A DNA stretch of 64,000 bases. Origin: Macrostomum lignano (taxonomy: Eukaryota). The notes beneath the pieces are model-generated. The model was given only the letters and a program-made list of their open reading frames with translations. It ran no database searches and was not told the origin of the DNA. Location of the stretch: positions 372,001 to 436,000 of the forward strand of contig NIVC01000173.1 of assembly GCA_002269645.1 (NCBI GenBank), read 5' to 3'. A program made the translations under genes and the position numbers. Shown here one piece after another: positions 1 to 64,000 of this stretch; within the stretch, counting starts at the first letter, position 1; the number at the start of each line of letters is the position of its first letter.

Positions 1-638
1 TTGAAGTGACTGTTATATAGTGCATTTTGTTGGTGGCTATAAATAAAGTACATGCATGCAACAGCTGTAAATGTAGTCTTACGAGTTATACGGATCGCAG
101 CTGTGGAGATGCAGTCAGGCGAGCCATGCAGTATCTTCGTGTCTTTACTGGGGACACCACCCGATGGCTGCAGTGTGGTGAGGCATTATTGCATTTGACT
201 GGCTCCAAAGCTATAATGTTGTCTGTTACACACTGAGCTAAGAATGACAAAACAGATATAGAACTATAATGAGCCGAGCCGTGCAAATTTTAATGGTTCC
301 TTTCAATGCATGATTGTATACGTAGAATAAAAAATTAACATAGAATCCTGATTTTCTAAAGAAAGCCACAACTTAGCTGAACATTGGGTCTGCTGCAATG
401 TCGATCAAGCTGCGATTCCTGGAATAATAAAATATAATTAAGTAAACAATAATTTACACGCAGCTGATTGTAGTTTTAAATTAACTATATCTACAGAGCA
501 TCTTATAGTCCTTGCTATATGACTAAGAGTTATTTTATTATATTATACTTTACTGCCCGAACTAATAGCAAATTCAATTAGTTCAGGGTTATAAATCATC
601 CTGCAGTATAAAATTGCCCCCCAACCCCACTCCCCCAG

Positions 639-809
639 GAGAACAATCAGCTTCGCGCAGAGGCTCAGAGCCTTCGCCAGCAGGTACAAACGCAGTCGGA
701 GGTGATCGCCAAGTTACGCGACGAAATCGCGAACATGCGACAGCAGACGGTCAGCTTCATATTGAAGCAGATGGACACGCTGCAGATGCAGCAGAACTCA
801 GAGGTGTAG
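639..809 (+). CDS. Terminal coding exon of an unidentified coiled-coil protein (ENNQLRAEAQSLRQQVQTQSEVIAKLRDEIANMRQQTVSFILKQMDTLQMQQNSEV*)
   Basis: Pyrimidine tract plus CAG acceptor ending at 638; 57-codon open frame with heptad-like L/V/I spacing ending in TAG at 807-809. A possible upstream exon at 101-177 (cag|...|gtgag) is phase-compatible. Confidence 0.6.
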   Translation, partial: ENNQLRAEAQSLRQQVQTQSEVIAKLRDEIANMRQQTVSFILKQMDTLQMQQNSEV

Positions 810-1361
810 CTGAGAATTGTCCGCCGCTGCTGCTGAGCTACAAGACTTGACACAAATTGTTAAGCGTCACCGCATTCCCTGTTCGTGATCTTCATCTGTC
901 CCGCTCTCCCCTCTCCGTGTTGTCAATAATTGTTTTTTTCGTTTTGTGATCGACCGCATTTTGTTATTGCTATATAATTCGATTTTTCTGTCTTTTCCAT
1001 GCAACCATACGACGTACATGTACATGTATGTACTGTACACAATACTTCACCTGCACACTCATCGGGCCTTCAGGAGATTTGAATGTTTCAAGAGGCTCAA
1101 TATACCCATACTTATTTTTTTAGGTTTATGTGTATAGATTTAATAAACATTAGCTATACTTTCCCATTGTACACGTATAGTCGTATCCGGTAACAATGAA
1201 AACAAAAAACACACTAGTCATGGTAATTGTGCAGTAAAATATATAAATCCATTTGCGCTGTTTTTGGTTGTTCGTGGTAATTTAACTCATGCTTGTCTCC
1301 TGACTTAGTGGTAGTTATACTTACTAGTAATAAAGATGTTGATCCATCTTAAATTAAAGTG

Positions 1362-1915
1362 AGCTGGTGATATAGGGGTAAGATGGAGTAAGGTGGTGGG
1401 GAAGGGGTATTAGAGTGGAGTGAGGTGGTGGGAAAGGGGTAGGATAGAGTGAGGTGGTGGGGAAGGGGTACCAGAGTGGAGTGAGGTGGTGGGAAAGGGG
1501 TAGGATAGAGTGAGGTGGTGGGGAAGGGGTACCAGAGTGGAGTGAGGTGGTGGGAAAGGGGTAGGATAGAGTGAGGTGGTGGGGAAGGGGTAGGATAGTG
1601 GAGTGAGGTGGTAGGAAAGGGGTAGGAGAGTAGAGTGAGGTGGTGGGGAAGGGGTAGGAGAGTAGAGTGAGGTGGTGGGGAAGGGGTAGGAGAGTAGAGT
1701 GAGGTGGTGGGGAAGGGGTAGGATAGTGGAGTGAGGTGGTGGGGAAGGGGTAGGAGAGTGGAGTGAGGTGGTGGGGAAGGGGTAGGAGAGTGGAGTGAGG
1801 CGGTGGGGAAGGGGTAGGAGAGTGGAGTGAGGTGGTGGGGAAGGGGTAGGAGAGTGGAGTGAGGTGGTGGGGAAGGGGTACGAGAGTGGAATGAGGTGGT
1901 GGGCAAGGGGTAAGA
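1362..1915 (+). repeat. G-rich 32-bp minisatellite (GGTGGTGGGGAAGGGGTAGGAGAGTGGAGTGA)n
   Basis: About 17 tandem, slightly degenerate units read directly; extreme purine/G strand bias. Confidence 0.95.
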
Positions 1916-2807
1916 AAGTTGACTGAAATGGAGGGAAAGGGTTAAGAGGGCTAACGTACATATTCAGTAATTATTCAGACATGCAAAAACAGTTTAAAGA
2001 GAAATAAATTTAACACGCGCATTGTACGCTCGTGAAAACGTACAAATAAATTGGATAGCAGATTAACGATTTCACTGCTCACGGGGGTAAAATCAATGAA
2101 AACAGAAAAAAATTATTTAATTTCCATACTTCCAACAGTTTCAACAATGTGATGTTGTAAGAAAGACGTTAAAAATGAACCACAGGGATACAAGGCTTCT
2201 CGAATTCCCCTCCCCTTATTAAAAAGCCAATGAAATTTTTGAATGAACTATTAACAAAAACCAGCAAAGACGAGACGTTAAAAAAAGACTATGAAAGTAT
2301 AGAGTGAAAATTAGTAAGATTTCGGCACTACTTGAAAAAATAGCGAATGAGCTAGCTAGCTGAGCTACTGACAGTAGCAAGACAGGTGCAATTCAATTTT
2401 ATAAATAAGTTTTCGTTTATGAACTCAAGCGGAATTCAAAATTGCATTTACAGTTTTTGGAATGATTCCAACAAGATAAGATTAAGGTTCTCAAATATTT
2501 AATTTCATACACCGCACAGCAAATCAGATTTTTATTCAAGCAATGAAATTGTAATTTGTCACTGCGGGAATCAAGCACTGAGCCTTTTTAAACAGTTAAG
2601 AGTTTAATCAGAAATACTCCGATAAAAGCCTTTGAATTCTGCATTTACACTGAGGAGCAATACAGAAAGCAATCGTTTTAGTTTATAAAACTTTAGAAAA
2701 ATCCTCTCTTGATTAATAAATATTACAAATATATAAACACATAAGTAGTAATTCGGGAATAGGAAATCAGATTTAGATGGATTTCATCAAATCAGATTCT
2801 TATAATT

Positions 2808-3190
2808 AGGGATCAAGAATTATGGGATTCGGGATCAGAATTATGGGATTCGGGATCAGAAATATGGGATTCAGGATCAGAATTATGGGATTCGGAATCA
2901 GAATTATGGGATTCGGGATCAGAACTATGGAATTCGGGATCAGAATTATGGGATTCGGGATCAGAACTATGGAATTCGGGATCAGAATTATGGGATTCGG
3001 GATCAGAACTATGGAATTCGGGATCAGAATTATGGGATTCGGGATCAGAAATATGGGATTCAGGATCAGAATTATGGGATTCGGAATCAGAATTATTGTA
3101 TTTGGGATCAGAATTATGGGATTCGGGATCAGAATTATTGTATTTGGGATCAGAATTATTGTATTTGGGATCAGAATTATGGGATTCGGA
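2808..3190 (+). repeat. 21-bp minisatellite (GGGATCAGAATTATGGGATTC)n
   Basis: About 18 tandem units just downstream of the SUCO stop codon. Confidence 0.95.
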
Positions 3191-3429
3191 ATCGGAAATT
3201 CCAATGGGATTAGGGATGAGAAGTGTCTTGTTTTGGTATACTGTTAGAATATTTTTCAGGATTTTAAACACTAGCAATTTTAGATTGTCAATTAACACGC
3301 ACCTATTCATCCGATTAATACTAATTTTTTTTAAATGTTCACTAATAGCTTTTTGCTATTTTAGTCAAAAAATAGCAAAAACAATAAAATACCCCAAAGC
3401 TACTTTAAGTAGGTCACTAAACGACTCTA

Positions 3430-4629
3430 TCAGCGCCCTCTTCTCCGCAGGCAAACTGTTAGCAGGATGGCGTGCAATGCTAGAAATACGCAGTGCACCA
3501 CGCACATAGCGAATGGCGCCGCTTCTAGGCGCCGTTCTAGCGCGCTAATCCGCGCCATCTGAGCAATTTCAAATCTTCGACGAGTAATTTTCGAAGAATT
3601 CCTCTGCCTACTAACCGCTAAGCGTTGTACATGTCGATTGAAAGCCAGAGACAATTCCTCGAGATAGCGCATACTCAAGCTCACGTTTCTTTCTAATTCT
3701 TTCAGTCGGCTGGCAAGGACTGCGAAACCGCCGCCGCCGCCGCCGCCGTTGACATGCGGGGGCGGGTTCAGCGGAGGATGATGTACAGACGGAGGCGGTG
3801 GCGGTAAAGGAGTGGCAGGACTCAACGACGGCTTTTCATTGGCGGCAGTTGAGTCGCTATTCGCAGAGTCCTCTTTCGCTGTGGACAATGAAGAATTTGT
3901 GCCAACATTAGTGGCATTGCTATTCGAGTTCTCAGCCTGCGGTATTCTATCAGTTGTCTCATAACTATCAATTGAGCGACCTCCAGGAGGATGCTTCAAA
4001 GAGTCATCCGCCGTTGAAGATGCAGTTGAAATAGTTCCAACTTTTTCAGAACCTGCCTCATCAGTGGCTTTATTAGCTTCATTATCAGGTGGTGCAGAAG
4101 TTTTACCAGCAGATTTTAACGCCGCATCATTGGCAAGATTTGATGACGGCTTAATAACAGACGAACTAGGCAATGGCGTTGGCAATAGTCGCCTGAATGT
4201 ACAGTTGGCCGGGCAGCTGCCTCGGTCGATATTGGCCTCGGCAATGCTGGAGCTCGAAGTTCTAGGAGCTGGTGTAGTTAAAGAAGAGTTTGCAATATCG
4301 CTGCAATCGTTTGAACTACCAGCAGAGTTAAGAAGGGACGCCGACTCCGACCGAGCATCGGCACCCGCTGCACCAGTGTCTGAACCGTCCATATTAGACG
4401 CTAGCGACAAGATTCTCTGATGCTCGTCAGACCACAGGTCATCACCGTCTGGATCGTCATCAACAATATCGGCGGCTAGTATGCCCATGAGCCTGAGATG
4501 AGTGAGGGTGCAGTAGTGCTCGCTGCCCCAGTGCTCGGAGAAGCGCAGGCGAATATATTGAACAAATTGATCGGTGTGTAAGTCGAATATTTGCCAAGTT
4601 CGAGACGCGTTTAGAGTCAGGTTGGCTAC
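3430..4629 (-). CDS. SUCO: SUN domain-containing ossification factor (SUCO/Slp1/Opt-like), exon 3 (last)
   Basis: Acceptor ttccag|GTA at 4629. Carries the SUN C-terminal motif YIRLRFSEHWGSEHYCTLTHLRLMG, the SUCO coiled-coil motif RLKELERNVSLSMRYLEELS, a C-terminal TM helix and a stop at 3430. 1200 nt, phase 0. Confidence 0.9.
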   Translation of the reverse strand, partial: VANLTLNASRTWQIFDLHTDQFVQYIRLRFSEHWGSEHYCTLTHLRLMGILAADIVDDDPDGDDLWSDEHQRILSLASNMDGSDTGAAGADARSESASLLNSAGSSNDCSDIANSSLTTPAPRTSSSSIAEANIDRGSCPANCTFRRLLPTPLPSSSVIKPSSNLANDAALKSAGKTSAPPDNEANKATDEAGSEKVGTISTASSTADDSLKHPPGGRSIDSYETTDRIPQAENSNSNATNVGTNSSLSTAKEDSANSDSTAANEKPSLSPATPLPPPPPSVHHPPLNPPPHVNGGGGGGGFAVLASRLKELERNVSLSMRYLEELSLAFNRHVQRLAVSRQRNSSKITRRRFEIAQMARISALERRLEAAPFAMCVVHCVFLALHAILLTVCLRRRGR

Positions 4630-5167
4630 CTGGAAGAAAGGAAGAGGCGAACAGTTAGTCACAGAGAACATTCTAGTTGTCATGGGTCACTTTTAAAAAC
4701 TCGAAACTTTACAAGCTAGACAATTCACAAACTGACAAATTCACAAGCTCAACAATTCACAAGCTCCACAATTCACAAGCTCAAAACTTCACAAGCTCGA
4801 AACAATTCACAAACTTCATAATCACTACTTGGATTTTATTGGCCATAGACATTTAGGCTAACTGGATGTTACAAATGAAACGAGAGATCGAAACGTGACA
4901 GCGCTGAGAATGTCTATGGCCAAGAGCCTATTGATTCAGTGAAATACAGTTTACGCCTGCCGAGACTTTTCTAAGGTAAATATCCACTTGACGACAACTC
5001 TCTGAGCCTCATTGACCCACACAATTTGCAAAAGTCCACAGATTCCACGCATTTAGATGACAGATTATGCAGATTTAACAACCATCCGGGGCCCAAACTC
5101 ATAGGATGGATGCCAAAATTAAATTCTTTGCTAGCGGTAAGCATGTACAATTTCAAAAGTCATTTAC

Positions 5168-5720
5168 CTGAATCCACTCCCTTGGCGGATGTACATCGCC
5201 AGCCAATAGGGAGACATTCTTAAACGCACTGCTAAATAATTCAAAATTAGCCAGCTCTAGTCGTCTCAGTCTAACTGGCTCGCAAAGTTGCAAGTCGAGC
5301 CATTTTTCAGCGGAGCACAGGTTCTTCATGTACAGGTCGCGATTGTCAGTAAGGATAGCGTCAACATCTTTGGCCTCCTTGTTCCAATCCAAAGCTTTCG
5401 CTCCGCATTCTGTAGAAGCAACATTTTTCTTCAACTGAGGCAACGGTTTCGCGTCGGCAGTGCCAGTCGCTGGGTCGGCGTTAGAAGAGCCTAACTCTGC
5501 CGATGCTGATGCGGCGGAGGCTGGATTAGACGATGAAGCTTTAGCAGAACCGGTTGCTAGGGCGGCAGCAGAGCTGGCAGCTTTGGCAGCGGCGGCGGCG
5601 CCTTTGGCAGACTGAGCCAGGGCGATGACTTTTTCGCGATATTCGCGAAATGTTGGCAACTTTTTATCGGCTGGGTCGGGCGCTGCGTTGGGATTGTCAG
5701 ATGCCGTAACAGTGCACAGC
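5168..5720 (-). CDS. SUCO: SUCO exon 2 (start of SUN domain)
   Basis: cccgcag acceptor and CAG|gtaaat donor; KNVASTECGAKALDWN...DLYMKNLCSAEKWLDLQLCEP...LANFELFSS is the SUCO-type SUN N-terminal half. Confidence 0.9.
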
Positions 5721-5774
5721 CTGCGGGAGGGGCAGCGGCTCTTTAGATAGGGTACACAGATGGACATACATAGA

Positions 5775-5793
5775 GACAAACAGACAGACAGGC

Positions 5794-5826
<33 letters not shown>

Positions 5827-5839
5827 GGCAGACAGACAG
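5775..5839 (+). repeat. (CAGA)n microsatellite
   Basis: Tandem CAGA units next to the SUCO exon 2 acceptor. Confidence 0.95.
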
Positions 5840-5876
5840 GTATAATTTCAGAGCACATGTATAATTAATTATAAAG

Positions 5877-6174
5877 CAGAGGCATAGCCAGGGGGGCAGG
5901 GGGGCAGTGGCCCCCCCCCCCTAATTGCCTGGGGGTAGGGTTGGGTGCGGTGGGTACCAAAAACCAAACAAAATTTTATTACCCAAATTGGCTGCAGGTC
6001 AGTCTAAAGGACAGGACAGGTTAAGACATCAAAGAAATGGGCCATTGGCCATCACTATGGTGTGGCATGCCGCATGGCGCTAGTATATGTGCAAAGTGGC
6101 AGTGGCAATGGCATGAGGCATGGCTAGCCAGGCCAACACCCCCTCCGAATTTGAAATTCCTGGCTATGCCACTA
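5877..6174. mobile_element. hAT-like MITE (298 bp) in SUCO intron 1
   Basis: TIRs CAGAGGCATAGCCAGG / CCTGGCTATGCCACTA with an exact 8-bp TSD TTATAAAG (5869-5876 and 6175-6182). An 8-bp TSD is typical of hAT elements. Confidence 0.85.
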
Positions 6175-6593
6175 TTATAAAGGATATAATTATAAACTAG
6201 AGTTGCTAGGCCTAGCATTAGAGACTAGAGTTGCTTCCTCTTATCCAATAGGGTTACTTTGTCCTTAGGCCCATGGCCCCTCTGCTTGGGTGATAATAGG
6301 GATTCCAACAAACTGTGTTTGAGAAATGAACTAGTTGATTAGTTTAAAACAATTTTTTAAAGAAAATTAGTTTTAAAAAAACTGGTTTGTACATCCATTT
6401 TTTAGATATAAAAATAGCATAGAACTTGTATACTATTGTAAATTTATTATTTCTTCAATAATATTTATTGCTATAAGCCAATTTTTATATTTTGATTAAC
6501 TTCTAATTTTTCTAAAGTTTTTAAGACTTAATCAAACATATTATGATAGGCCTAGATCATGATCTGAGTCTTATCAATTATCATAATCAATAT

Positions 6594-8105
6594 GGGCATT
6601 TCCGCCAATTAGGCACTATCGGAAAATTACACTTCAACAAACAGAAAATGATGAATTGTAGCTTAAGCCAGCTAATTGAAGTCAAACAAGGACTTAAACT
6701 GAAAAATACAACCAATTTTGCTCAATTTAAAGCTATTTAAAGATTGTTAATCGCAAAATTAATGTTGAATAAACCATTTTAAACTTACGTAGACGCCACT
6801 TTTTTGGATGTCCAAACACACAATTTTTAACTTCAACATTGAATAAAAGAGCGAAAAAAACATTCTTGATAGTAATTCTCTTTGTTTCATGAAAAAAACA
6901 CATTAAACTTTGTTAAAATCATTCCTTTTCGTCACAACACCTGCAAGAAGTCATTGATTTTTGTCAGTTTTCTTGCTATACCAAAAATTATAAACGGTAA
7001 GTTTTTGTATCGTTTGTACTCATGTTGTACCCTCTCATTTACTCATAAGGCTTTCAATCTACACGTTTTTTAGCTTAAATGAAGGAAAACATCTTTGCGA
7101 TGATGTATCAGTATATTTTTTAGCAATAGAATTTGCTTAATACATTTTTCTAAGACATTAATTTTTTTTCGATGTGACATTTTAACCACAAGATTGTACT
7201 CATGTTGTACCCAATAATTTTTTTTTAGTGCTTTTCATTAGCTGAAAACGATATATTTATGGATTGCCGACATACAGAGCTTCACAAAAAGTGGTCTGCT
7301 GAACCTTAATCTGTCAAAATACCTTAAATATTAACATTTAAATGTAGTAAGCACACTACTTACACGAGATGTATTTTCATGTTGTACCCTTTATTTTATT
7401 TTTCGCTAGTTTTTTTTCTCAAAATCAGTCTTACAAGACTATCATTAAGTATAAAAGCTGGAAAATAAAACAGTTTCACATTAATTTCTTGTTTATTTAT
7501 CAATAAAAATGTAATTTACATTTTGCACTATAGTATGTAGATATTAATTTACATAGTACTAAATCAATTTTCCCCACATTTACTTGTAATATTGCTTCAG
7601 AAAAACTTTCTCTAGATTGTGGAAGCATATGCATTTCTTGCTGCTTGCAAAGTTGCACTGGAACTTCTGAATAATTACGGTGATCGGCTAGTTACTGAAA
7701 AGTAAAATTAGAGATTTACGTTCGGTATATCGCGCAGAAAAAAACATTTTGACAAAGTTAAAAAATATCGTATGAACTTATGCGCAAAAATAACAAAATC
7801 TGAATTAAAAAGTTGATTAAAAGCATTAAGAAACAATTAAAAAATTATTGACTGAAAGAAAGTTAATTATAAGCAAGCAATTACGCCTGAATATAAAATT
7901 TTATGCTCCTACGGTATTAATCGTCTTCTTAGATCAGTATAACTTTTATCGGCAACTTTTATTGTTACCAGAAAATTTCTTGTGCTTCTACAAGATAAAA
8001 AAAGAAATTTAATAACAAATTCTAGTTAGATTTCCTGTTTTCAACATTTTTCTTCTTCTTTGCACACTCGGACACAATTTGTGTCCCTATTTGGCGGAAA
8101 TGCCC
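6594..8105. mobile_element. Non-autonomous TIR DNA transposon, 1512 bp (Sola-like by TSD and termini; inference)
   Basis: TIR GGGCATTTCCGCCAAwTAGG at both ends; ATAT on both flanks (6590-6593, 8106-8109); AT-rich interior with no ORF. Confidence 0.75.
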
Positions 8106-8409
8106 ATATACATAAGCTAATGATAAATGATAATTGATAAATGATAAATCTACTAATATCAGAATATACTAAAAATTAAAACTTTACTTACTAATAGTCA
8201 AATAATAACTAGATTATATATATTTATAATTTATGTAATTTATATTTATTTTTGTATTTGTATTACATTTGTAAAGTTAGGCCTATGTTAAGAACTTTCA
8301 ATTTACTTATTTAAAACTTGGTGATCAATGATTGTTATCCAAAATACAAGTTTAGATAGGGTTAACAAAATATAGCAACTTAGATAGATTCTTTGGAAAA
8401 AAATCTTAC

Positions 8410-8465
8410 CAAAACACAATGAAGGCTAGGACACAGATGCGAATCCATTTTGAATTGTTCAACAT
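8410..8465 (-). CDS. SUCO: SUCO exon 1 (signal peptide MLNNSKWIRICVLAFIVFW)
   Basis: ATG at 8465 and TG|gtaaga donor. Phase 2 joins the G of exon 2 to form Trp. The joined CDS is 56+553+1200=1809 nt (602 aa) with a hydrophobic signal peptide. Confidence 0.8.
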
Positions 8466-11400
8466 TAAGCCTGCTATATTTGAACTTGGAGATCTCATAT
8501 TGATTTGATACAAGAAAATTAATTCAATTGATGTCTTAGTGACTTAGTCTTAAGAGTAAAAAGCCACAGGTTTTATGGCCATGTATTTTATTGTATCAGT
8601 ATCCGTTTTAAAATAAAAATTAGGCAATGCACGTCGATAGTGATTTGGAAACGTTTCAAATACAAAGGAAACGTTCTTGTTAGGCCTACTCATTCCAAAA
8701 GCAAAATTAACAAGGCCAAAATTGTATTGTGATTCGACAGATTCGCGATTTAAATTTTTTAATCAATTTTTATTTCATGAGTAGCTAGAAACTAGCGATC
8801 GAAGACTTGTTGTTTCATACACTCTGTAGTCGGTACAGTTTTCAAATTTCCATCAATTCAGGTACAAATACTTAATAATTTACGTCTTACGTCCTACATT
8901 TCTGAACTGAACGACAAACTAGTTTCCTGCAAAATCTAGTTTTGAATTCTGTGCTACACGTAATACACGTCACGTTCAAAGTTTTCGTTTTATGCTACCG
9001 CGTTTTATTCACCACGCTCTAATCTTTAGACTACAGTAAATTTTACTGATTTAGGGGTAAAGTTCAAATACTGAGTAAAATAACATCTGCTTTTACTAAG
9101 CTTTAGCTGGCCAGTATTCTCTGATCACTTTGTTTTGCAAGAAACCAAGGATACTGCGAGCTATGCCGCTGTTGCATGTATTGATTGTCTTCAGAAGAGT
9201 TTTATTTAAGCTTAGAAGTTCTGTATCGAAATGATTATGAATTTATGTTAGCCAATACCGGCGCCATGGATTCTGTCAGCGGTGCGGCACTGTTTTTTGT
9301 CTTTGGGAGCGCCCAGTTTGAGACGCTGTACAATGTTCTGCAACGATAGGATGAACTTTATAAGTGCTCTTGGGAAGCTTATTCGTGGCCTAGATAGCGT
9401 TTTTATCTGGTAAACTAATTAAATTTACATGAAAAAAGTTAACTACATAACCAATGATTTCAATACCTTTTCTCGAAGATACAAAATTGATGAGGACGCA
9501 CTTTTTCCCAAATCCCGCGCTAGCACCTGGGCTCTAAACTTACTTGCCTACTAACAGTGGGCAGTGGGCATTTTTATCCTTTTTCTGCGAATTTTCATAG
9601 AATCTATACTAGATATAATGTCTGGCCATACTAGTAGTCATAATAACATAGGCGCAGCTTTTTGGGTCATAAATCATCGCTTTCGAAGCTGATCTGACAG
9701 CCACCTGCGCCTCACTCAGTGTTGAAGCGGGCGCCAGATGGTCTGAGAGGATGCGGGCGGTAGCTTTTTTCTCATCATTTTGACAGGCCATCAAGATTTA
9801 TGAGGTCAGAGCCTATTGTTCGGATTCACTCAAGCGTGTGACAGCTTTGACAGCTATGCGTTTTACCCCTAAAAGTACCTTGGGATTAGCGATTAGCGAT
9901 TTCTCTTCATTATCTTCACTTTCTATTTAATAAGAGCTTTCTAATGTATATTTTTTCATTAATTTCTGTCAATCCTACGCGAAAAGTCATAAATCATTTT
10001 GTTGCGATTTTGAGTGATTTATGGCCGCACCTGTCATCTTTTTACGACCCTGTGGGAACTGATAGGATCTCTCGGTCACGTGATTCTGGGTAGCAACGAG
10101 CTTAGCCAATCAGAAAATTCGGCGCTCATTTTAACAAAACGAGCTCAGCCAATCAGAATCGACGTGTTCCGTTATAACAAACTGCGGTCCAGTTGGCGGC
10201 TATTTAAACCGGAGTTTTTGGCCCGCTCGGACGCAACTTCTTCTTACTTTGGCTCGGGCCCAGTGCGCAACTTCTGGTTCCCGGAGCACGACCGTCGTTT
10301 CTTGATCCCCGGATTGAAACTTCCCCCATCATCATCAAGGACGAGTCCCCCGGTCGACAGCAGCGAACATCCAGTTAAGAGCATCACCTGCTAGCTAACA
10401 GCGAAGATTGTGACAGCATCATCCCGAGTCTACAGCTGCAGAGCATCGAGCCGATTCGGTCACTGTGGAATACCTGGTCTCCGGCTGTTGAGTTTCTGAT
10501 TGGTTGGGTGAGAGGCTACCTAGACTTGCTTGATTGGGTGATCCCTTTTCTGTCCCCTGTTGCAGTAGCTGAAGTAGGCGCACACTTTTGCTCATTTTGT
10601 TCAGTAGTGCTGTTGCTGAGGCAGGAATCATTCAATAATACTGCTAGTAGTCTAAGACTCCAATTCAATCTAAAGTGTGAAGTGAACTAAGGAGAAGGTT
10701 AAATCTAACAGTTATCTTTGTCGGCTTTATTTCTTTGTTCGCCGATGGCTCAGAGGAGTAGCTAAGCTAGTAGGCGCCGGTCACAGTGGACCAATGGCAA
10801 GGCAGTTCTCAGTCGACCAATCTAACAAATCAGTGAGCAAAACTGCCAAAAGTGCAGAATCGGCGCCAGAGATGTACTTTGTGCACTCTAGGGTAGCCAA
10901 GCGGCTCGGGTAAATGAATCATGCGGTCTCTGAAGTTCGAGTTAGCCTATCATCAGCGCTATGAGAGGCTAGTTGGCGCGTTGAAGGCTAAAAGTACATA
11001 TCTTCGTATTTAGCAATATAATAGTACATGTAGCTACCCCATAGACTCCCCACCGCAAGAATCCCCTGCACAAGTCCCCTCTGTACCTGCATGGCCAATG
11101 CGATCTAGTCCCAGCAGTGTCCCTTATCATCGGCTATGACTTCGAGATTGACAGCAAAAAGACACTAGTTGGCAGGTAAGTGCAAAGCCCCTTCTAGTCG
11201 GAAGCCCGATTTCGAGAGTCCCGGTGTGGTGAGCCAGGGCGCACGGGCTGGTGGCAGCAAGTTAGTTGATCTGCGGATTAGCTAATTTCTACTTTCAAAA
11301 TTCTCCCTGCTTGTCTCTCGCTGTCCCTCTCTTAGCTATAGGACCTAGACTGCTCGCCACACGATCAAGCTACCATGGGGCTGACCATCTGACAGGAGTG

Positions 11401-12526
11401 GGGGGCCAGGTCTCTAATTGATTTATTTCTGAGCCTGAGGCCCGAAGGCTTCCCTAACAAGGGGCCCGAAGGTCGAAACCCATCAAAATATAAAATTCAA
11501 TATATAATATTGCGTCGCCTAAGAGTCGTTTCAGACGCGTTGCAATTGAAGTGACACATTTTGGCTCTAGAAAGTTCCCATCCAAATTGAATGTATTTTA
11601 ACCAATGAATGCGCTCCAACTAGCAAAAGCTAACACACGACCCCAACCTCAACCAATGAAAGCAGCTATATGTACTATCCAAAATGCGATCAAGACTGAA
11701 AAGTACTATAAAAACCCATGTTAACCAAGCAACAAGAAGCTCGCCTTGCCTCGCCTCCCTTTCGCAGCTCTCTTTTCCTTCCTCGCCATTCTAGCTTACC
11801 TACTCTGACTACTTTTGATTGACACGCGTCTCAACCCAAATACTAAAACTGATAAATTGACTCACGAAAGCCAAAACAACAACCAATCCACGTTACACGT
11901 TCACTCGAAAACTTAGAAACCCCTTGGAACTCGAACAAAACGAGCTTCTTATTTGGAATTCCATCTTAGACATTATATTTTGTAAGATAACATCTCGACA
12001 TTGTGACCATATCAAATACAACGGTCTGTAAGTTACCATCAAGTGTTTTGCATCATCAGGAAAAGTCTGTTGAATCCGCCGCCTCAGTTGGCTCTTACAT
12101 TGATATTTGAAATAGAGCCATAGAAGTAAGAGACCAGAAGAACAATAACATATATTTTAAATTATTTCACAATGACATGCGACAAATAGGAAATAAGTGA
12201 CTCTAAACGCCTCTAAAGCAACGAGATGTCACGGTACAATTCGTCAAAAAGTCATCAAAGAGTCGCCCAAGAATCAATAATTAAGTATACTCTTTTACTG
12301 AATAAATAAAATAATACGGGAGTCGAAGAACCATTACTCGCTGATGGGTTGAGCGACCAGTTTCTACTACATGTATTTACAACCGTTGGGAAGCCCGGTG
12401 TGTAGTGTTCTCTAAATCTAAATTTATTATTTCCGAAAAATGAAAATCTACGTGAGTAGCTTCCCTTTTCGAGTGTTTAAAGCTTGGTGAATAGTTTAAT
12501 ACAGTATGCGTCTTTTATTAGTTCCC

Positions 12527-13139
12527 CTAGTCAGCTTCCGGGTCCTCCGACTGTTCCTCAGCGCGTTGGTCACTTGCTCGCTTGACTTTCAGGAGCTCGC
12601 TGCGCAACCGCCAAAAAGCCAACTGCACTCGCGAGGGAGGTACGTGCATGGGGACTTCACGACTCGAATTGGGAATGACTGGCTGCACCACGTCACGTCT
12701 ATAGTTTTCTCCGCCACGCATTCCCTCTCAACCGACCTGTCAATGACTTTGTCAGCAGGTCCTACTCGCTGAAAACGGCATGCACGGAACAGTGCCCTGA
12801 GCACAAGCCCCGTGCGTTTTGACGGCGGACATACTGTAAGAGCGCGGAGTAGCTGCGGGCCGTGACCTGTAGGAGAAGGGGTTGAATTTTGGGCTGGAGA
12901 GCAATAATAGACTTTGCATCTACATCTGTTACAGCCGCAGTGGTACTTGACGGCGTTTCCTCCGCCAGCAGCAGCACCATCAAGTCGCCTGTCCCGACAG
13001 GTCGTGAGATCACTCCGGCGCAGTCACTGGTGGCCACGACGATGCGGCAGCTTTTATGGCATCAGCGAGCTGATAGATGTCGCTGAGCTGCCGCATCACA
13101 CCCTCGTCGGTTGCCACGAGCACGGTCCTGCTGGGCCTG
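12527..13139 (-). pseudogene. Decayed two-exon coding remnant with a BEN-like domain
   Basis: Acceptors at 13139 and 12866. Frames splice to ...RGLVLRALFR/AVFSE*DLLTKSLTGRLRG..., resembling the BEN core (LLRAVFxxEELxxxSLTG). In-frame TAG at 12764 and frameshifts. Confidence 0.45.
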
Positions 13140-13704
13140 TGCAATTAGCGTGTGGTACTTTATGACGAGGAGTGTTTTAATAGTAGCAATTAAAGAGCTT
13201 CAAATGATCCTGTATGAGGTGAATTAGAAGGGCCGTGCCGATCACACTGACCCAATTGGACAAAATGACAGGGAAAACACTGGGGAGCAGCAGATGACAT
13301 GGAGCGGACAAAACGACGACACATTGGACAAAATGACTTGAAAGAAATGGGGAGCACGGGATGACCTAAAGCGGACAAAATGACACATAGGACAAAATGA
13401 CCCACCGGACAAAATGACCTGCCAAAAATCTTAAATTATATACGGACTGCTCACACAAACTACTTTCTCGAGAGGCATGAGGAGTGCTTAGTGCTCCTAA
13501 GTAGCTACTCATAAGTTTAGAGAATAGAATAGTAAGCTTTAAAATTTTAATAGGATTAACTTTTAGGGGCCTTCATTCTCCATTCACTCCCCGTTTACTC
13601 CTCTCCCTTTTCATCTCCGCCTTCTTTTTCACTGGCCTGCCTACTCTGTGGAACTTTAAAGGTTGAGTGAGAGTAACTTCGGATGTACGCATGTGTGTAT
13701 CTGC

Positions 13705-13725
13705 CTGTGTGTCTGTCTGTCTTAG

Positions 13726-13794
<69 letters not shown>

Positions 13795-13837
13795 TAGTGT
13801 CTGTCTGTCTGTCTGTGTGTCTGTCTGTCTGTCTCTG

Positions 13838-13889
<52 letters not shown>

Positions 13890-13890
13890 A

Positions 13891-13941
<51 letters not shown>

Positions 13942-14013
13942 AGTCTGTCTGTCTGTCTGTCTGTCTGTCTTAGTGTCTGTCTGTCTGTCTGTGTGTCTGT
14001 CTGTCTGTCTCTG

Positions 14014-14074
<61 letters not shown>

Positions 14075-14114
14075 TAGTGTCTGTCTGTCTGTCTGTGTGT
14101 CTGTCTGTCTGTCA

Positions 14115-14170
<56 letters not shown>

Positions 14171-14230
14171 TAGTGTCTGTCTGTCTGGCTGTTTGTCTGT
14201 TTCTGTTTGTCTGTGTCTGTTTGAGTCTCT
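13705..14230 (+). repeat. (GTCT)n microsatellite, about 520 bp
   Basis: Direct reading. Confidence 0.97.
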
Positions 14231-14499
14231 GTGTGTCTGTATGTCTATATGCCTGATTCGGAATGCAAAGTACTACGCAATGAGGATTAATCATATAAAT
14301 TAATTTAAAGTCTTGGTTATGATTGGCAATACTCGTAGTAGTGGATCGGTCATTATTACTAAGTAGAGCTACTAAGTATTGGAAATAAGCACGGTAGATA
14401 GCTATGGAGCATGGACATTGCACTAATATACATTTAAGTAGACATTATATATTACATTGATAGTATATAGACAATAGTTTGTAAATAAATTTCGTTAAC

Positions 14500-14606
14500 T
14501 CAAATTAAAAAACGCTCCAGGCGCTGTCTGCAGGTCATTTTGGATGCTTTCATTATCATACTCAGAGCATGGCGAAACTCTGGAGTTTGTTTGTCATCGC
14601 TATGCC
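14500..14606 (-). pseudogene. PWWP-domain exon, 3' part (SDDKQTPEFRHALSMIMKASKMTCRQRLERFLI*)
   Basis: Removing the Gypsy and one TSD copy restores a continuous frame EHRH|SDDK.... The helix resembles the C-terminal helix of MSH6/ZCWPW-type PWWP domains. Confidence 0.7.
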
Positions 14607-14801
14607 TGTTGTGTCTTGATTTAATATTTAATTACTTGTCACTGAGACTACATAAACTAGTGTCTATGAGCCGGACCCTTTTTTGCAGTTAATTTCGCAA
14701 TAAATACAGGGACTCGGTCCCGGCGTCAATAGTCAAGACGCAGCTGAGCTGAATTACGCTTGCTAAAAAAACGATATTTGTTATCCACGAGATATAACAA
14801 C

Positions 14802-14816
14802 TGGCGACGAGGATGG
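14802..14816 (+). promoter_or_regulatory. Primer-binding site TGGCGACGAGGATGG (tRNA-Ser(GCU) 3' end)
   Basis: Starts 3 nt after the 5' LTR; complementary to the ...CCAUCCUCGUCGCCA 3' end of eukaryotic tRNA-Ser(GCU). Confidence 0.8.
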
Positions 14817-17800
14817 CCCTCAACAACGTGAACCCGCCAGCCCCGTTTCTGCCAGCAAGCGGATCGCCGGCAGTTCCATGGAATCGATGGCTCGATGCTT
14901 TCGATATATATTGCCAAGCCGTGCAAATCTGGACTCCAAGGCCAAAAGGAGAAGAAGCTCCGAGTCAGGAGGCTATGCGCCTGCAAACGGTGTGCCGAAA
15001 CATGCTGCTTCACTTGCTCGGTTTCGAAGGGCAGCGGATAGCTAAGGCTAGAAATGCAATTGCCGATGAGCAGACCTTTTGGCAAACTCGTGATCTGCTG
15101 ACGACTGTATTCGGTGACCGGCCGAATGTGATGCTGGCGCGCCACAGATTCCGGGAAAGACATCAGCTACCTGGAGAGGACGCAGCCACCTTTGTCGCAG
15201 CACTGCGAGAGCTGTCAGCGACCTGCAACTACGGTGTCCTGGTGGACGAAATGATTCGTGACCAGCTGGCCCAGAGGACGAGCAGCACCCGGATACGCGA
15301 GCGTCTTCTGACGGAGGACGCGGCTACGCTGACTCTGGACCGTGCCATCACGATCGCAACGACCATCGAGGACGCAGCAGCAGGAAGCAAGGCGATGGCA
15401 GCCACAAGCTCGTCAGGAACAGTCCAGGCCGTTCAAGATGCAAAGCCTCGGGGCCAGCGCGGCACTCCGGCCAGCAAGAGACCCCAGCGCCAAGCCGGAG
15501 GGTCCTGTCTGCGATGCGGCCGTAGCCATGACGCGAAAGTGAAATGTCCCGCTCATGGCAAGAAGTGCAACAACTGCGGCAAGCTCAATCACTTCAGTCG
15601 ATGCTGCCGCAGCAAGGCTCTGCAGGTCAGCACAGAGGACACGGTTACGATTTACTCGGTGCACGGCAATGGCGAGATCAGAGTCGCGTTACAACTGGGT
15701 GGCAGCCAGAAGATTGTCAACCTGATGGTCGACTGCGGGGCCAAGGTGTCCCTGCTCAGCGAAGCCACAGCAAAGACTCTAGACAACTTGGAGCTAAGAC
15801 CTTCAGCAATGCAGCTAAAAGCTTACGGCGGAAAGCAGATCTCACTGGCTGGGATTGCAAAGGTTGCCGTCAAGCACGAAAGTCGGGAGCTGCATCACGA
15901 TTTCTATATCTCGAGGTCGGGCGAAAACATCATTGGCCGTAACCTAATGGAAAAGCTAGGATTCCGGGTACAACTGCAGCCTCCGGAGGTTGAAAATAGT
16001 ATCGCCTGTGTAGACATAGCGGAGGAGTTCCCAGCGGTTTTCAGTGGTCTAATCGGACTCTGCAAAGGGGCGGTGCACAAGCCGAGAGTAAATGCAGCTG
16101 TGCTACCAGTGCAGCAGCCGCTACGCCGCCTTCCACTTGCAAAGCAACAGAAAGTAGGCAATGAACTTGACCGCATGGAGGCAGCGGGCATCATTGAACG
16201 AATAAACTCCAGCCCGTGGATATCCAACCTGGTTGTTGCAAACAAGAAAGACGGCAACATTCGAATCTGCATCGACGTGCGAGAGCCGAATAAGTCGCTC
16301 GTAATCGATCGACATCCGATGCCTCAGCTGGACGAGATTTCGGCAAAGATCAAGGCAGCAAGTGGCCGCGTATTTTCAAAGATCGATCTCAAAGCTGGCT
16401 ACATGCAGATGCAGTTGCATGAGGCATCGCGTGACTACAGCATTCATCACGCACCAGGGGTTGTATCGGTATTTGCAGAGTGCCGTTCGGCTTAGCGTCA
16501 GCGCCAGCAGCCTTCCAAAGGATGCTGGACGACTTAGTAGCCGGACTTCACGGTGTCGAACATATTCTGGACGATTTCATTGTTTTCGGAGCAAACATGA
16601 CTGAACATGATTCAAGACTGCGAGCGCTATTAGGGCGTATGAACGACGCTGGCCTAACGGCCAATAAGGACAAATGCCTGCTGCGCAAGACGGAGGTAGA
16701 ATTTTTCGGCTTCATCTTCTCAGCCGACGGTATTCGACCTTCAGAGTCCCAGACCAAGGCATTCAGCCAGTTGCGCTCACCGTCTAACCGGAAGGAGCTG
16801 CAGGCGTTCCTAGGATCTGCAAACTACCTGATGCGCTTTGTACCCAATTTTGCTGAAGTCACAGCGCCTCTGAGGGCCCTACTGAAGGGGGATGCGGAGT
16901 TCGAGTGGTCGACGGACTGCGAAAGAGCATTCCAAGAGCTAAAAGCAGCAATCTGTAATCCACCGATCCTGGCGCATTTTGACCCAGAGGCCGAGACGAT
17001 TGTCACCAGCGACGCTAGTGCGGATTCTCTCGGTGCACAGCTATCCCAGGTCCAAGACGGCGTCGAGCGTCCAATCGCCTTTGCCGCCCGAGCCTTGACC
17101 GACACCGAGAAGCGATACGCTGCAAATGAGCGGGAGGCATTGGCCAGTCTGTGGGCCATGGAGAAGTGGCACTACTACCTATATAGGCGTCACTTTGAGC
17201 TGCGAACAGACCATCAAGCGCTACGTCAACTACTGTTGGGACCTAGCGGTACGGGACATCGGCCGCTGCGCATCCACCGCTGGTGCGACAGGTTTCAACA
17301 GTACGATTTCCACGTAAAATATCTGCCAGGCAATCGGAACTTCGTGGCCGACATGTTGTCAAGATGGAGCTGTGGGTCGGACATGAATATCGTACAGCTA
17401 CTGGACACTGCGATGCCTCGAGTGCGAGTAGTAACACCTACCCAGCTAGCGACAGCCACAGCCGAGGACACGGTTCTGCGCGAGGTGATTCAGCGAGTGA
17501 CTAGCGGCAACTGGGGCTCAACGAAGGACACAGAGTTGCATCCGTTCTTCAAAGTCAGAGAACACCTCAGCGTTTGGCAGGATGGCACCTGCCTGGCTTT
17601 CCAAGAGCGAGCAGTCATTCCACATCAGCTGCGGCGTAACCTACTGGAATCGGCGCACACCGGACATCCGGGTGTGGTTCGCACTAAGCAGCAGCTCCGC
17701 GAGTTTGCCTGGTGGCCAAAGATGGACTGCGACGTCGAAATGTTTGTCAGAAACTGCAGTGCCTGCGAGACCGCAGAAAAGAATTCTAAATTGCGACCGG

Positions 17801-18777
17801 CTCCTCTGCAGCCTCTGCGGTGGCCAGATAGGCCGTGGACACAGATTGCCATCGACATCGTGGGTGAGCTACAGGCAGCACCAGCATCGTCACGATTCCT
17901 TCTGGTCATTACGGATCTGCATAGTAAATGGCCGGAAGTATTTGCAACGTCAAACATCACCACCGAGACGATCTGCAAAGTCTTACGCAGCCTGTTCGCA
18001 CGCTGGGGCCTCTGCGAGACGGTGCTTACCGACAACGGACCGCAGTTCGGCAATGCGCTCACGGGGTTCCTGCGGGAGCGCGGCATCCAGCACCAGAAGA
18101 CCAGCCCGTACCGTCCGAGCACGAACGGTCAGACGGAGAGGCTCAACCGGACTCTGGTAGACAGCATACGAGCGGCCAGGGCAGAGAATGTCCCAATGCA
18201 AGACGCGTTGCTGCAATTCCTTGAGACCTACCGCAGTACGCCGCACGCGCTGACTGGCAAGAGTCCAGCAGAGCTGATGCTAGGAAGACGTTGGCGCACT
18301 GCACTGTCTTTACTGGCTCCGTCTAAGGACACTACGGCGGCACGACCAGATATCGCCCAGCGAATTCGGGAGAGACAGCAGCGAACGGCAGCTTATACCG
18401 ACCGGCGGCGGAAGGCGCGACCACCAACATTGTGCGCCGGTGACTGGGTTCGAGTGCGTCGTCCAGTGCGAAACGGGAAGCTGGGGACGCGGCTCTCTGG
18501 ACCACTACAGATCGTGAAGACAACGAACGCCGTGTGTAGGCTAACGGACGGCAGCACCTGGAATCAGCAGGCGCTTGTACCAACGTCTCTGCGGCCGAAT
18601 TCTGAGCCACCAGGGCCAAATGAGCTTGACCCCCTCGTGGACATTCAAAGACAACAACCTGCACAATGCGGGGGAGAGACCAACGTTCAAATACCAGGAC
18701 CAGCCTCGGGACCTGCGACTCCACCGCTGAGACGTTCGAACCGTCAACGGCGACCGGTGCAACGTTACGGCTGGTGA
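14813..18777 (+). CDS. Gypsy gag-pol polyprotein, frameshifted in RT near 16440-16480
   Basis: Two Cys/His knuckles (CLRCGRSH...CNNCGKLNH), protease VDCG, RT HILDD, RNase H TSDAS/TDH, integrase HHCC plus D-D-E (AID, TDNG, TERLN). The reading frame shifts twice within about 40 bp. Confidence 0.93.
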
Positions 18778-18784
18778 ACCTTTC

Positions 18785-18797
18785 GGAGAGGGGAAGA
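18785..18797 (+). promoter_or_regulatory. Polypurine tract GGAGAGGGGAAGA
   Basis: Immediately precedes the 3' LTR. Confidence 0.9.
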
Positions 18798-18991
18798 TGT
18801 TGTGTCTTGATTTAATATTTAATTACTTGTCACTGAGACTACATAAACTAGTGTCTATGAGCCGGACCCTTTTTTGCAGTTAATTTCGCAATAAATACAG
18901 GGACTCGGTCCCGGCGTCAATAGTCAAGACGCAGCTGAGCTGAATTACGCTTGCTAAAAAAAACGATATTTGTTATCCACGAGATATAACA

Positions 18992-19311
18992 ATGCCGATG
19001 CTCTTTCAATTGGTGGACCGTACTGACCCAATCACGGGTAGGAGGATCATCAAAAAATTGGTCGTGCACGCGGGTGTTGCTAGTTGCACTTTGACCTTTC
19101 GGTGGCAGGCAGACCATAGCAGGTCACCACAATTTCCCGCATTGCCAATAAGCGAATACTAGGTCGCCAGGCCTCAAAACTGCTTTCTTGCTCAGCTTAG
19201 CTGGCTGGCATTCGTCTTTGGCAGCGCGGCGTCGTCGTCAGTGCAGGACGTGGCCGTGGCGGAGGCGCTGCTGGTGCCCGCGGCCGTGGCTGCCGGCGGA
19301 TTGGATCCAGC
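18992..19311 (-). pseudogene. PWWP-domain exon, 5' part; interrupted by the Gypsy insertion
   Basis: PGDLVFAYWQCGKLW*PAMVCLPP...RVHDQFFDDPPTRDWVS matches the PWWP consensus (GDLVWA...WWPAMV...HVQFFxDxPTRxWV). The second Trp is TGA (19126-19124). Confidence 0.75.
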
Positions 19312-19867
19312 CTATAGAGGCGAAGATTAGATTTAGGAATATATGATTTCGGTAGAGGCTTTATTCATATCAGCTCAATAGGAAATTATAAATATTATAA
19401 AGATGTGATTGAGTGAGTACAAAAATGTCATCTTAACTCACTCGGGCAGTTGACTCCTCCACCATATAAGGCTTAATATAAGGCTTACAATGGAGAGATA
19501 AGCGCACAAACATGCTTAGAATATGACCTGCGTAGACATTTTATAGATAGCTAAGATGCTTACCTTTGTTTCCACGAACACACGAAAGTTAGCGCACGTG
19601 ACGTTAGCCAACAGCGGTCCGAATCTTGTTCGATGTTCTCTGAACATGCCTTCAAACCCGCCATATTTAAATTTGATGAAGGTTCGTTGCCGTTCAATGC
19701 CGCTCCTGCAACTTCAGCTTCACGATGCTGCAGCATACGAAGCAGCAGGCTGCGACATTCTTGAACGTTCACCTTGGGGGCGCCAAAGTACGCCATTGTT
19801 TGTGCTTAGCAACCTAAATTAAAGTAAACAGGATGCGTAGGGTGAGAGGCAGTACTAGCTACCATGC

Positions 19868-20140
19868 GGAACCGATAGGTTCTGCATAGGCTGGACAAAA
19901 TGACCCGATATGCTCTGCATAGGCTGGACAAAATGACCCGATAGGTTCTGCATAGGCTGGACAAAATGACCCGATAGGTTCTGCATAGGCTGGACAAAAT
20001 GACCCGATATGCTCTGCATAGGCTGGACAAAATGACCCGATAGGTTCTTCATAGGCTGGACAAAATGACCCGATAGGTTCTGCATAGGCTGGACAAAATG
20101 ACCCGATATGCTCTGCATAGGCTGGACAAAATGACCCGAT
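19868..20140 (+). repeat. 33-bp minisatellite (ATAGGCTGGACAAAATGACCCGATAGGTTCTGC)n
   Basis: About 8 tandem units; shares the GGACAAAATGAC motif with a dispersed cluster at 13258-13420. Confidence 0.95.
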
Positions 20141-20303
20141 ATGTTTTACATATGCACCCAGTGCAGTAGCTATAGAACTAAATGAACGAATTGGCTGCGT
20201 ATTAGACACGGCGATTGTGTGAGTTTGAGGGCGATTGTGTGGGTTTGAAGGCGATTGTGTGGGTTTGAAGATATCAAAAAAATCAAAGTCAATGATGGCT
20301 CAC

Positions 20304-21450
20304 CCATACTCTTTCTCCGGGTCTTCCACCCATTGCCGTACTTTCGTCTTCCTGTAACGTACAGTTACAGGCAACATCCTGGCGGTTTGCATTGCCATTG
20401 CCGAAGCATATGGTCATGCCGAAGGCCAACATGGAGTTGTCCCCAATTCCGTCATCGGCCTCGGCTTTTGCCAGTAGATCAGTCTTCATTGCCATCAGCG
20501 CAGCAACCTGATGGTCGCTTATTAGTCGCGCATGCTTCCTGTCCTGTAGATAAAAATATTTTACAATTTTTATCTTAAGTTACGATCCCGTAAAATTCAC
20601 TCCTGTCTATTTTTTTATGAACAAAATATGAAGAATCCAATTAATACTCTACTCTCTACTCTAATAGACATAAGCTAAGTAACAATAATGAGGTGAATCG
20701 CTCAATTACTCTCATTAACTAGTAGTAGCTGTTACGGAATTAGTGTATAGATTTTGCAAGTGAGCTTTTGGAGTGATCTATGCATTTAGTGTGATATACG
20801 TAAGTAAGAAGATACTAAGTAAAAAGTCAGAAGTAAGAAGTCAACTTAGCCTTACATTCAAACTAGCCTTGTACAATTTCTTCCACTTGCAATAATACTT
20901 GGTCCAATTCGAGCAGCACAACGCGGAAGCTGTCCAAATGATCGCGGAGGCCAAGGGCTGTAATCTGGCTCAAATTGTTGGCCATGAGAAAATCGGCCAC
21001 CTTTCTCGGAGGCTGCTTACAGTCTCTTTGAGCACGCCAAATACCTTGACAGTCAGCAGTTGGGCAACCTGTTAGAGTGTTTGGGGTATGATCACAATGT
21101 ACAGTAAGTAAATTTACTTTAAGTAGATAAGTTTTACATTTATATAATGTCCGATTTCTAAAATAATTATTAGCAAAATCTATAAAAAACAGTTCAAAAA
21201 CTCATTTACACGTATCTGTTCTACTCTTTGCTCTTCTTCTTAGCTTGTCAGCATGTGACTAAAATTGCTTCATTCAAGTTATTTACAATGTTTTGTTAAT
21301 ATTAGTTAAATGTTTTGCTTATCAACTCTCGCTTTGATTCGTGAATGACTTCTTCAAGAGAATTGACTTTGATTTCGCCCTAACGCCTGGCGCAGAAGAT
21401 GCTTCGACGTAGGAATACACCCACCAGCAGACAGGGCCTCGTCCATCAAA
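20304..21450 (-). pseudogene. Three decayed exons (about 21450-21330, 21068-20880, 20543-20304) upstream of the PWWP exon; product uncertain, possibly tyrosine-recombinase-like
   Basis: GC-rich blocks with AG/GT boundaries and protein-like translations (LKETVSSLREKVADFL; ARLISDHQVAAL; VTVRYRKT) broken by frameshifts. Confidence 0.4.
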
Positions 21451-22412
21451 GACAGTGTTGTATCCCTGCAGCCCCAGCCTGGCAGCTGTACGGTGGGTAC
21501 TACAGAGTACAGTACTGAGTAAGAGCGGGTCCTTGCTTAGCCTGCGCGCGGGCGCTAGGGCGAGCAGTTCCCAGAGTCTGGAGCGTCAGGACGCGCCCAC
21601 GCAGCCTTCCCACGCGTCGGGACGCAGTGGTGCTGGCCGCCTTCAGCGAGGCGTCGGGACGCGCTGGCTGGCGTAACAAAGTGTGTACGTACGGTATGTA
21701 CCCTTCCGACGTCTCCCTTTAATCGAGCTGAGTCGGTGTCAGGACACACGGACTCTCTTTCGCCCCCTAATAAGGAAGGCAGAGTACGCACTTGCTCAAC
21801 TGGTGGCTGTCGCCCAGGGCCGGTACGGGATGGTGGCCTCTTTCGGTTTATTTTGTTTGAAGCAGTCGTAGCCTTGCAATATGGAGCCGACTAGCTCGCG
21901 AGCTGATTGACTTAAAGTGACTTGAGTAATCAGAGGAGACACCGCTCCAAACCGCCGCGAGAGATGCTAAATAGCGCACGCCCACGGAGGGGGGAGAGCC
22001 ACACGCTCACCACCCCACCACCCACCACCCCACCATCCCCAGCCAACCACCCCGCGCGGGCCCGGCAGCACCAAACCCCGCCGCCGGCTCAGCCAATCAC
22101 TACACGGCTGGGCTGGCTCATACCAGTAAAAACGAACCGACTTAAGCCTCTGGCTGCGGCATACGCAAAGGGGGTGATAACAAACGAAAACAACATGAGT
22201 GCAAACAGGGGTGACTCAACCCGTCAGGGAGGCAAGGTGCACTTGCACTGCGAAAGTGCACGACACAACACCAGGACAGCACTGAGGACGCTACCATTTA
22301 AGCCATACCTGGTGACGATTGTCTGCATTACAACAGCAAAGCTACCGTATGTGTGTCCACTTCCTGGGCACACGGTATCATGCAGTCTCGTCTCGGGTGA
22401 ACTTCATCAGAA

Positions 22413-23146
22413 CTGCTGCTGTTGTTGTTGTTTGCGGTGAGCATCTCACAGGGGCCGCCAGTCGACGGCTCCCAGGAGCTGCGCCACCATATCACCACGT
22501 GCAAAGTCGCTCAGATTAGTGACGCCGATGTTGCGTCGAATTGCTTCGAGCTTAGGGCAGGTCCAGAGGTGGAATTGGTCCGGGACATCCAGGCAAAGTC
22601 GGCAGGGGCCGCCTTCGGTGACGCCTGTGCGGTTGCGATAGTAGTTGGAGTCAGGGCAGTGGCCTGCTCGGACCTGCGCCACGAGGATTTGTTGGCGGCG
22701 TGGTCCCTGATGGAAGGAGATCGGTTTACCGTAGACCTCGGCCATGTGCCCTTGAAGGGTTGGGCGGTACTTGAGATGATGACGGATGCGCTCTTAAGCG
22801 GCTGCAAGGGATATTTCGGACTCGTCCTGAGGCAGGGTGGCCGCGAGCTTGGCCTCTGCGTCGACCAGTTCGTTTCCAGGCACTCCCGAATGTCCCGGAA
22901 CCCATTGCAGGGTGATCTTCGTGTGCATGGCTGCGTTAGCGAGGAGATCTTAACTTGCTCAAGCCGCAGGTTGAGGGTTGGACGGTCAGCTTTGATGGCG
23001 GCGATGGCGCTCTGGCTGTCGGTTAGAATGACGGCTTGGCGCGGCTCGGAGCTGATAATGTCTTCCAGGGCGAGCTTGATGGCCATTAATTCGTCTTCAT
23101 AGGAGTTGCACCAGCGACCCGCTGCTGCGTGCCCGCGGCGACGGAA
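22413..23146 (-). mobile_element. 3' fragment of an RNase H-bearing LINE (A2): partial RNH, Cys knuckle, (CAA)n(CAG)n tail
   Basis: CNSYEDELMAIKLAL...ILTDSQSAI (RNH E and D residues); QVRAGHC...CRLC...HLWTCP; stop at 22446; tail at 22413-22430. Confidence 0.8.
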
Positions 23147-25180
23147 CTGTTGCTGCTTCTTCTTCTGGTACCAGGCGCGGCCGGTTCGCGATGCCGATAT
23201 GGCCGGGGGCTAGGTCCGCCCCATACTGCGGAGAAGTCCGATGAGCGCGGCTGGGGACCCTAATAGATCCCCAGTCGGCGTGCCGTAGAAGGCTCTCGGG
23301 CCGTCACCTCAGGGGCAGCGGAAGAGCATATTGGTCGACGGTATCCTCCATGCTACAGTCAGGGCAGAGGGGGGACGCGTCGATGCCCATGCGGTGACGG
23401 GTGCTGCAGTTGATAGTACTGAGCCCCCGCTCAGAGCTGGTTGACAACAACCTGTTCGCGTCGTGGCAGGTCTTTCAGGGCTAGTGAAGCTGGTGTCCAA
23501 CGCGCGCCTGCAGCGGTGGGTAACTGCCGCCTTGGCGGCGTTGATTTAAATTTTGGTCTGGCTCTGTTCGAGGGTGGCGACTCTGCTGGCGGCCTGGTCC
23601 GCTGCCTCGTTGCCGGTCCGTTGTGGGCCGGGACCCAGTAGAAGCTAATCTTAGTGCCGGAGACCTCTGAAGATCGAGGATGAGGTTCCAGCACTCGGCG
23701 GAAACGGAGTCTTCTTGGGAGAGTGACCCGCTGCTCAGGGCAGTAAGACTTTGCGTTGCGATGGTGAGGTCGGGTAGGGAGCTGCGCTGGCCGAGGCGGA
23801 GCCCTTCCCGAATCGAGGTGAGCTCCACCGTGAAGCTACTGCAGTAAACGCCGGCCGCTGCGGGGTGCTCGGTTCTGGTCGGCTCCCACTGCGCGATGGC
23901 CGCTCCTCCACCGCGGCGGCAGCCGTCCTGGACTGAGCCGTCCGTTCAGATGGTCGAGCGAAGTTCGGCCAGTTGGTCCATGACGGGCTTGGCTGCCGCC
24001 GCTCTGGCTTCCGCTGCCATGAGGCGGTTTTTAGCGGTACTGAGTGAGATGTTGAAGGATACTTCGGTGCTAGACCGAGAGGCGCTGCGGCTCTCGGGAG
24101 CTTGTCCGGATCTTTCGCACGACGGAGCTCCCATGCGGTGCGTCGCCAGCAGCCGTGGAAGGCTCTGGTCTCGGTGGATAAGTCGGGGGCCACCTCATCG
24201 GGGATGGGGCCATTGTTGCTGTCGTCCGGCTGTTGGAGGCGGTGCGGCGCTTCGAACGCGCGGTTTTTGAGGTGAGGCTGCTGGGTGGTGGCCGTGATCT
24301 GCTGGAATGGGCAGTCCATCCTCTCCCGGAGGTTTCAGGCCCGCTCTACGGAAATATATGGCGCGCGTGGGCAGGACGCAGCCGGTGATGAGGCGAGCCC
24401 CGGCGTGTTGCTGTTGCTGCCTTTCCACCATCAGGCTGGTACTAGGAGCGGCACAGCTATACCATATGGCGCAGCCGTAGTCGGCTATAGAGCAGCAGGT
24501 TGCAATGCAGGCGGCTCGAAGAATCGATTGGTCGGCGCCGCTCTGCCGGTCGGCGAGCCTCTGGAGTGGCCTGCGGCGAGCTGCCATGCGGGCGTCTGAA
24601 GTCTTTAGCGTGTTCGCTGAACCCCAGGTGGTCGTCCAGCTTGACGCGAAGGAAGACCTAGTTCTGCTATAGCCGGAGCTGGGCTCCGCCAATGATGAGC
24701 GTGCGTGACCTGGGCTTTGCCGCGGTTCTCGGCTGGGTTGAGGGTGAACGTCCAGAAGCTGCACTTTCCGATGTTGAGCTCAACCTTCCAGTGATGACGC
24801 CGGCTGGAGGATTTTGGCGCATTCTCTGAGGTTCGAGTGGGAGGCTAGAAGAGTGCTATCGGCGGTGTAAAGGCTGGCGTTGGTAATGGCGTTGGCAGGT
24901 CGTTGCTGTACACCAGACACAGCAGAGGGCTAGCACCGAGCCCTGGGGCAGGCCCTCGCGGAAGGTCCGTTCTCTGCTGTGTCTGTTGCCGACTCGCACT
25001 ATAGCCCGACGATCCGCGAGGAAACTGTTTATCCACCGGCAGACGCAGGCGGGCACTCCCAGATCCCGTAGCTTCCAGATCAGCTCCTTTTGCCAGCCCT
25101 AATCGTGACGCGGCAGAAGTCGAGCATTCACAGAATGGAGCGAAGGGCCGGATTGGCTTCCGGCCTGCTGCACGATCCTG
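23147..25180 (-). mobile_element. 5'-truncated, decayed Ingi/I-like LINE (A1): RT, RNase H, Cys knuckle, (AAG)(CAG) tail
   Basis: RT GLPQGSVL; KNRAF linker shared with the element at 52.5-57 kb; RNH TDGS/VEL/WVPAH/GNEAAD; LCPDC knuckle; stop at 23212-23210; many frameshifts. Confidence 0.85.
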
Positions 25181-25929
25181 GCATGCATTCTGGGGTTGCG
25201 TACATCATGTGGCTGCTGCTGATACAGGTTCCCCACCAGCTGCTCAAACTCTTCCTGCAGGTCCTCCAGGTAAGGTATCAAAACCTTTTTACGTACAGAA
25301 GCCAAAAAGGGCAGGCATACAGAAGCTGGAGTTGAGGTATATGCGTGACACAACGCTCATTTTCAGTGCTCTAATTGCACTCTAACTAGCCTACTGAGTT
25401 AGTAGTAAGTTAAGCGCCAGCTATTTTACCCTTCTACAACTCACGTGACGCGGTTGTGGTGCAACAGTCGCGCCTCTCCGGTGCATTTGACGCGTTTGAG
25501 TTGTTAAAAAGTCACGAGAGTCTTGTCACGGTATCTTTTTCAACGAGTGATTTATAACTAACCCAGGGACTGTTTCATACTATGCTAAAATTTTTTGATA
25601 CACGCGCACCTATTCAATTTTTCAGTGCATATTCGTTCGTGCAGCATAGCTTGCATGTATTTCAAAAAAGATTTTGAAGAGCAAAGTCCAGTAGAATAGA
25701 TTAACAGCAAAGTTACACCTATATAACCAATAAATTCAGGTTGTAAAATTGCGCAGGAAACGATTCATGCGCAAGTGCAAAGTCTATGGCGATATACTGT
25801 TGACTACAGATACGCGCAGCTGCCAACTGTACTTTGACCCCATACAAATGTGAAAATGAAATGTTTTCCGGTAACGCTTGAACTTGTTTACGCTTTTCTG
25901 TAATTTATTGCAATTGTACTTAAATGGTA

Positions 25930-27210
25930 GCTGATCCAGGCTGCGTCAGATGGCGCGCCGCAGAGCCTGAGAGCGGCCGAAGTCCGCCCAGTTGGCAGTG
26001 TCGGGGGCGCCCCAGCGTCGCGTAGGAGGCAGTTCACGTATCGACGGGTTCGGGCCTGACCCCGCCTGAACGGGCCCTGCAAGGTGAGCAGCAGGACGTC
26101 CTGAACAGGTTGGGGGCAGCAGCCCTCGGCCCGGATCACGCGGTGGCCCGCCAGTTGAAGTTGCCGCCAGCGCAGGATGATGGACGGGCGCTGCAGCTTG
26201 GCCCGATCGTACAGGGCCTCGCAGCGGCTCTAATGGCGGTGTTGGTGTCGCAATAATGATGTCGGATGCTAGTCTTCAAGCGCGCCGACGAAGGCGCCCG
26301 CGAATTGAAGCTTCACGTGGCTGTCCAACAAACCGCGATAGTAGCGCCGTGGCGGTCGGCGGTCGGTAGAGCTGGTCATGGAGCTGCAAGTCGCCGAGCA
26401 GAAGTCGGATGGTCTGACCGGAGAGCCAGCAGAGCCATGGTGTCGGAGTTGGTCGCTCGCGAGTGCGAACCAGCGCATGATCGAGTTGCGCCAGTCTCCT
26501 CGTAGCGTTCCGCCTGCATGCATTCCACCGCTTTCTCTTGCAGCCCGCAAAGGTGACCAGGCGGGCAGGGAGCTTACGGAACTGGGTGCTGGCGGACACC
26601 AGGTCCAGCCAGTCAAGCAGGTCCTCCAGCGCATCGGTGCTGGCGTTCTCGCGTCCCGCGACAAATGGCGAGCGCTCGGACCTCCGCGTTGTGCGTTCAG
26701 GTCTTCGAGAAACGCCAGCGTGTCGCGATTTGGCACCTCTTCCAGCTGCCCAGCCAGGAAGTCGAAGAAGGCACGAGCCTCCTCGGGGTGAGCAGTGGTG
26801 GGTGCATACGCGCAGAACAGCCGGATGCAGCGGGCGCGCAGGGATAGCGAAGTGTGAAGTGCAGTGCACTCTCTGCCGAAGGCGCGGTCCGATCAGCACG
26901 CCGACACCGCCCCGGCCGCGGTCGTCTGCCGACGTGTACAGGAAGCTCCAGCCGGCTCCGAGGTCCTCAGAGTGGAGCCCCGGCTCAGCCACGATAGAAA
27001 CGAAACCTCCTGCCAGCTTGTCAAGGATGATGCGACGCAAGGGGGCCTTCATAATTTCGGCTATTCTTTATGCCTAGTCTGAGACGGCCACCTGGTACAG
27101 CTGGGGCCAGATGGAGGTTGGCCTCGTGGTCCCCGGCGCCACCCGGCGGATCCATAGTTGGAATAGCAGGGACTGGGGACAACAGGCGCCTGGTGATCTG
27201 GCTCTGCAAA
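25930..27210 (-). mobile_element. RTE-like non-LTR retrotransposon with internal deletion of RT
   Basis: APE motifs (RGRGGVGVLI, VYAPT, DLNA, QLDHAL, SDHRLL) join directly to the C-terminal block ALYDRAKLQRPSIILRWRQLQLAGH, near-identical to 36470-36740. Confidence 0.8.
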
Positions 27211-27839
27211 TATAATGGCTAATGGGAATAATGACATAACTGTATCAAAGCTGCTGCAATTAACCATTTATCCTTAAACAAATAATTTAGAACGTTTCTC
27301 AAGCATAGACAAGTTTTGTTAAAAGTTCTTGTAAAATTCTTCTGTTAGATTTCATGAGTGACATATTGTGTTATACACCAGTTAGTGACCTCTACTATTT
27401 CAGGTGAAGTCCTGTTTTTTTTTAATTGCATGCGGGTGAAAATTGTACACGGTAGAAATCTTTATTATCAGCGGTGTAGATACTATTAAGAAGCGCAAGT
27501 GAAAAGTTTGCTAGTTATGTAAGGTTGAAGTGCTGCTCTACTTTAAGCTACGCCAATTTTAAATTAACGTACGTTTAACTTGTCCTTAAAACCAGCCTAT
27601 TTTCCCAAGCAAGGACCATTTGCTTGTTATTAAAGCGCACTTTTAAGCTCGTTGAGGGGAGGGGTTAAATGGAAATGAGAATATCACTCGTATATGGCCA
27701 TACATTGTAGACAGTATGGACCGGGGGGGGCAAGGGGGCATGTCCCCCCTCCCAGTGAAGGCTATGAGGGGACATTCCAACGTTTTTGTTTCCTCCCGCC
27801 CCACCTTGTGAACCGTTATGGAAATCAATCATTTTGCTT

Positions 27840-28675
27840 CAGGGCGCCAAAATGAGTGCCTATCTGTTGCGCGAAAATGAGTGCCTGACTGCGGCGCCAA
27901 AATAAGTGCCTGTGGCGCCAAGGTGAGTGCCTGTCTGCGGCGCCAAAACAAGTGCCTGTGGCGCTAAAACAAGTGCCTGTGGCTGCAAAAAGAGTTCCTG
28001 CCTGTGGCGCCAAAACAAGTGCCTGTGGCGCCAAAATGAGTGCCTGTGGCGCCAAAATGAGTGCCTGTGGCGCCAAAATGAGTGCCTGCCTGTGGCGCCA
28101 AAATGAGTGCCTGCCAGCGGCGCCAAAAAAGTGCCTGTGGCGCCAAAAAAAGTGCCTGTGGCGCCAAAACAAGTGCCTGTGGCGCCAAAATGAGTGCCTG
28201 TGGCGCCAAAATGAGTGCCTGCCTGTGGCGCCAAAATGAGTGCCTGCCTGTGGCGCCAAAATGAGTGCCTGCCAGCGGCGCCAAAACAAGTGCCTGTGGC
28301 GCCAAAATGAGTGCCTGCCAGCGGCGCCAAAACAAGTGCCTGTGGCGCCAAAATGAGTGCCTGCCTGTGGCGCCAAAATGAGTGCCTGCCTGTGGCGCCA
28401 AAATGAGTGCCTGCCTGTGGCGCCAAAATGAGTGCCTGCCTGTGGCGCCAAAATGAGTGCCTGCCTGTGGCGCCAAAATGAGTGCCTGCCTGTGGCGCCA
28501 AAATGAGTGCCTGCCTGTGGCGCCAAAATGAGTGCCTCCCTGTGGCGCCAAAATGAGTGCCTGCCTGTGGCGCCAAAATGAGTGCCTGCCTGTGGCTCCA
28601 AAATGAGTGCCTGCCAGCGGCGCCAAAACAAGTGCCTGTGGCGCCAAAATGAGTGCCTGCCTGTGGCGCCAAAAT
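27840..28675 (+). repeat. 17/21-bp composite minisatellite (TGTGGCGCCAAAATGAGTGCC[TGCC])n
   Basis: About 40 units, each with the palindrome GGCGCC. Confidence 0.95.
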
Positions 28676-28977
28676 CACCGCTATTTGTTGCTAAAAACGC
28701 CGACTCCCAAAATAATTTAAGAAATTTCTCGTGTAGAATTCTTAGCTCTGTCTTTTGTAATGGCCATAGACAGTTTGCCGATTAACTGAAATTGACATTG
28801 CATGCCCTCTACGCTGCAGTGTATAACCCCTGCACAAGCCTGCTAGCATTCAGGCGCACGCACCGCAGGCGTGATAGTTGACAGCTTTTAATCAGATTTG
28901 AATTTGTCCGCCCCAATCTAAATGTATGAGTAGCAGACATGTGCATTGACGCTATTTTTATAGTCACACAAATTTCT

Positions 28978-28984
28978 TATAAAA
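28978..28984 (+). promoter_or_regulatory. Candidate TATA box for the peptide gene
   Basis: TATAAAA about 25-30 nt upstream of a TCAT initiator-like motif and 68 nt upstream of the ATG. Confidence 0.45.
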
Positions 28985-29051
28985 CCGAAAGCAACCTCTC
29001 GCTCATAGATAAAATACGTCTGTAAAGTTTTTGTTTGAATTGACACAAAAA

Positions 29052-29300
29052 ATGAAACTTAAAATCTTTCTAATAGTTGGCTGTCTTGTTGCCATCTGCT
29101 GTCAGCCAGTCACTGTGGATTGCCGACCAGCTTCTGTCAATCGTCGGAATGTTCGCCACGAGGCGTCGTCTTCAGCTGCAACCGCGGAGCTCCTGCCGCG
29201 ACAGCGCCGAGGCGCCGAGATTCAAATCCTGCAGGCGATGCTGTGCAAATATTATCGCCGAGAGAGACTAAAACTGCCAAAATCCTGCAAGTCTGACTAA
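29052..29300 (+). CDS. Secreted prepropeptide, 82 aa, single exon, family unknown
   Basis: aaaATG; signal peptide MKLKIFLIVGCLVAICCQPVTVDC; propeptide ending in the furin site RQRR; 29-aa mature peptide with 2 Cys; GC-rich island within AT-rich flanks. Confidence 0.8.
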   Translation: MKLKIFLIVGCLVAICCQPVTVDCRPASVNRRNVRHEASSSAATAELLPRQRRGAEIQILQAMLCKYYRRERLKLPKSCKSD

Positions 29301-29852
29301 TTGCAATCATGGGAATACTGATTTATGTTCGACTTTCACTGATTTCGATTTCGTAGTTTAAGGCTACCCGTGTAATAACAATTAAGGGCAAGCATTATTG
29401 CTAAGATCTAGGTAACAAGTACACATATAGTAGTATAATCCAACAGTTTAAATTTTAACAAAATTTTGAACAAAACTTGATTAAATTCAGCTGCACTCGA
29501 AATATTCGTAATCGTCAGCACTTGAGAGCTGACGCAAATCCACGTATTTATTAACTTTTTTGTTTAAAATTTTATCTAAATAAACTTCAAGATGAATAGC
29601 GCTCATCTGCCTTCAGATAATTTATCAGTAGCAAAATTTGCATTTCTCATTATTTCTATTTTCTGTATACTATAATGTTTGAAAACTTTTTTTACAAAAC
29701 TTTTATTTCAATGCTTTGCTTGTGTTTGAGCAATAGACCATTTAAGACAGTGTTTGCTGTTTCTTCTAAAAGCGAATTTCCAGCTTTTTGGTGTTGAGCA
29801 TGCGCTGCACAATTGGTAGCCCATAGAAGCAATTACCTGGTCGAGAAATTTA

Positions 29853-29853
29853 C

Positions 29854-29915
<62 letters not shown>

Positions 29916-29936
29916 TGGCGGACAGACAGACAGACA
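29853..29936 (+). repeat. (CAGA)n microsatellite
   Basis: Direct reading. Confidence 0.95.
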
Positions 29937-30151
29937 GTAACAAACAGTTACTTAGTTAGCTAGTTAGTTAGTTAGTAGATAGCGAGAAAGAGCGAGCGAA
30001 GCGAGCTCTTTCGAGCTTGCTTGCCGCAGCCAATCAAGCTGAAAGCACGCACACAAGATCACCGGAAACGATTAAGGCAGCTGGAAAGCCAATGGGCGCG
30101 GTAAGCGCTTTTATCCAGAGGAACTACCTGCTGGAACCAGCCATGCCGTAC

Positions 30152-30588
<437 letters not shown>

Positions 30589-30859
30589 TAGTTCAAGGTG
30601 ACAGTTGTTCCGCAGACAGCAAGTAGGCAAGCAGCCATACTCGTACCACCTTTGCTATCCCTTGAGCTGGCACACGCGCATGGATGCGTCATGGACAACT
30701 ACTTACGTACTTTCGTCCTTTAGTAGTTGACCATGGATAAAAAGGCACGTACAAGGGCTCACAAATGGTAAACAGCGGCCCCGCCGTTCTTATCGTCAGG
30801 AATTTACACCCTCTTGCACCAGCGGGTCGGGCCCGCATGAGTCAGAAGCCAATTTGAAA

Positions 30860-30965
30860 GCATGGGCCCCAAATTAGAGGCCACGGAATCGAACCCCGGG
30901 CAACATTGGCACGAGAGTCGGGCGTGCAAACCGCTGAGCAACACCTTCGCACGGTGAGAGCGGCT
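30860..30965 (-). mobile_element. tRNA-derived SINE head, related in layout to the SINE at 56352
   Basis: A-box-like TGCTCAGCGG and B-box GGTTCGATTCC followed by TAATTTGGG, as in the 56352 element. Confidence 0.45.
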
Positions 30966-31026
30966 GACTGCATAGAATTCTTGATCTTTATGAGCAGAAG
31001 ACGTTCGCAATAGCAGGGTCTCCACC

Positions 31027-31420
31027 GCATGAGAATGAGCTGGCATGAGAATGAGCTGGCATGAGAATGAGCTGGCATGAGAATGAGCTGGCATGAGAAT
31101 GAGCTGGCATGAGAATGAGCTGGCATGAGAATGAGCTGGCATGAGAATGAGCTGGCATGAGAATGAGCTGGCATGAGAATGAGCTGGCATGAGAATGAGC
31201 TGGCATGAGAATGAGCTGGCATGAGAATGAGCTGGCATGAGAATGAGCTGGCATGAGAATGAGCTGGCATGAGAATGAGCTGGCATGAGAATGAGCTGGC
31301 ATGAGAATGAGCTGGCATGAGAATGAGCTGGCATGAGAATGAGCTGGCATGAGAATGAGCTGGCATGAGAATGAGCTGGCATGAGAATGAGCTGGCATGA
31401 GAATGAGCTGGCATGAGAAT
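31027..31420 (+). repeat. 16-bp minisatellite (GCATGAGAATGAGCTG)n
   Basis: About 24 nearly perfect units. Confidence 0.97.
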
Positions 31421-31424
31421 GAGA

Positions 31425-31730
31425 ACTTGGAACTGGACTCATTTGAGAACTCGTGCGTGATGTTGAGCCTCCTCGACTCGATGACGCTGTCGATGTCGAC
31501 CGCCTTCCACACCTCGGCGCCGGCCTCGGATCCCAGCGACCCCCACGCGTGACTCCTGGGTGTGACGCGTGAACCAGCAGCTGAGCAGGCAGTCTTGGAT
31601 GGAGGCTGAGCTGGACTCGCTGATGATGAGGCTGCTGACGGTCTGGTCGAGCGGGACTGGGCCGGAGGAGTTGATGAAGCGGCTCCAGCTGGCGAGCGCC
31701 TGCGTGGTGAGGGAGGCTGGGGTTGCCCTA
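31425..31730 (-). pseudogene. Exon-like remnant, possibly a secreted PAN-like protein (…IISESSSASIQDCLLSCWF…)
   Basis: GC-rich block after a ctag acceptor; frameshift near 31560; S-x-x-D-C-x-x-x-C resembles the second domain of the neighbouring lectins. Confidence 0.3.
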
Positions 31731-32594
31731 GGCGTATTTATACAGAAAAAGTAAGCATTGAGCCCCTTGCCCTCAATTTTACCCCTATAAACAAATACAA
31801 ATTATAACTAACCAAATCGTCATTTAAAGTAGTGGATAATAAAGAAATAATTAAACGCAATGCTCAAATAGTTGACGATTTTGCATAATCGGGAACCCAT
31901 ATATCTTTTGCCAACTGTAGCTAGCAGGGAAGAAGACTTTCACTAAAAAAAGGGATGTGAACTGAACATCATATAAACGGAAGTGACACAGAGGATTTAT
32001 GCCATAATGCTATAGTTTACCTTTTTGACAGTATAGAAATACAATACATGGTGCAGAGTTTCGCTGCTTCCAGAGCATCTAAACAAATTTACACAGTGCG
32101 GACACCTGAGATGTGAGGCACAGCTAATAGCTATATGCAGTTAGAGGAGTTGAAGGTACATGTATGAAAAACGCCTTTTTAAATTTTTGTCAAGCTTAAA
32201 CTGCTTCCCAAAGTATAGAAACCAAAAGCAGAAAAAATCGATGCAGCTAAAGGTGTAACGAAAAGAGCCCGAGAGGAAAGTCTGATAAAATGGAAATTCC
32301 CAGTTACAAGCACAGAGGCCTGCAGCAGAATAAATAATTCAGTGAATTAAACAATACCCTCGAGACAAAGCATCGCTTCAAATCTATCCAAATTAAGGCA
32401 TTTAAATTATTTACATTGCATTCCATGCTCACTTTATTAACATGTGCTCAGTTTCTCACCGTCTATAGGCACGCATGAGCACCAAGGAGAGAGAGAGCTT
32501 GCAAAGCAACAGCATAAATACGAACAGCTTGAATCCAGCGAGACTGTTGCTGCAACACGAGTTGAAATTTCGATACAGCAGCTTCTCATTGAGA

Positions 32595-33359
32595 ATGCTT
32601 CTCTTGAAAATTGCATGCTTAACTGATGACATCTTGCTGCATCTTCTGCTGGCGAGCATGCAGCTGCTGGCGGTGCGGGTCCTGGCGTGCCCAGCACCGT
32701 TCCTCACCGAAGCCACCAAGTGCGTGTTCGTGCAGAAGGCGCAGAGCTACAGTTGGTGCGACTCCAATCGGCAGTGCGCATCGATTGGAGGCGAGCTTAT
32801 CAACTCGTACAGCTCGCTGAAACTTCTCAACAACATGTCAAGCGTTGATTACCGCTACAACTTGTGGCTTGGAGTGACCGACTTGGCTGATGAGAGGAAT
32901 TTGAGCAGGACTGGCTGGCAACTTGTCAATGGCCGTGGAGTCCTACCTCTGGACAATGCCCTGTGGTACAGCCATCAGCCCAGTAACGTAATCGGAGTGC
33001 AAGACTGCATTGTGCAGATTGCCGACCGCAGCTCCATTGGAGATGACGAATGCAGCAAGCAATTCGGATTCGTGTGCGAATGGACCGCCTCTCCGTCCGG
33101 GCCGCTCGCCATCGCCGTGTGGAAGCGAGATCCGTTCAAGCGCACCAGCTACAACCCCAGCTCTGACTATTGCCACACTGACCTGCTGCAGGTGAAGAGC
33201 CTCATCGATTGCATGGCGGCTGCGATGCGTTCTGGAAACAGCAAAACCGTTCTCTACAACTCTAAACTGAGACAGTGCCGTCTGCTGCAGTTCACCGACG
33301 CTCAGGTCGAAGAGGCGATCGAGACGAGCGCCGACTGGGTCAAGTACAGCATCTTCTGA
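32595..33359 (+). CDS. C-type lectin domain plus PAN/apple-like domain secreted protein, copy 1 (start uncertain: 32475, 32595 or 32658)
   Basis: CTLD motifs (CVFV, WCDSNRQCASIGGEL, LWLG, DC...C...FGFVCE) followed by SLIDC...YNSKLRQCRL; intronless; signal-like N-terminus. Confidence 0.85.
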   Translation: MLLLKIACLTDDILLHLLLASMQLLAVRVLACPAPFLTEATKCVFVQKAQSYSWCDSNRQCASIGGELINSYSSLKLLNNMSSVDYRYNLWLGVTDLADERNLSRTGWQLVNGRGVLPLDNALWYSHQPSNVIGVQDCIVQIADRSSIGDDECSKQFGFVCEWTASPSGPLAIAVWKRDPFKRTSYNPSSDYCHTDLLQVKSLIDCMAAAMRSGNSKTVLYNSKLRQCRLLQFTDAQVEEAIETSADWVKYSIF

Positions 33360-33807
33360 TGAGCAGCTCAGTGCACCAGCGCTAATTCGATTGTTGATAT
33401 TTTCGATAATGTGAGAAAGCTGAAGAACTTTAAACTTTGTAGGATGAAACATTTCTCCTAGAGTCTGTCCTTGTTTTACACTTTTAGAACAAAGTTCATA
33501 ACAGTACCGACGTGTAACTATCATTGTTACTTAATTTCTATTATCTTTTTTATTGGTCAATTTTCAATGTTTCTTGATTACAGGAATATAAGAATCGTCA
33601 TTTAAAATGTTTTTAATCCTTCTTATAGACAGTATAAGTGTTTTATGAAGTTCTTGTTATTTCCTTTGAACATTTAACCGGAGAGTCTCTCCCCGTTTCT
33701 TAAATTTAAATTGATTTTATCAAGTTTACAGTAAATTTTTCTGATACCCGGGTATCATTGTTTTTAACCTGTCTTTTTCTTCACTTTCTCTGCATGCTAA
33801 CCTGACG

Positions 33808-33868
33808 CTCGGGTCGAAGAGGCTATGTAGAGGGATGACGCCGTCTGGGTTAAGTACAGCATAATCTA
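33808..33868 (+). pseudogene. 3'-end remnant of a third lectin paralog
   Basis: TGACGCTCGGGTCGAAGAGGC...TGGGTTAAGTACAGCAT aligns to the last 20 codons of both lectin genes. Confidence 0.6.
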
Positions 33869-34120
33869 CGCTCGTAGTTTTAATACACGTACAGCGTGAT
33901 CGTCATGAAGATGCTTGTTTATCTTTCAATTGGTTAGTTTTTGTGTAAACGTTGTAAAATTCTTTTGTGTCAGTCATGACGTCTTGTTGGCATTATTATG
34001 TACGACATTATTTTATATTAACAACAGTGAGCTAAATTTTGCTGTTGTGTCGGATTATATGAATAATAACTACGCTAACTGTATTATGGCTTGCTAGTAG
34101 ACACTTATATAAGACAATTT

Positions 34121-34410
34121 TGTGGTTAGAGCGTCGGACTCACGAATTGAAGGTCGGGGGTTCGATTCCCGATCCCACTGGAGCAATTTGTGTCCTTGAG
34201 CAAGACCTTAACTCTGCATTGCTTCAGTTCACCCAGCTGTAAAATGGGTGCCAGCATTAGCTGGGGTAATTGAGGCTAAGCGTGGCGACCCCCCCCCCCA
34301 GTCCTTGGACTGAACAGCCGTACGCAGCCTTCAGATGCGCCGCGCGATAGCTGCGGCTGAGCTGTCGGTTGCACATCTGGCCATTAGGACAGGTGTCATC
34401 AATTATTATT
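34121..34410 (+). mobile_element. tRNA-headed CORE-type SINE, copy 1
   Basis: A/B boxes (TGTGGTTAGAGC; GGTTCGATTCC), then TGTGTCCTTGAGCAAGACCTTAAC...CAGTT...CTGTAAAATGGG matching the MIR/CORE consensus. Confidence 0.8.
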
Positions 34411-35313
34411 ACACTTCATAAATTAATCTGTGTAATCTTCAATAAAGGTCTCAATGCCTCTATTGAAGTTTAGGTTAGATCTAAACTCATTCCCCATAAA
34501 AAATGTCCCCCACACTAAACCCCCCATGTACTACATTAGCAGCCCATGCGTATGTGTAAGAAATCATCTATTATATTTTCATTTATTGTGCTTGTGGTAG
34601 TTCAACTAAAACTGGCAAACATTCTGCTATAGACACTTCTCATACATTTCAATTCAGCGAAACATGAGCACTCTTCGATTTTTGTCGATAATTTTACTCT
34701 ACAAAACTGCATGCAAACTGAGTAAACAGCTGCAGTTTGAGTGGCTACTCCCTTCTGAATAAATCGATCGCTATGCTGACATTTCCGAAGCTGGTGATAA
34801 ACAGTAAATGAGAGTACAGGAGTGTAGTCCCTGGTGCTGGCGCCCCTTGGTGCTGGCTCCTTGTTGCCTGCCATGGAATCTATAACAAGGCACATTGTTT
34901 TCCAACTTATCTCAGCTACTTGCAATTTTGCAGCGTCTCAACTGCAACTGTAGCAAGCGTGTCAATACTGGAATTCTTCTGAATTCAGAATTCTTCGTCA
35001 AACACAGGAAATGCGTATTGAATTTCTGCTAGCTTATTGATTGCAGCCTCTGCTAAAAGCAAATACTGTAAAAATCACCTGAGAAACCGAAGCTAAACAA
35101 CAAATGTTTCGACACTGCAGCCTGAAAACCATGAATCATACAGCAAACATGCTTCACGGATGCTCTACAAAGTCTGTATGGAAAGAGGCGGATGGAGACA
35201 ATACGTGAGCCAATAGGCAGCTCTAGATGAGAACTGTCAAATATATAAACCATCCCAGCAACAGTCGTGTGTGCCCCAAGCCGAAGCCTAAAGGGTCTCC
35301 AATAATTGTTGAC

Positions 35314-36039
35314 ATGCAGGTCTCAGTGCTGCTGGCAAGCATACAGCTGCTGGCGGTGCGGGTCTTTTCGTGCCCTGCACCGTTCATAACCGAAGCCACC
35401 AAGTGCGTGTTCGTGCAGACGACGCAGAACTTCAACTGGTGCGACGCCAATCGGCAGTGCGCATCGATCGGAGGTGAGCTCATCAACTCGTACAGCTCGC
35501 TGAAACTTCTCAACAACATGCCAACCGTTACCAGCTGCGAATGCCATCTGTGGCTCGGAGTGACCGACTTGGCTGATGAGAGGAATTTGAGCAGGACCGG
35601 CTGGCAACTTGTTAATGATCGTGGAGTCCTGCCTCTAAACGAGTCCATGTGGCTTTTTAACCGGCCATATTACACTACTAGAGACTGCATCATTCAGATT
35701 GCCCACCAAAAAAAACTTGGAGACGAGGACTGCAGCAAGCGATTCGGATTCGTGTGCGAATGGACCGCCTCTCCGTCCGGGCCGCTCGCCATCGCCGTGT
35801 GGAAGCGAGATCCGTTCAAGCGCACCAGCTACAACCCCAGCTCTGATTACTGCCACACTGACCTGCTGCAGGTGAAGAGCCTCATCGATTGCATGGCGGC
35901 TGCGATGCGTTCTGGAAACAGCAAAAACGTTCTCTACAACTCTAAACTGAGACAGTGCCGTCTGCTGCAGTTCACCGACGCTCAGGTCGAAGAGGCGATC
36001 GAGACGAGCGCCGACTGGGTCAAGTACAGCATCTTCTGA
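35314..36039 (+). CDS. C-type lectin domain plus PAN/apple-like domain secreted protein, copy 2
   Basis: gacATG; signal MQVSVLLASIQLLAVRVFS; paralog of copy 1 with the same stop context. Confidence 0.88.
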   Translation: MQVSVLLASIQLLAVRVFSCPAPFITEATKCVFVQTTQNFNWCDANRQCASIGGELINSYSSLKLLNNMPTVTSCECHLWLGVTDLADERNLSRTGWQLVNDRGVLPLNESMWLFNRPYYTTRDCIIQIAHQKKLGDEDCSKRFGFVCEWTASPSGPLAIAVWKRDPFKRTSYNPSSDYCHTDLLQVKSLIDCMAAAMRSGNSKNVLYNSKLRQCRLLQFTDAQVEEAIETSADWVKYSIF

Positions 36040-36346
36040 TGAGCAGCTCAGTGCACGAGCGCTAATTCGATTGTTGATATTTTCGATAATGTAAGAAAGC
36101 TGAAGAACTTTAAACTTTGTAGGATGAAACATTTCTCCTAGATTCTGTCCTTGTTTTACACTTTTAGAACAAAGTTCACAACAGTACCGACGTGTAACTA
36201 TCATTGTTACTTAATTTCTATTATCTTTTTTATTGGTCAATTTTCAAGTGTTTCTTGATTACAGGAATATATTGAATCGTCATGTGAAATGTTTTTAATG
36301 CTTCTAATAGATAATATAATTAAGTGTTCTATGAACTTCTTGTTAT

Positions 36347-36790
36347 ACCGTCCTGCTATACAACGCCGAGACGTGGACGCTGACGGCTACGCTGGAGCGG
36401 CAGTTGGACTCGGCGCACTCAGGGCTGCTCCGTGCGGCCTATTGAGCTGACGAGAGCGTCGCGACTGAGGCCCTGTACGATCGGGCCAAGCTGCAGCGCC
36501 CGTCCATCATCCTGCGCTGGCGGCAACTTCAACTGGCGGGCCACCGCGTGATCCGGGCCGAGGGCTGCTGCCCCCAACCTGTTCAGGACGTCCTGCTGCT
36601 TACCTTGCAGGGCCCGTTCAGGCGGGGTCAGGCCCGAACCCGTCGATACGTGAACTGCCTCCTACGCGACGCTGGGGCGCCCCCGACGCTGCCAACTGGG
36701 CGGGCTTCGGCCGCTCTCAGGCTCTGCGGCGCGCCATCTGACGCACCCTGCTTTAACTGCGACCTTGCATTCGAGGCTGCGTACTTTGTT
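36347..36790 (+). mobile_element. 5'-truncated RTE-like LINE 3' end
   Basis: VLLYNAETWTLT...RQLQLAGH. Inserted exactly where the lectin-2 flank stops matching the lectin-1 flank; TTGTTAT on both sides is a candidate TSD. Confidence 0.8.
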
Positions 36791-38696
36791 GTTGTTATTT
36801 CACTCCTTACTTTTATTGAACGTTACCAGCTCTGTCAAATATTAATTATATTGTTCGAATTTTATGTCAGCACAAGATCGATTTATATTGCTTTTTAAAC
36901 AAACCCAGATGAGTTTTTGTGATTTTTCTGTTAAAACACTATATTCTAGCAGAAAACGTAAATCTGAGATTTTAATATTCTTATAACTTGAACGAAATAT
37001 ACAATATTTTATTAAAATTCTTGCTATAATATGACTGGAAATAAAACGTAAACTCGATCTTTAGGTCCCAAAACAAAAAAAATTAAATCGAATTCGCATT
37101 TTTATTTGGGTCACCACTGGATCAAACTGTTACTGTTGCCACAATTCTCGTAAGGATGATAACACTTTTTAGTTTGACCATTACATCGAAGCAAAGATAT
37201 ACAGTACGAGGGAGCCAACTTAATCTTTTGTTTGAATGATACGTGATACAATCGTCGCTCATTACATTTAGAAAATAGCTAGATATGCGTATAACAATAC
37301 GTATTACGTATACTCCTTGCATACAGTACCTGCAGGAATGCGAATGCTGTGTTAAATGCGAAATAACTTTGTAGCGTTTAATTAGGCCTAAAGGGGGACG
37401 ATTCTGTATTTATGCGCTCGTATCATGCTTGTATCTGAGGCTGGAGCAGAGATATGATGGGCAAACTCTAGCCCGCGAAGCCTCTCTATTTGGCCCTCGG
37501 GTCCTTTTCACAATAGCAGTCTGGCCTGCTCAAGGCTTGCCTCTTCGATCTCCTCTCAATTCCCTCTCCTCTCCCCTCGTTTCCCTATCTTTCCTATCTG
37601 TCCCCTCCTCTTCCCTCTTTTATACACAAAATTTGGTATTTGTATAATCTTACTGATTTTATCAGTACAACGGTACTAGTAAAGACTATATTAACTTCCT
37701 TTTTAGTTGACTTTGTTTTATCCGTTATTTGTTTATTTATTGGATAGAACAAAATATCCAAATGTGCTTTCCAGGAAATATTCGTTAATTTTCGAACGAC
37801 GCACGCACGCTTGCCATGTTCAATTTATTTCGATCGATCGTCGATCGAATCGAACGCATTTTTTATCAAAGGTCATGAGTTTTCGCTGAATGGTGTGGTG
37901 TAATAATAGCAGATTTGACCTGTCATTTTGTCTGGGTAAAAGTTGAAAAGCAAAACTTCTGGCCGTCAGTGACTCGTATGAGAATGGAACTTTCACGAGC
38001 ATATTAGGCCTAAGAAAACTTTACATTACAATTAGGCTATCCTGCAGAATCGTTCGTTAAATTCACTGTACGCACATTTTTTTAGCTATTGACATAAAAC
38101 TTTCCAAAAATGAATACATCAATACGACAATAGAAACAGCCAGGTGATTCCCAAGGTTACCCATGTATGGGCCTTGCGTAAATAATATAGGCTTTAATTT
38201 CAATTTCATTTGCATTGAAAATGGAAAAGGCAATGCTGTAGTGTCATATAAGACAATGTCATTGTTAAGAAAAGTTTACTATATAGCCTAGTATAGGCAT
38301 TAGACCTAGGCCTATTGAATATTGCATAGGGGCCTATGGCTATTGAATGTTGAATATTGAAATAGATAATCATCAATAAAAATTTTTGGTAATGACAACT
38401 AAAAAATCAAACACTCTACCTTACATGACCAAATTATCATACCATGATGCCAGAAATTTGAAAAGACTTCAAAATATTGCCAATATTTGATTCAATCAAT
38501 TGCCTTCTGAATTAATATATATCAGTTTCCAGTTTCCCAATTAGGTTTTTTTGGCAAATCAATCAAAAGGTTGCACAGAGCAGGTGTTCATTTAAATGAA
38601 ACTTTTATAAAAGCAAATGATTGTGTTTAAAAAACCTTAAATAAGTAATATTTTATCCTTTTTCTACTCTTTTAGGCCTAGTAAACAAAGTATTCT

Positions 38697-39716
38697 GCCC
38701 ATATTGCGGAAGGTTTTCTGTGTATGCCAGACACATTTTTATTGAATTTTTAATTGTATGCCAATAGATTTTAAATATACACCAACTTAAAAAATGTTTT
38801 AAAAAATCAACAAATATTTAAATTTAAAATTAAATTACAAAAAATTGATAATGACATGATAATTGTCGTGAAAATTCCGGTAATTAAAATGATTGGTAAA
38901 TGAGAAAATAGTAGCAGAAAAAATGGTTTTTGAAATAACTTAATGCAGAAAAAGCACGAAATAATTCTTTATATTAATTTCTATGCCAGTCGCCATACAC
39001 CACACTGTCCATAGTCTGGATCATGCTGGACTTATGCCAGAGGAAAAATCCAACATTTTTTGGCACTTATGCCAGACTTACGCCAACCAAAAAAAGGTCC
39101 CTCTGACTTATGCCACCCAAAAAAGGTCCCTTACAATTATTGTGAATAGAATAGAATAGAATAGAATGGAATAGATGATTTACAATTAATCGGTGATTAA
39201 TTAAATTCAGAAGTTGCAACTGTTTAAAAATCTCACAAGTTGCAAATTCTGAATCAAGAATCAAAGTAAGCATCTTGAAGCTAAAAAACTTTTGCTATCC
39301 TACAATAGATATTCTGCTATCTCATTTATACGAACTGCAATATTTTAATGAACTTTGTTTTAATGCTGCTTTTTAACATCATAATTAACGCAAATGTGTA
39401 ATGTTCTATAGTGATACATTTGATTGTGAATGATCTCATTTGTGCCAACATTTAAGCTACTTGATTAATGCCATGTACTTATGCCAAGCACTTACGCCAA
39501 GGCATATTTTGGCCTATACTTACGCCAAGCACTTATGCCAGCCTCCAATCCCAAACCAGATTTACGCTGGAGATCTCCGGCGTAAACGGCATGATCCGGA
39601 CTATGGCACACTGTATACCACAATGTACACAGCCAAGAAATGTATGCTAGTCAGCTAGTGTATGCCACGGTATGCCGGAATTTTCTGGCATATACCCTAC
39701 TATCCGCAAAATGGTA
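38697..39716. mobile_element. Degenerate foldback/TIR-type element rich in TATGCCA/TACGCCA motifs
   Basis: Outer imperfect inverted repeats (CCATwTTGCGGA...TATGCCAGA); inner inverted pair CATAGTCyGGATCATGC at 39011 and 39589; more than 10 copies of TAYGCCA. Confidence 0.5.
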
Positions 39717-40687
39717 TTCTGCAAATTTAAGCATTATACTTTTATGTAAATGACTATTTGTATATAGTAATAGCATTCTAATTACCAACCTCCAAAATTG
39801 AGGGAGATAGCATTGTGAATATTTTGCTTTATAACCTTTTTTAATTCTTTTTCAACACTTCTCTTCATATATATAGAATGAAAAGAGAGTGGAAAAAGAG
39901 GCCTTCATAGAATTAGAGGCCTCTTAAGTAAGACATTAGACAAGAGGTACTATAGGCCTAGTTTTAGAGTGCAATCATTTTAAGGCAATTTTGGTTTTTA
40001 AAAAATAATCTAAAACTAAAATAAGTATATTAAGTTCTCATTTATAAATAAAATATATGTATATGTAAATGTTTATATGTAAAATATTCAAACCTGCAGC
40101 CCATCTTTATCTCACAAAAAGCCAAGACAAAATAGACATGAAAAAGGTGAAATGAAAGTTTAGACTTTAGAAAGCTGGATACAATGCTAGATCAAGAGCC
40201 TTGGGAGCCAGATTTAAAGGCTTTGGGGCCAGATTTGGCCCTGGGGCTGGGCTAGAGGTTGCAAACCTTAGATCTAGCTTAGATCTAGTCTAACCTAGAC
40301 TAATGTTTCATTCTATATTGTCAAAGATACTGTTATGAAAATGATAAAATATTTTTGTTGAATTGTTTCTTAGGGTCAAGTGCTTGTTTTATCCATTATC
40401 AGTTTATCAAAATGCAACCCATGGCTATGCTAGGGACAATAAATTTTAATATTCTAGATGGTTGAAAAATCTAGATTTAATATAATATAATATTTTTATC
40501 TATGATGCAATCTCTATTTGACTCAAAGTTTTTAGATTTTTGTGGTTTAAAAAGACTAGGTCATTTGTTTAACCAATATGTATTGTGATTTATATTATTT
40601 ATTATTTTATTTTTCAATCAGTGCTATCATAACTGTGTTTTCTCCTTCATGTAAATTATAGGCTTTAGGCCTATCATAGCACAGAAG

Positions 40688-40771
40688 ATGAAGCCAAAAG
40701 TTAAGGGTTTGAAATTTTTTCCACCAAAGAAAGAACTGGAAAACAAACCTGTACCTAAGACTGAACCACAT
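40688..40771 (+). CDS. Nucleolin-like multi-RRM protein, exon 1
   Basis: aagATG, Lys-rich frame, CAT|gtgagt donor. Confidence 0.75.
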
Positions 40772-40799
40772 GTGAGTTGCATTCAATATTCATGCCTGT

Positions 40800-40859
40800 C
40801 TGTCTATCTGTCTATCTATCTAGCTATCTATCTATCTATCTATATATCTATCTATCTAG

Positions 40860-40895
<36 letters not shown>

Positions 40896-40960
40896 TTATA
40901 TATCTCTCCATCTATCTATCTATCTGTCTATCTACCTATCTATCTATCTTTCAAATCTAT
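40800..40960 (+). repeat. (TATC)n microsatellite in intron 1
   Basis: Direct reading. Confidence 0.95.
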
Positions 40961-41022
40961 CTATCCAACACATAGTAAACATGTTGCCTTGTACAAACAA
41001 TTCAACTACGATCGGTTTGCAG

Positions 41023-41311
41023 GTTCCCACACAGCTGATCGAAGACACGGCGGCCAAGCAGCTAAAACATGAGAAACTGTCCAAGTTGAAGTTAAAAAAA
41101 TCCGAGAAAATTAAGCAGCTGCTTTTGCAAAAGAAAAAAGAAAAAAAACTGCAGCTGCAGTTGGAGAAGACCGAGCCCTCAAAGAAAGTGAATGAGCCGA
41201 TTAAAAAAAGTTTGCCAGAATCGGAGCAGACTAAGAAGAAGCTCAAGCAAGCAAAAGCGCCTTTGGCAGTCAAGGCGGCTAAACCAGTCAAGGCTAACGG
41301 ATCTACTACAG
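41023..41311 (+). CDS. Nucleolin-like protein, exon 2 (Lys-rich)
   Basis: tttgcag acceptor and G|gtagag donor (phase 1). Confidence 0.8.
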
Positions 41312-41422
41312 GTAGAGTAATTTGTTAATTAATTATATCTACCTTAGGGTTGGGGCTTGGTTTGTGATCCATGCACATTAGGAGACCAACCGCCAACATA
41401 GTCTTTCCGTTTCCATTTTTAG

Positions 41423-41613
41423 CAACAACAACCGCAGCAGCAGTAGCAGAAAAAAGCAGCCAATCCACTACAATCGAACCAGTTCGAGATCCGCTTCTGA
41501 GAGCCGAAATTGCCGACTATCTTCGGCGAAGGTCGGCGTGCACCGTTCGAGTTCGTCGGGTACCGAATAGACTGCGGTTTAAACAGATTGGACAGCTGTG
41601 CTCTGGGATTCAG
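41423..41613 (+). CDS. Nucleolin-like protein, exon 3 (start of RRM1)
   Basis: ttttag acceptor, CAG|gtaggg donor; TVRVRRVP RNP2-like motif. Confidence 0.8.
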
Positions 41614-41639
41614 GTAGGGATTTCCCCAAGTATTTGATC

Positions 41640-42480
41640 GGTGAGTGAGTACCCCAATCGAATCCTCAGTGACTGAGTGAGTACCCCAATCGAATCCTCA
41701 GTGACTGAGTGAGTACCCCAATCGAATCCTCAGTGACTGAGTGAGTACCCCAATCGAATCCTCAGTGACTGAGTGAGTACCCCATCCAATCCTGAGTGAG
41801 TACCACATCCAATCCTGAGTGAGTACCCCATTCAATCCTGAGTGAGAAAGTGAGTGAGTACCCCACCCAATCCTGAGTGAGAAAGTGAGTGAGTACCCCA
41901 CCCAATCCTGAGTGAGAAAGTGAGTGAGTACCCCATCCAATCCTGAGTGAGAAAGTGAGTGAGTACCCCATCCAATCCTGAGTGAGAAAGTGAGTGAGTA
42001 CCCCACCCAATCCTGAGTCAGTGAGTGAGTACCCCACCCAATCCTGAGTCAGTGAGTGAGTACCCACCCAATCCTGAGTGAGAAAGTGAGTGAGTACCCC
42101 ATCCAATCCTGAGTGAGAAAGTGAGTGAGTACCCCACCCAATCCTGAGTCAGTGAGTGAGTACCCCACCCAATCCTGAGTCAGTGAGTGAGTACCCACCC
42201 AATCCTGAGTCAGTGAGTGAGTACCCACCCAATCCTGAGTCAGTGAGTGAGTACCCACCCAATCCTGAGTCAGTGAGTGAGTACCCCACCCAATCCTGAG
42301 TCAGTGAGTGAGTACCCACCCAATCCTGAGTCAGTGAGTGAGTACCCCACCCAATCCTGAGTCAGTGAGTGAGTACCCCACCCAATCCTGAGTCAGTGAG
42401 TGAGTACCCCACCCAATCCTGAATCAGTGAGTCAGTACCCCATCCAATCCTGAGTCAGTGAGTCAGTAGCTACCCTATCC
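41640..42480 (+). repeat. 31/35-bp minisatellite (GTGAGTGAGTACCCCACCCAATCCTGAGTCA)n in intron 3
   Basis: About 25 units. Confidence 0.95.
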
Positions 42481-42558
42481 AATCCCAATGAGTGCCCAGT
42501 ATAGAAGGCGTAATACTTGGCCAGAAACTTCCCAATCGCCCCATCCGCCTCGCTGCAG

Positions 42559-43044
42559 GCCTACCGAGTCCCCTGGAACTACGCCGCCGGCCGGCACAAA
42601 GGCGTCGCTTTCTTAGAATTCGCTAGCCCCGAAGCCGCTAAACGAGCGGCCACAGAGATTTCATCGAATAAAACTCTGGGCTTCCGTCTGACCGCCGCTA
42701 TTCAAGGCGTATTTGGCGAGGATGATGATGCCGAGATGCAGCAGACTCAGCAGCAGCAGCAGCAGCAGCAGCAAGCCGACGGCTCAGCCGATCGTCACGA
42801 CGAAGACGCTTTCGCTGGCAACGTTGACGCTTACAATTGTCGCCGGGTGATTGTGTGCGGACTGCACCCCTTCACCACTGGCCAGGAGCTGAAAGATCTG
42901 GTCAGTCAGAATCTGTCCAACACTACGGTTGAACGCGTGGATTTTCAGCACGGCAGTAAACAGTTGCGCAAGAATTCGCCTGCGGTTGCGTTTCTGACGT
43001 TCACTGACGAGAGACGGGCCTTGGAGGCTGTCAAGAAGCTGCAG
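42559..43044 (+). CDS. Nucleolin-like protein, exon 4 (RRM1 end, polyQ linker, RRM2)
   Basis: ctgcag acceptor; RNP1 motifs KGVAFLEF and AVAFLTF; CAG|gtttgt donor. Confidence 0.88.
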
Positions 43045-43094
43045 GTTTGTTGCGGGATATCAGGGATATTCATCATCAATCTGAGGCTTTGCTA

Positions 43095-44125
43095 GCCCTG
43101 AGGATCTGAAGCTGAACTAACCCCTGAGGATCTGAAGGTTACGTAACCGCTTGGGATCTGAAGCTTAACTAAACCCTGACTATCTGAAGCTGAACTAACC
43201 CCTGAGGATCTGAAGCTGAACTAACCCCTGAAGATCTGAAGCTGAACTAACCCCTGAAGATCTGAAGCTGAACTAACCCCTGAGGATCTGAAGCTGAACT
43301 AACCCCTGAGGATCTGAAGCTGAACTAACCCCTGAATATCTGAAGCTGAACTAACCCCTGAAGATCTGAAGCTGAACTAACCCCTGAGGATCTGAAGGTT
43401 ACGTAACCGCTTGAGATCTGAAGCTGAACTAACCCCTGAGGATCTGAAGCTGAACTAACCCCTGAGGATCTGAAACTGAACTAACCCCTGAGGATCTGAA
43501 GCTGAACTAACCCCTGAGGATCTGAAGCTGAACTAACCCCTGAAGATCTGAAGCTGAACTAACCCCTGAATATCTGAAGCTGAACTATCCCCTGAGGATC
43601 TGAAGCTGAACTAACCCCTGAGGATCTGAAGCTGAACTAACCCCTGAAGATCTGAAGCTGAACTAACCCCTGAATATCTGAAGCTGAACTAACCCCTGAG
43701 GATCTGAAGCTGAACTATCCCCTGAGGAACTGAAGCTGAACTAACCCCTGAGGATCTGAAGCTGAACTAACCCCTGAAGATCTGAAGCTGAACTAACCCC
43801 TGAATATCTGAAGCTGAACTAACCCCTGAATATCTGAAGCTGAACTATCCCCTGAGGATCTGAAGCTGAACTATCCCCTGAGGATCTGAAGCTGAACTAA
43901 CCCCTGAAGATCTGAAGCTGAACTAACCTCTGAGGATCTGAAGCTGAACTAACCCCTGAGGATCTGAAGGTTACGTAACCGCTTAGGATCTGAAGCTTAG
44001 CTAAACCCTGAGGATCTGAAGGTTAAGTAGCCCCTGAGTATCTGAAGGTCAAGTAGCCCCTGAGAATCTAAAGGTTAAGTAGCTTCTGAGGGTCTGAAGG
44101 TTAAGTAGCCCCTGAGGATCTGAAG
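43095..44125 (+). repeat. 26-bp minisatellite (CCCCTGAGGATCTGAAGCTGAACTAA)n in intron 4
   Basis: About 39 units. Confidence 0.95.
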
Positions 44126-44242
44126 CGGAAACAGCAACTTCCTCCGAGCCTGAATAAAGAACCGGCCATAAAGATGTTCATTGAGGACTACATGTAACTT
44201 AACTCTTACATCACGTGACCCATTGCCCCCTCCCCCCGTCAG

Positions 44243-44548
44243 GGTCAGGAAATCCGCGGCCGACTTACCAGCTGGATGCTGCACAAGCGACCCCTGCGAT
44301 CAGAGCATCAGCGCGATCGAACCCAACTAGTTGCTTTCGGAGTCTCCAAGCGCGTTACAGACGAGGATCTGCTGAAAGCGTTTCCCAATTCGAAGAGTAT
44401 CGACGTTAAACAGGGCCACGGCATGGCGGTGGTTACCTACGCTAGTGAGACCGACTGCAGGACCGACTTTGATGCTTGCAAAGGTGGCGTGGTTCAAATT
44501 GGCAAGGCTCGCCTTCGCGTTGAGTTTGGAGCTGCGCATCACAGACCG
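44243..44548 (+). CDS. Nucleolin-like protein, exon 5 (RRM3)
   Basis: Joins as AVKKLQ|GQEIRGR, a classic RRM end; GMAVVTY RNP1; CCG|gtgagc donor. Confidence 0.88.
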
Positions 44549-44566
44549 GTGAGCTACTCTGCGGTT

Positions 44567-45220
44567 TGATCCGGTGTCTTTTGGTCCCTGACTTCCAGAT
44601 TGGACTAGTCCTTGGGATCCGGTGTCTTTTGGTCCCTGACTTCCGGATTGGCCTAGTCCTTGGGATCCGGTGTCTTTTGGTCCCTGACTCCCGGATTGGC
44701 CTAGTCCTTGGGATCTTTTGTCTTTTGGTTCCCTGACTTCCAGATTGGCTTAGTCCTTGGGATCCGGTGTCTTTTGGTCCCTGACTTCCAGATTGGCTTA
44801 GTCCTTGGGATCCGGTGTCTTTTGGTCCCTGACTTCCAGATTGGCTTTGTCCTTGGGACCCGGTGTCTTTTGGTCCCTGACTTCCAGATTGGCCTAGTCC
44901 TTGGGATCTTGTGTCTTTTGGTCCCTGACTTCCAGATTGACCTAGTCCTTGGGATCCGGTGTCTTTTGGTTCCCTGACTTCCAGATTGGCCTAGTCCTTG
45001 GGATCCGGTGTCTTTTGGTCCCTGACTTCCAGATTGACCTAGTCCTTGGGATCTTGTGTCTTTTGGTCCCTGACTTCCAGATTGGCTTAGTCCTTGGGAT
45101 CCGGTGTCTTTTGGTCCATGACTTCAAGATTGAGTCATGATCCCATCGCTCTAATGTTTGGGATCCGGTGTCTTCTGATCCCTGACTTCAATATTAACCT
45201 AATCCCTGGGATCCGGTGTG
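44567..45220 (+). repeat. 48-bp minisatellite (GATCCGGTGTCTTTTGGTCCCTGACTTCCAGATTGGCCTAGTCCTTGG)n in intron 5
   Basis: About 12-13 units. Confidence 0.95.
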
Positions 45221-45271
45221 TTTTAAATATTTCTTTTAATTTCCCTAATGGGAAATCTCAACACCAAACAG

Positions 45272-45922
45272 GCCGAGGAGCGCAAGTCATCAGCCAACTC
45301 TTCTAAGAAGCAGCAAGAGCAGCAGCAGCAGCAGCAGCGTCTGCCTCGTCAGAAACCAGCCAAGCCAAAAAAGCCGCTAAACATTGACCCCAGCCTGTTC
45401 AACAAGTGTCAACTAGTTTTGAAAAATTTCAAGCCCAATACAAAAGACTCAGATTTGAGCAAATTCCTGCCGGGCACTAAACGCGTGTACTTTACTGGCA
45501 ACAGGCGGCTGGCATTCGTTCATTTCTCTAGCGAAACAGCCGCAGCCGAGGCCCTGGCCAAGATTGGCAAAGAACTATTGCATGGCTGCAAACTCAAGGC
45601 CATGTACGCCATGGACAAGCCGGATAAGAAAAAGGTTAAACAATTGCCGGCCACTACAAGCGGGAACGACATCGAACCGATGCAAGTTGAAGAAGAGTCT
45701 GTCATGGAAGCCGAAGGTGGCGCTGAACCAGCAGTTACTGAACACCAGCCAAAGCTGAAGAACAAGAAGAAAAAGTTCAAGCAGAAACCTGAAGCGTCTG
45801 CCGATGCTACTGCTGACTTCAAATTGCAGAAGAAAGCAGAGTTCAAGCCGGGCAATAAGAAAAAGAAGCTGTTTAAATTGTCCGATAAGAATAAGGAGGT
45901 TCAGCGAATGTTGAGAGCTTAG
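45272..45922 (+). CDS. Nucleolin-like protein, exon 6 (RRM4 and Lys-rich tail, stop)
   Basis: aaacag acceptor; LVLKNF RNP2 and RLAFVHF RNP1; TAG at 45922. Confidence 0.88.
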   Translation, partial: AEERKSSANSSKKQQEQQQQQQRLPRQKPAKPKKPLNIDPSLFNKCQLVLKNFKPNTKDSDLSKFLPGTKRVYFTGNRRLAFVHFSSETAAAEALAKIGKELLHGCKLKAMYAMDKPDKKKVKQLPATTSGNDIEPMQVEEESVMEAEGGAEPAVTEHQPKLKNKKKKFKQKPEASADATADFKLQKKAEFKPGNKKKKLFKLSDKNKEVQRMLRA

Positions 45923-46095
45923 CTTGGTTTATAGTTGACTGGTGAGTGTACAACTGTATGACTGTAGATTTAATTAGCAAAAAAGTCTTCTTATTATCTA
46001 AACAGGGATGACCGTAATGAAGAAAAGCGTCTTCCATCGTGTTTAATGTCTGAAGAACAATTCTTATGTAGCCTATAGTAACTAGTTACAGCGTA

Positions 46096-46225
46096 CAATT
46101 TTTGTGCCAGAGCAAGACTCTTAACTCTGCATTGCTTCAGTTCACCCAGCTGTAAAATGGGTGCCAGCATTAGCTGGGGGTAATTGAGGCTATATGTGGT
46201 GACCCCCCAGGCCTTGGACTGGACT
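46096..46225 (+). mobile_element. CORE-type SINE, partial copy 2
   Basis: Near-identical to 34185-34310 (CORE block), head missing. Confidence 0.8.
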
Positions 46226-46983
46226 TGGAGAGTTAAACTGAGTCATTATTAGTTGACCCTAATTTTATTTCCCCATAAACTTGCCTGTTATTTCAGAACT
46301 TGTCGGAACTACAAACAGTAGACAAGCCCAGTGCCGGATTGGAATACGCACCCAACGCATCAACTTTTGAATGAAACAATTATTAACTTAGTTTCGTTAA
46401 GCGAAAATTATGAGTATGATTTCGTACTGCATTTGTCCCGTCTTGTGGTCTTAGCGTGTTTAACTTTTTCAAGTTCCGATTTTAAAGAAATGTCTGTGCT
46501 GTGTCCGTGTCGGAACATCCTAGCAGTGCTGGTTGGTTTGTCATCCAATTGATACGAGTCGATGCTGCATCTGTCATTGCGATAAATAATAATGACAATA
46601 ATAATAATCATGTATTTTTTATGACAAAAAAACTTAATTATCTGCCAAAGCCATTTCAACTGTCTTATATTTTGTTTCTTTTCATAGAAAAACTGAGATT
46701 AGAAAGGCGCAGAAAAGTACTTAGAAAATGGCATCTAGGTTTTTGTCATAGCGAGTGTCATAGGACATCAAATAATTGTTGGCATTTTGGAGTTTAAACC
46801 TAAAGACGCTTGAACAACCCCAAGAATGGCAACAACATGTAAGCGGTTAATTCGAATCTAAAACAATCAATGGAAGTGGATATGTAGAAGCACAAACAAT
46901 GTCTAGTTATTAACTATCAACTAATTGGCTATATATTTAGTTAGTTTTTTCTGTACTAGCTACTTGTATTAGTAGCAAATCAG

Positions 46984-47612
46984 TCACACGCCCTGCTGTC
47001 GCAGTCTACTCAGTTTCGGTTTGGTCTGCAGCCGATGCTCGGTGCTGTGCAGCAGTCCGTAAGCAAAGTAGATTAAAAATCCAATTGTCATCCATACTAG
47101 GAAGCGAAGCCAGGTACCGTTTGGCAGGGCCATCATCAGGTAGAGATTGACCAAAATTGACAGGCAAGGTAGAAATGGCACGCCTGGCACTTTGAATGCC
47201 ACCTTCTTTGCGCTCTGCGGTTGCATGCGCAAGCTGACAATGCACGCTAGGCAGACTAGAATTGACAAAGCCGCTGCCACAGCCACTCCCGGATTGCTTA
47301 GCTGGTCTGAACACCGCTCAAGTATGAATGCTAGAGCCGCCGCCGATGCCATGAATATGGCTGAATTACCTCTGGTCACCGTTTCTGATAACAGACTGGG
47401 CTGCTCGTCCGGCGCGTGCACTTTTATTGAGCAACGAATGTAGTCGCGAAAACTGGGCGCTTTATTGACAGCATTGATGGCATCTACCGACGGTTCGCCA
47501 TTTTTAGGTCTGACTGATGATGATTCGTCTACTATTAGTGCGGCTGGTTGTTGGCCATTCTCCTCGTCTTCGTTTGATGAACAGTCTTTGTAGTCTGGAG
47601 AATTTTCGGTTT
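46984..47612 (-). CDS. Cationic amino acid transporter (SLC7A1-4/CAT family), last exon; apparent +1 indel near 47480
   Basis: Phase-1 acceptor gccag|AA; C-terminal AA_permease motif FKVPGVPFLPCLSILVNLYLM...TWLRFLVWMTIGFLIYFAYG. The frame is restored by removing one C in GCCC. Confidence 0.85.
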
Positions 47613-47639
47613 CTGGCGATTAGTAGAGTGGAGAAGAAA

Positions 47640-48010
47640 TGAAGGGTGAAGAATGAAAAAAGAATGAAGGGTGAAGATAGGTGAAGGAGTGAAGGTTGAA
47701 GAGTGGAGAAGAAATGAAGGATGGAGAGTGGAAAAAATGAAGGGCAAAGAGTGGAGAAGGAGGAATGAAGGTTGATGGATGGAGCATGAAGGTTGAAGAG
47801 TGGAGGATGAATAAAGGTTGAAGAGCGGAGAAGGAGGAATGAAGGTTGATGGGTGGAGGAATGAAGGTTGATGGGTGGAGGAATGAAGGTTGACGAGTCG
47901 AGGAATGAAGGTTGGCGAGTAGAGGAATGAAGGTTGATGGGTGGAGGAATGAAGGTTGACGAGTCGAGGAATGAAGGTTGGCGAGTAGAGGAATGAAGGT
48001 TGAATAGTGC
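47640..48010 (+). repeat. Degenerate purine-rich ~22-bp repeat (GGAGGAATGAAGGTTGA...)
   Basis: Pyrimidine-rich on the transporter sense strand, filling its last intron. Confidence 0.85.
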
Positions 48011-48158
48011 AGAAGGAAGAATGGGTGAAGTGTGAAGATCGAATGAATGAAGGTTGAAGTTGAAATGGAGCTTAAATTAGCGAGAATAGTGAAGTACAGA
48101 ACAAAGAAAATCTTTGGAAAAGCAGGCAGGAGTAGCAATCAAGAGAGCAGGTCCTCAC

Positions 48159-48660
48159 CCTTCAGCGTCTCAGTCAGCTCATTCGATTGATCTCGTGTGC
48201 CGCGAAGAATGAGCACCGACAAGGCTACCAAAGTATAGGCTAGCAGTGTACCGATTGACATCATGTCCACCAGTTCCTTGAGCTCAAACAGGCAAGCCAT
48301 GATCCCGGCCATGCAGCCAGTGATCAGTGTGGCAATCATTGGCGTTGCTAGGCGAGGCTGCACTTTAGCTAGAAACCGGAATATCAGCCCGTCGGCGGCC
48401 ATGGCGTAGACAATCCGAGGCAGGGGAATCATTGAGCCCAGCAGGCTGGTTGACAGAGCGCAAACCGCTCCTACGGCTATCGCATAGTTGGCCACCTTCC
48501 AGCCGTAAGCGGCAAACGCCGCCGGCAGCGGCGCCAGCGGGTCCAGCGCGAAGTAGGGCAGCATCAGGGTGAGCACGGCGCTCAGACAGAAGTAGACTAC
48601 GAAACAGATGGACAGGCTCAGTATAATGCTGATTGGGATTGCTCGCTGCGGGTTCTTCAC
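48159..48660 (-). CDS. SLC7/CAT transporter exon
   Basis: [12 protein letters not shown]...[20 protein letters not shown]...[14 protein letters not shown]; AG/GT boundaries. Confidence 0.95.
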
Positions 48661-48674
48661 CTGTGTTAATTCAA

Positions 48675-48925
48675 GGGGTTGTAGCCTTGTGATTAGAGTG
48701 TTGGACTCACGAATTGAAGGTCGGGAGTTCGATTCTCGACCCAGTCGGAACAATTTGTGTCCTTGACAAAGAAAATTAACTCTGTATTGCTTCAGTTCTG
48801 GTACAGCTGTAAAATGGGTGCCAGCATTAGCTGGGGTAATTGGGGGTGTGTGGCGACCCCCAGTCCTTGGACTGAACAGCCGTACGCAGCCTTCGGATGA
48901 GTCGCGCAATAGCGGTTGGTCTGCC
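48675..48925 (+). mobile_element. CORE-type SINE, copy 3, in a transporter intron
   Basis: Aligns to copy 1 over the head, CORE and 3' part. Confidence 0.8.
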
Positions 48926-49357
48926 TCTGCCTCTTGCACATTATAAGTGGATTAGAAAATTATTAGTATTGTACGGGCAAGTCAAAACAAGGCTGAGATT
49001 CTGATGGTTTGCAATGCTTTGAGTCACAAAAGAGTTTGGTCTCGTGATCCACGTAAGGTATAGGTAGGGGGAGGGGCGTCTTGGGCGTTTCCGGGAATCC
49101 GGGAATAAAAAATCAAATAAACTGCTGAGACTGAGCTGCTCTTCCTCTTCAAATGATGATGTCGTGTCTTAATTAATTAAAGGCACATGTCAAGCTGCGA
49201 TATTGTGCTGGATGGTTCTTGTTATATTATGTTATTAAGACGTGAAATTTCGAGTTTATGAACCCATTCACAGGATATACACTCAATACTTCCCTGCATC
49301 TTCGTTCTGCATGTAACAAGCTGGATTGACTTTCTAAGACACCCAACGCCAGCTCAC

Positions 49358-49597
49358 CTCCTCCCCGGTCGTGGCGATTGCGTCAAAGCCAATGAACGCG
49401 TAGAAGCAGGTCCCGGCTCCGCTGATGACGCCTTTAAAGCCGAACGGCAAAAAGCCGCCGTCGCCCACAGCCTCGGCCGAGAAGGTCCGATTGGCGAACT
49501 CGATGGTGCCATTGTCACCAGGCTGCGCTTGCCAATTGGCAACGTCTGACAGCCACAGGCCTGACACAAAGACGAGTGACAAAACGACCAGGTTCAC
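49358..49597 (-). CDS. SLC7/CAT transporter exon
   Basis: GGFLPFGFKGVISGAGTCFYAFIGFDAIATTGEE; tttag acceptor and GAG|gtgag donor. Confidence 0.95.
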
Positions 49598-51699
49598 CTA
49601 AAGTAGTAGTAGGGTGAGTTATGATACTGCCGCAATAGCACTGGCGAGATAGGCGGCGATGCAAATGTATAGGGAATGTAGAGATCTCCAGAGGCATTAC
49701 AAGCAGACTACTGTAAGTAGCAACATAAAAATGCGAAAAACTTGAATGTTGTAAAAACTGCAAATTGTCACACTCTATTTTTAAAGACCACGAAAGCAAC
49801 AAATGACCACCTTTTGCAACACTTAAATTTAGAACTCCGAATATGGTTTTGACGCTCAAACCTAATGTATTCCATAGGGGTCAAATTTCCAAAGCGCTAA
49901 ACTGTCACCTACTAAAAATAATCTGTTTTTCAAGAAGGTTTCCTATAAATACAAGCCAAAATCCGAGCTAAAAATCTCAGACTCGGAGCAGCCTCAAAAG
50001 ATCTTGGGACTCGGAGCAGCCTCTAAAGATCTTGGAGCTTGCTGGAACAGCTAAGCGAGGCTACATCTCTGAGAGAGAGAGATAAACCAATTGGTGAGCC
50101 GTTGCTCGAGCCTTTGTTATTGATTTTGAGAGCGATTTATTGCCGGCCGCTACTATCCAGTCGTTTGGACTGAGTTCATTGAATTTGAGGCCTCCCATTT
50201 TCCTAAGGGATTGGATAGGATCGGCGGACCGATTTCGATACCCTTAGAGGATTATCGATTGATTGATTTTGGTTATCCTAGATTAACCGATAGGAGCACA
50301 CGACTCCGATTCCGTTAGATCTAGAAGAAGACGCCCCTCTTGGAGGTCCTCGTGATTATTACAGAAAGTTGATTTTATTACAAGGGCGCATCGTTGATAT
50401 TGATTACTGAGCTTAAGGCCTATATTGATTTGCATTCGAGAAATACTGCGACGTCGCCTGATTTGATCGTCACGCTCTCATTCGGCCGATTCGAGACTTC
50501 AAGAAGATTCCTGCGGAGAAGAAGAAGATTAGAAGAAACGAGCTCGGAGAACCTGCACTACACAGAAGAGGAGCCCGCAAAAGTAAGTGATCACTTTATT
50601 TTGTTCCCAGGCTTAAGTGTCTGGAAGTGGGAGTTTTCGGGAGACTGATCACCTCCCGAATCAACTCTTCAGGAAGAATACACTGCGGAAATATGAGCTC
50701 TATCTCTGTGCATTGGGGACGGCTAAGCACTGCAGAGATAGGGGCGAATAATGATACTGCCGCATTTGCACTGGGGAGATAGGCGGCAAAAAGGATATAG
50801 GAAAAATACACTGCGGAGAGGATCCTATCTCTGTGCATTGGGAACGGCTAAACATTGCAGAGATAAGAGGGGTGGCCAATCTCTGCGGTCTGTGTTCGGG
50901 TGAGGTTATAAAGGTTTACAACTGCACAGAGGACGGCTGGTGTTGCTTACCTGGAAAAGAGGACGGGGGAATACACTAATTACAGCCAGTGGCCTCTATA
51001 ACGGTAAAGTAATTATTACCTGAGCATGGCTGGATGTTCATATACGATATGATAAGGAGAGGGCATGCATGTACAAATATTTACTATATAAGCAGCCACG
51101 CAAAGTACAAATAAACAAATAGACATAAACAATCTGTATAAAAGGATATTTAAAAACTTTACTGCTTCTAAAAACAACTCTTTCTCTTTCAAAATGAAAA
51201 CTTTAAAAGTTGTCATAGAGACCTCTATGAGGTCTGTAAAAGCTGCGAAGTGTGCCTGCTTGGAGGCGTGTCCCCAAGACACCACGAGAATGAGAACTGC
51301 CTGGTCTCATGCTGGTTGGAATGCGACCAGTGCGGCACCGTCGAAGCTCTGCAGGAGGGAAAAATTTCCAGCCTATCAGCGAGGACACAGGATCGTCAGC
51401 GATGACAAGAAAAGGCAAGAAAGCAACCTCTGGAAAGTAATCCGCGCCATCAAGAAGAGCAAAGAGAAGGAAAAGAAAAGCCAGCAGAAAAAGGGAGCCA
51501 GCAGGAGTCTGCTATCAGCTCCCTTGAGTCAAGTCATTGACTCTACATTGAAGAGGACGAGGCCTAGCGGGTCTTCAGTAGCTGCAGAATCTGAAGTTGA
51601 GCTGTCTGCTGGAGTCGAGGCTGCTGCTGTGATAAACTTCATAGAGGAAGATGCCCTGGATCAGTTCCTCAGGGAATTCAACGCTGGTCAGCAGCAGCA

Positions 51700-52482
51700 G
51701 CCAACAGGAATTTGGCCGAGAACATCATCCAAAGCTGCGCAGCCGATGCAGACCTCATCCTCTACACGGATGGGTCCGTCAGCAGCGACGGTAAAGGTGG
51801 GGGCGGAGTCGTAGTGACAGCCAAAGGGATCGACGTCTGGGACACACAAACCCGTATTGAGGTCGACGCCGGCAAACCCTGCAGCTCACTCCAGGCTGAG
51901 CTGCACGCACTGCAAGCAGCCACTGATTGGATCCGTCACCATGGCCGGGGGAAAAACATCTGCATTGCCACGGACAGCCTCGGCAGCCTCCAGCTCCTCC
52001 ACAGCAGAAGAAGTAATCCGATAGCCAACAGAATCACCAACAACCTGCAGACAGCCAGTGCCAGTGAGATCAGCGGCCGGCTCATCATTTGCTGGGTCCC
52101 GGCCCACTGTGGTCTCAGCGGGAACGAAGAGGCCGACACCACGGCCAAGGCCGCAGCCGGCAGACCAGCTGGAGGAACCGGTGTGCTTGCTAACCCGGTT
52201 AAGAGATCCATTTACCGTGACCTGACCAGAACAATTGAATGGAGCCACCAACGCAGCAAAGAGACCTACAGCAAAGGCCCCAAAAGCAACTGGAAGAAGG
52301 ATTATGTGGACCGCAGCGAAGCAGTAAGCTTCAGACGCTTCCGTACCGGCCTGTGCGATCGCCTGTGCGATCTGTGGAATCACCCTGACGCCGCCTACAG
52401 GTTCTGGCACTGGATTAAAGAAAGATGGAAGCGCATGAGTTGAACAGCACACACACACACACACGCAGCAGCAGCAGCAGCC
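51700..52482 (+). mobile_element. 3' fragment of an RNase H-bearing LINE (B0) with (CA)n(GCA)n tail
   Basis: YTDGS, QAELHAL, ATDS, WVPAHCGLSGNEEAD; RFRTG C-terminal motif; stop at 52443; tail at 52445-52482. Confidence 0.85.
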
Positions 52483-55400
52483 TGTCTCTTGGAGACCCAG
52501 GGCCCACCTCCACGAGTTGTCTCTGGATCATTCTAAGGGACCGTACAACCACCGAGACTGCGAGGGAGCTGGAAACAACGCGTCACCTGACAGCGCCACC
52601 GACAACCTTCGAACCGTCATGCACCTCCGCGGAGGAAACGACGACGCCCAAAAAGCGCATCGCCGCCGGAGGCGTGGGAGGTGCCGAGAAGCCACAGCAT
52701 CGCACAGAGCCGAGCCGGGCCCAGAACTCCTGGTGCAGTTTAACTGCAACGGCATTAAAAGCCGCCAAACGGAGTTAGCTCACAGGTTCACTCTCCTACG
52801 CCCTGCCGTGGCCCTCCTTCAGGAAACTAAGCTAAGGCACAACGAAGAGTACAATCCACCAAGAGGGTATGTGGTAGCAGCCAGAGCGGACGGCGCCGCC
52901 CTGGACAGGCCTAAAACCGGCGCCAACGCCACTGACACTGCCGACCAGCCTACTCCACCTCTGCCTGATCCCCCACTGGCACTGCCGGGAAACAGCGCCG
53001 CGTCAAGAACCCACTCTGCCGCCTCAGATACCCCGGCCTCCTGGTGCCCCGGATTCCGCAGCGGCCGCACCGCATGCAGCGTCCGTTTCACGCCATGGCC
53101 CAACTCCCACCAGCCGGCCCAACCCGGAGCGAGCCCTACCAGCACGGCGCCTGATAGTCAGCCCCAACCTATCCAAAAAAACGAAAAAAGAATCACAGGG
53201 CGTGGCGGTGCCCTGGTGCTCGTTCGGGAAGACGTCCAATACGATAGGTCATCGATCAACCGCGAGCACGAACTCCTGGATGTCGCCGCCTGCCGCATCC
53301 GCCTACAAAGACAACAGCCAACCGTGGTGGCCTCCATTTACGCCCCACCCACCAGTTGCCAACGCCCTGACGATACCTGGTAGCCAACCTTTAACAATCT
53401 ACCGGTCACCGGCAGAGCCATTCTCGGGGGTGATTTCAACGCCCACGGCAGCTGGGAACATCACCTCGACGAGGACGCCAGGGGCCAAACGGTTGATGAA
53501 TGGGTTGCTCGCAGCGGTCTGACCATCTGCAACTCAACCAACCACACGAGAACGTGCCCCTTGCCCATCCTCTGCGACATCCCAGCTTCCAACGCCGGAC
53601 AGCCAACCCGCCAGGGACAGAAACGCTGGATCTACAAAAAAGCAAACTGGGCCGTCTTCCGGGATATTTTGACTGCCCGGGCCGACTCCGATCTACAAAC
53701 GGTCGCGCTTAACGATAAGGCTACTCGGCTCTCCGAGGCTATACTCTCAGCCGCGCGACACAGCATCCCGCGCAGCTCAGGAAAGCCAATGCGCCGGCTC
53801 CCTTTCTGGAACGACGCATGCGAGGATGCCACGAAAGCGACCAAAGCCGCTCGCCAGGCCGTCGAAGCAGATCCGACCCCGGAGAATCTTGCCGCAGCCG
53901 CTCGGGCCCGACATAATGCCTTAGACTGCCTCAACAAGGAAAAGAAAGCCTTCCTGCTGGAAAGGGCGGCGCACTTCCACCAAGACTCCGATATCTTTGG
54001 CCTCCTCCGCGCCATGAGAGGCGAAGGGCACAAGACTGCGGACCCCGCAGCGATTACTAGACCCGCCTCTGAAAACGCCTTCGAGCGTACGGCCCGCACT
54101 AACAAAAAAAAGGCAGAGCTTGTCTGCCAGATGTACGCGGAAGTGAGCCGAGTCCCCAGACGCCGCCAGGACACCGCAATCCGCTACGAAGCCAACGAGG
54201 CCACGGCAGTCACAGACGAACCCCCGCTCACGGCCCGGATGCCCTCTTCTCTATCGACGAGCTCCGCTCAGCCGTTCGTCGCCTCAAGTCTTGAAAGTCT
54301 GTGAGGGCCGACGGCGTCTCAAACCAGATGCTGAAACGCCTCCCCGCGGCCGCTGAGAATATTCTCCTCAAACTCATCAACCGCACCTGGACCGAAGGGC
54401 AAACACCGACCAGCTGGCGAAATGGCATCATCATCCCGATCCGAAAAAAGGACAAGAGTACTACGTCGCCGGACAGCTACCGTCCGGTCGTTTTGACCAG
54501 CTGTGTCGCTAAGTGCGCAGAGCGCATGGTGCTTGTCCGCCTTAACCACGATCTGGAGAGCCGCGGCTGCCTCTCACAGGATCAAGCTGGTTTCCGCCGC
54601 GAACGCAGCACCGAGGACCAGCTAGCCAGGGTCTGCCAAGCTATTTTCGACGGCCTGGAAAACCACCCTGCCCTGCGCAGGATCCTGTGCCTCATCGACT
54701 TCAGCCGGGCTTACGACAAAGTTTGGCGCCTGGCGCTCTACGCCAAAATGCGACGCATGGTCATCCCCAGACGTATGACGCGCTGGGTACGCGGCCTCCT
54801 ATCGGACCGCCACTACGTGGCCCGCTGGATAAACGCCAAGAGCCGCGCCAGAAGCTTCCGCGAGGGCCTACCACAGGGAAGCGTGCTGGCGCCCACCCTG
54901 TGGAACATTTACGTCAACGACCTCGCCGAGGCCGTCGCCGCAGCCAGCCTACGAACCGACCTGAGCCTCTACGCGGACGACTCGGCCCTACTTGCAACGG
55001 CCCGCTCCCTGGCTACCTGCGCCGAGGAGCTCCAACCTGCTCTGGACGCAGTGACCAGCTGGTGCAGGACCTGGAAGGTCACCATTAGCAATAGCAAATG
55101 CTGCTATACCACTTTCACTCTGGCCCCAAATGAGAACAACGGAAAGAGCCAGGTGAACCTTTGCATTAATGGAGATAAACTCAATTTTGAGTTCACGCCG
55201 ACCTTTTTGAGGCTCACGTTGGACGGCAGTCTCAGTTTCGCTCAACACGCCGCTAACATTCGACGGAAGATGGCCGCCCAAAAGCGCCCACTTGCTGCCC
55301 TCGCTACCAGAGCAGCCGGCGCGGACAGCAGGATCCTCCGGACAGCGTACATCGCAACAGTCCGCTCAGTGGCTGACTACGCCTGCGGTGTCTGGGGATC

Positions 55401-56969
55401 CTTTGCGGCCCCTAGCACCAAACTCCTAATCGACCGACAACAACACAGCTGCGCCCGTATCATCACCGGGTGCCTACAGCTGACTCATATCCGTGACCTG
55501 CTGGCCGTTGCCAACCTTCCCACCTTTGGCCACCTGATCCTCCAGCGCAGTGCAAGCCTCCGCAAAAGAATTTTGCGCCTGCCAGCCGAGACCCCGGTGC
55601 GTGAGGTCGCCCTGAGAGACACTCAGCCTCGCCTCAAGAACCGTGCCTTTGCGAGTCACCAGAGACAGCAGCGTGACCTCACAGAAATCTGCACCGTCGC
55701 GCCTGACTACCAGCGACAGCGACATTTCCGAGGCTGCTGGCGGCGTGTCAGCCGGGAACTCGATCGCTCTGGAACCCTCGAAAGCCTTCCGAGAGGACCA
55801 GCTGCAACACCAGCCGCCGTGGGAGGCTCGCGGCACCGTCGACTGCGACCTCTCGCTGTCCGAGCAATGCAGCCGCAGACTCCCCCCGGGCCCCCACAAC
55901 CACGCGGCCACCACATACCTGGAGAGGCGCGGTATGCACCCGGTCCAAGCCTGGACTGATGGATCATCAGCCTTCGGCGGCACCTCCAACGGCACCAGTG
56001 CGGCCGTCGTGATCACGCCGGAATGGGGCCGCATCGTCACCAGTGCAGCAGGCGGCATCTGCAGCAGTACACAGGCGGAGCTTCATGCCATCCTCATCGC
56101 CCTACAGGTCATCTCCGGAGAACTCGCGAGCCCCCGGCCATTGACATCCTCACCGACTCGCAGGCAGCCATACTAAGTATTACGAGAGGCCCCAACGGCG
56201 GAGGCAGGACCGTCTCTGACATCTGGCGCATAATTAGCAATGCGAATGCCGACGTCCGCCTCACCTGGATCCCAGCCCACTGTGGGATGCAGCTCAACGA
56301 ACGTGCAGACAAGGCAGCGAAGAACACCGCCACTTGCCAAGCTGACCAGGAAGGGGGGGGGCCGTAGCCCAGCGGTCTAGCGCAGCTGCTCTGGTGTGCC
56401 AGCGACCCAGGCTCGATTCCTAGTGCAGTCACATTAATTTGGGTCTGAATTGGAATCTCGGCTTGGCTCTGCTCGTGCAATTAACGGCCTTGAGAGCCAA
56501 CCCCCCAAGGCGCAGTGAAGTGTACATGCCTAACGATAAAATAAAGTTAGGGCCGCTGTACACTCCTGTGTGAGTGTGTGCCTGCGTACGTATCCGCGCG
56601 CTTGTATGCCTGCTCAGGGGAGTCGGCGGAATGGGCAGTAATGCCTCTCGCCGGTTGTTGCCTATGTCGCTTAAAGTGCGCCAGGGTGCACACAACCCCC
56701 CTGCCTCTAATAAAAAAATAATAAGCTGACCAGGAGGTACCGCTCACGGCTGCAAACGCCTATCTCCACCGACTGAGATCCAACCTCGACCTCGAGTTCT
56801 GGGGCCGGGAAACTCCCTGGCCACAACTGCCAACTCTACCCAGAAGGGCCGAAGTGGCCATTAATCAGCTTCGTGCCGGCTGCAGCCTTCAAGCGGCCGC
56901 CACTCGCCACCGGCTCGGCCTGTCTGACAACCCGCTGTGCCCGGACTGCGGGGACCCGGACACCGAGCA
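52483..56969 (+). mobile_element. Near full-length decayed Ingi/I-like LINE (B1): APE, RT, RNase H, Cys knuckle
   Basis: APE (QFNCNG, LQETK, GDFNAH, DH region); RT (QAGFR, DFSRAYD, LPQGS, YADD); RNH (WTDGS, QAELHA, TDSQ, WIPAH, NERAD); CPDCG knuckle cut at about 56969. Stops, frameshifts and a SINE insertion. Confidence 0.92.
56352..56722 (+). mobile_element. tRNA-derived SINE (about 370 bp) inserted in LINE B1
   Basis: A box TAGCCCAGCGG, B box GGCTCGATTCC, A-rich tail, and a 13-bp TSD AAGCTGACCAGGA (56339-56351, 56723-56735). Confidence 0.9.
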
Positions 56970-59900
56970 GCAAGTAAAACTTGAACTCTTCGATTGCTCG
57001 CTCCACTTGCCCATTCGACTGATGATGACCCGGTGGAGTCAGAACGTGCTGCACAAAGTTCTCTTTGAGGAACGTAGCGAATTCAGCTGAAGTGAAGTTT
57101 GTACCATTATCAGTCACCAGCGTCTTCGGTATACCCATGTACTTGAAAGTATGTCGAAACGCCCGAACCACCGATTGTGACTTAAGTGAATCAACGTGTC
57201 GAACATCCACCCACTTGGAGAACGCGTCTACTAGCACTAGGAACTTGTGTCCTTTGAACATAGCTATGTCTGCGTGGACTCTTTCAAAGAACGTCTGCGC
57301 ATCCTCCCAGGACGATAAATTCGCATTTGTTCTCTTCCTCGCGTGAAGCTGACACTGGGCGCACCTGCGCACGAAGCTGTTAATCTGCGTGTCAATACCT
57401 GGCCACCAGAAATATTGTCGTGCCAAGCGAATCATGCGCACCACTCCTGGATGATTCTCGTGGAGCAGATGTAAAATTTCAGTTCTTAGCCCTTGCGGTG
57501 GTACAATCCGCAATCCTTTGAATACAACAGCATTCTGAATCGTATATTCCAACTTTCCTTTCGAGTACGGCAGCATAGTCTTGGGTAGGTACTCCGGCCA
57601 TCCATTCTGAATATAATGCTTTAGTGTCCGAAGGTTGTGGTCGTTAGACGTAGCAATGCGATGCAATAAATCATCAGAGTTCGCAAAACTGTCCAACGCA
57701 TTGATCGACAATAGGTTCACAAATTCATTGGGCAGTAATTCACCACTCGGAAGTCGCGAAAGCGTATCGGCAGCAAACATTGTACTACCTTTGGCGTATT
57801 CAATGCTGTATTCATATGCTCGCAGAATGAGAGACCAGCGTTGCAATCTGGCTGAAACACGTTCAGACGATTTGCTGTGATTGAAGATGAACTGTAGCGG
57901 TCTGTGATCTGATAAAATAGTGAATCTTCTTCCAGCTAAAAACTGATGGAAATACTTCACTCCTTCCACAATTGCCAATGCTTCTCTTTCAATGTTAGCG
58001 TAATTGCACTCTGCGGGCGTGAGCACTCTGCTTCCGAGCCAGACAATCTGCATCTGTTCTCTGTCATGAGAGAGCACGAATCCTAGTCCCTTTTTAGATG
58101 CATCACAGGTCAAGAATAATGGTTTTGACAGATCGTACGCAGTGATTGCTCCTTGGCGGATGCTTTGCTTTAGTCTCCCGATGGCCTTTGATAGTTCGTT
58201 GTTCCAGTACCAGTGCTGTCCCTTCTTCAGCAACGAGTACAGCGGTCGAGCAATGATGGAGAAGTTTCTGCAGAATAAGCCATAGTGGCGAAGAGTGCAC
58301 AAGACGCTTCTCAATTGGTCTTTGTCAGCGGGTTCTGGCATGTTGTCCCACGACTTTAATCTGGCAGGATCTGGTTCGAGCCTTCCGTTGTGGAGAATGA
58401 AACCAAGAAACTTGACCTTTTGTTGACACTCCTGAGACTTGCGCGTGTTAATCTTGAACCCATGGTCAGCTAAGCGTTGCTTTACCATGTTCAGCACCTG
58501 CATGTGTTGCTGTTGGTCACCGGATGTTCCGATTAATATGTCATCTTGATATGACGCTGTACATTCTATGTCTCTTAGTACGTCGTCCATGACCTCTTGG
58601 AAAATGAGAGGCGCTGCAGAGATTCCGAATTGGAGGTTCCTGAATGCAAAATAACCCATATGAGTCGATATGCAGGTAAGTTCTTGACTCTCCGGAGACA
58701 GTGCAACTTGTAGAAATGCTTCCTCTAAATCCAGGACAGAGTAGAACTTCGCATTGGGAATTTTAGAAAGAATTTCTTCTAACTTCGGAAACTTGTATCG
58801 ATCAGCATCAATTATGCGATTCAGAGTGAGTGAGTAGTCACCGCATAGCCTTATTGGTCTAGCTGAGCCTTGCTGCTTTAAAACCGGAACTATTGGCGCT
58901 GACACTGTTGGATTTTCAACTGGGTAAATTATTCCCGCACTCAGTAGTCTCTTGAGCTCGGTCTCTACCATAGACTTCATTGAAAAAGGCAGAGATCTGG
59001 CAGGGTACCGCATACCTTCCATTTTAGCATCCGAGCGAAGGCGGAAACTCGCAAGAAATCTGTCGTTTGCATCGCGCACAACTGGTAGGCAAAGGACGTC
59101 TTTAGAAATGCTACTATCGAAGTGCAATAAGTTTAGGCGCGATAGGAAATCCATGCCGAGAATGGCCATCGAATCGTTTCCAACATAGACATGTCCAATA
59201 ACGTATCTTCTGTCAGACAGAGTAATGGTTGCATCCGGAATGACTGAATATATGGTGGGCTGAAAGCCACCGTAGGACCTGAGCATTTTCGAAATCGGCT
59301 TGGATGGTAGATTGGAAATATCGGCAACCTTCTTGGGTATAATGGTAACTTGACTCCCAGTATCCACTAGCATCTTAACGCTCGCATCTCCGATCTTGCA
59401 GGTAGCAAACCACTGATCCGTTGGGTCTCCGATGCCAGCTGCTGTGTAGACTGCTCCCACATGCTCATGGCTAGCATCTTCTGATCTTACTACGCTTTGC
59501 ACTGCATTCACAGTCTTCGAACGACAAACTGCTGCAAGATGTCCAACTTTTCCACACTTTCGACATTGCGCGTCCCTAAAGCGGCACTTTGATCTGACGT
59601 GTCCTACCTTTCCGCAGGTGTGGCATTGTCCAGTTTCATGAGGCTTCGAATGTCTCTTGCGATTGTCCGAATTGTAATGCTGTTTATTGTAAGCCGGGGC
59701 CTTCTTCTCTTGCGTAAAAAGTCCCGGTATGGCCTTTGTTCTGCACCGCAGCGATTGCGTTCGACGGATTCGTAGCCACATTAATTGATTCGGCCAGCAA
59801 GCCATCTTGAATTGCAGCGGCCAAAGCGAGATCCTCTTTCGAAAGGAGCTTCTGCTTCAGTGCTTGATTGCGTAGGCCGAATATGAACTGCGACAGAATG

Positions 59901-60591
59901 AGTTCTTCTCGGAGATCGCCGAACTGGCATTTATTGGCCTGACGCTTCAGAATTTCAACGAAGGTAGAAATCGACTCGCCCTCCTTCTGCACCATTGAAT
60001 GAAGCACATGCCTCTCGTAGTGAAGTAACGTTTTGGGCTTGAAGTGTGCCGTTAGCGATGTCTGAATATTTTCGTAAGTCACCTCATCCTTAGCGATGTC
60101 TTTTGGCTTTAAAAGCTCCTCTATTAGAGTGAAAGCTGCGTCTCCGCACGTTGCCAAAAGTACAGCTTTGGATTGTTCCCGCTTGCCTGAAGCCACCAGG
60201 TAAAACTGCAGTCTCTTGAAGTACTGCTCGATCTCAGGATAAGAAAGCGGTAGTTCTCCGAGTCGGAAATCTAGCGACGACTGAGCCATTGAAATTGCTG
60301 GTCTGAAGTAGTCAGTATTATACCACTTGCTCAAGACCTCCAGCGTGTTTACCTCGTCGCCATGTTACGTTTTGAATAACGCGAAGGCGGTAAAACTTTT
60401 GGGAAGTTAGAAGTTGAAGTGTCTTACCGGTAGCGCGCTTGTAGCTTGTTTTTATTTAAACGAAAGTATCGAGACTTGAAGCGAATAAATGTGTACAGTC
60501 AAACTTAATCCCTATGAACCATAGACTAATATCTAAATCAAAAGTCCGTCTATGAATGACTATAATTAGTTAGCAAAGCAAATACACAACA
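56970..60591 (-). mobile_element. Second Mag-like Gypsy element, 3'-truncated within integrase
   Basis: 5' LTR at 60591-60363 (TGTTGTG...TAACA); PBS TGGCGACGAGG; gag 60334-59684; two CCHC knuckles, DTG protease, YQDD RT, RH, IN HHCC and DDE ending at VERAIEEFK. No PPT or 3' LTR. Confidence 0.93.
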
Positions 60592-60649
60592 TGTATTTTG
60601 TAATTCATTGTTCAATGCATATTGTTTATCGACTATGATTGCACCGATT

Positions 60650-61169
60650 CCGATTCCATCGCTCAATGACAGCCGCCTTCTGCTCGCTGTTAGTTGGGAA
60701 AGCCAGAATCCCTCTGTCAATGCAGTATTGACTGAAAGTGGAGTTGATAAATTCCTTCCCCTGATCTGTGCGAACTGTGCGTGGCTGTCGCTTTGAACTT
60801 CTCAGTATGCTCTCGAAAGCTGACTTCACTTCCGTAGCAGTTTTATTTTTCAATGCCTTGGCCCAAGCACATTTTGAGAGCACGTCAATGCACGTGAGAA
60901 TATATTTTTAGCCTTTATTATGCTTTGCGAATGGAATCATTTCCACGAAGTCAAGTTCCCACTGATCATCGATTCCGCGCACTATGATTGGAGCCCTTGG
61001 ATATCGCCTCCTAGCTGGCTTGTGCAGTGTGCACTGGCTGCTCGCTGAGTCACTGCTCAATTCTCTTTGCAGATATTCGATCACCTCTTTGCCTCACTTC
61101 ATGCAGCAACTTTGAGCCACAAGAAAAACTAGCCGGTTGCTCAGGTTTCAAGTAAATTTTCTCCATCAT
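60650..61169 (-). mobile_element. Polinton/Maverick-type retroviral-like integrase remnant
   Basis: MEKIYLKPEQPASFS...TLHKPARRRYPRAPIIVRGIDDQWELDFVEM...YILTCIDVLSKCAWAKALKNKT...RTDQGKEF...KAAVIERWNR is the Polinton c-integrase signature; stops and frameshifts. Confidence 0.85.
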
Positions 61170-61496
61170 GGTTTTATCGAGATATGTGCCTGTCCACCTG
61201 CTCTATAGTTTGCACAATATTTTTTCTTAAGTAGAAATTGATATTCCAATTAAACGATAGAGAAACGAGTGGCAAATTAATTAATTGACTGTCAAATGGA
61301 AACCTCTAACATCGCAACAGTCGGTGTATTTTCCAAAAGCAAACAATTCCATAAAAACGAACACTAAAACACTCGCACGCCAGCATTTCAGAAATAGCAG
61401 AGATAAATAACAGCATAGTGCCGTCAGATATAGGCTGGATAATCATGTGCAAGCTAAAAGTAATTTAGTCCAATGCATTCAAAGCATTCTAGCTGT

Positions 61497-61860
61497 TCAG
61501 TTGTCAAAGCGAACATTGGGCAGCCTCATCGCGTCCTGCCGACGAAGTTGAAATGGCAGCTTTCGCTTCCTGCTGCTGCTGCTCACCGTCGAAGCCGCTG
61601 CATGCGCCCTGAACTGATACCACACCGGATCTTCCTCAAGGTTGGTGTCCCGCTGCGGAAGCAGTCCAGCATCAGAATCAACCGAAGGTATCGGTGTGGA
61701 TGTGATAGGCTCAGTCACGATGCGTGGCCTTGTGCATGGGCTAGCTAACAGCCTCGTCATCAGCATGCTCTCCGCCCTCATCAGTCTCCATTATGGGCTT
61801 CGTGTCCTGGTCAGCCTCCAACTTGAGCTTCTTGTCCTCTTCCAATATTTATTTCATTAT
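61497..61860 (-). other. Acidic/low-complexity ORF remnant upstream of the Polinton integrase, probably part of the same element
   Basis: Coding-like composition, same strand, adjacent to the integrase; no recognised domain. Confidence 0.35.
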
Positions 61861-62039
61861 TTCATTATTTCAATTCGCAAAAATTATTTCAAAACACATA
61901 GATTAACATCATTCAGCTAAGCTAACCCACCCCATCTTTTCTCTGCACTGTTAACCATCCCCAGTGCAAAGAGATAGGCCGCCTCTCCTCCTATCCCAAT
62001 GCATTACCCCCTTCTCTTATCTTCGCCCTGTCGGTCGTG

Positions 62040-62900
62040 TTCTGCTAACCCCAATGCACAGAGATAGAGCTCATATCTCCGCAGTGCTTAGCCGTCCCCA
62101 ATGTACAGAGATAGGGCTCATATCTCTGCAGTGCTTAGCCGTCCCCAATGCACAGAGATAGGGCTCATATCCATCTCTGCAGTGCTTAGCCGTCCCCAAT
62201 GCACAGAGATAGGGCTCATATCTCCGCAGTGCTTAGCCGTCCCCAATGTACAGAGATAGGGCTCATATCTCTGCAGTGCTTAGCCGTCCCCAATGTACAG
62301 AGATAGGGCTCATATCTCTGCAGTGCTTAGCCGTCCCCAATGCACAGAGATAGGGCTCAAATCTCTGCAGTGCTTAGCCGTCCCCAATGCACAGAGATAG
62401 GGCTCATATCTCTGCAGTGCTTAGCCGTCCCCAATGTACAGAGATAGGGCTCATATCTCTGCAGTGCTTTAAGCCGTCTCCAATGTACAGAGATAGGGCT
62501 CATATCTCCGCAGTGCTTAGCCGTCCCCAATGTACAGAGATAGGGCTCATATCTCTGCAGTGCTTTAAGCCGTCCCCAATGTACAGAGATAGGGCTCATA
62601 TCTCTGCAGTGCTTAGCCGTCCCCAATGCACAGAGATAGGGCTCATATCTCTGCAGTGCTTTAAGCCGTCCCCAATGTACAGAGATAGGGCTCATATCTC
62701 TGCAGTGCTTAGCCGTCCCCAATGTACAGAGATAGGGCTCATATCCATCTCTGCAGTGCTTAGCCGTCCCCAATGCACGGAGATAGGGCTCATATCCATC
62801 TCTGCAGTGCTTAGCCGTCCCCAATGCACAGAGATAGGGCTCATATCCATCTCTGCAGTGCTTAGCCGTCCCCAATGCACAGAGATAGGGCTCATATCTC
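62040..62900 (+). repeat. 47-bp hairpin-forming minisatellite (CCCCAATGYACAGAGATAGGGCTCATATCTCTGCAGTGCTTAGCCGT)n
   Basis: About 18 units, each with the inverted pair CAGAGATA/TATCTCTG around a 7-nt loop. Confidence 0.95.
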
Positions 62901-63444
62901 CGCAGTGTATTTTTCCTTATTTATCCGCAGTGTACATTTGCATTGCCGCCTATCTGGCCAGTGCTAGTGCGGCAGTATCATAACTTAAATTGCGATTGAT
63001 AAAGCTTCTCTTGCTAAAATATCAGGTGACAAGAGGGATTGGCGACATTCAAAGCTAGCTTGAGCATACAGCAGTGTGTATGCCCATCAACTGAGGATTT
63101 GATGGGATTTGACACTATACTCTTAGAATAGCTTGAAGAGCCAGAAAAAGAATTCAGCTCATAGCTGCAGGCCAGATGAGAAAGGAGCAAAGGGAGAGAG
63201 GTAAGACAACTGAGAAAAGACACAAACCTTGAGCTGTTCGGATTGCTATTGTGAAGTTTCAAAGGACCCGAGGGCCGGATAGAGAGGCTTTACGGGGGCC
63301 AGAGTTTGCGCTTAGCCCTGCTATACACTTATATTTTGGTCAAAAATCGCTTCAAAACGTTGAAGTTCTGTGCATAATCAGCTCATTCTGATGGCTTGTG
63401 CAGCGAACGAGATTTCGTAAGAAGAAAATCACAGAGAGTCTCAC

Positions 63445-64000
63445 CAGCGTGAAAATCTTATTAATCCAAGCGGACTCCTTCACGCCTAGCGAGATCACCA
63501 CAGTCAGCAGCAGGATGATGCCCAGCGCGAAGAAGTCCGGATACTCGGCGATGCCCTGCAGCGACATTGGCATGCTGGCCCTGAACGCGCCGATCACTTT
63601 GCCGCCGACTAAGCTGTCGAAGTTTTGCGACCAGGCGCGAGCTACGCTAGCAGTGCCGATCACGTACTCAAGGATGAGATTCCAGCCGATGACGAACGCC
63701 ATCAGCTCGCCAACTGACACGTAGCTGTACACGTAGGCCGAACCGGATTTCGGGACTCGAGCTCCGAATTCGGCGTAGCACAGGCCGGCCAACACCGACG
63801 CGGCGGCGGCGATCAGGAACGACACAACCACGGCCGGTCCCGTCGTTTTCTGTGCAACCTCGCCGGCAATCACGTAGACACCGGCGCCCAGGGTTGATCC
63901 GACGCCGAGAGCGACAAGATCTACGGTGGCCAGACAGCGGGCCAGCTTTGTGTCCTCCAGGTGCGCCTCGTCCAGGGTTTTCTTGCGAGTTAGTATACTC
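63445..64000 (-). CDS. SLC7/CAT transporter, N-terminal exon (start lies beyond the window)
   Basis: [31 protein letters not shown]...[12 protein letters not shown]...[21 protein letters not shown]; CTG|gtgaga donor. Confidence 0.96.

What the first reader, a model, noticed from the sequence alone, without database searches (positions are those of the whole stretch)
29052..29300. Unassigned secreted peptide gene: signal peptide, furin site and a 29-aa disulfide-looped cationic peptide
Seen: an intronless 82-aa ORF with a TATA box. It has a signal peptide (…VTVDC|RPAS), an Ala/Ser spacer ending RQRR, and a predicted mature peptide GAEIQILQAMLCKYYRRERLKLPKSCKSD. That peptide has a hydrophobic N-terminal helix, a Cys12-Cys26 loop and net charge about +4 (7 K/R, 3 D/E). 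Established: R-X-R-R is the furin consensus, and this pre-pro layout is used by neurohormones, antimicrobial peptides and toxins. Inference: a novel bioactive peptide. I do not recognise the family, and it lies 3 kb from a tandem lectin cluster, which suggests a mucus/immune locus.
Basis: partly seen in the sequence, partly recalled or inferred. Interest (0 to 1): 0.72.

Follow-up and report, generated by a model that had tools for sequence, protein, structure and literature searches.

The report
Orphan flatworm secreted-peptide gene candidate
A small gene of the flatworm Macrostomum lignano, already deposited as an unnamed protein, looks like the precursor of a secreted 29-residue peptide, but it has no detectable relatives, so its function is still a guess.

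Summary
Window 29052-29300 (+) is an uninterrupted 82-codon ATG ORF with a signal-peptide-like N-terminus. It has one R-X-R-R motif (RQRR, residues 50-53). The 29-residue tail has Cys12 and Cys26 and net charge +4.

The window is Macrostomum lignano contig NIVC01000173.1. The exact 82-aa protein is already a deposited GenBank/UniRef CDS. That annotation was built only from RNA-seq transcripts, so a transcript very probably exists.

Supporting signs are modest:
- The ORF is a 52% GC island in flanks of about 31-33% GC.
- Only the reading frame has a positive codon score.
- TATAAAA lies 74 nt upstream, and ATTAAA/AATAAA lie 180-280 nt downstream.

No relative was found anywhere: not in 5.8 billion clustered proteins, 1.84 billion representatives read exhaustively, Pfam, PDB, JGI metagenomes, or elsewhere in the window. 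Conservation of RxRR and the two Cys therefore could not be tested.

The predicted helix is not amphipathic, which argues against a classical helical antimicrobial peptide. The "lectin cluster" is just two tandem C-type lectin genes, with nothing linking them to the ORF.

Best reading: a taxon-restricted gene for a small secreted, convertase-processed peptide of unknown role. I put about 0.6 on it being really coding and about 0.4 on the whole chain. Interest is moderate to low.

The parts
28978..28984 (+). TATAAAA, a candidate TATA box 74 nt upstream of the ATG. A CA Inr-like dinucleotide at 29004-29005 lies 27 nt downstream of it.
   Evidence: It is the only TATAAA in 28700-29900. There are 29 on the + strand of the whole window, so this is weak evidence on its own.
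29052..29300 (+). Single-exon CDS: 82 codons plus TAA. It is a deposited hypothetical protein of M. lignano Mlig_3_7 (contig NIVC01000173.1, 401052-401300).
   Evidence: sources NCBI, UniRef, NCBI nr. GC is 52% against 31-33% in the flanks. Codon log-likelihood is +6.9 bits in frame, and -13 to -24 in the other five frames.
29052..29123 (+). Predicted signal peptide, residues 1-24. The n-region is MKLK, the h-region IFLIVGCLVAICC and the c-region QPVTVDC. Predicted cleavage is VDC|RP.
   Evidence: Kyte-Doolittle 10-residue maximum is 3.17. It is the only one of 65 ORFs of 82 aa or more to pass the crude signal-peptide filter. AF2 predicts a helix at 3-16. The cleavage site comes from the -3/-1 rule (inference); SignalP was not run.
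29124..29210 (+). Propiece, residues 25-53: RPASVNRRNVRHEASSSAATAELLPRQRR. Net charge is +5. It contains an extra dibasic site at R31-R32.
   Evidence: AF2 models it as disordered (pLDDT below 50).
29199..29210 (+). RQRR (residues 50-53), matching the furin / proprotein-convertase consensus R-X-[K/R]-R.
   Evidence: It is the only such motif in the protein. Actual cleavage is inferred, not shown.
29211..29297 (+). Predicted mature peptide, residues 54-82: GAEIQILQAMLCKYYRRERLKLPKSCKSD. Cys12 and Cys26 (residues 65 and 79), net +4, pI 9.5. Monoisotopic mass is 3437.81 Da with one disulfide. There is an internal RR at residues 69-70.
   Evidence: AF2 predicts a helix at 52-70 with pLDDT 56-69. 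The hydrophobic moment is not above shuffles.
29480..29485 (+). ATTAAA, a candidate variant polyadenylation signal 180 nt after the stop codon.
   Evidence: This is a motif match only.
29579..29584 (+). AATAAA, a candidate polyadenylation signal 279 nt after the stop codon.
   Evidence: There are 40 such hexamers on the + strand of the window, so this is weak evidence.

Best explanation
A transcribed, taxon-restricted ('orphan') single-exon gene of Macrostomum lignano that encodes a small secreted pre-pro-peptide.

Proposed mechanism, step by step:
1. Transcription starts from a TATA-type promoter about 45 nt upstream of the ATG (inferred).
2. The hydrophobic N-terminus directs co-translational entry into the ER, with signal-peptidase cleavage around residue 24 (inferred from sequence rules).
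3. One disulfide forms between Cys65 and Cys79 (inferred).
4. A furin or PC-type convertase cuts after RQRR53 (inferred from the motif).
5. This releases a basic 29-residue C-terminal peptide made of a hydrophobic helical head and a cationic disulfide loop.

The peptide would act outside the cell as a signalling or exocrine-gland peptide rather than as a pore-forming amphipathic helix. Exocrine candidates include neural or secretory-gland products, for example seminal-fluid-type peptides.

What is shown: the ORF, the motifs, the deposit as a CDS from an RNA-seq-only annotation, and the lack of relatives. Everything about secretion, processing and activity is inference.
For: - The ORF and its motifs are read directly from the sequence.
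- The exact protein is on record at exactly these coordinates on NIVC01000173.1, with sources NCBI, UniRef and NCBI nr.
- That GenBank annotation consists of StringTie/TACO transcripts with TransDecoder ORFs. Non-coding and repeat-overlapping transcripts were removed (PMC5730564).
- The ORF is a GC island (52% against about 31-33%). Its GC1 (0.60) exceeds GC2 (0.46), and total GC sits within the range of host exons in the window.
- The reading frame is the only one of six with a positive codon score.
- It is the only signal-peptide-like ORF among 65 of 82 aa or more. The chance expectation is 0.17 per window, and 0.007 for the full layout.
- The start context is AAAAATGA, TATAAAA lies at -74, and ATTAAA/AATAAA lie at +180 and +279.
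- AF2 gives helices at the signal peptide and at residues 52-70, with a disordered propiece.
- M. lignano is known to express many secreted proteins with no homologs: 31 of 76 prostate-limited transcripts had no BLAST hit and 38 of 65 had signal peptides (PMC5977470). Its reproduction-related genes evolve fast (PMC7336406).
Against: - No homolog or paralog was found at any level. This is despite a neopolyploid genome in which large parts are duplicated at 95% identity or more. There is therefore no evidence of purifying selection.
- The codon score is modest: 33% of all 60-120-aa ORFs in the window score as well. GC3 (0.51) is below most host genes here (0.59-0.73).
- A GC-rich stretch keeps all frames open. 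Three + frames and one - frame carry ORFs of 57-89 aa here.
- The layout filter is post hoc and predicts dozens of chance cases genome-wide.
- I could not view RNA-seq coverage, so the transcript is inferred from how the annotation was made.
- Two other dibasic sites (31-32 and 69-70) make the exact 29-mer uncertain.
- The structure model has low confidence (mean pLDDT 52).
Confidence: 0.4

Rival explanations
1. The ORF is a chance open reading frame in a short, GC-rich, weakly transcribed or non-coding transcript. TransDecoder simply promoted the longest ORF to a CDS, and no peptide is made.
For: - There is no relative anywhere, and no annotated duplicate in a largely duplicated genome.
- The codon score is unremarkable among the window's ORFs.
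- All + frames are open across the GC island.
- Genome-wide, the layout is expected dozens of times by chance.
- The locus is a 1.2-kb unique island between a 25-bp satellite and microsatellites, in a transposon-rich stretch.
Against: - The signal-peptide-like start, good ATG context, TATA and poly(A) motifs and GC island all coincide exactly with the ORF bounds.
- The frame is the only positive one of six.
- The annotators' filter removed transcripts judged non-coding.
Confidence: 0.3
2. It is a real secreted small protein, but not processed. Either it is secreted whole, as about 58-66 residues with up to two disulfides if the signal peptide is cut after Cys16 or Cys17. Or it is cut at the other dibasic sites (R31-R32, R69-R70), giving different products such as NVRHEASSSAATAELLP or a two-chain disulfide-linked peptide.
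For: - There are three dibasic sites, not one.
- Alternative signal-peptidase sites (AIC|C, ICC|Q) would leave four Cys in the secreted part (sequence).
- With no orthologs, it cannot be seen which segment is conserved.
Against: - RQRR is the only full R-X-[K/R]-R site.
- R69-R70 lies inside the predicted helix and disulfide loop, which should hinder cleavage.
- VDC|RP fits the -3/-1 rule best (inference).
Confidence: 0.15
3. It is a cationic antimicrobial or defence peptide, part of a mucus/immune locus together with the neighbouring lectins.
For: - Net charge is +4, with a C-terminal disulfide loop and a hydrophobic N-terminal segment.
- Two C-type lectin genes lie 3.4-6.7 kb downstream on the same strand.
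Against: - The helix is not amphipathic: the hydrophobic moment is 0.19-0.30, and 42-63% of shuffles reach that value.
- The loop has 13 residues between the Cys, unlike the short loops of Rana-box or nicomicin-type peptides (from my own knowledge).
- The propiece is basic rather than acidic.
- There are only two lectin genes. They are separated from the ORF by three repeat arrays, and there is no evidence of co-regulation.
Confidence: 0.07
4. It is one exon of a larger gene, or a remnant of a transposon or of a third lectin copy.
For: The surroundings are rich in LINE and LTR fragments, and the lectins are tandemly duplicated.
Against: - The deposited CDS is exactly this single exon.
- The ORF has its own ATG after an in-frame stop, and its own stop codon.
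- tblastn of the lectin finds only the two known copies, and the ORF matches nothing else in the window.
- There are no flanking inverted or direct repeats of note, and no Rfam or tRNA hits.
Confidence: 0.03

Closest known systems
Generic proprotein-convertase-processed prepropeptides (neuropeptide and peptide-hormone precursors, e.g. the planarian prohormones of Collins et al. 2010, PMC2953531)
   Same: Signal peptide, a spacer, a basic cleavage motif, a short C-terminal peptide, and a small single-exon gene. Planarian prohormones were likewise found by screening ORFs for a signal sequence plus dibasic sites.
   Different: There is no sequence relation to any flatworm prohormone in the databases. 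There is no amidation signal (no Gly before a basic site), there is only one peptide copy, and there is no peptidomic evidence.
C-terminal cyclic peptides of the somatostatin / allatostatin-C / urotensin II type
   Same: The bioactive peptide sits at the very C-terminus of the precursor, follows a basic site, and carries a single disulfide ring near the C-terminus (from my own knowledge; urotensin-like peptides in a mollusc: PMC3493602, listed but not read).
   Different: This ring has 13 residues between the Cys, against about 4-10 in those families. None of their core motifs is present, and there is no detectable similarity. It may work in a similar way, but it is not a member.
Helix-plus-disulfide-loop cationic antimicrobial peptides (frog 'Rana box' brevinin/esculentin type; polychaete nicomicin)
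   Same: An N-terminal helical segment, a C-terminal disulfide loop, net positive charge, and release from a precursor at a basic site (from my own knowledge).
   Different: The helix is not amphipathic, the loop is far longer, the propiece is basic rather than acidic, and there is no BRICHOS or conserved preproregion (Pfam found nothing).
Orphan secreted proteins of Macrostomum lignano gland cells (e.g. prostate-limited Mlig-pro transcripts, Weber et al. 2018, PMC5977470)
   Same: The same species, small secreted products, and no homologs outside the genus. This class is abundant and evolves fast.
   Different: The expression site of this gene is unknown. Its sequence is absent from the text-held supplements of that paper.

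Membership tests
Convertase-processed secreted prepropeptide (functional class, not a homology family) | N-terminal cleavable signal peptide | tested here: inconclusive
   It passes a crude n/h/c-region filter that 64 other ORFs of 82 aa or more fail, and a -3/-1 site is present. SignalP was not available.
Convertase-processed secreted prepropeptide (functional class, not a homology family) | R-X-[K/R]-R or dibasic site preceding the peptide | tested here: met
   RQRR at residues 50-53 is the only full motif. RR also occurs at 31-32 and 69-70.
Convertase-processed secreted prepropeptide (functional class, not a homology family) | The mature segment and cleavage site are better conserved than the propiece across orthologs | not testable with these tools
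   No ortholog or paralog was retrievable. Eukaryotic genomes and Macrostomum transcriptomes are not searchable here.
Convertase-processed secreted prepropeptide (functional class, not a homology family) | The processed peptide is detected in tissue | not testable with these tools
   This needs peptidomics. The expected mass is 3437.81 Da.
Somatostatin / allatostatin-C / urotensin-type cyclic peptides | Short disulfide ring with the family core motif, and detectable precursor similarity | tested here: not met
   The ring is C-x13-C. No hit appeared in the exhaustive phmmer search or in Pfam. Ring sizes of the known families are from my own knowledge.
Amphipathic-helix cationic antimicrobial peptides with a C-terminal loop | Amphipathic helix (high hydrophobic moment) | tested here: not met
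   The hydrophobic moment is 0.19-0.30. Between 42% and 63% of shuffles reach the observed value.
Amphipathic-helix cationic antimicrobial peptides with a C-terminal loop | Net cationic mature peptide | tested here: met
   Net +4, pI 9.5.
Insulin/relaxin-like peptides | B-chain and A-chain six-cysteine pattern | tested here: not met
   Only two Cys lie after the signal peptide and propiece, and there is no Pfam hit.
Macrostomum prostate-limited secreted proteins (Mlig-pro) | Expression limited to prostate gland cells | not testable with these tools
   No expression data are reachable. The sequence was not found in the held supplements of PMC5977470.
C-type lectin (the neighbouring genes, not the ORF) | Lectin_C domain | tested here: not met
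   The ORF has no Pfam hit. The neighbours at 32475-33359 and 35227-36039 do (E = 3e-8 and 4e-5). The ORF shows no similarity to them.

The most novel reading that the evidence does not exclude
A young, Macrostomum-restricted (possibly de novo) gene yields a previously unknown class of disulfide-looped cationic signalling peptide. One example would be a seminal-fluid or neurosecretory peptide that alters partner or tissue physiology, with no counterpart in other animals.
Probability: 0.25. Interest if true: 0.55.

Novelty: new member of a known kind. Interest (0 to 1): 0.3.

Why it matters
If it is real and processed, it would add a lineage-specific bioactive peptide to the one flatworm model with stable transgenesis. 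There its cell of origin, processing and function could be tested directly, and it would be a tidy case of an orphan gene acquiring a secretory pre-pro architecture. On its own it does not bear on any long-standing question. Orphan secreted proteins are already known to be common in this species, and the gene model is already public as a hypothetical protein.

Tried and rejected
- Homology searches with the 82-aa protein found only the protein itself. This covered the word-indexed search of 5.8 billion clusters and exhaustive phmmer over 1.84 billion representatives.
- Pfam found nothing.
- phmmer of the 29-mer against PDB at E up to 10 found nothing.
- Foldseek of the AF2 model against PDB found nothing, and the model is too weak to trust.
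- The back-translated scan of JGI metagenomes gave 599 pattern hits, none confirmed.
- tblastn and blastn of the ORF and locus within the window found no paralog.
- I tried to reach a homeologous locus through the neighbours. The lectin search returned only a UniRef-only protein (52% identity) and a 967-bp metagenome contig (60%), with no usable flanks. The RRM-gene exon search returned nothing. The conservation test therefore failed for lack of data, not because of a negative result.
- A full-text search for the peptide strings found 0 papers. The supplements of the seminal-fluid screen had 0 occurrences.
- Rfam, tRNA and repeat scans rule out a known RNA gene or a MITE-like structure.
- A third degenerate lectin copy at the ORF was rejected.
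- The amphipathic-helix antimicrobial reading was rejected on hydrophobic moment.

Full report
**What is in the sequence**

Window 29052-29300 (+) is an uninterrupted ORF of 82 codons plus TAA. Its translation is MKLKIFLIVGCLVAICCQPVTVDCRPASVNRRNVRHEASSSAATAELLPRQRRGAEIQILQAMLCKYYRRERLKLPKSCKSD.

- The N-terminus has a basic n-region (MKLK), a 13-residue hydrophobic core and a polar c-region. The c-region ends in V-D-C, which fits the -3/-1 rule.
- RQRR occupies residues 50-53 (nt 29199-29210) and is the only R-x-[K/R]-R in the protein.
- The tail is 29 residues with Cys at 12 and 26. It has 7 K/R and 3 D/E, so net charge is +4.
- TATAAAA lies at 28978-28984, 74 nt upstream of the ATG. ATTAAA lies at 29480 and AATAAA at 29579, 180 and 279 nt after the stop.

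- There are two further dibasic sites, R31-R32 and R69-R70. The second lies inside the proposed loop.
- The propiece is basic (net +5), not a neutral or acidic spacer.
- Four more Cys lie in or next to the signal peptide, at residues 11, 16, 17 and 24.

**Where it comes from**

The exact 82-aa protein is on record on contig NIVC01000173.1 of assembly GCA_002269645.1, at exactly the ORF coordinates and as a single-exon gene. [quoted passage not shown]

The sources holding the protein are NCBI, UniRef and NCBI nr. So it is a deposited GenBank CDS, not a call made by the database builders. It is the only gene recorded in the 20 kb around it.

The two obvious lectin ORFs next door are absent from the collection under any plausible start codon. 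So is the nucleolin-like RRM gene further on.

The paper explains this pattern. The GenBank annotation consists only of genome-guided RNA-seq transcripts (StringTie/TACO, cut by trans-splicing and poly(A) evidence) with TransDecoder ORFs. [quoted passage not shown]

The inference, which is not a direct observation, is that a repeat-free transcript covers this ORF and passed a coding-potential filter.

**Is it more than chance?**

Length is not informative. The window holds 65 ATG ORFs of 82 aa or more, mostly in transposons and repeats.

A crude signal-peptide filter required a K/R in residues 2-6, no D/E in the first 16, and a 10-residue hydrophobic window. It passes only this one of the 65.

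I also resampled the window in 500-bp blocks with a first-order Markov model, 300 times. The expected counts per window are:
- 0.43 signal-peptide-like ORFs of 60 aa or more;
- 0.17 of 82 aa or more;
- 0.007 for the whole layout of signal peptide, R-x-[KR]-R and an 8-60-aa tail with an even number of Cys.

That last filter was written after seeing the ORF. Over the roughly 12,000 windows of this genome it still predicts dozens of chance cases, so the layout alone does not settle the matter.

Independent intrinsic signs point the same way, but each is modest.
- The ORF is a GC island: 52% overall and up to 70% in its core, against about 31-33% in the flanks (170 nt upstream, 500 nt downstream). 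The island's edges coincide with the ORF's.
- Its total GC and its GC1 > GC2 pattern resemble the host exons of the window. Its GC3 (0.51) is lower than most of them, which range from 0.59 to 0.73.
- I built a codon table from about 1,960 codons of host genes in the window. With it, the reading frame scores +6.9 bits and the other five frames score -13 to -24. However, a third of all 60-120-aa ORFs in the window do as well.

**Relatives**

None were found.
- The word-indexed search of 5.8 billion protein clusters returned only the protein itself, with one member on one contig.
- An exhaustive phmmer read of 1.84 billion representatives likewise returned only itself at E of 0.001 or below.
- Pfam and PDB sequences at E up to 10 found nothing.
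- A back-translated scan of JGI metagenomes and tblastn/blastn within the window also found nothing.

This absence has to be read with care. Macrostomum is thinly represented in the databases I could reach. The neighbouring lectin, clearly a real gene, found only two relatives at 52-60% identity. One is a UniRef entry and the other a 967-bp metagenome contig. In addition, 29-residue peptides are below what HMMER can detect across phyla.

One point does count mildly against the gene. No annotated duplicate exists, although much of this neopolyploid assembly is duplicated at 95% identity or more.

I tried to reach the homeologous locus through the neighbouring genes. This failed because those neighbours are not annotated.

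**Structure and physical chemistry**

AlphaFold2 without an alignment gives a weak model (mean pLDDT 52). It shows a helix at residues 3-16 (the signal peptide), a disordered propiece, and a helix at residues 52-70 with pLDDT 56-69. Foldseek finds nothing.

The helix is not amphipathic. The hydrophobic moment is 0.19-0.30, a value that 42-63% of shuffles reach. Instead the peptide is polarised lengthwise, with a hydrophobic head (AEIQILQAML) and a cationic tail and loop (CKYYRRERLKLPKSC).

This argues against a classical membrane-lytic helical antimicrobial peptide. It fits a receptor ligand or a protein-binding peptide at least as well.

**Surroundings**

The ORF sits in a 1.2-kb unique island.
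- Upstream is a 25-bp satellite of 35 copies (27843-28675).
- Downstream are (ACAG)21, (GTTA)110 and a perfect 16-bp x 25 array.
- Further upstream are LINE-type reverse-transcriptase fragments and an LTR retrotransposon.

The 'tandem lectin cluster' is two paralogous genes, each with one C-type lectin domain (32475-33359 and 35227-36039, + strand). They are 80% identical in protein and about 90% in DNA over 1 kb, and there is no third copy.

Nothing links them functionally to the ORF. The 'mucus/immune locus' idea has no support beyond proximity.

No Rfam family, tRNA or terminal repeat structure overlaps the locus.

**Best explanation and likelihoods**

I consider it more likely than not (about 0.6) that this is a real, taxon-restricted protein-coding gene for a small secreted product.

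If so, cleavage at the only full convertase motif is the most economical processing scheme, and it would release the disulfide-bonded 29-mer (3437.81 Da). The whole chain has a probability of about 0.4.

The species is known to express many secreted proteins without homologs, notably in the prostate glands. There, 31 of 76 prostate-limited transcripts had no BLAST hit and 38 of 65 carried a signal peptide. Its reproduction-related genes also evolve fast. Such a gene would therefore be ordinary for this animal.

The rivals are:
- a chance ORF in a weak or non-coding transcript (about 0.3);
- a real secreted protein processed differently (about 0.15);
- an antimicrobial peptide tied to the lectins (about 0.07);
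- part of a larger gene or a transposon (about 0.03).

**Comparison with known systems**

In layout it works like any convertase-processed prepropeptide. In having its peptide at the precursor's C-terminus with a single ring, it resembles the somatostatin / allatostatin-C / urotensin type. It fails their membership tests on ring size, motif and similarity.

It also fails the amphipathicity test for helix-plus-loop antimicrobial peptides. Family ring sizes and propiece properties are from my own knowledge, not from a tool.

**Verdict**

The gene model is already public as an unnamed protein. Reading it as a peptide precursor is new but unproven. Interest is moderate to low until expression, conservation within Macrostomum and peptidomics are checked.

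Noticed in passing
window 27843-28675: A 25-bp satellite (consensus GGCGCCAAAATGAGTGCCTGCCTGT), about 35 copies at 84% match, directly upstream of the ORF's unique island. It creates long spurious ORFs on both strands.
   Followed up: no
window 29854-29937, 30152-30593, 31027-31423: Three simple-repeat arrays lie between the ORF and the lectin genes: (ACAG)21, (GTTA)110 and a perfect 16-bp unit x 24.8 (100% match).
   Followed up: no
window 32475-33359 and 35227-36039 (+): Two tandem, apparently intronless C-type lectin genes with a shared Cys-rich C-terminal domain. They are 80% identical in protein. Neither appears in the deposited annotation. The closest database proteins are only 52-60% identical: one M. 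lignano UniRef entry and one metagenome contig (ERZ27315224).
   Followed up: partly
window 40688-45922 (+): A multi-exon gene with RRM domains and lysine-rich, nucleolin-like stretches. Its introns are full of microsatellites. Its 224-aa last exon has no match at E of 1e-10 or below in the protein collection, so it too seems unannotated.
   Followed up: partly
window 46984-48939 and 63352-63873 (-), with 51194-56176 (+) and 56836-60334 (-) between: Exons of an amino-acid permease (cationic amino-acid-transporter-like) gene are separated by about 14 kb. That gap holds a LINE-type RT/RNase H element and an LTR-retrotransposon gag-pol, apparently insertions into an intron.
   Followed up: no
window 14813-18777 (+): An LTR-retrotransposon gag-pol (protease, RT, RNase H, integrase) split into two overlapping ORFs at about 16480-16495, which means a frameshift or a programmed shift.
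   Followed up: no
window 3430-5779 (-): Two exons of a Sad1/UNC (SUN-domain) protein gene, with a Ser/Ala-rich linker.
   Followed up: no
window 29452-29475 / 29558-29581: A 24-nt inverted repeat (83% complementary, 82 nt apart) in the putative 3' UTR of the ORF. Its 3' arm overlaps the AATAAA. It is AT-rich and may be chance.
   Followed up: no
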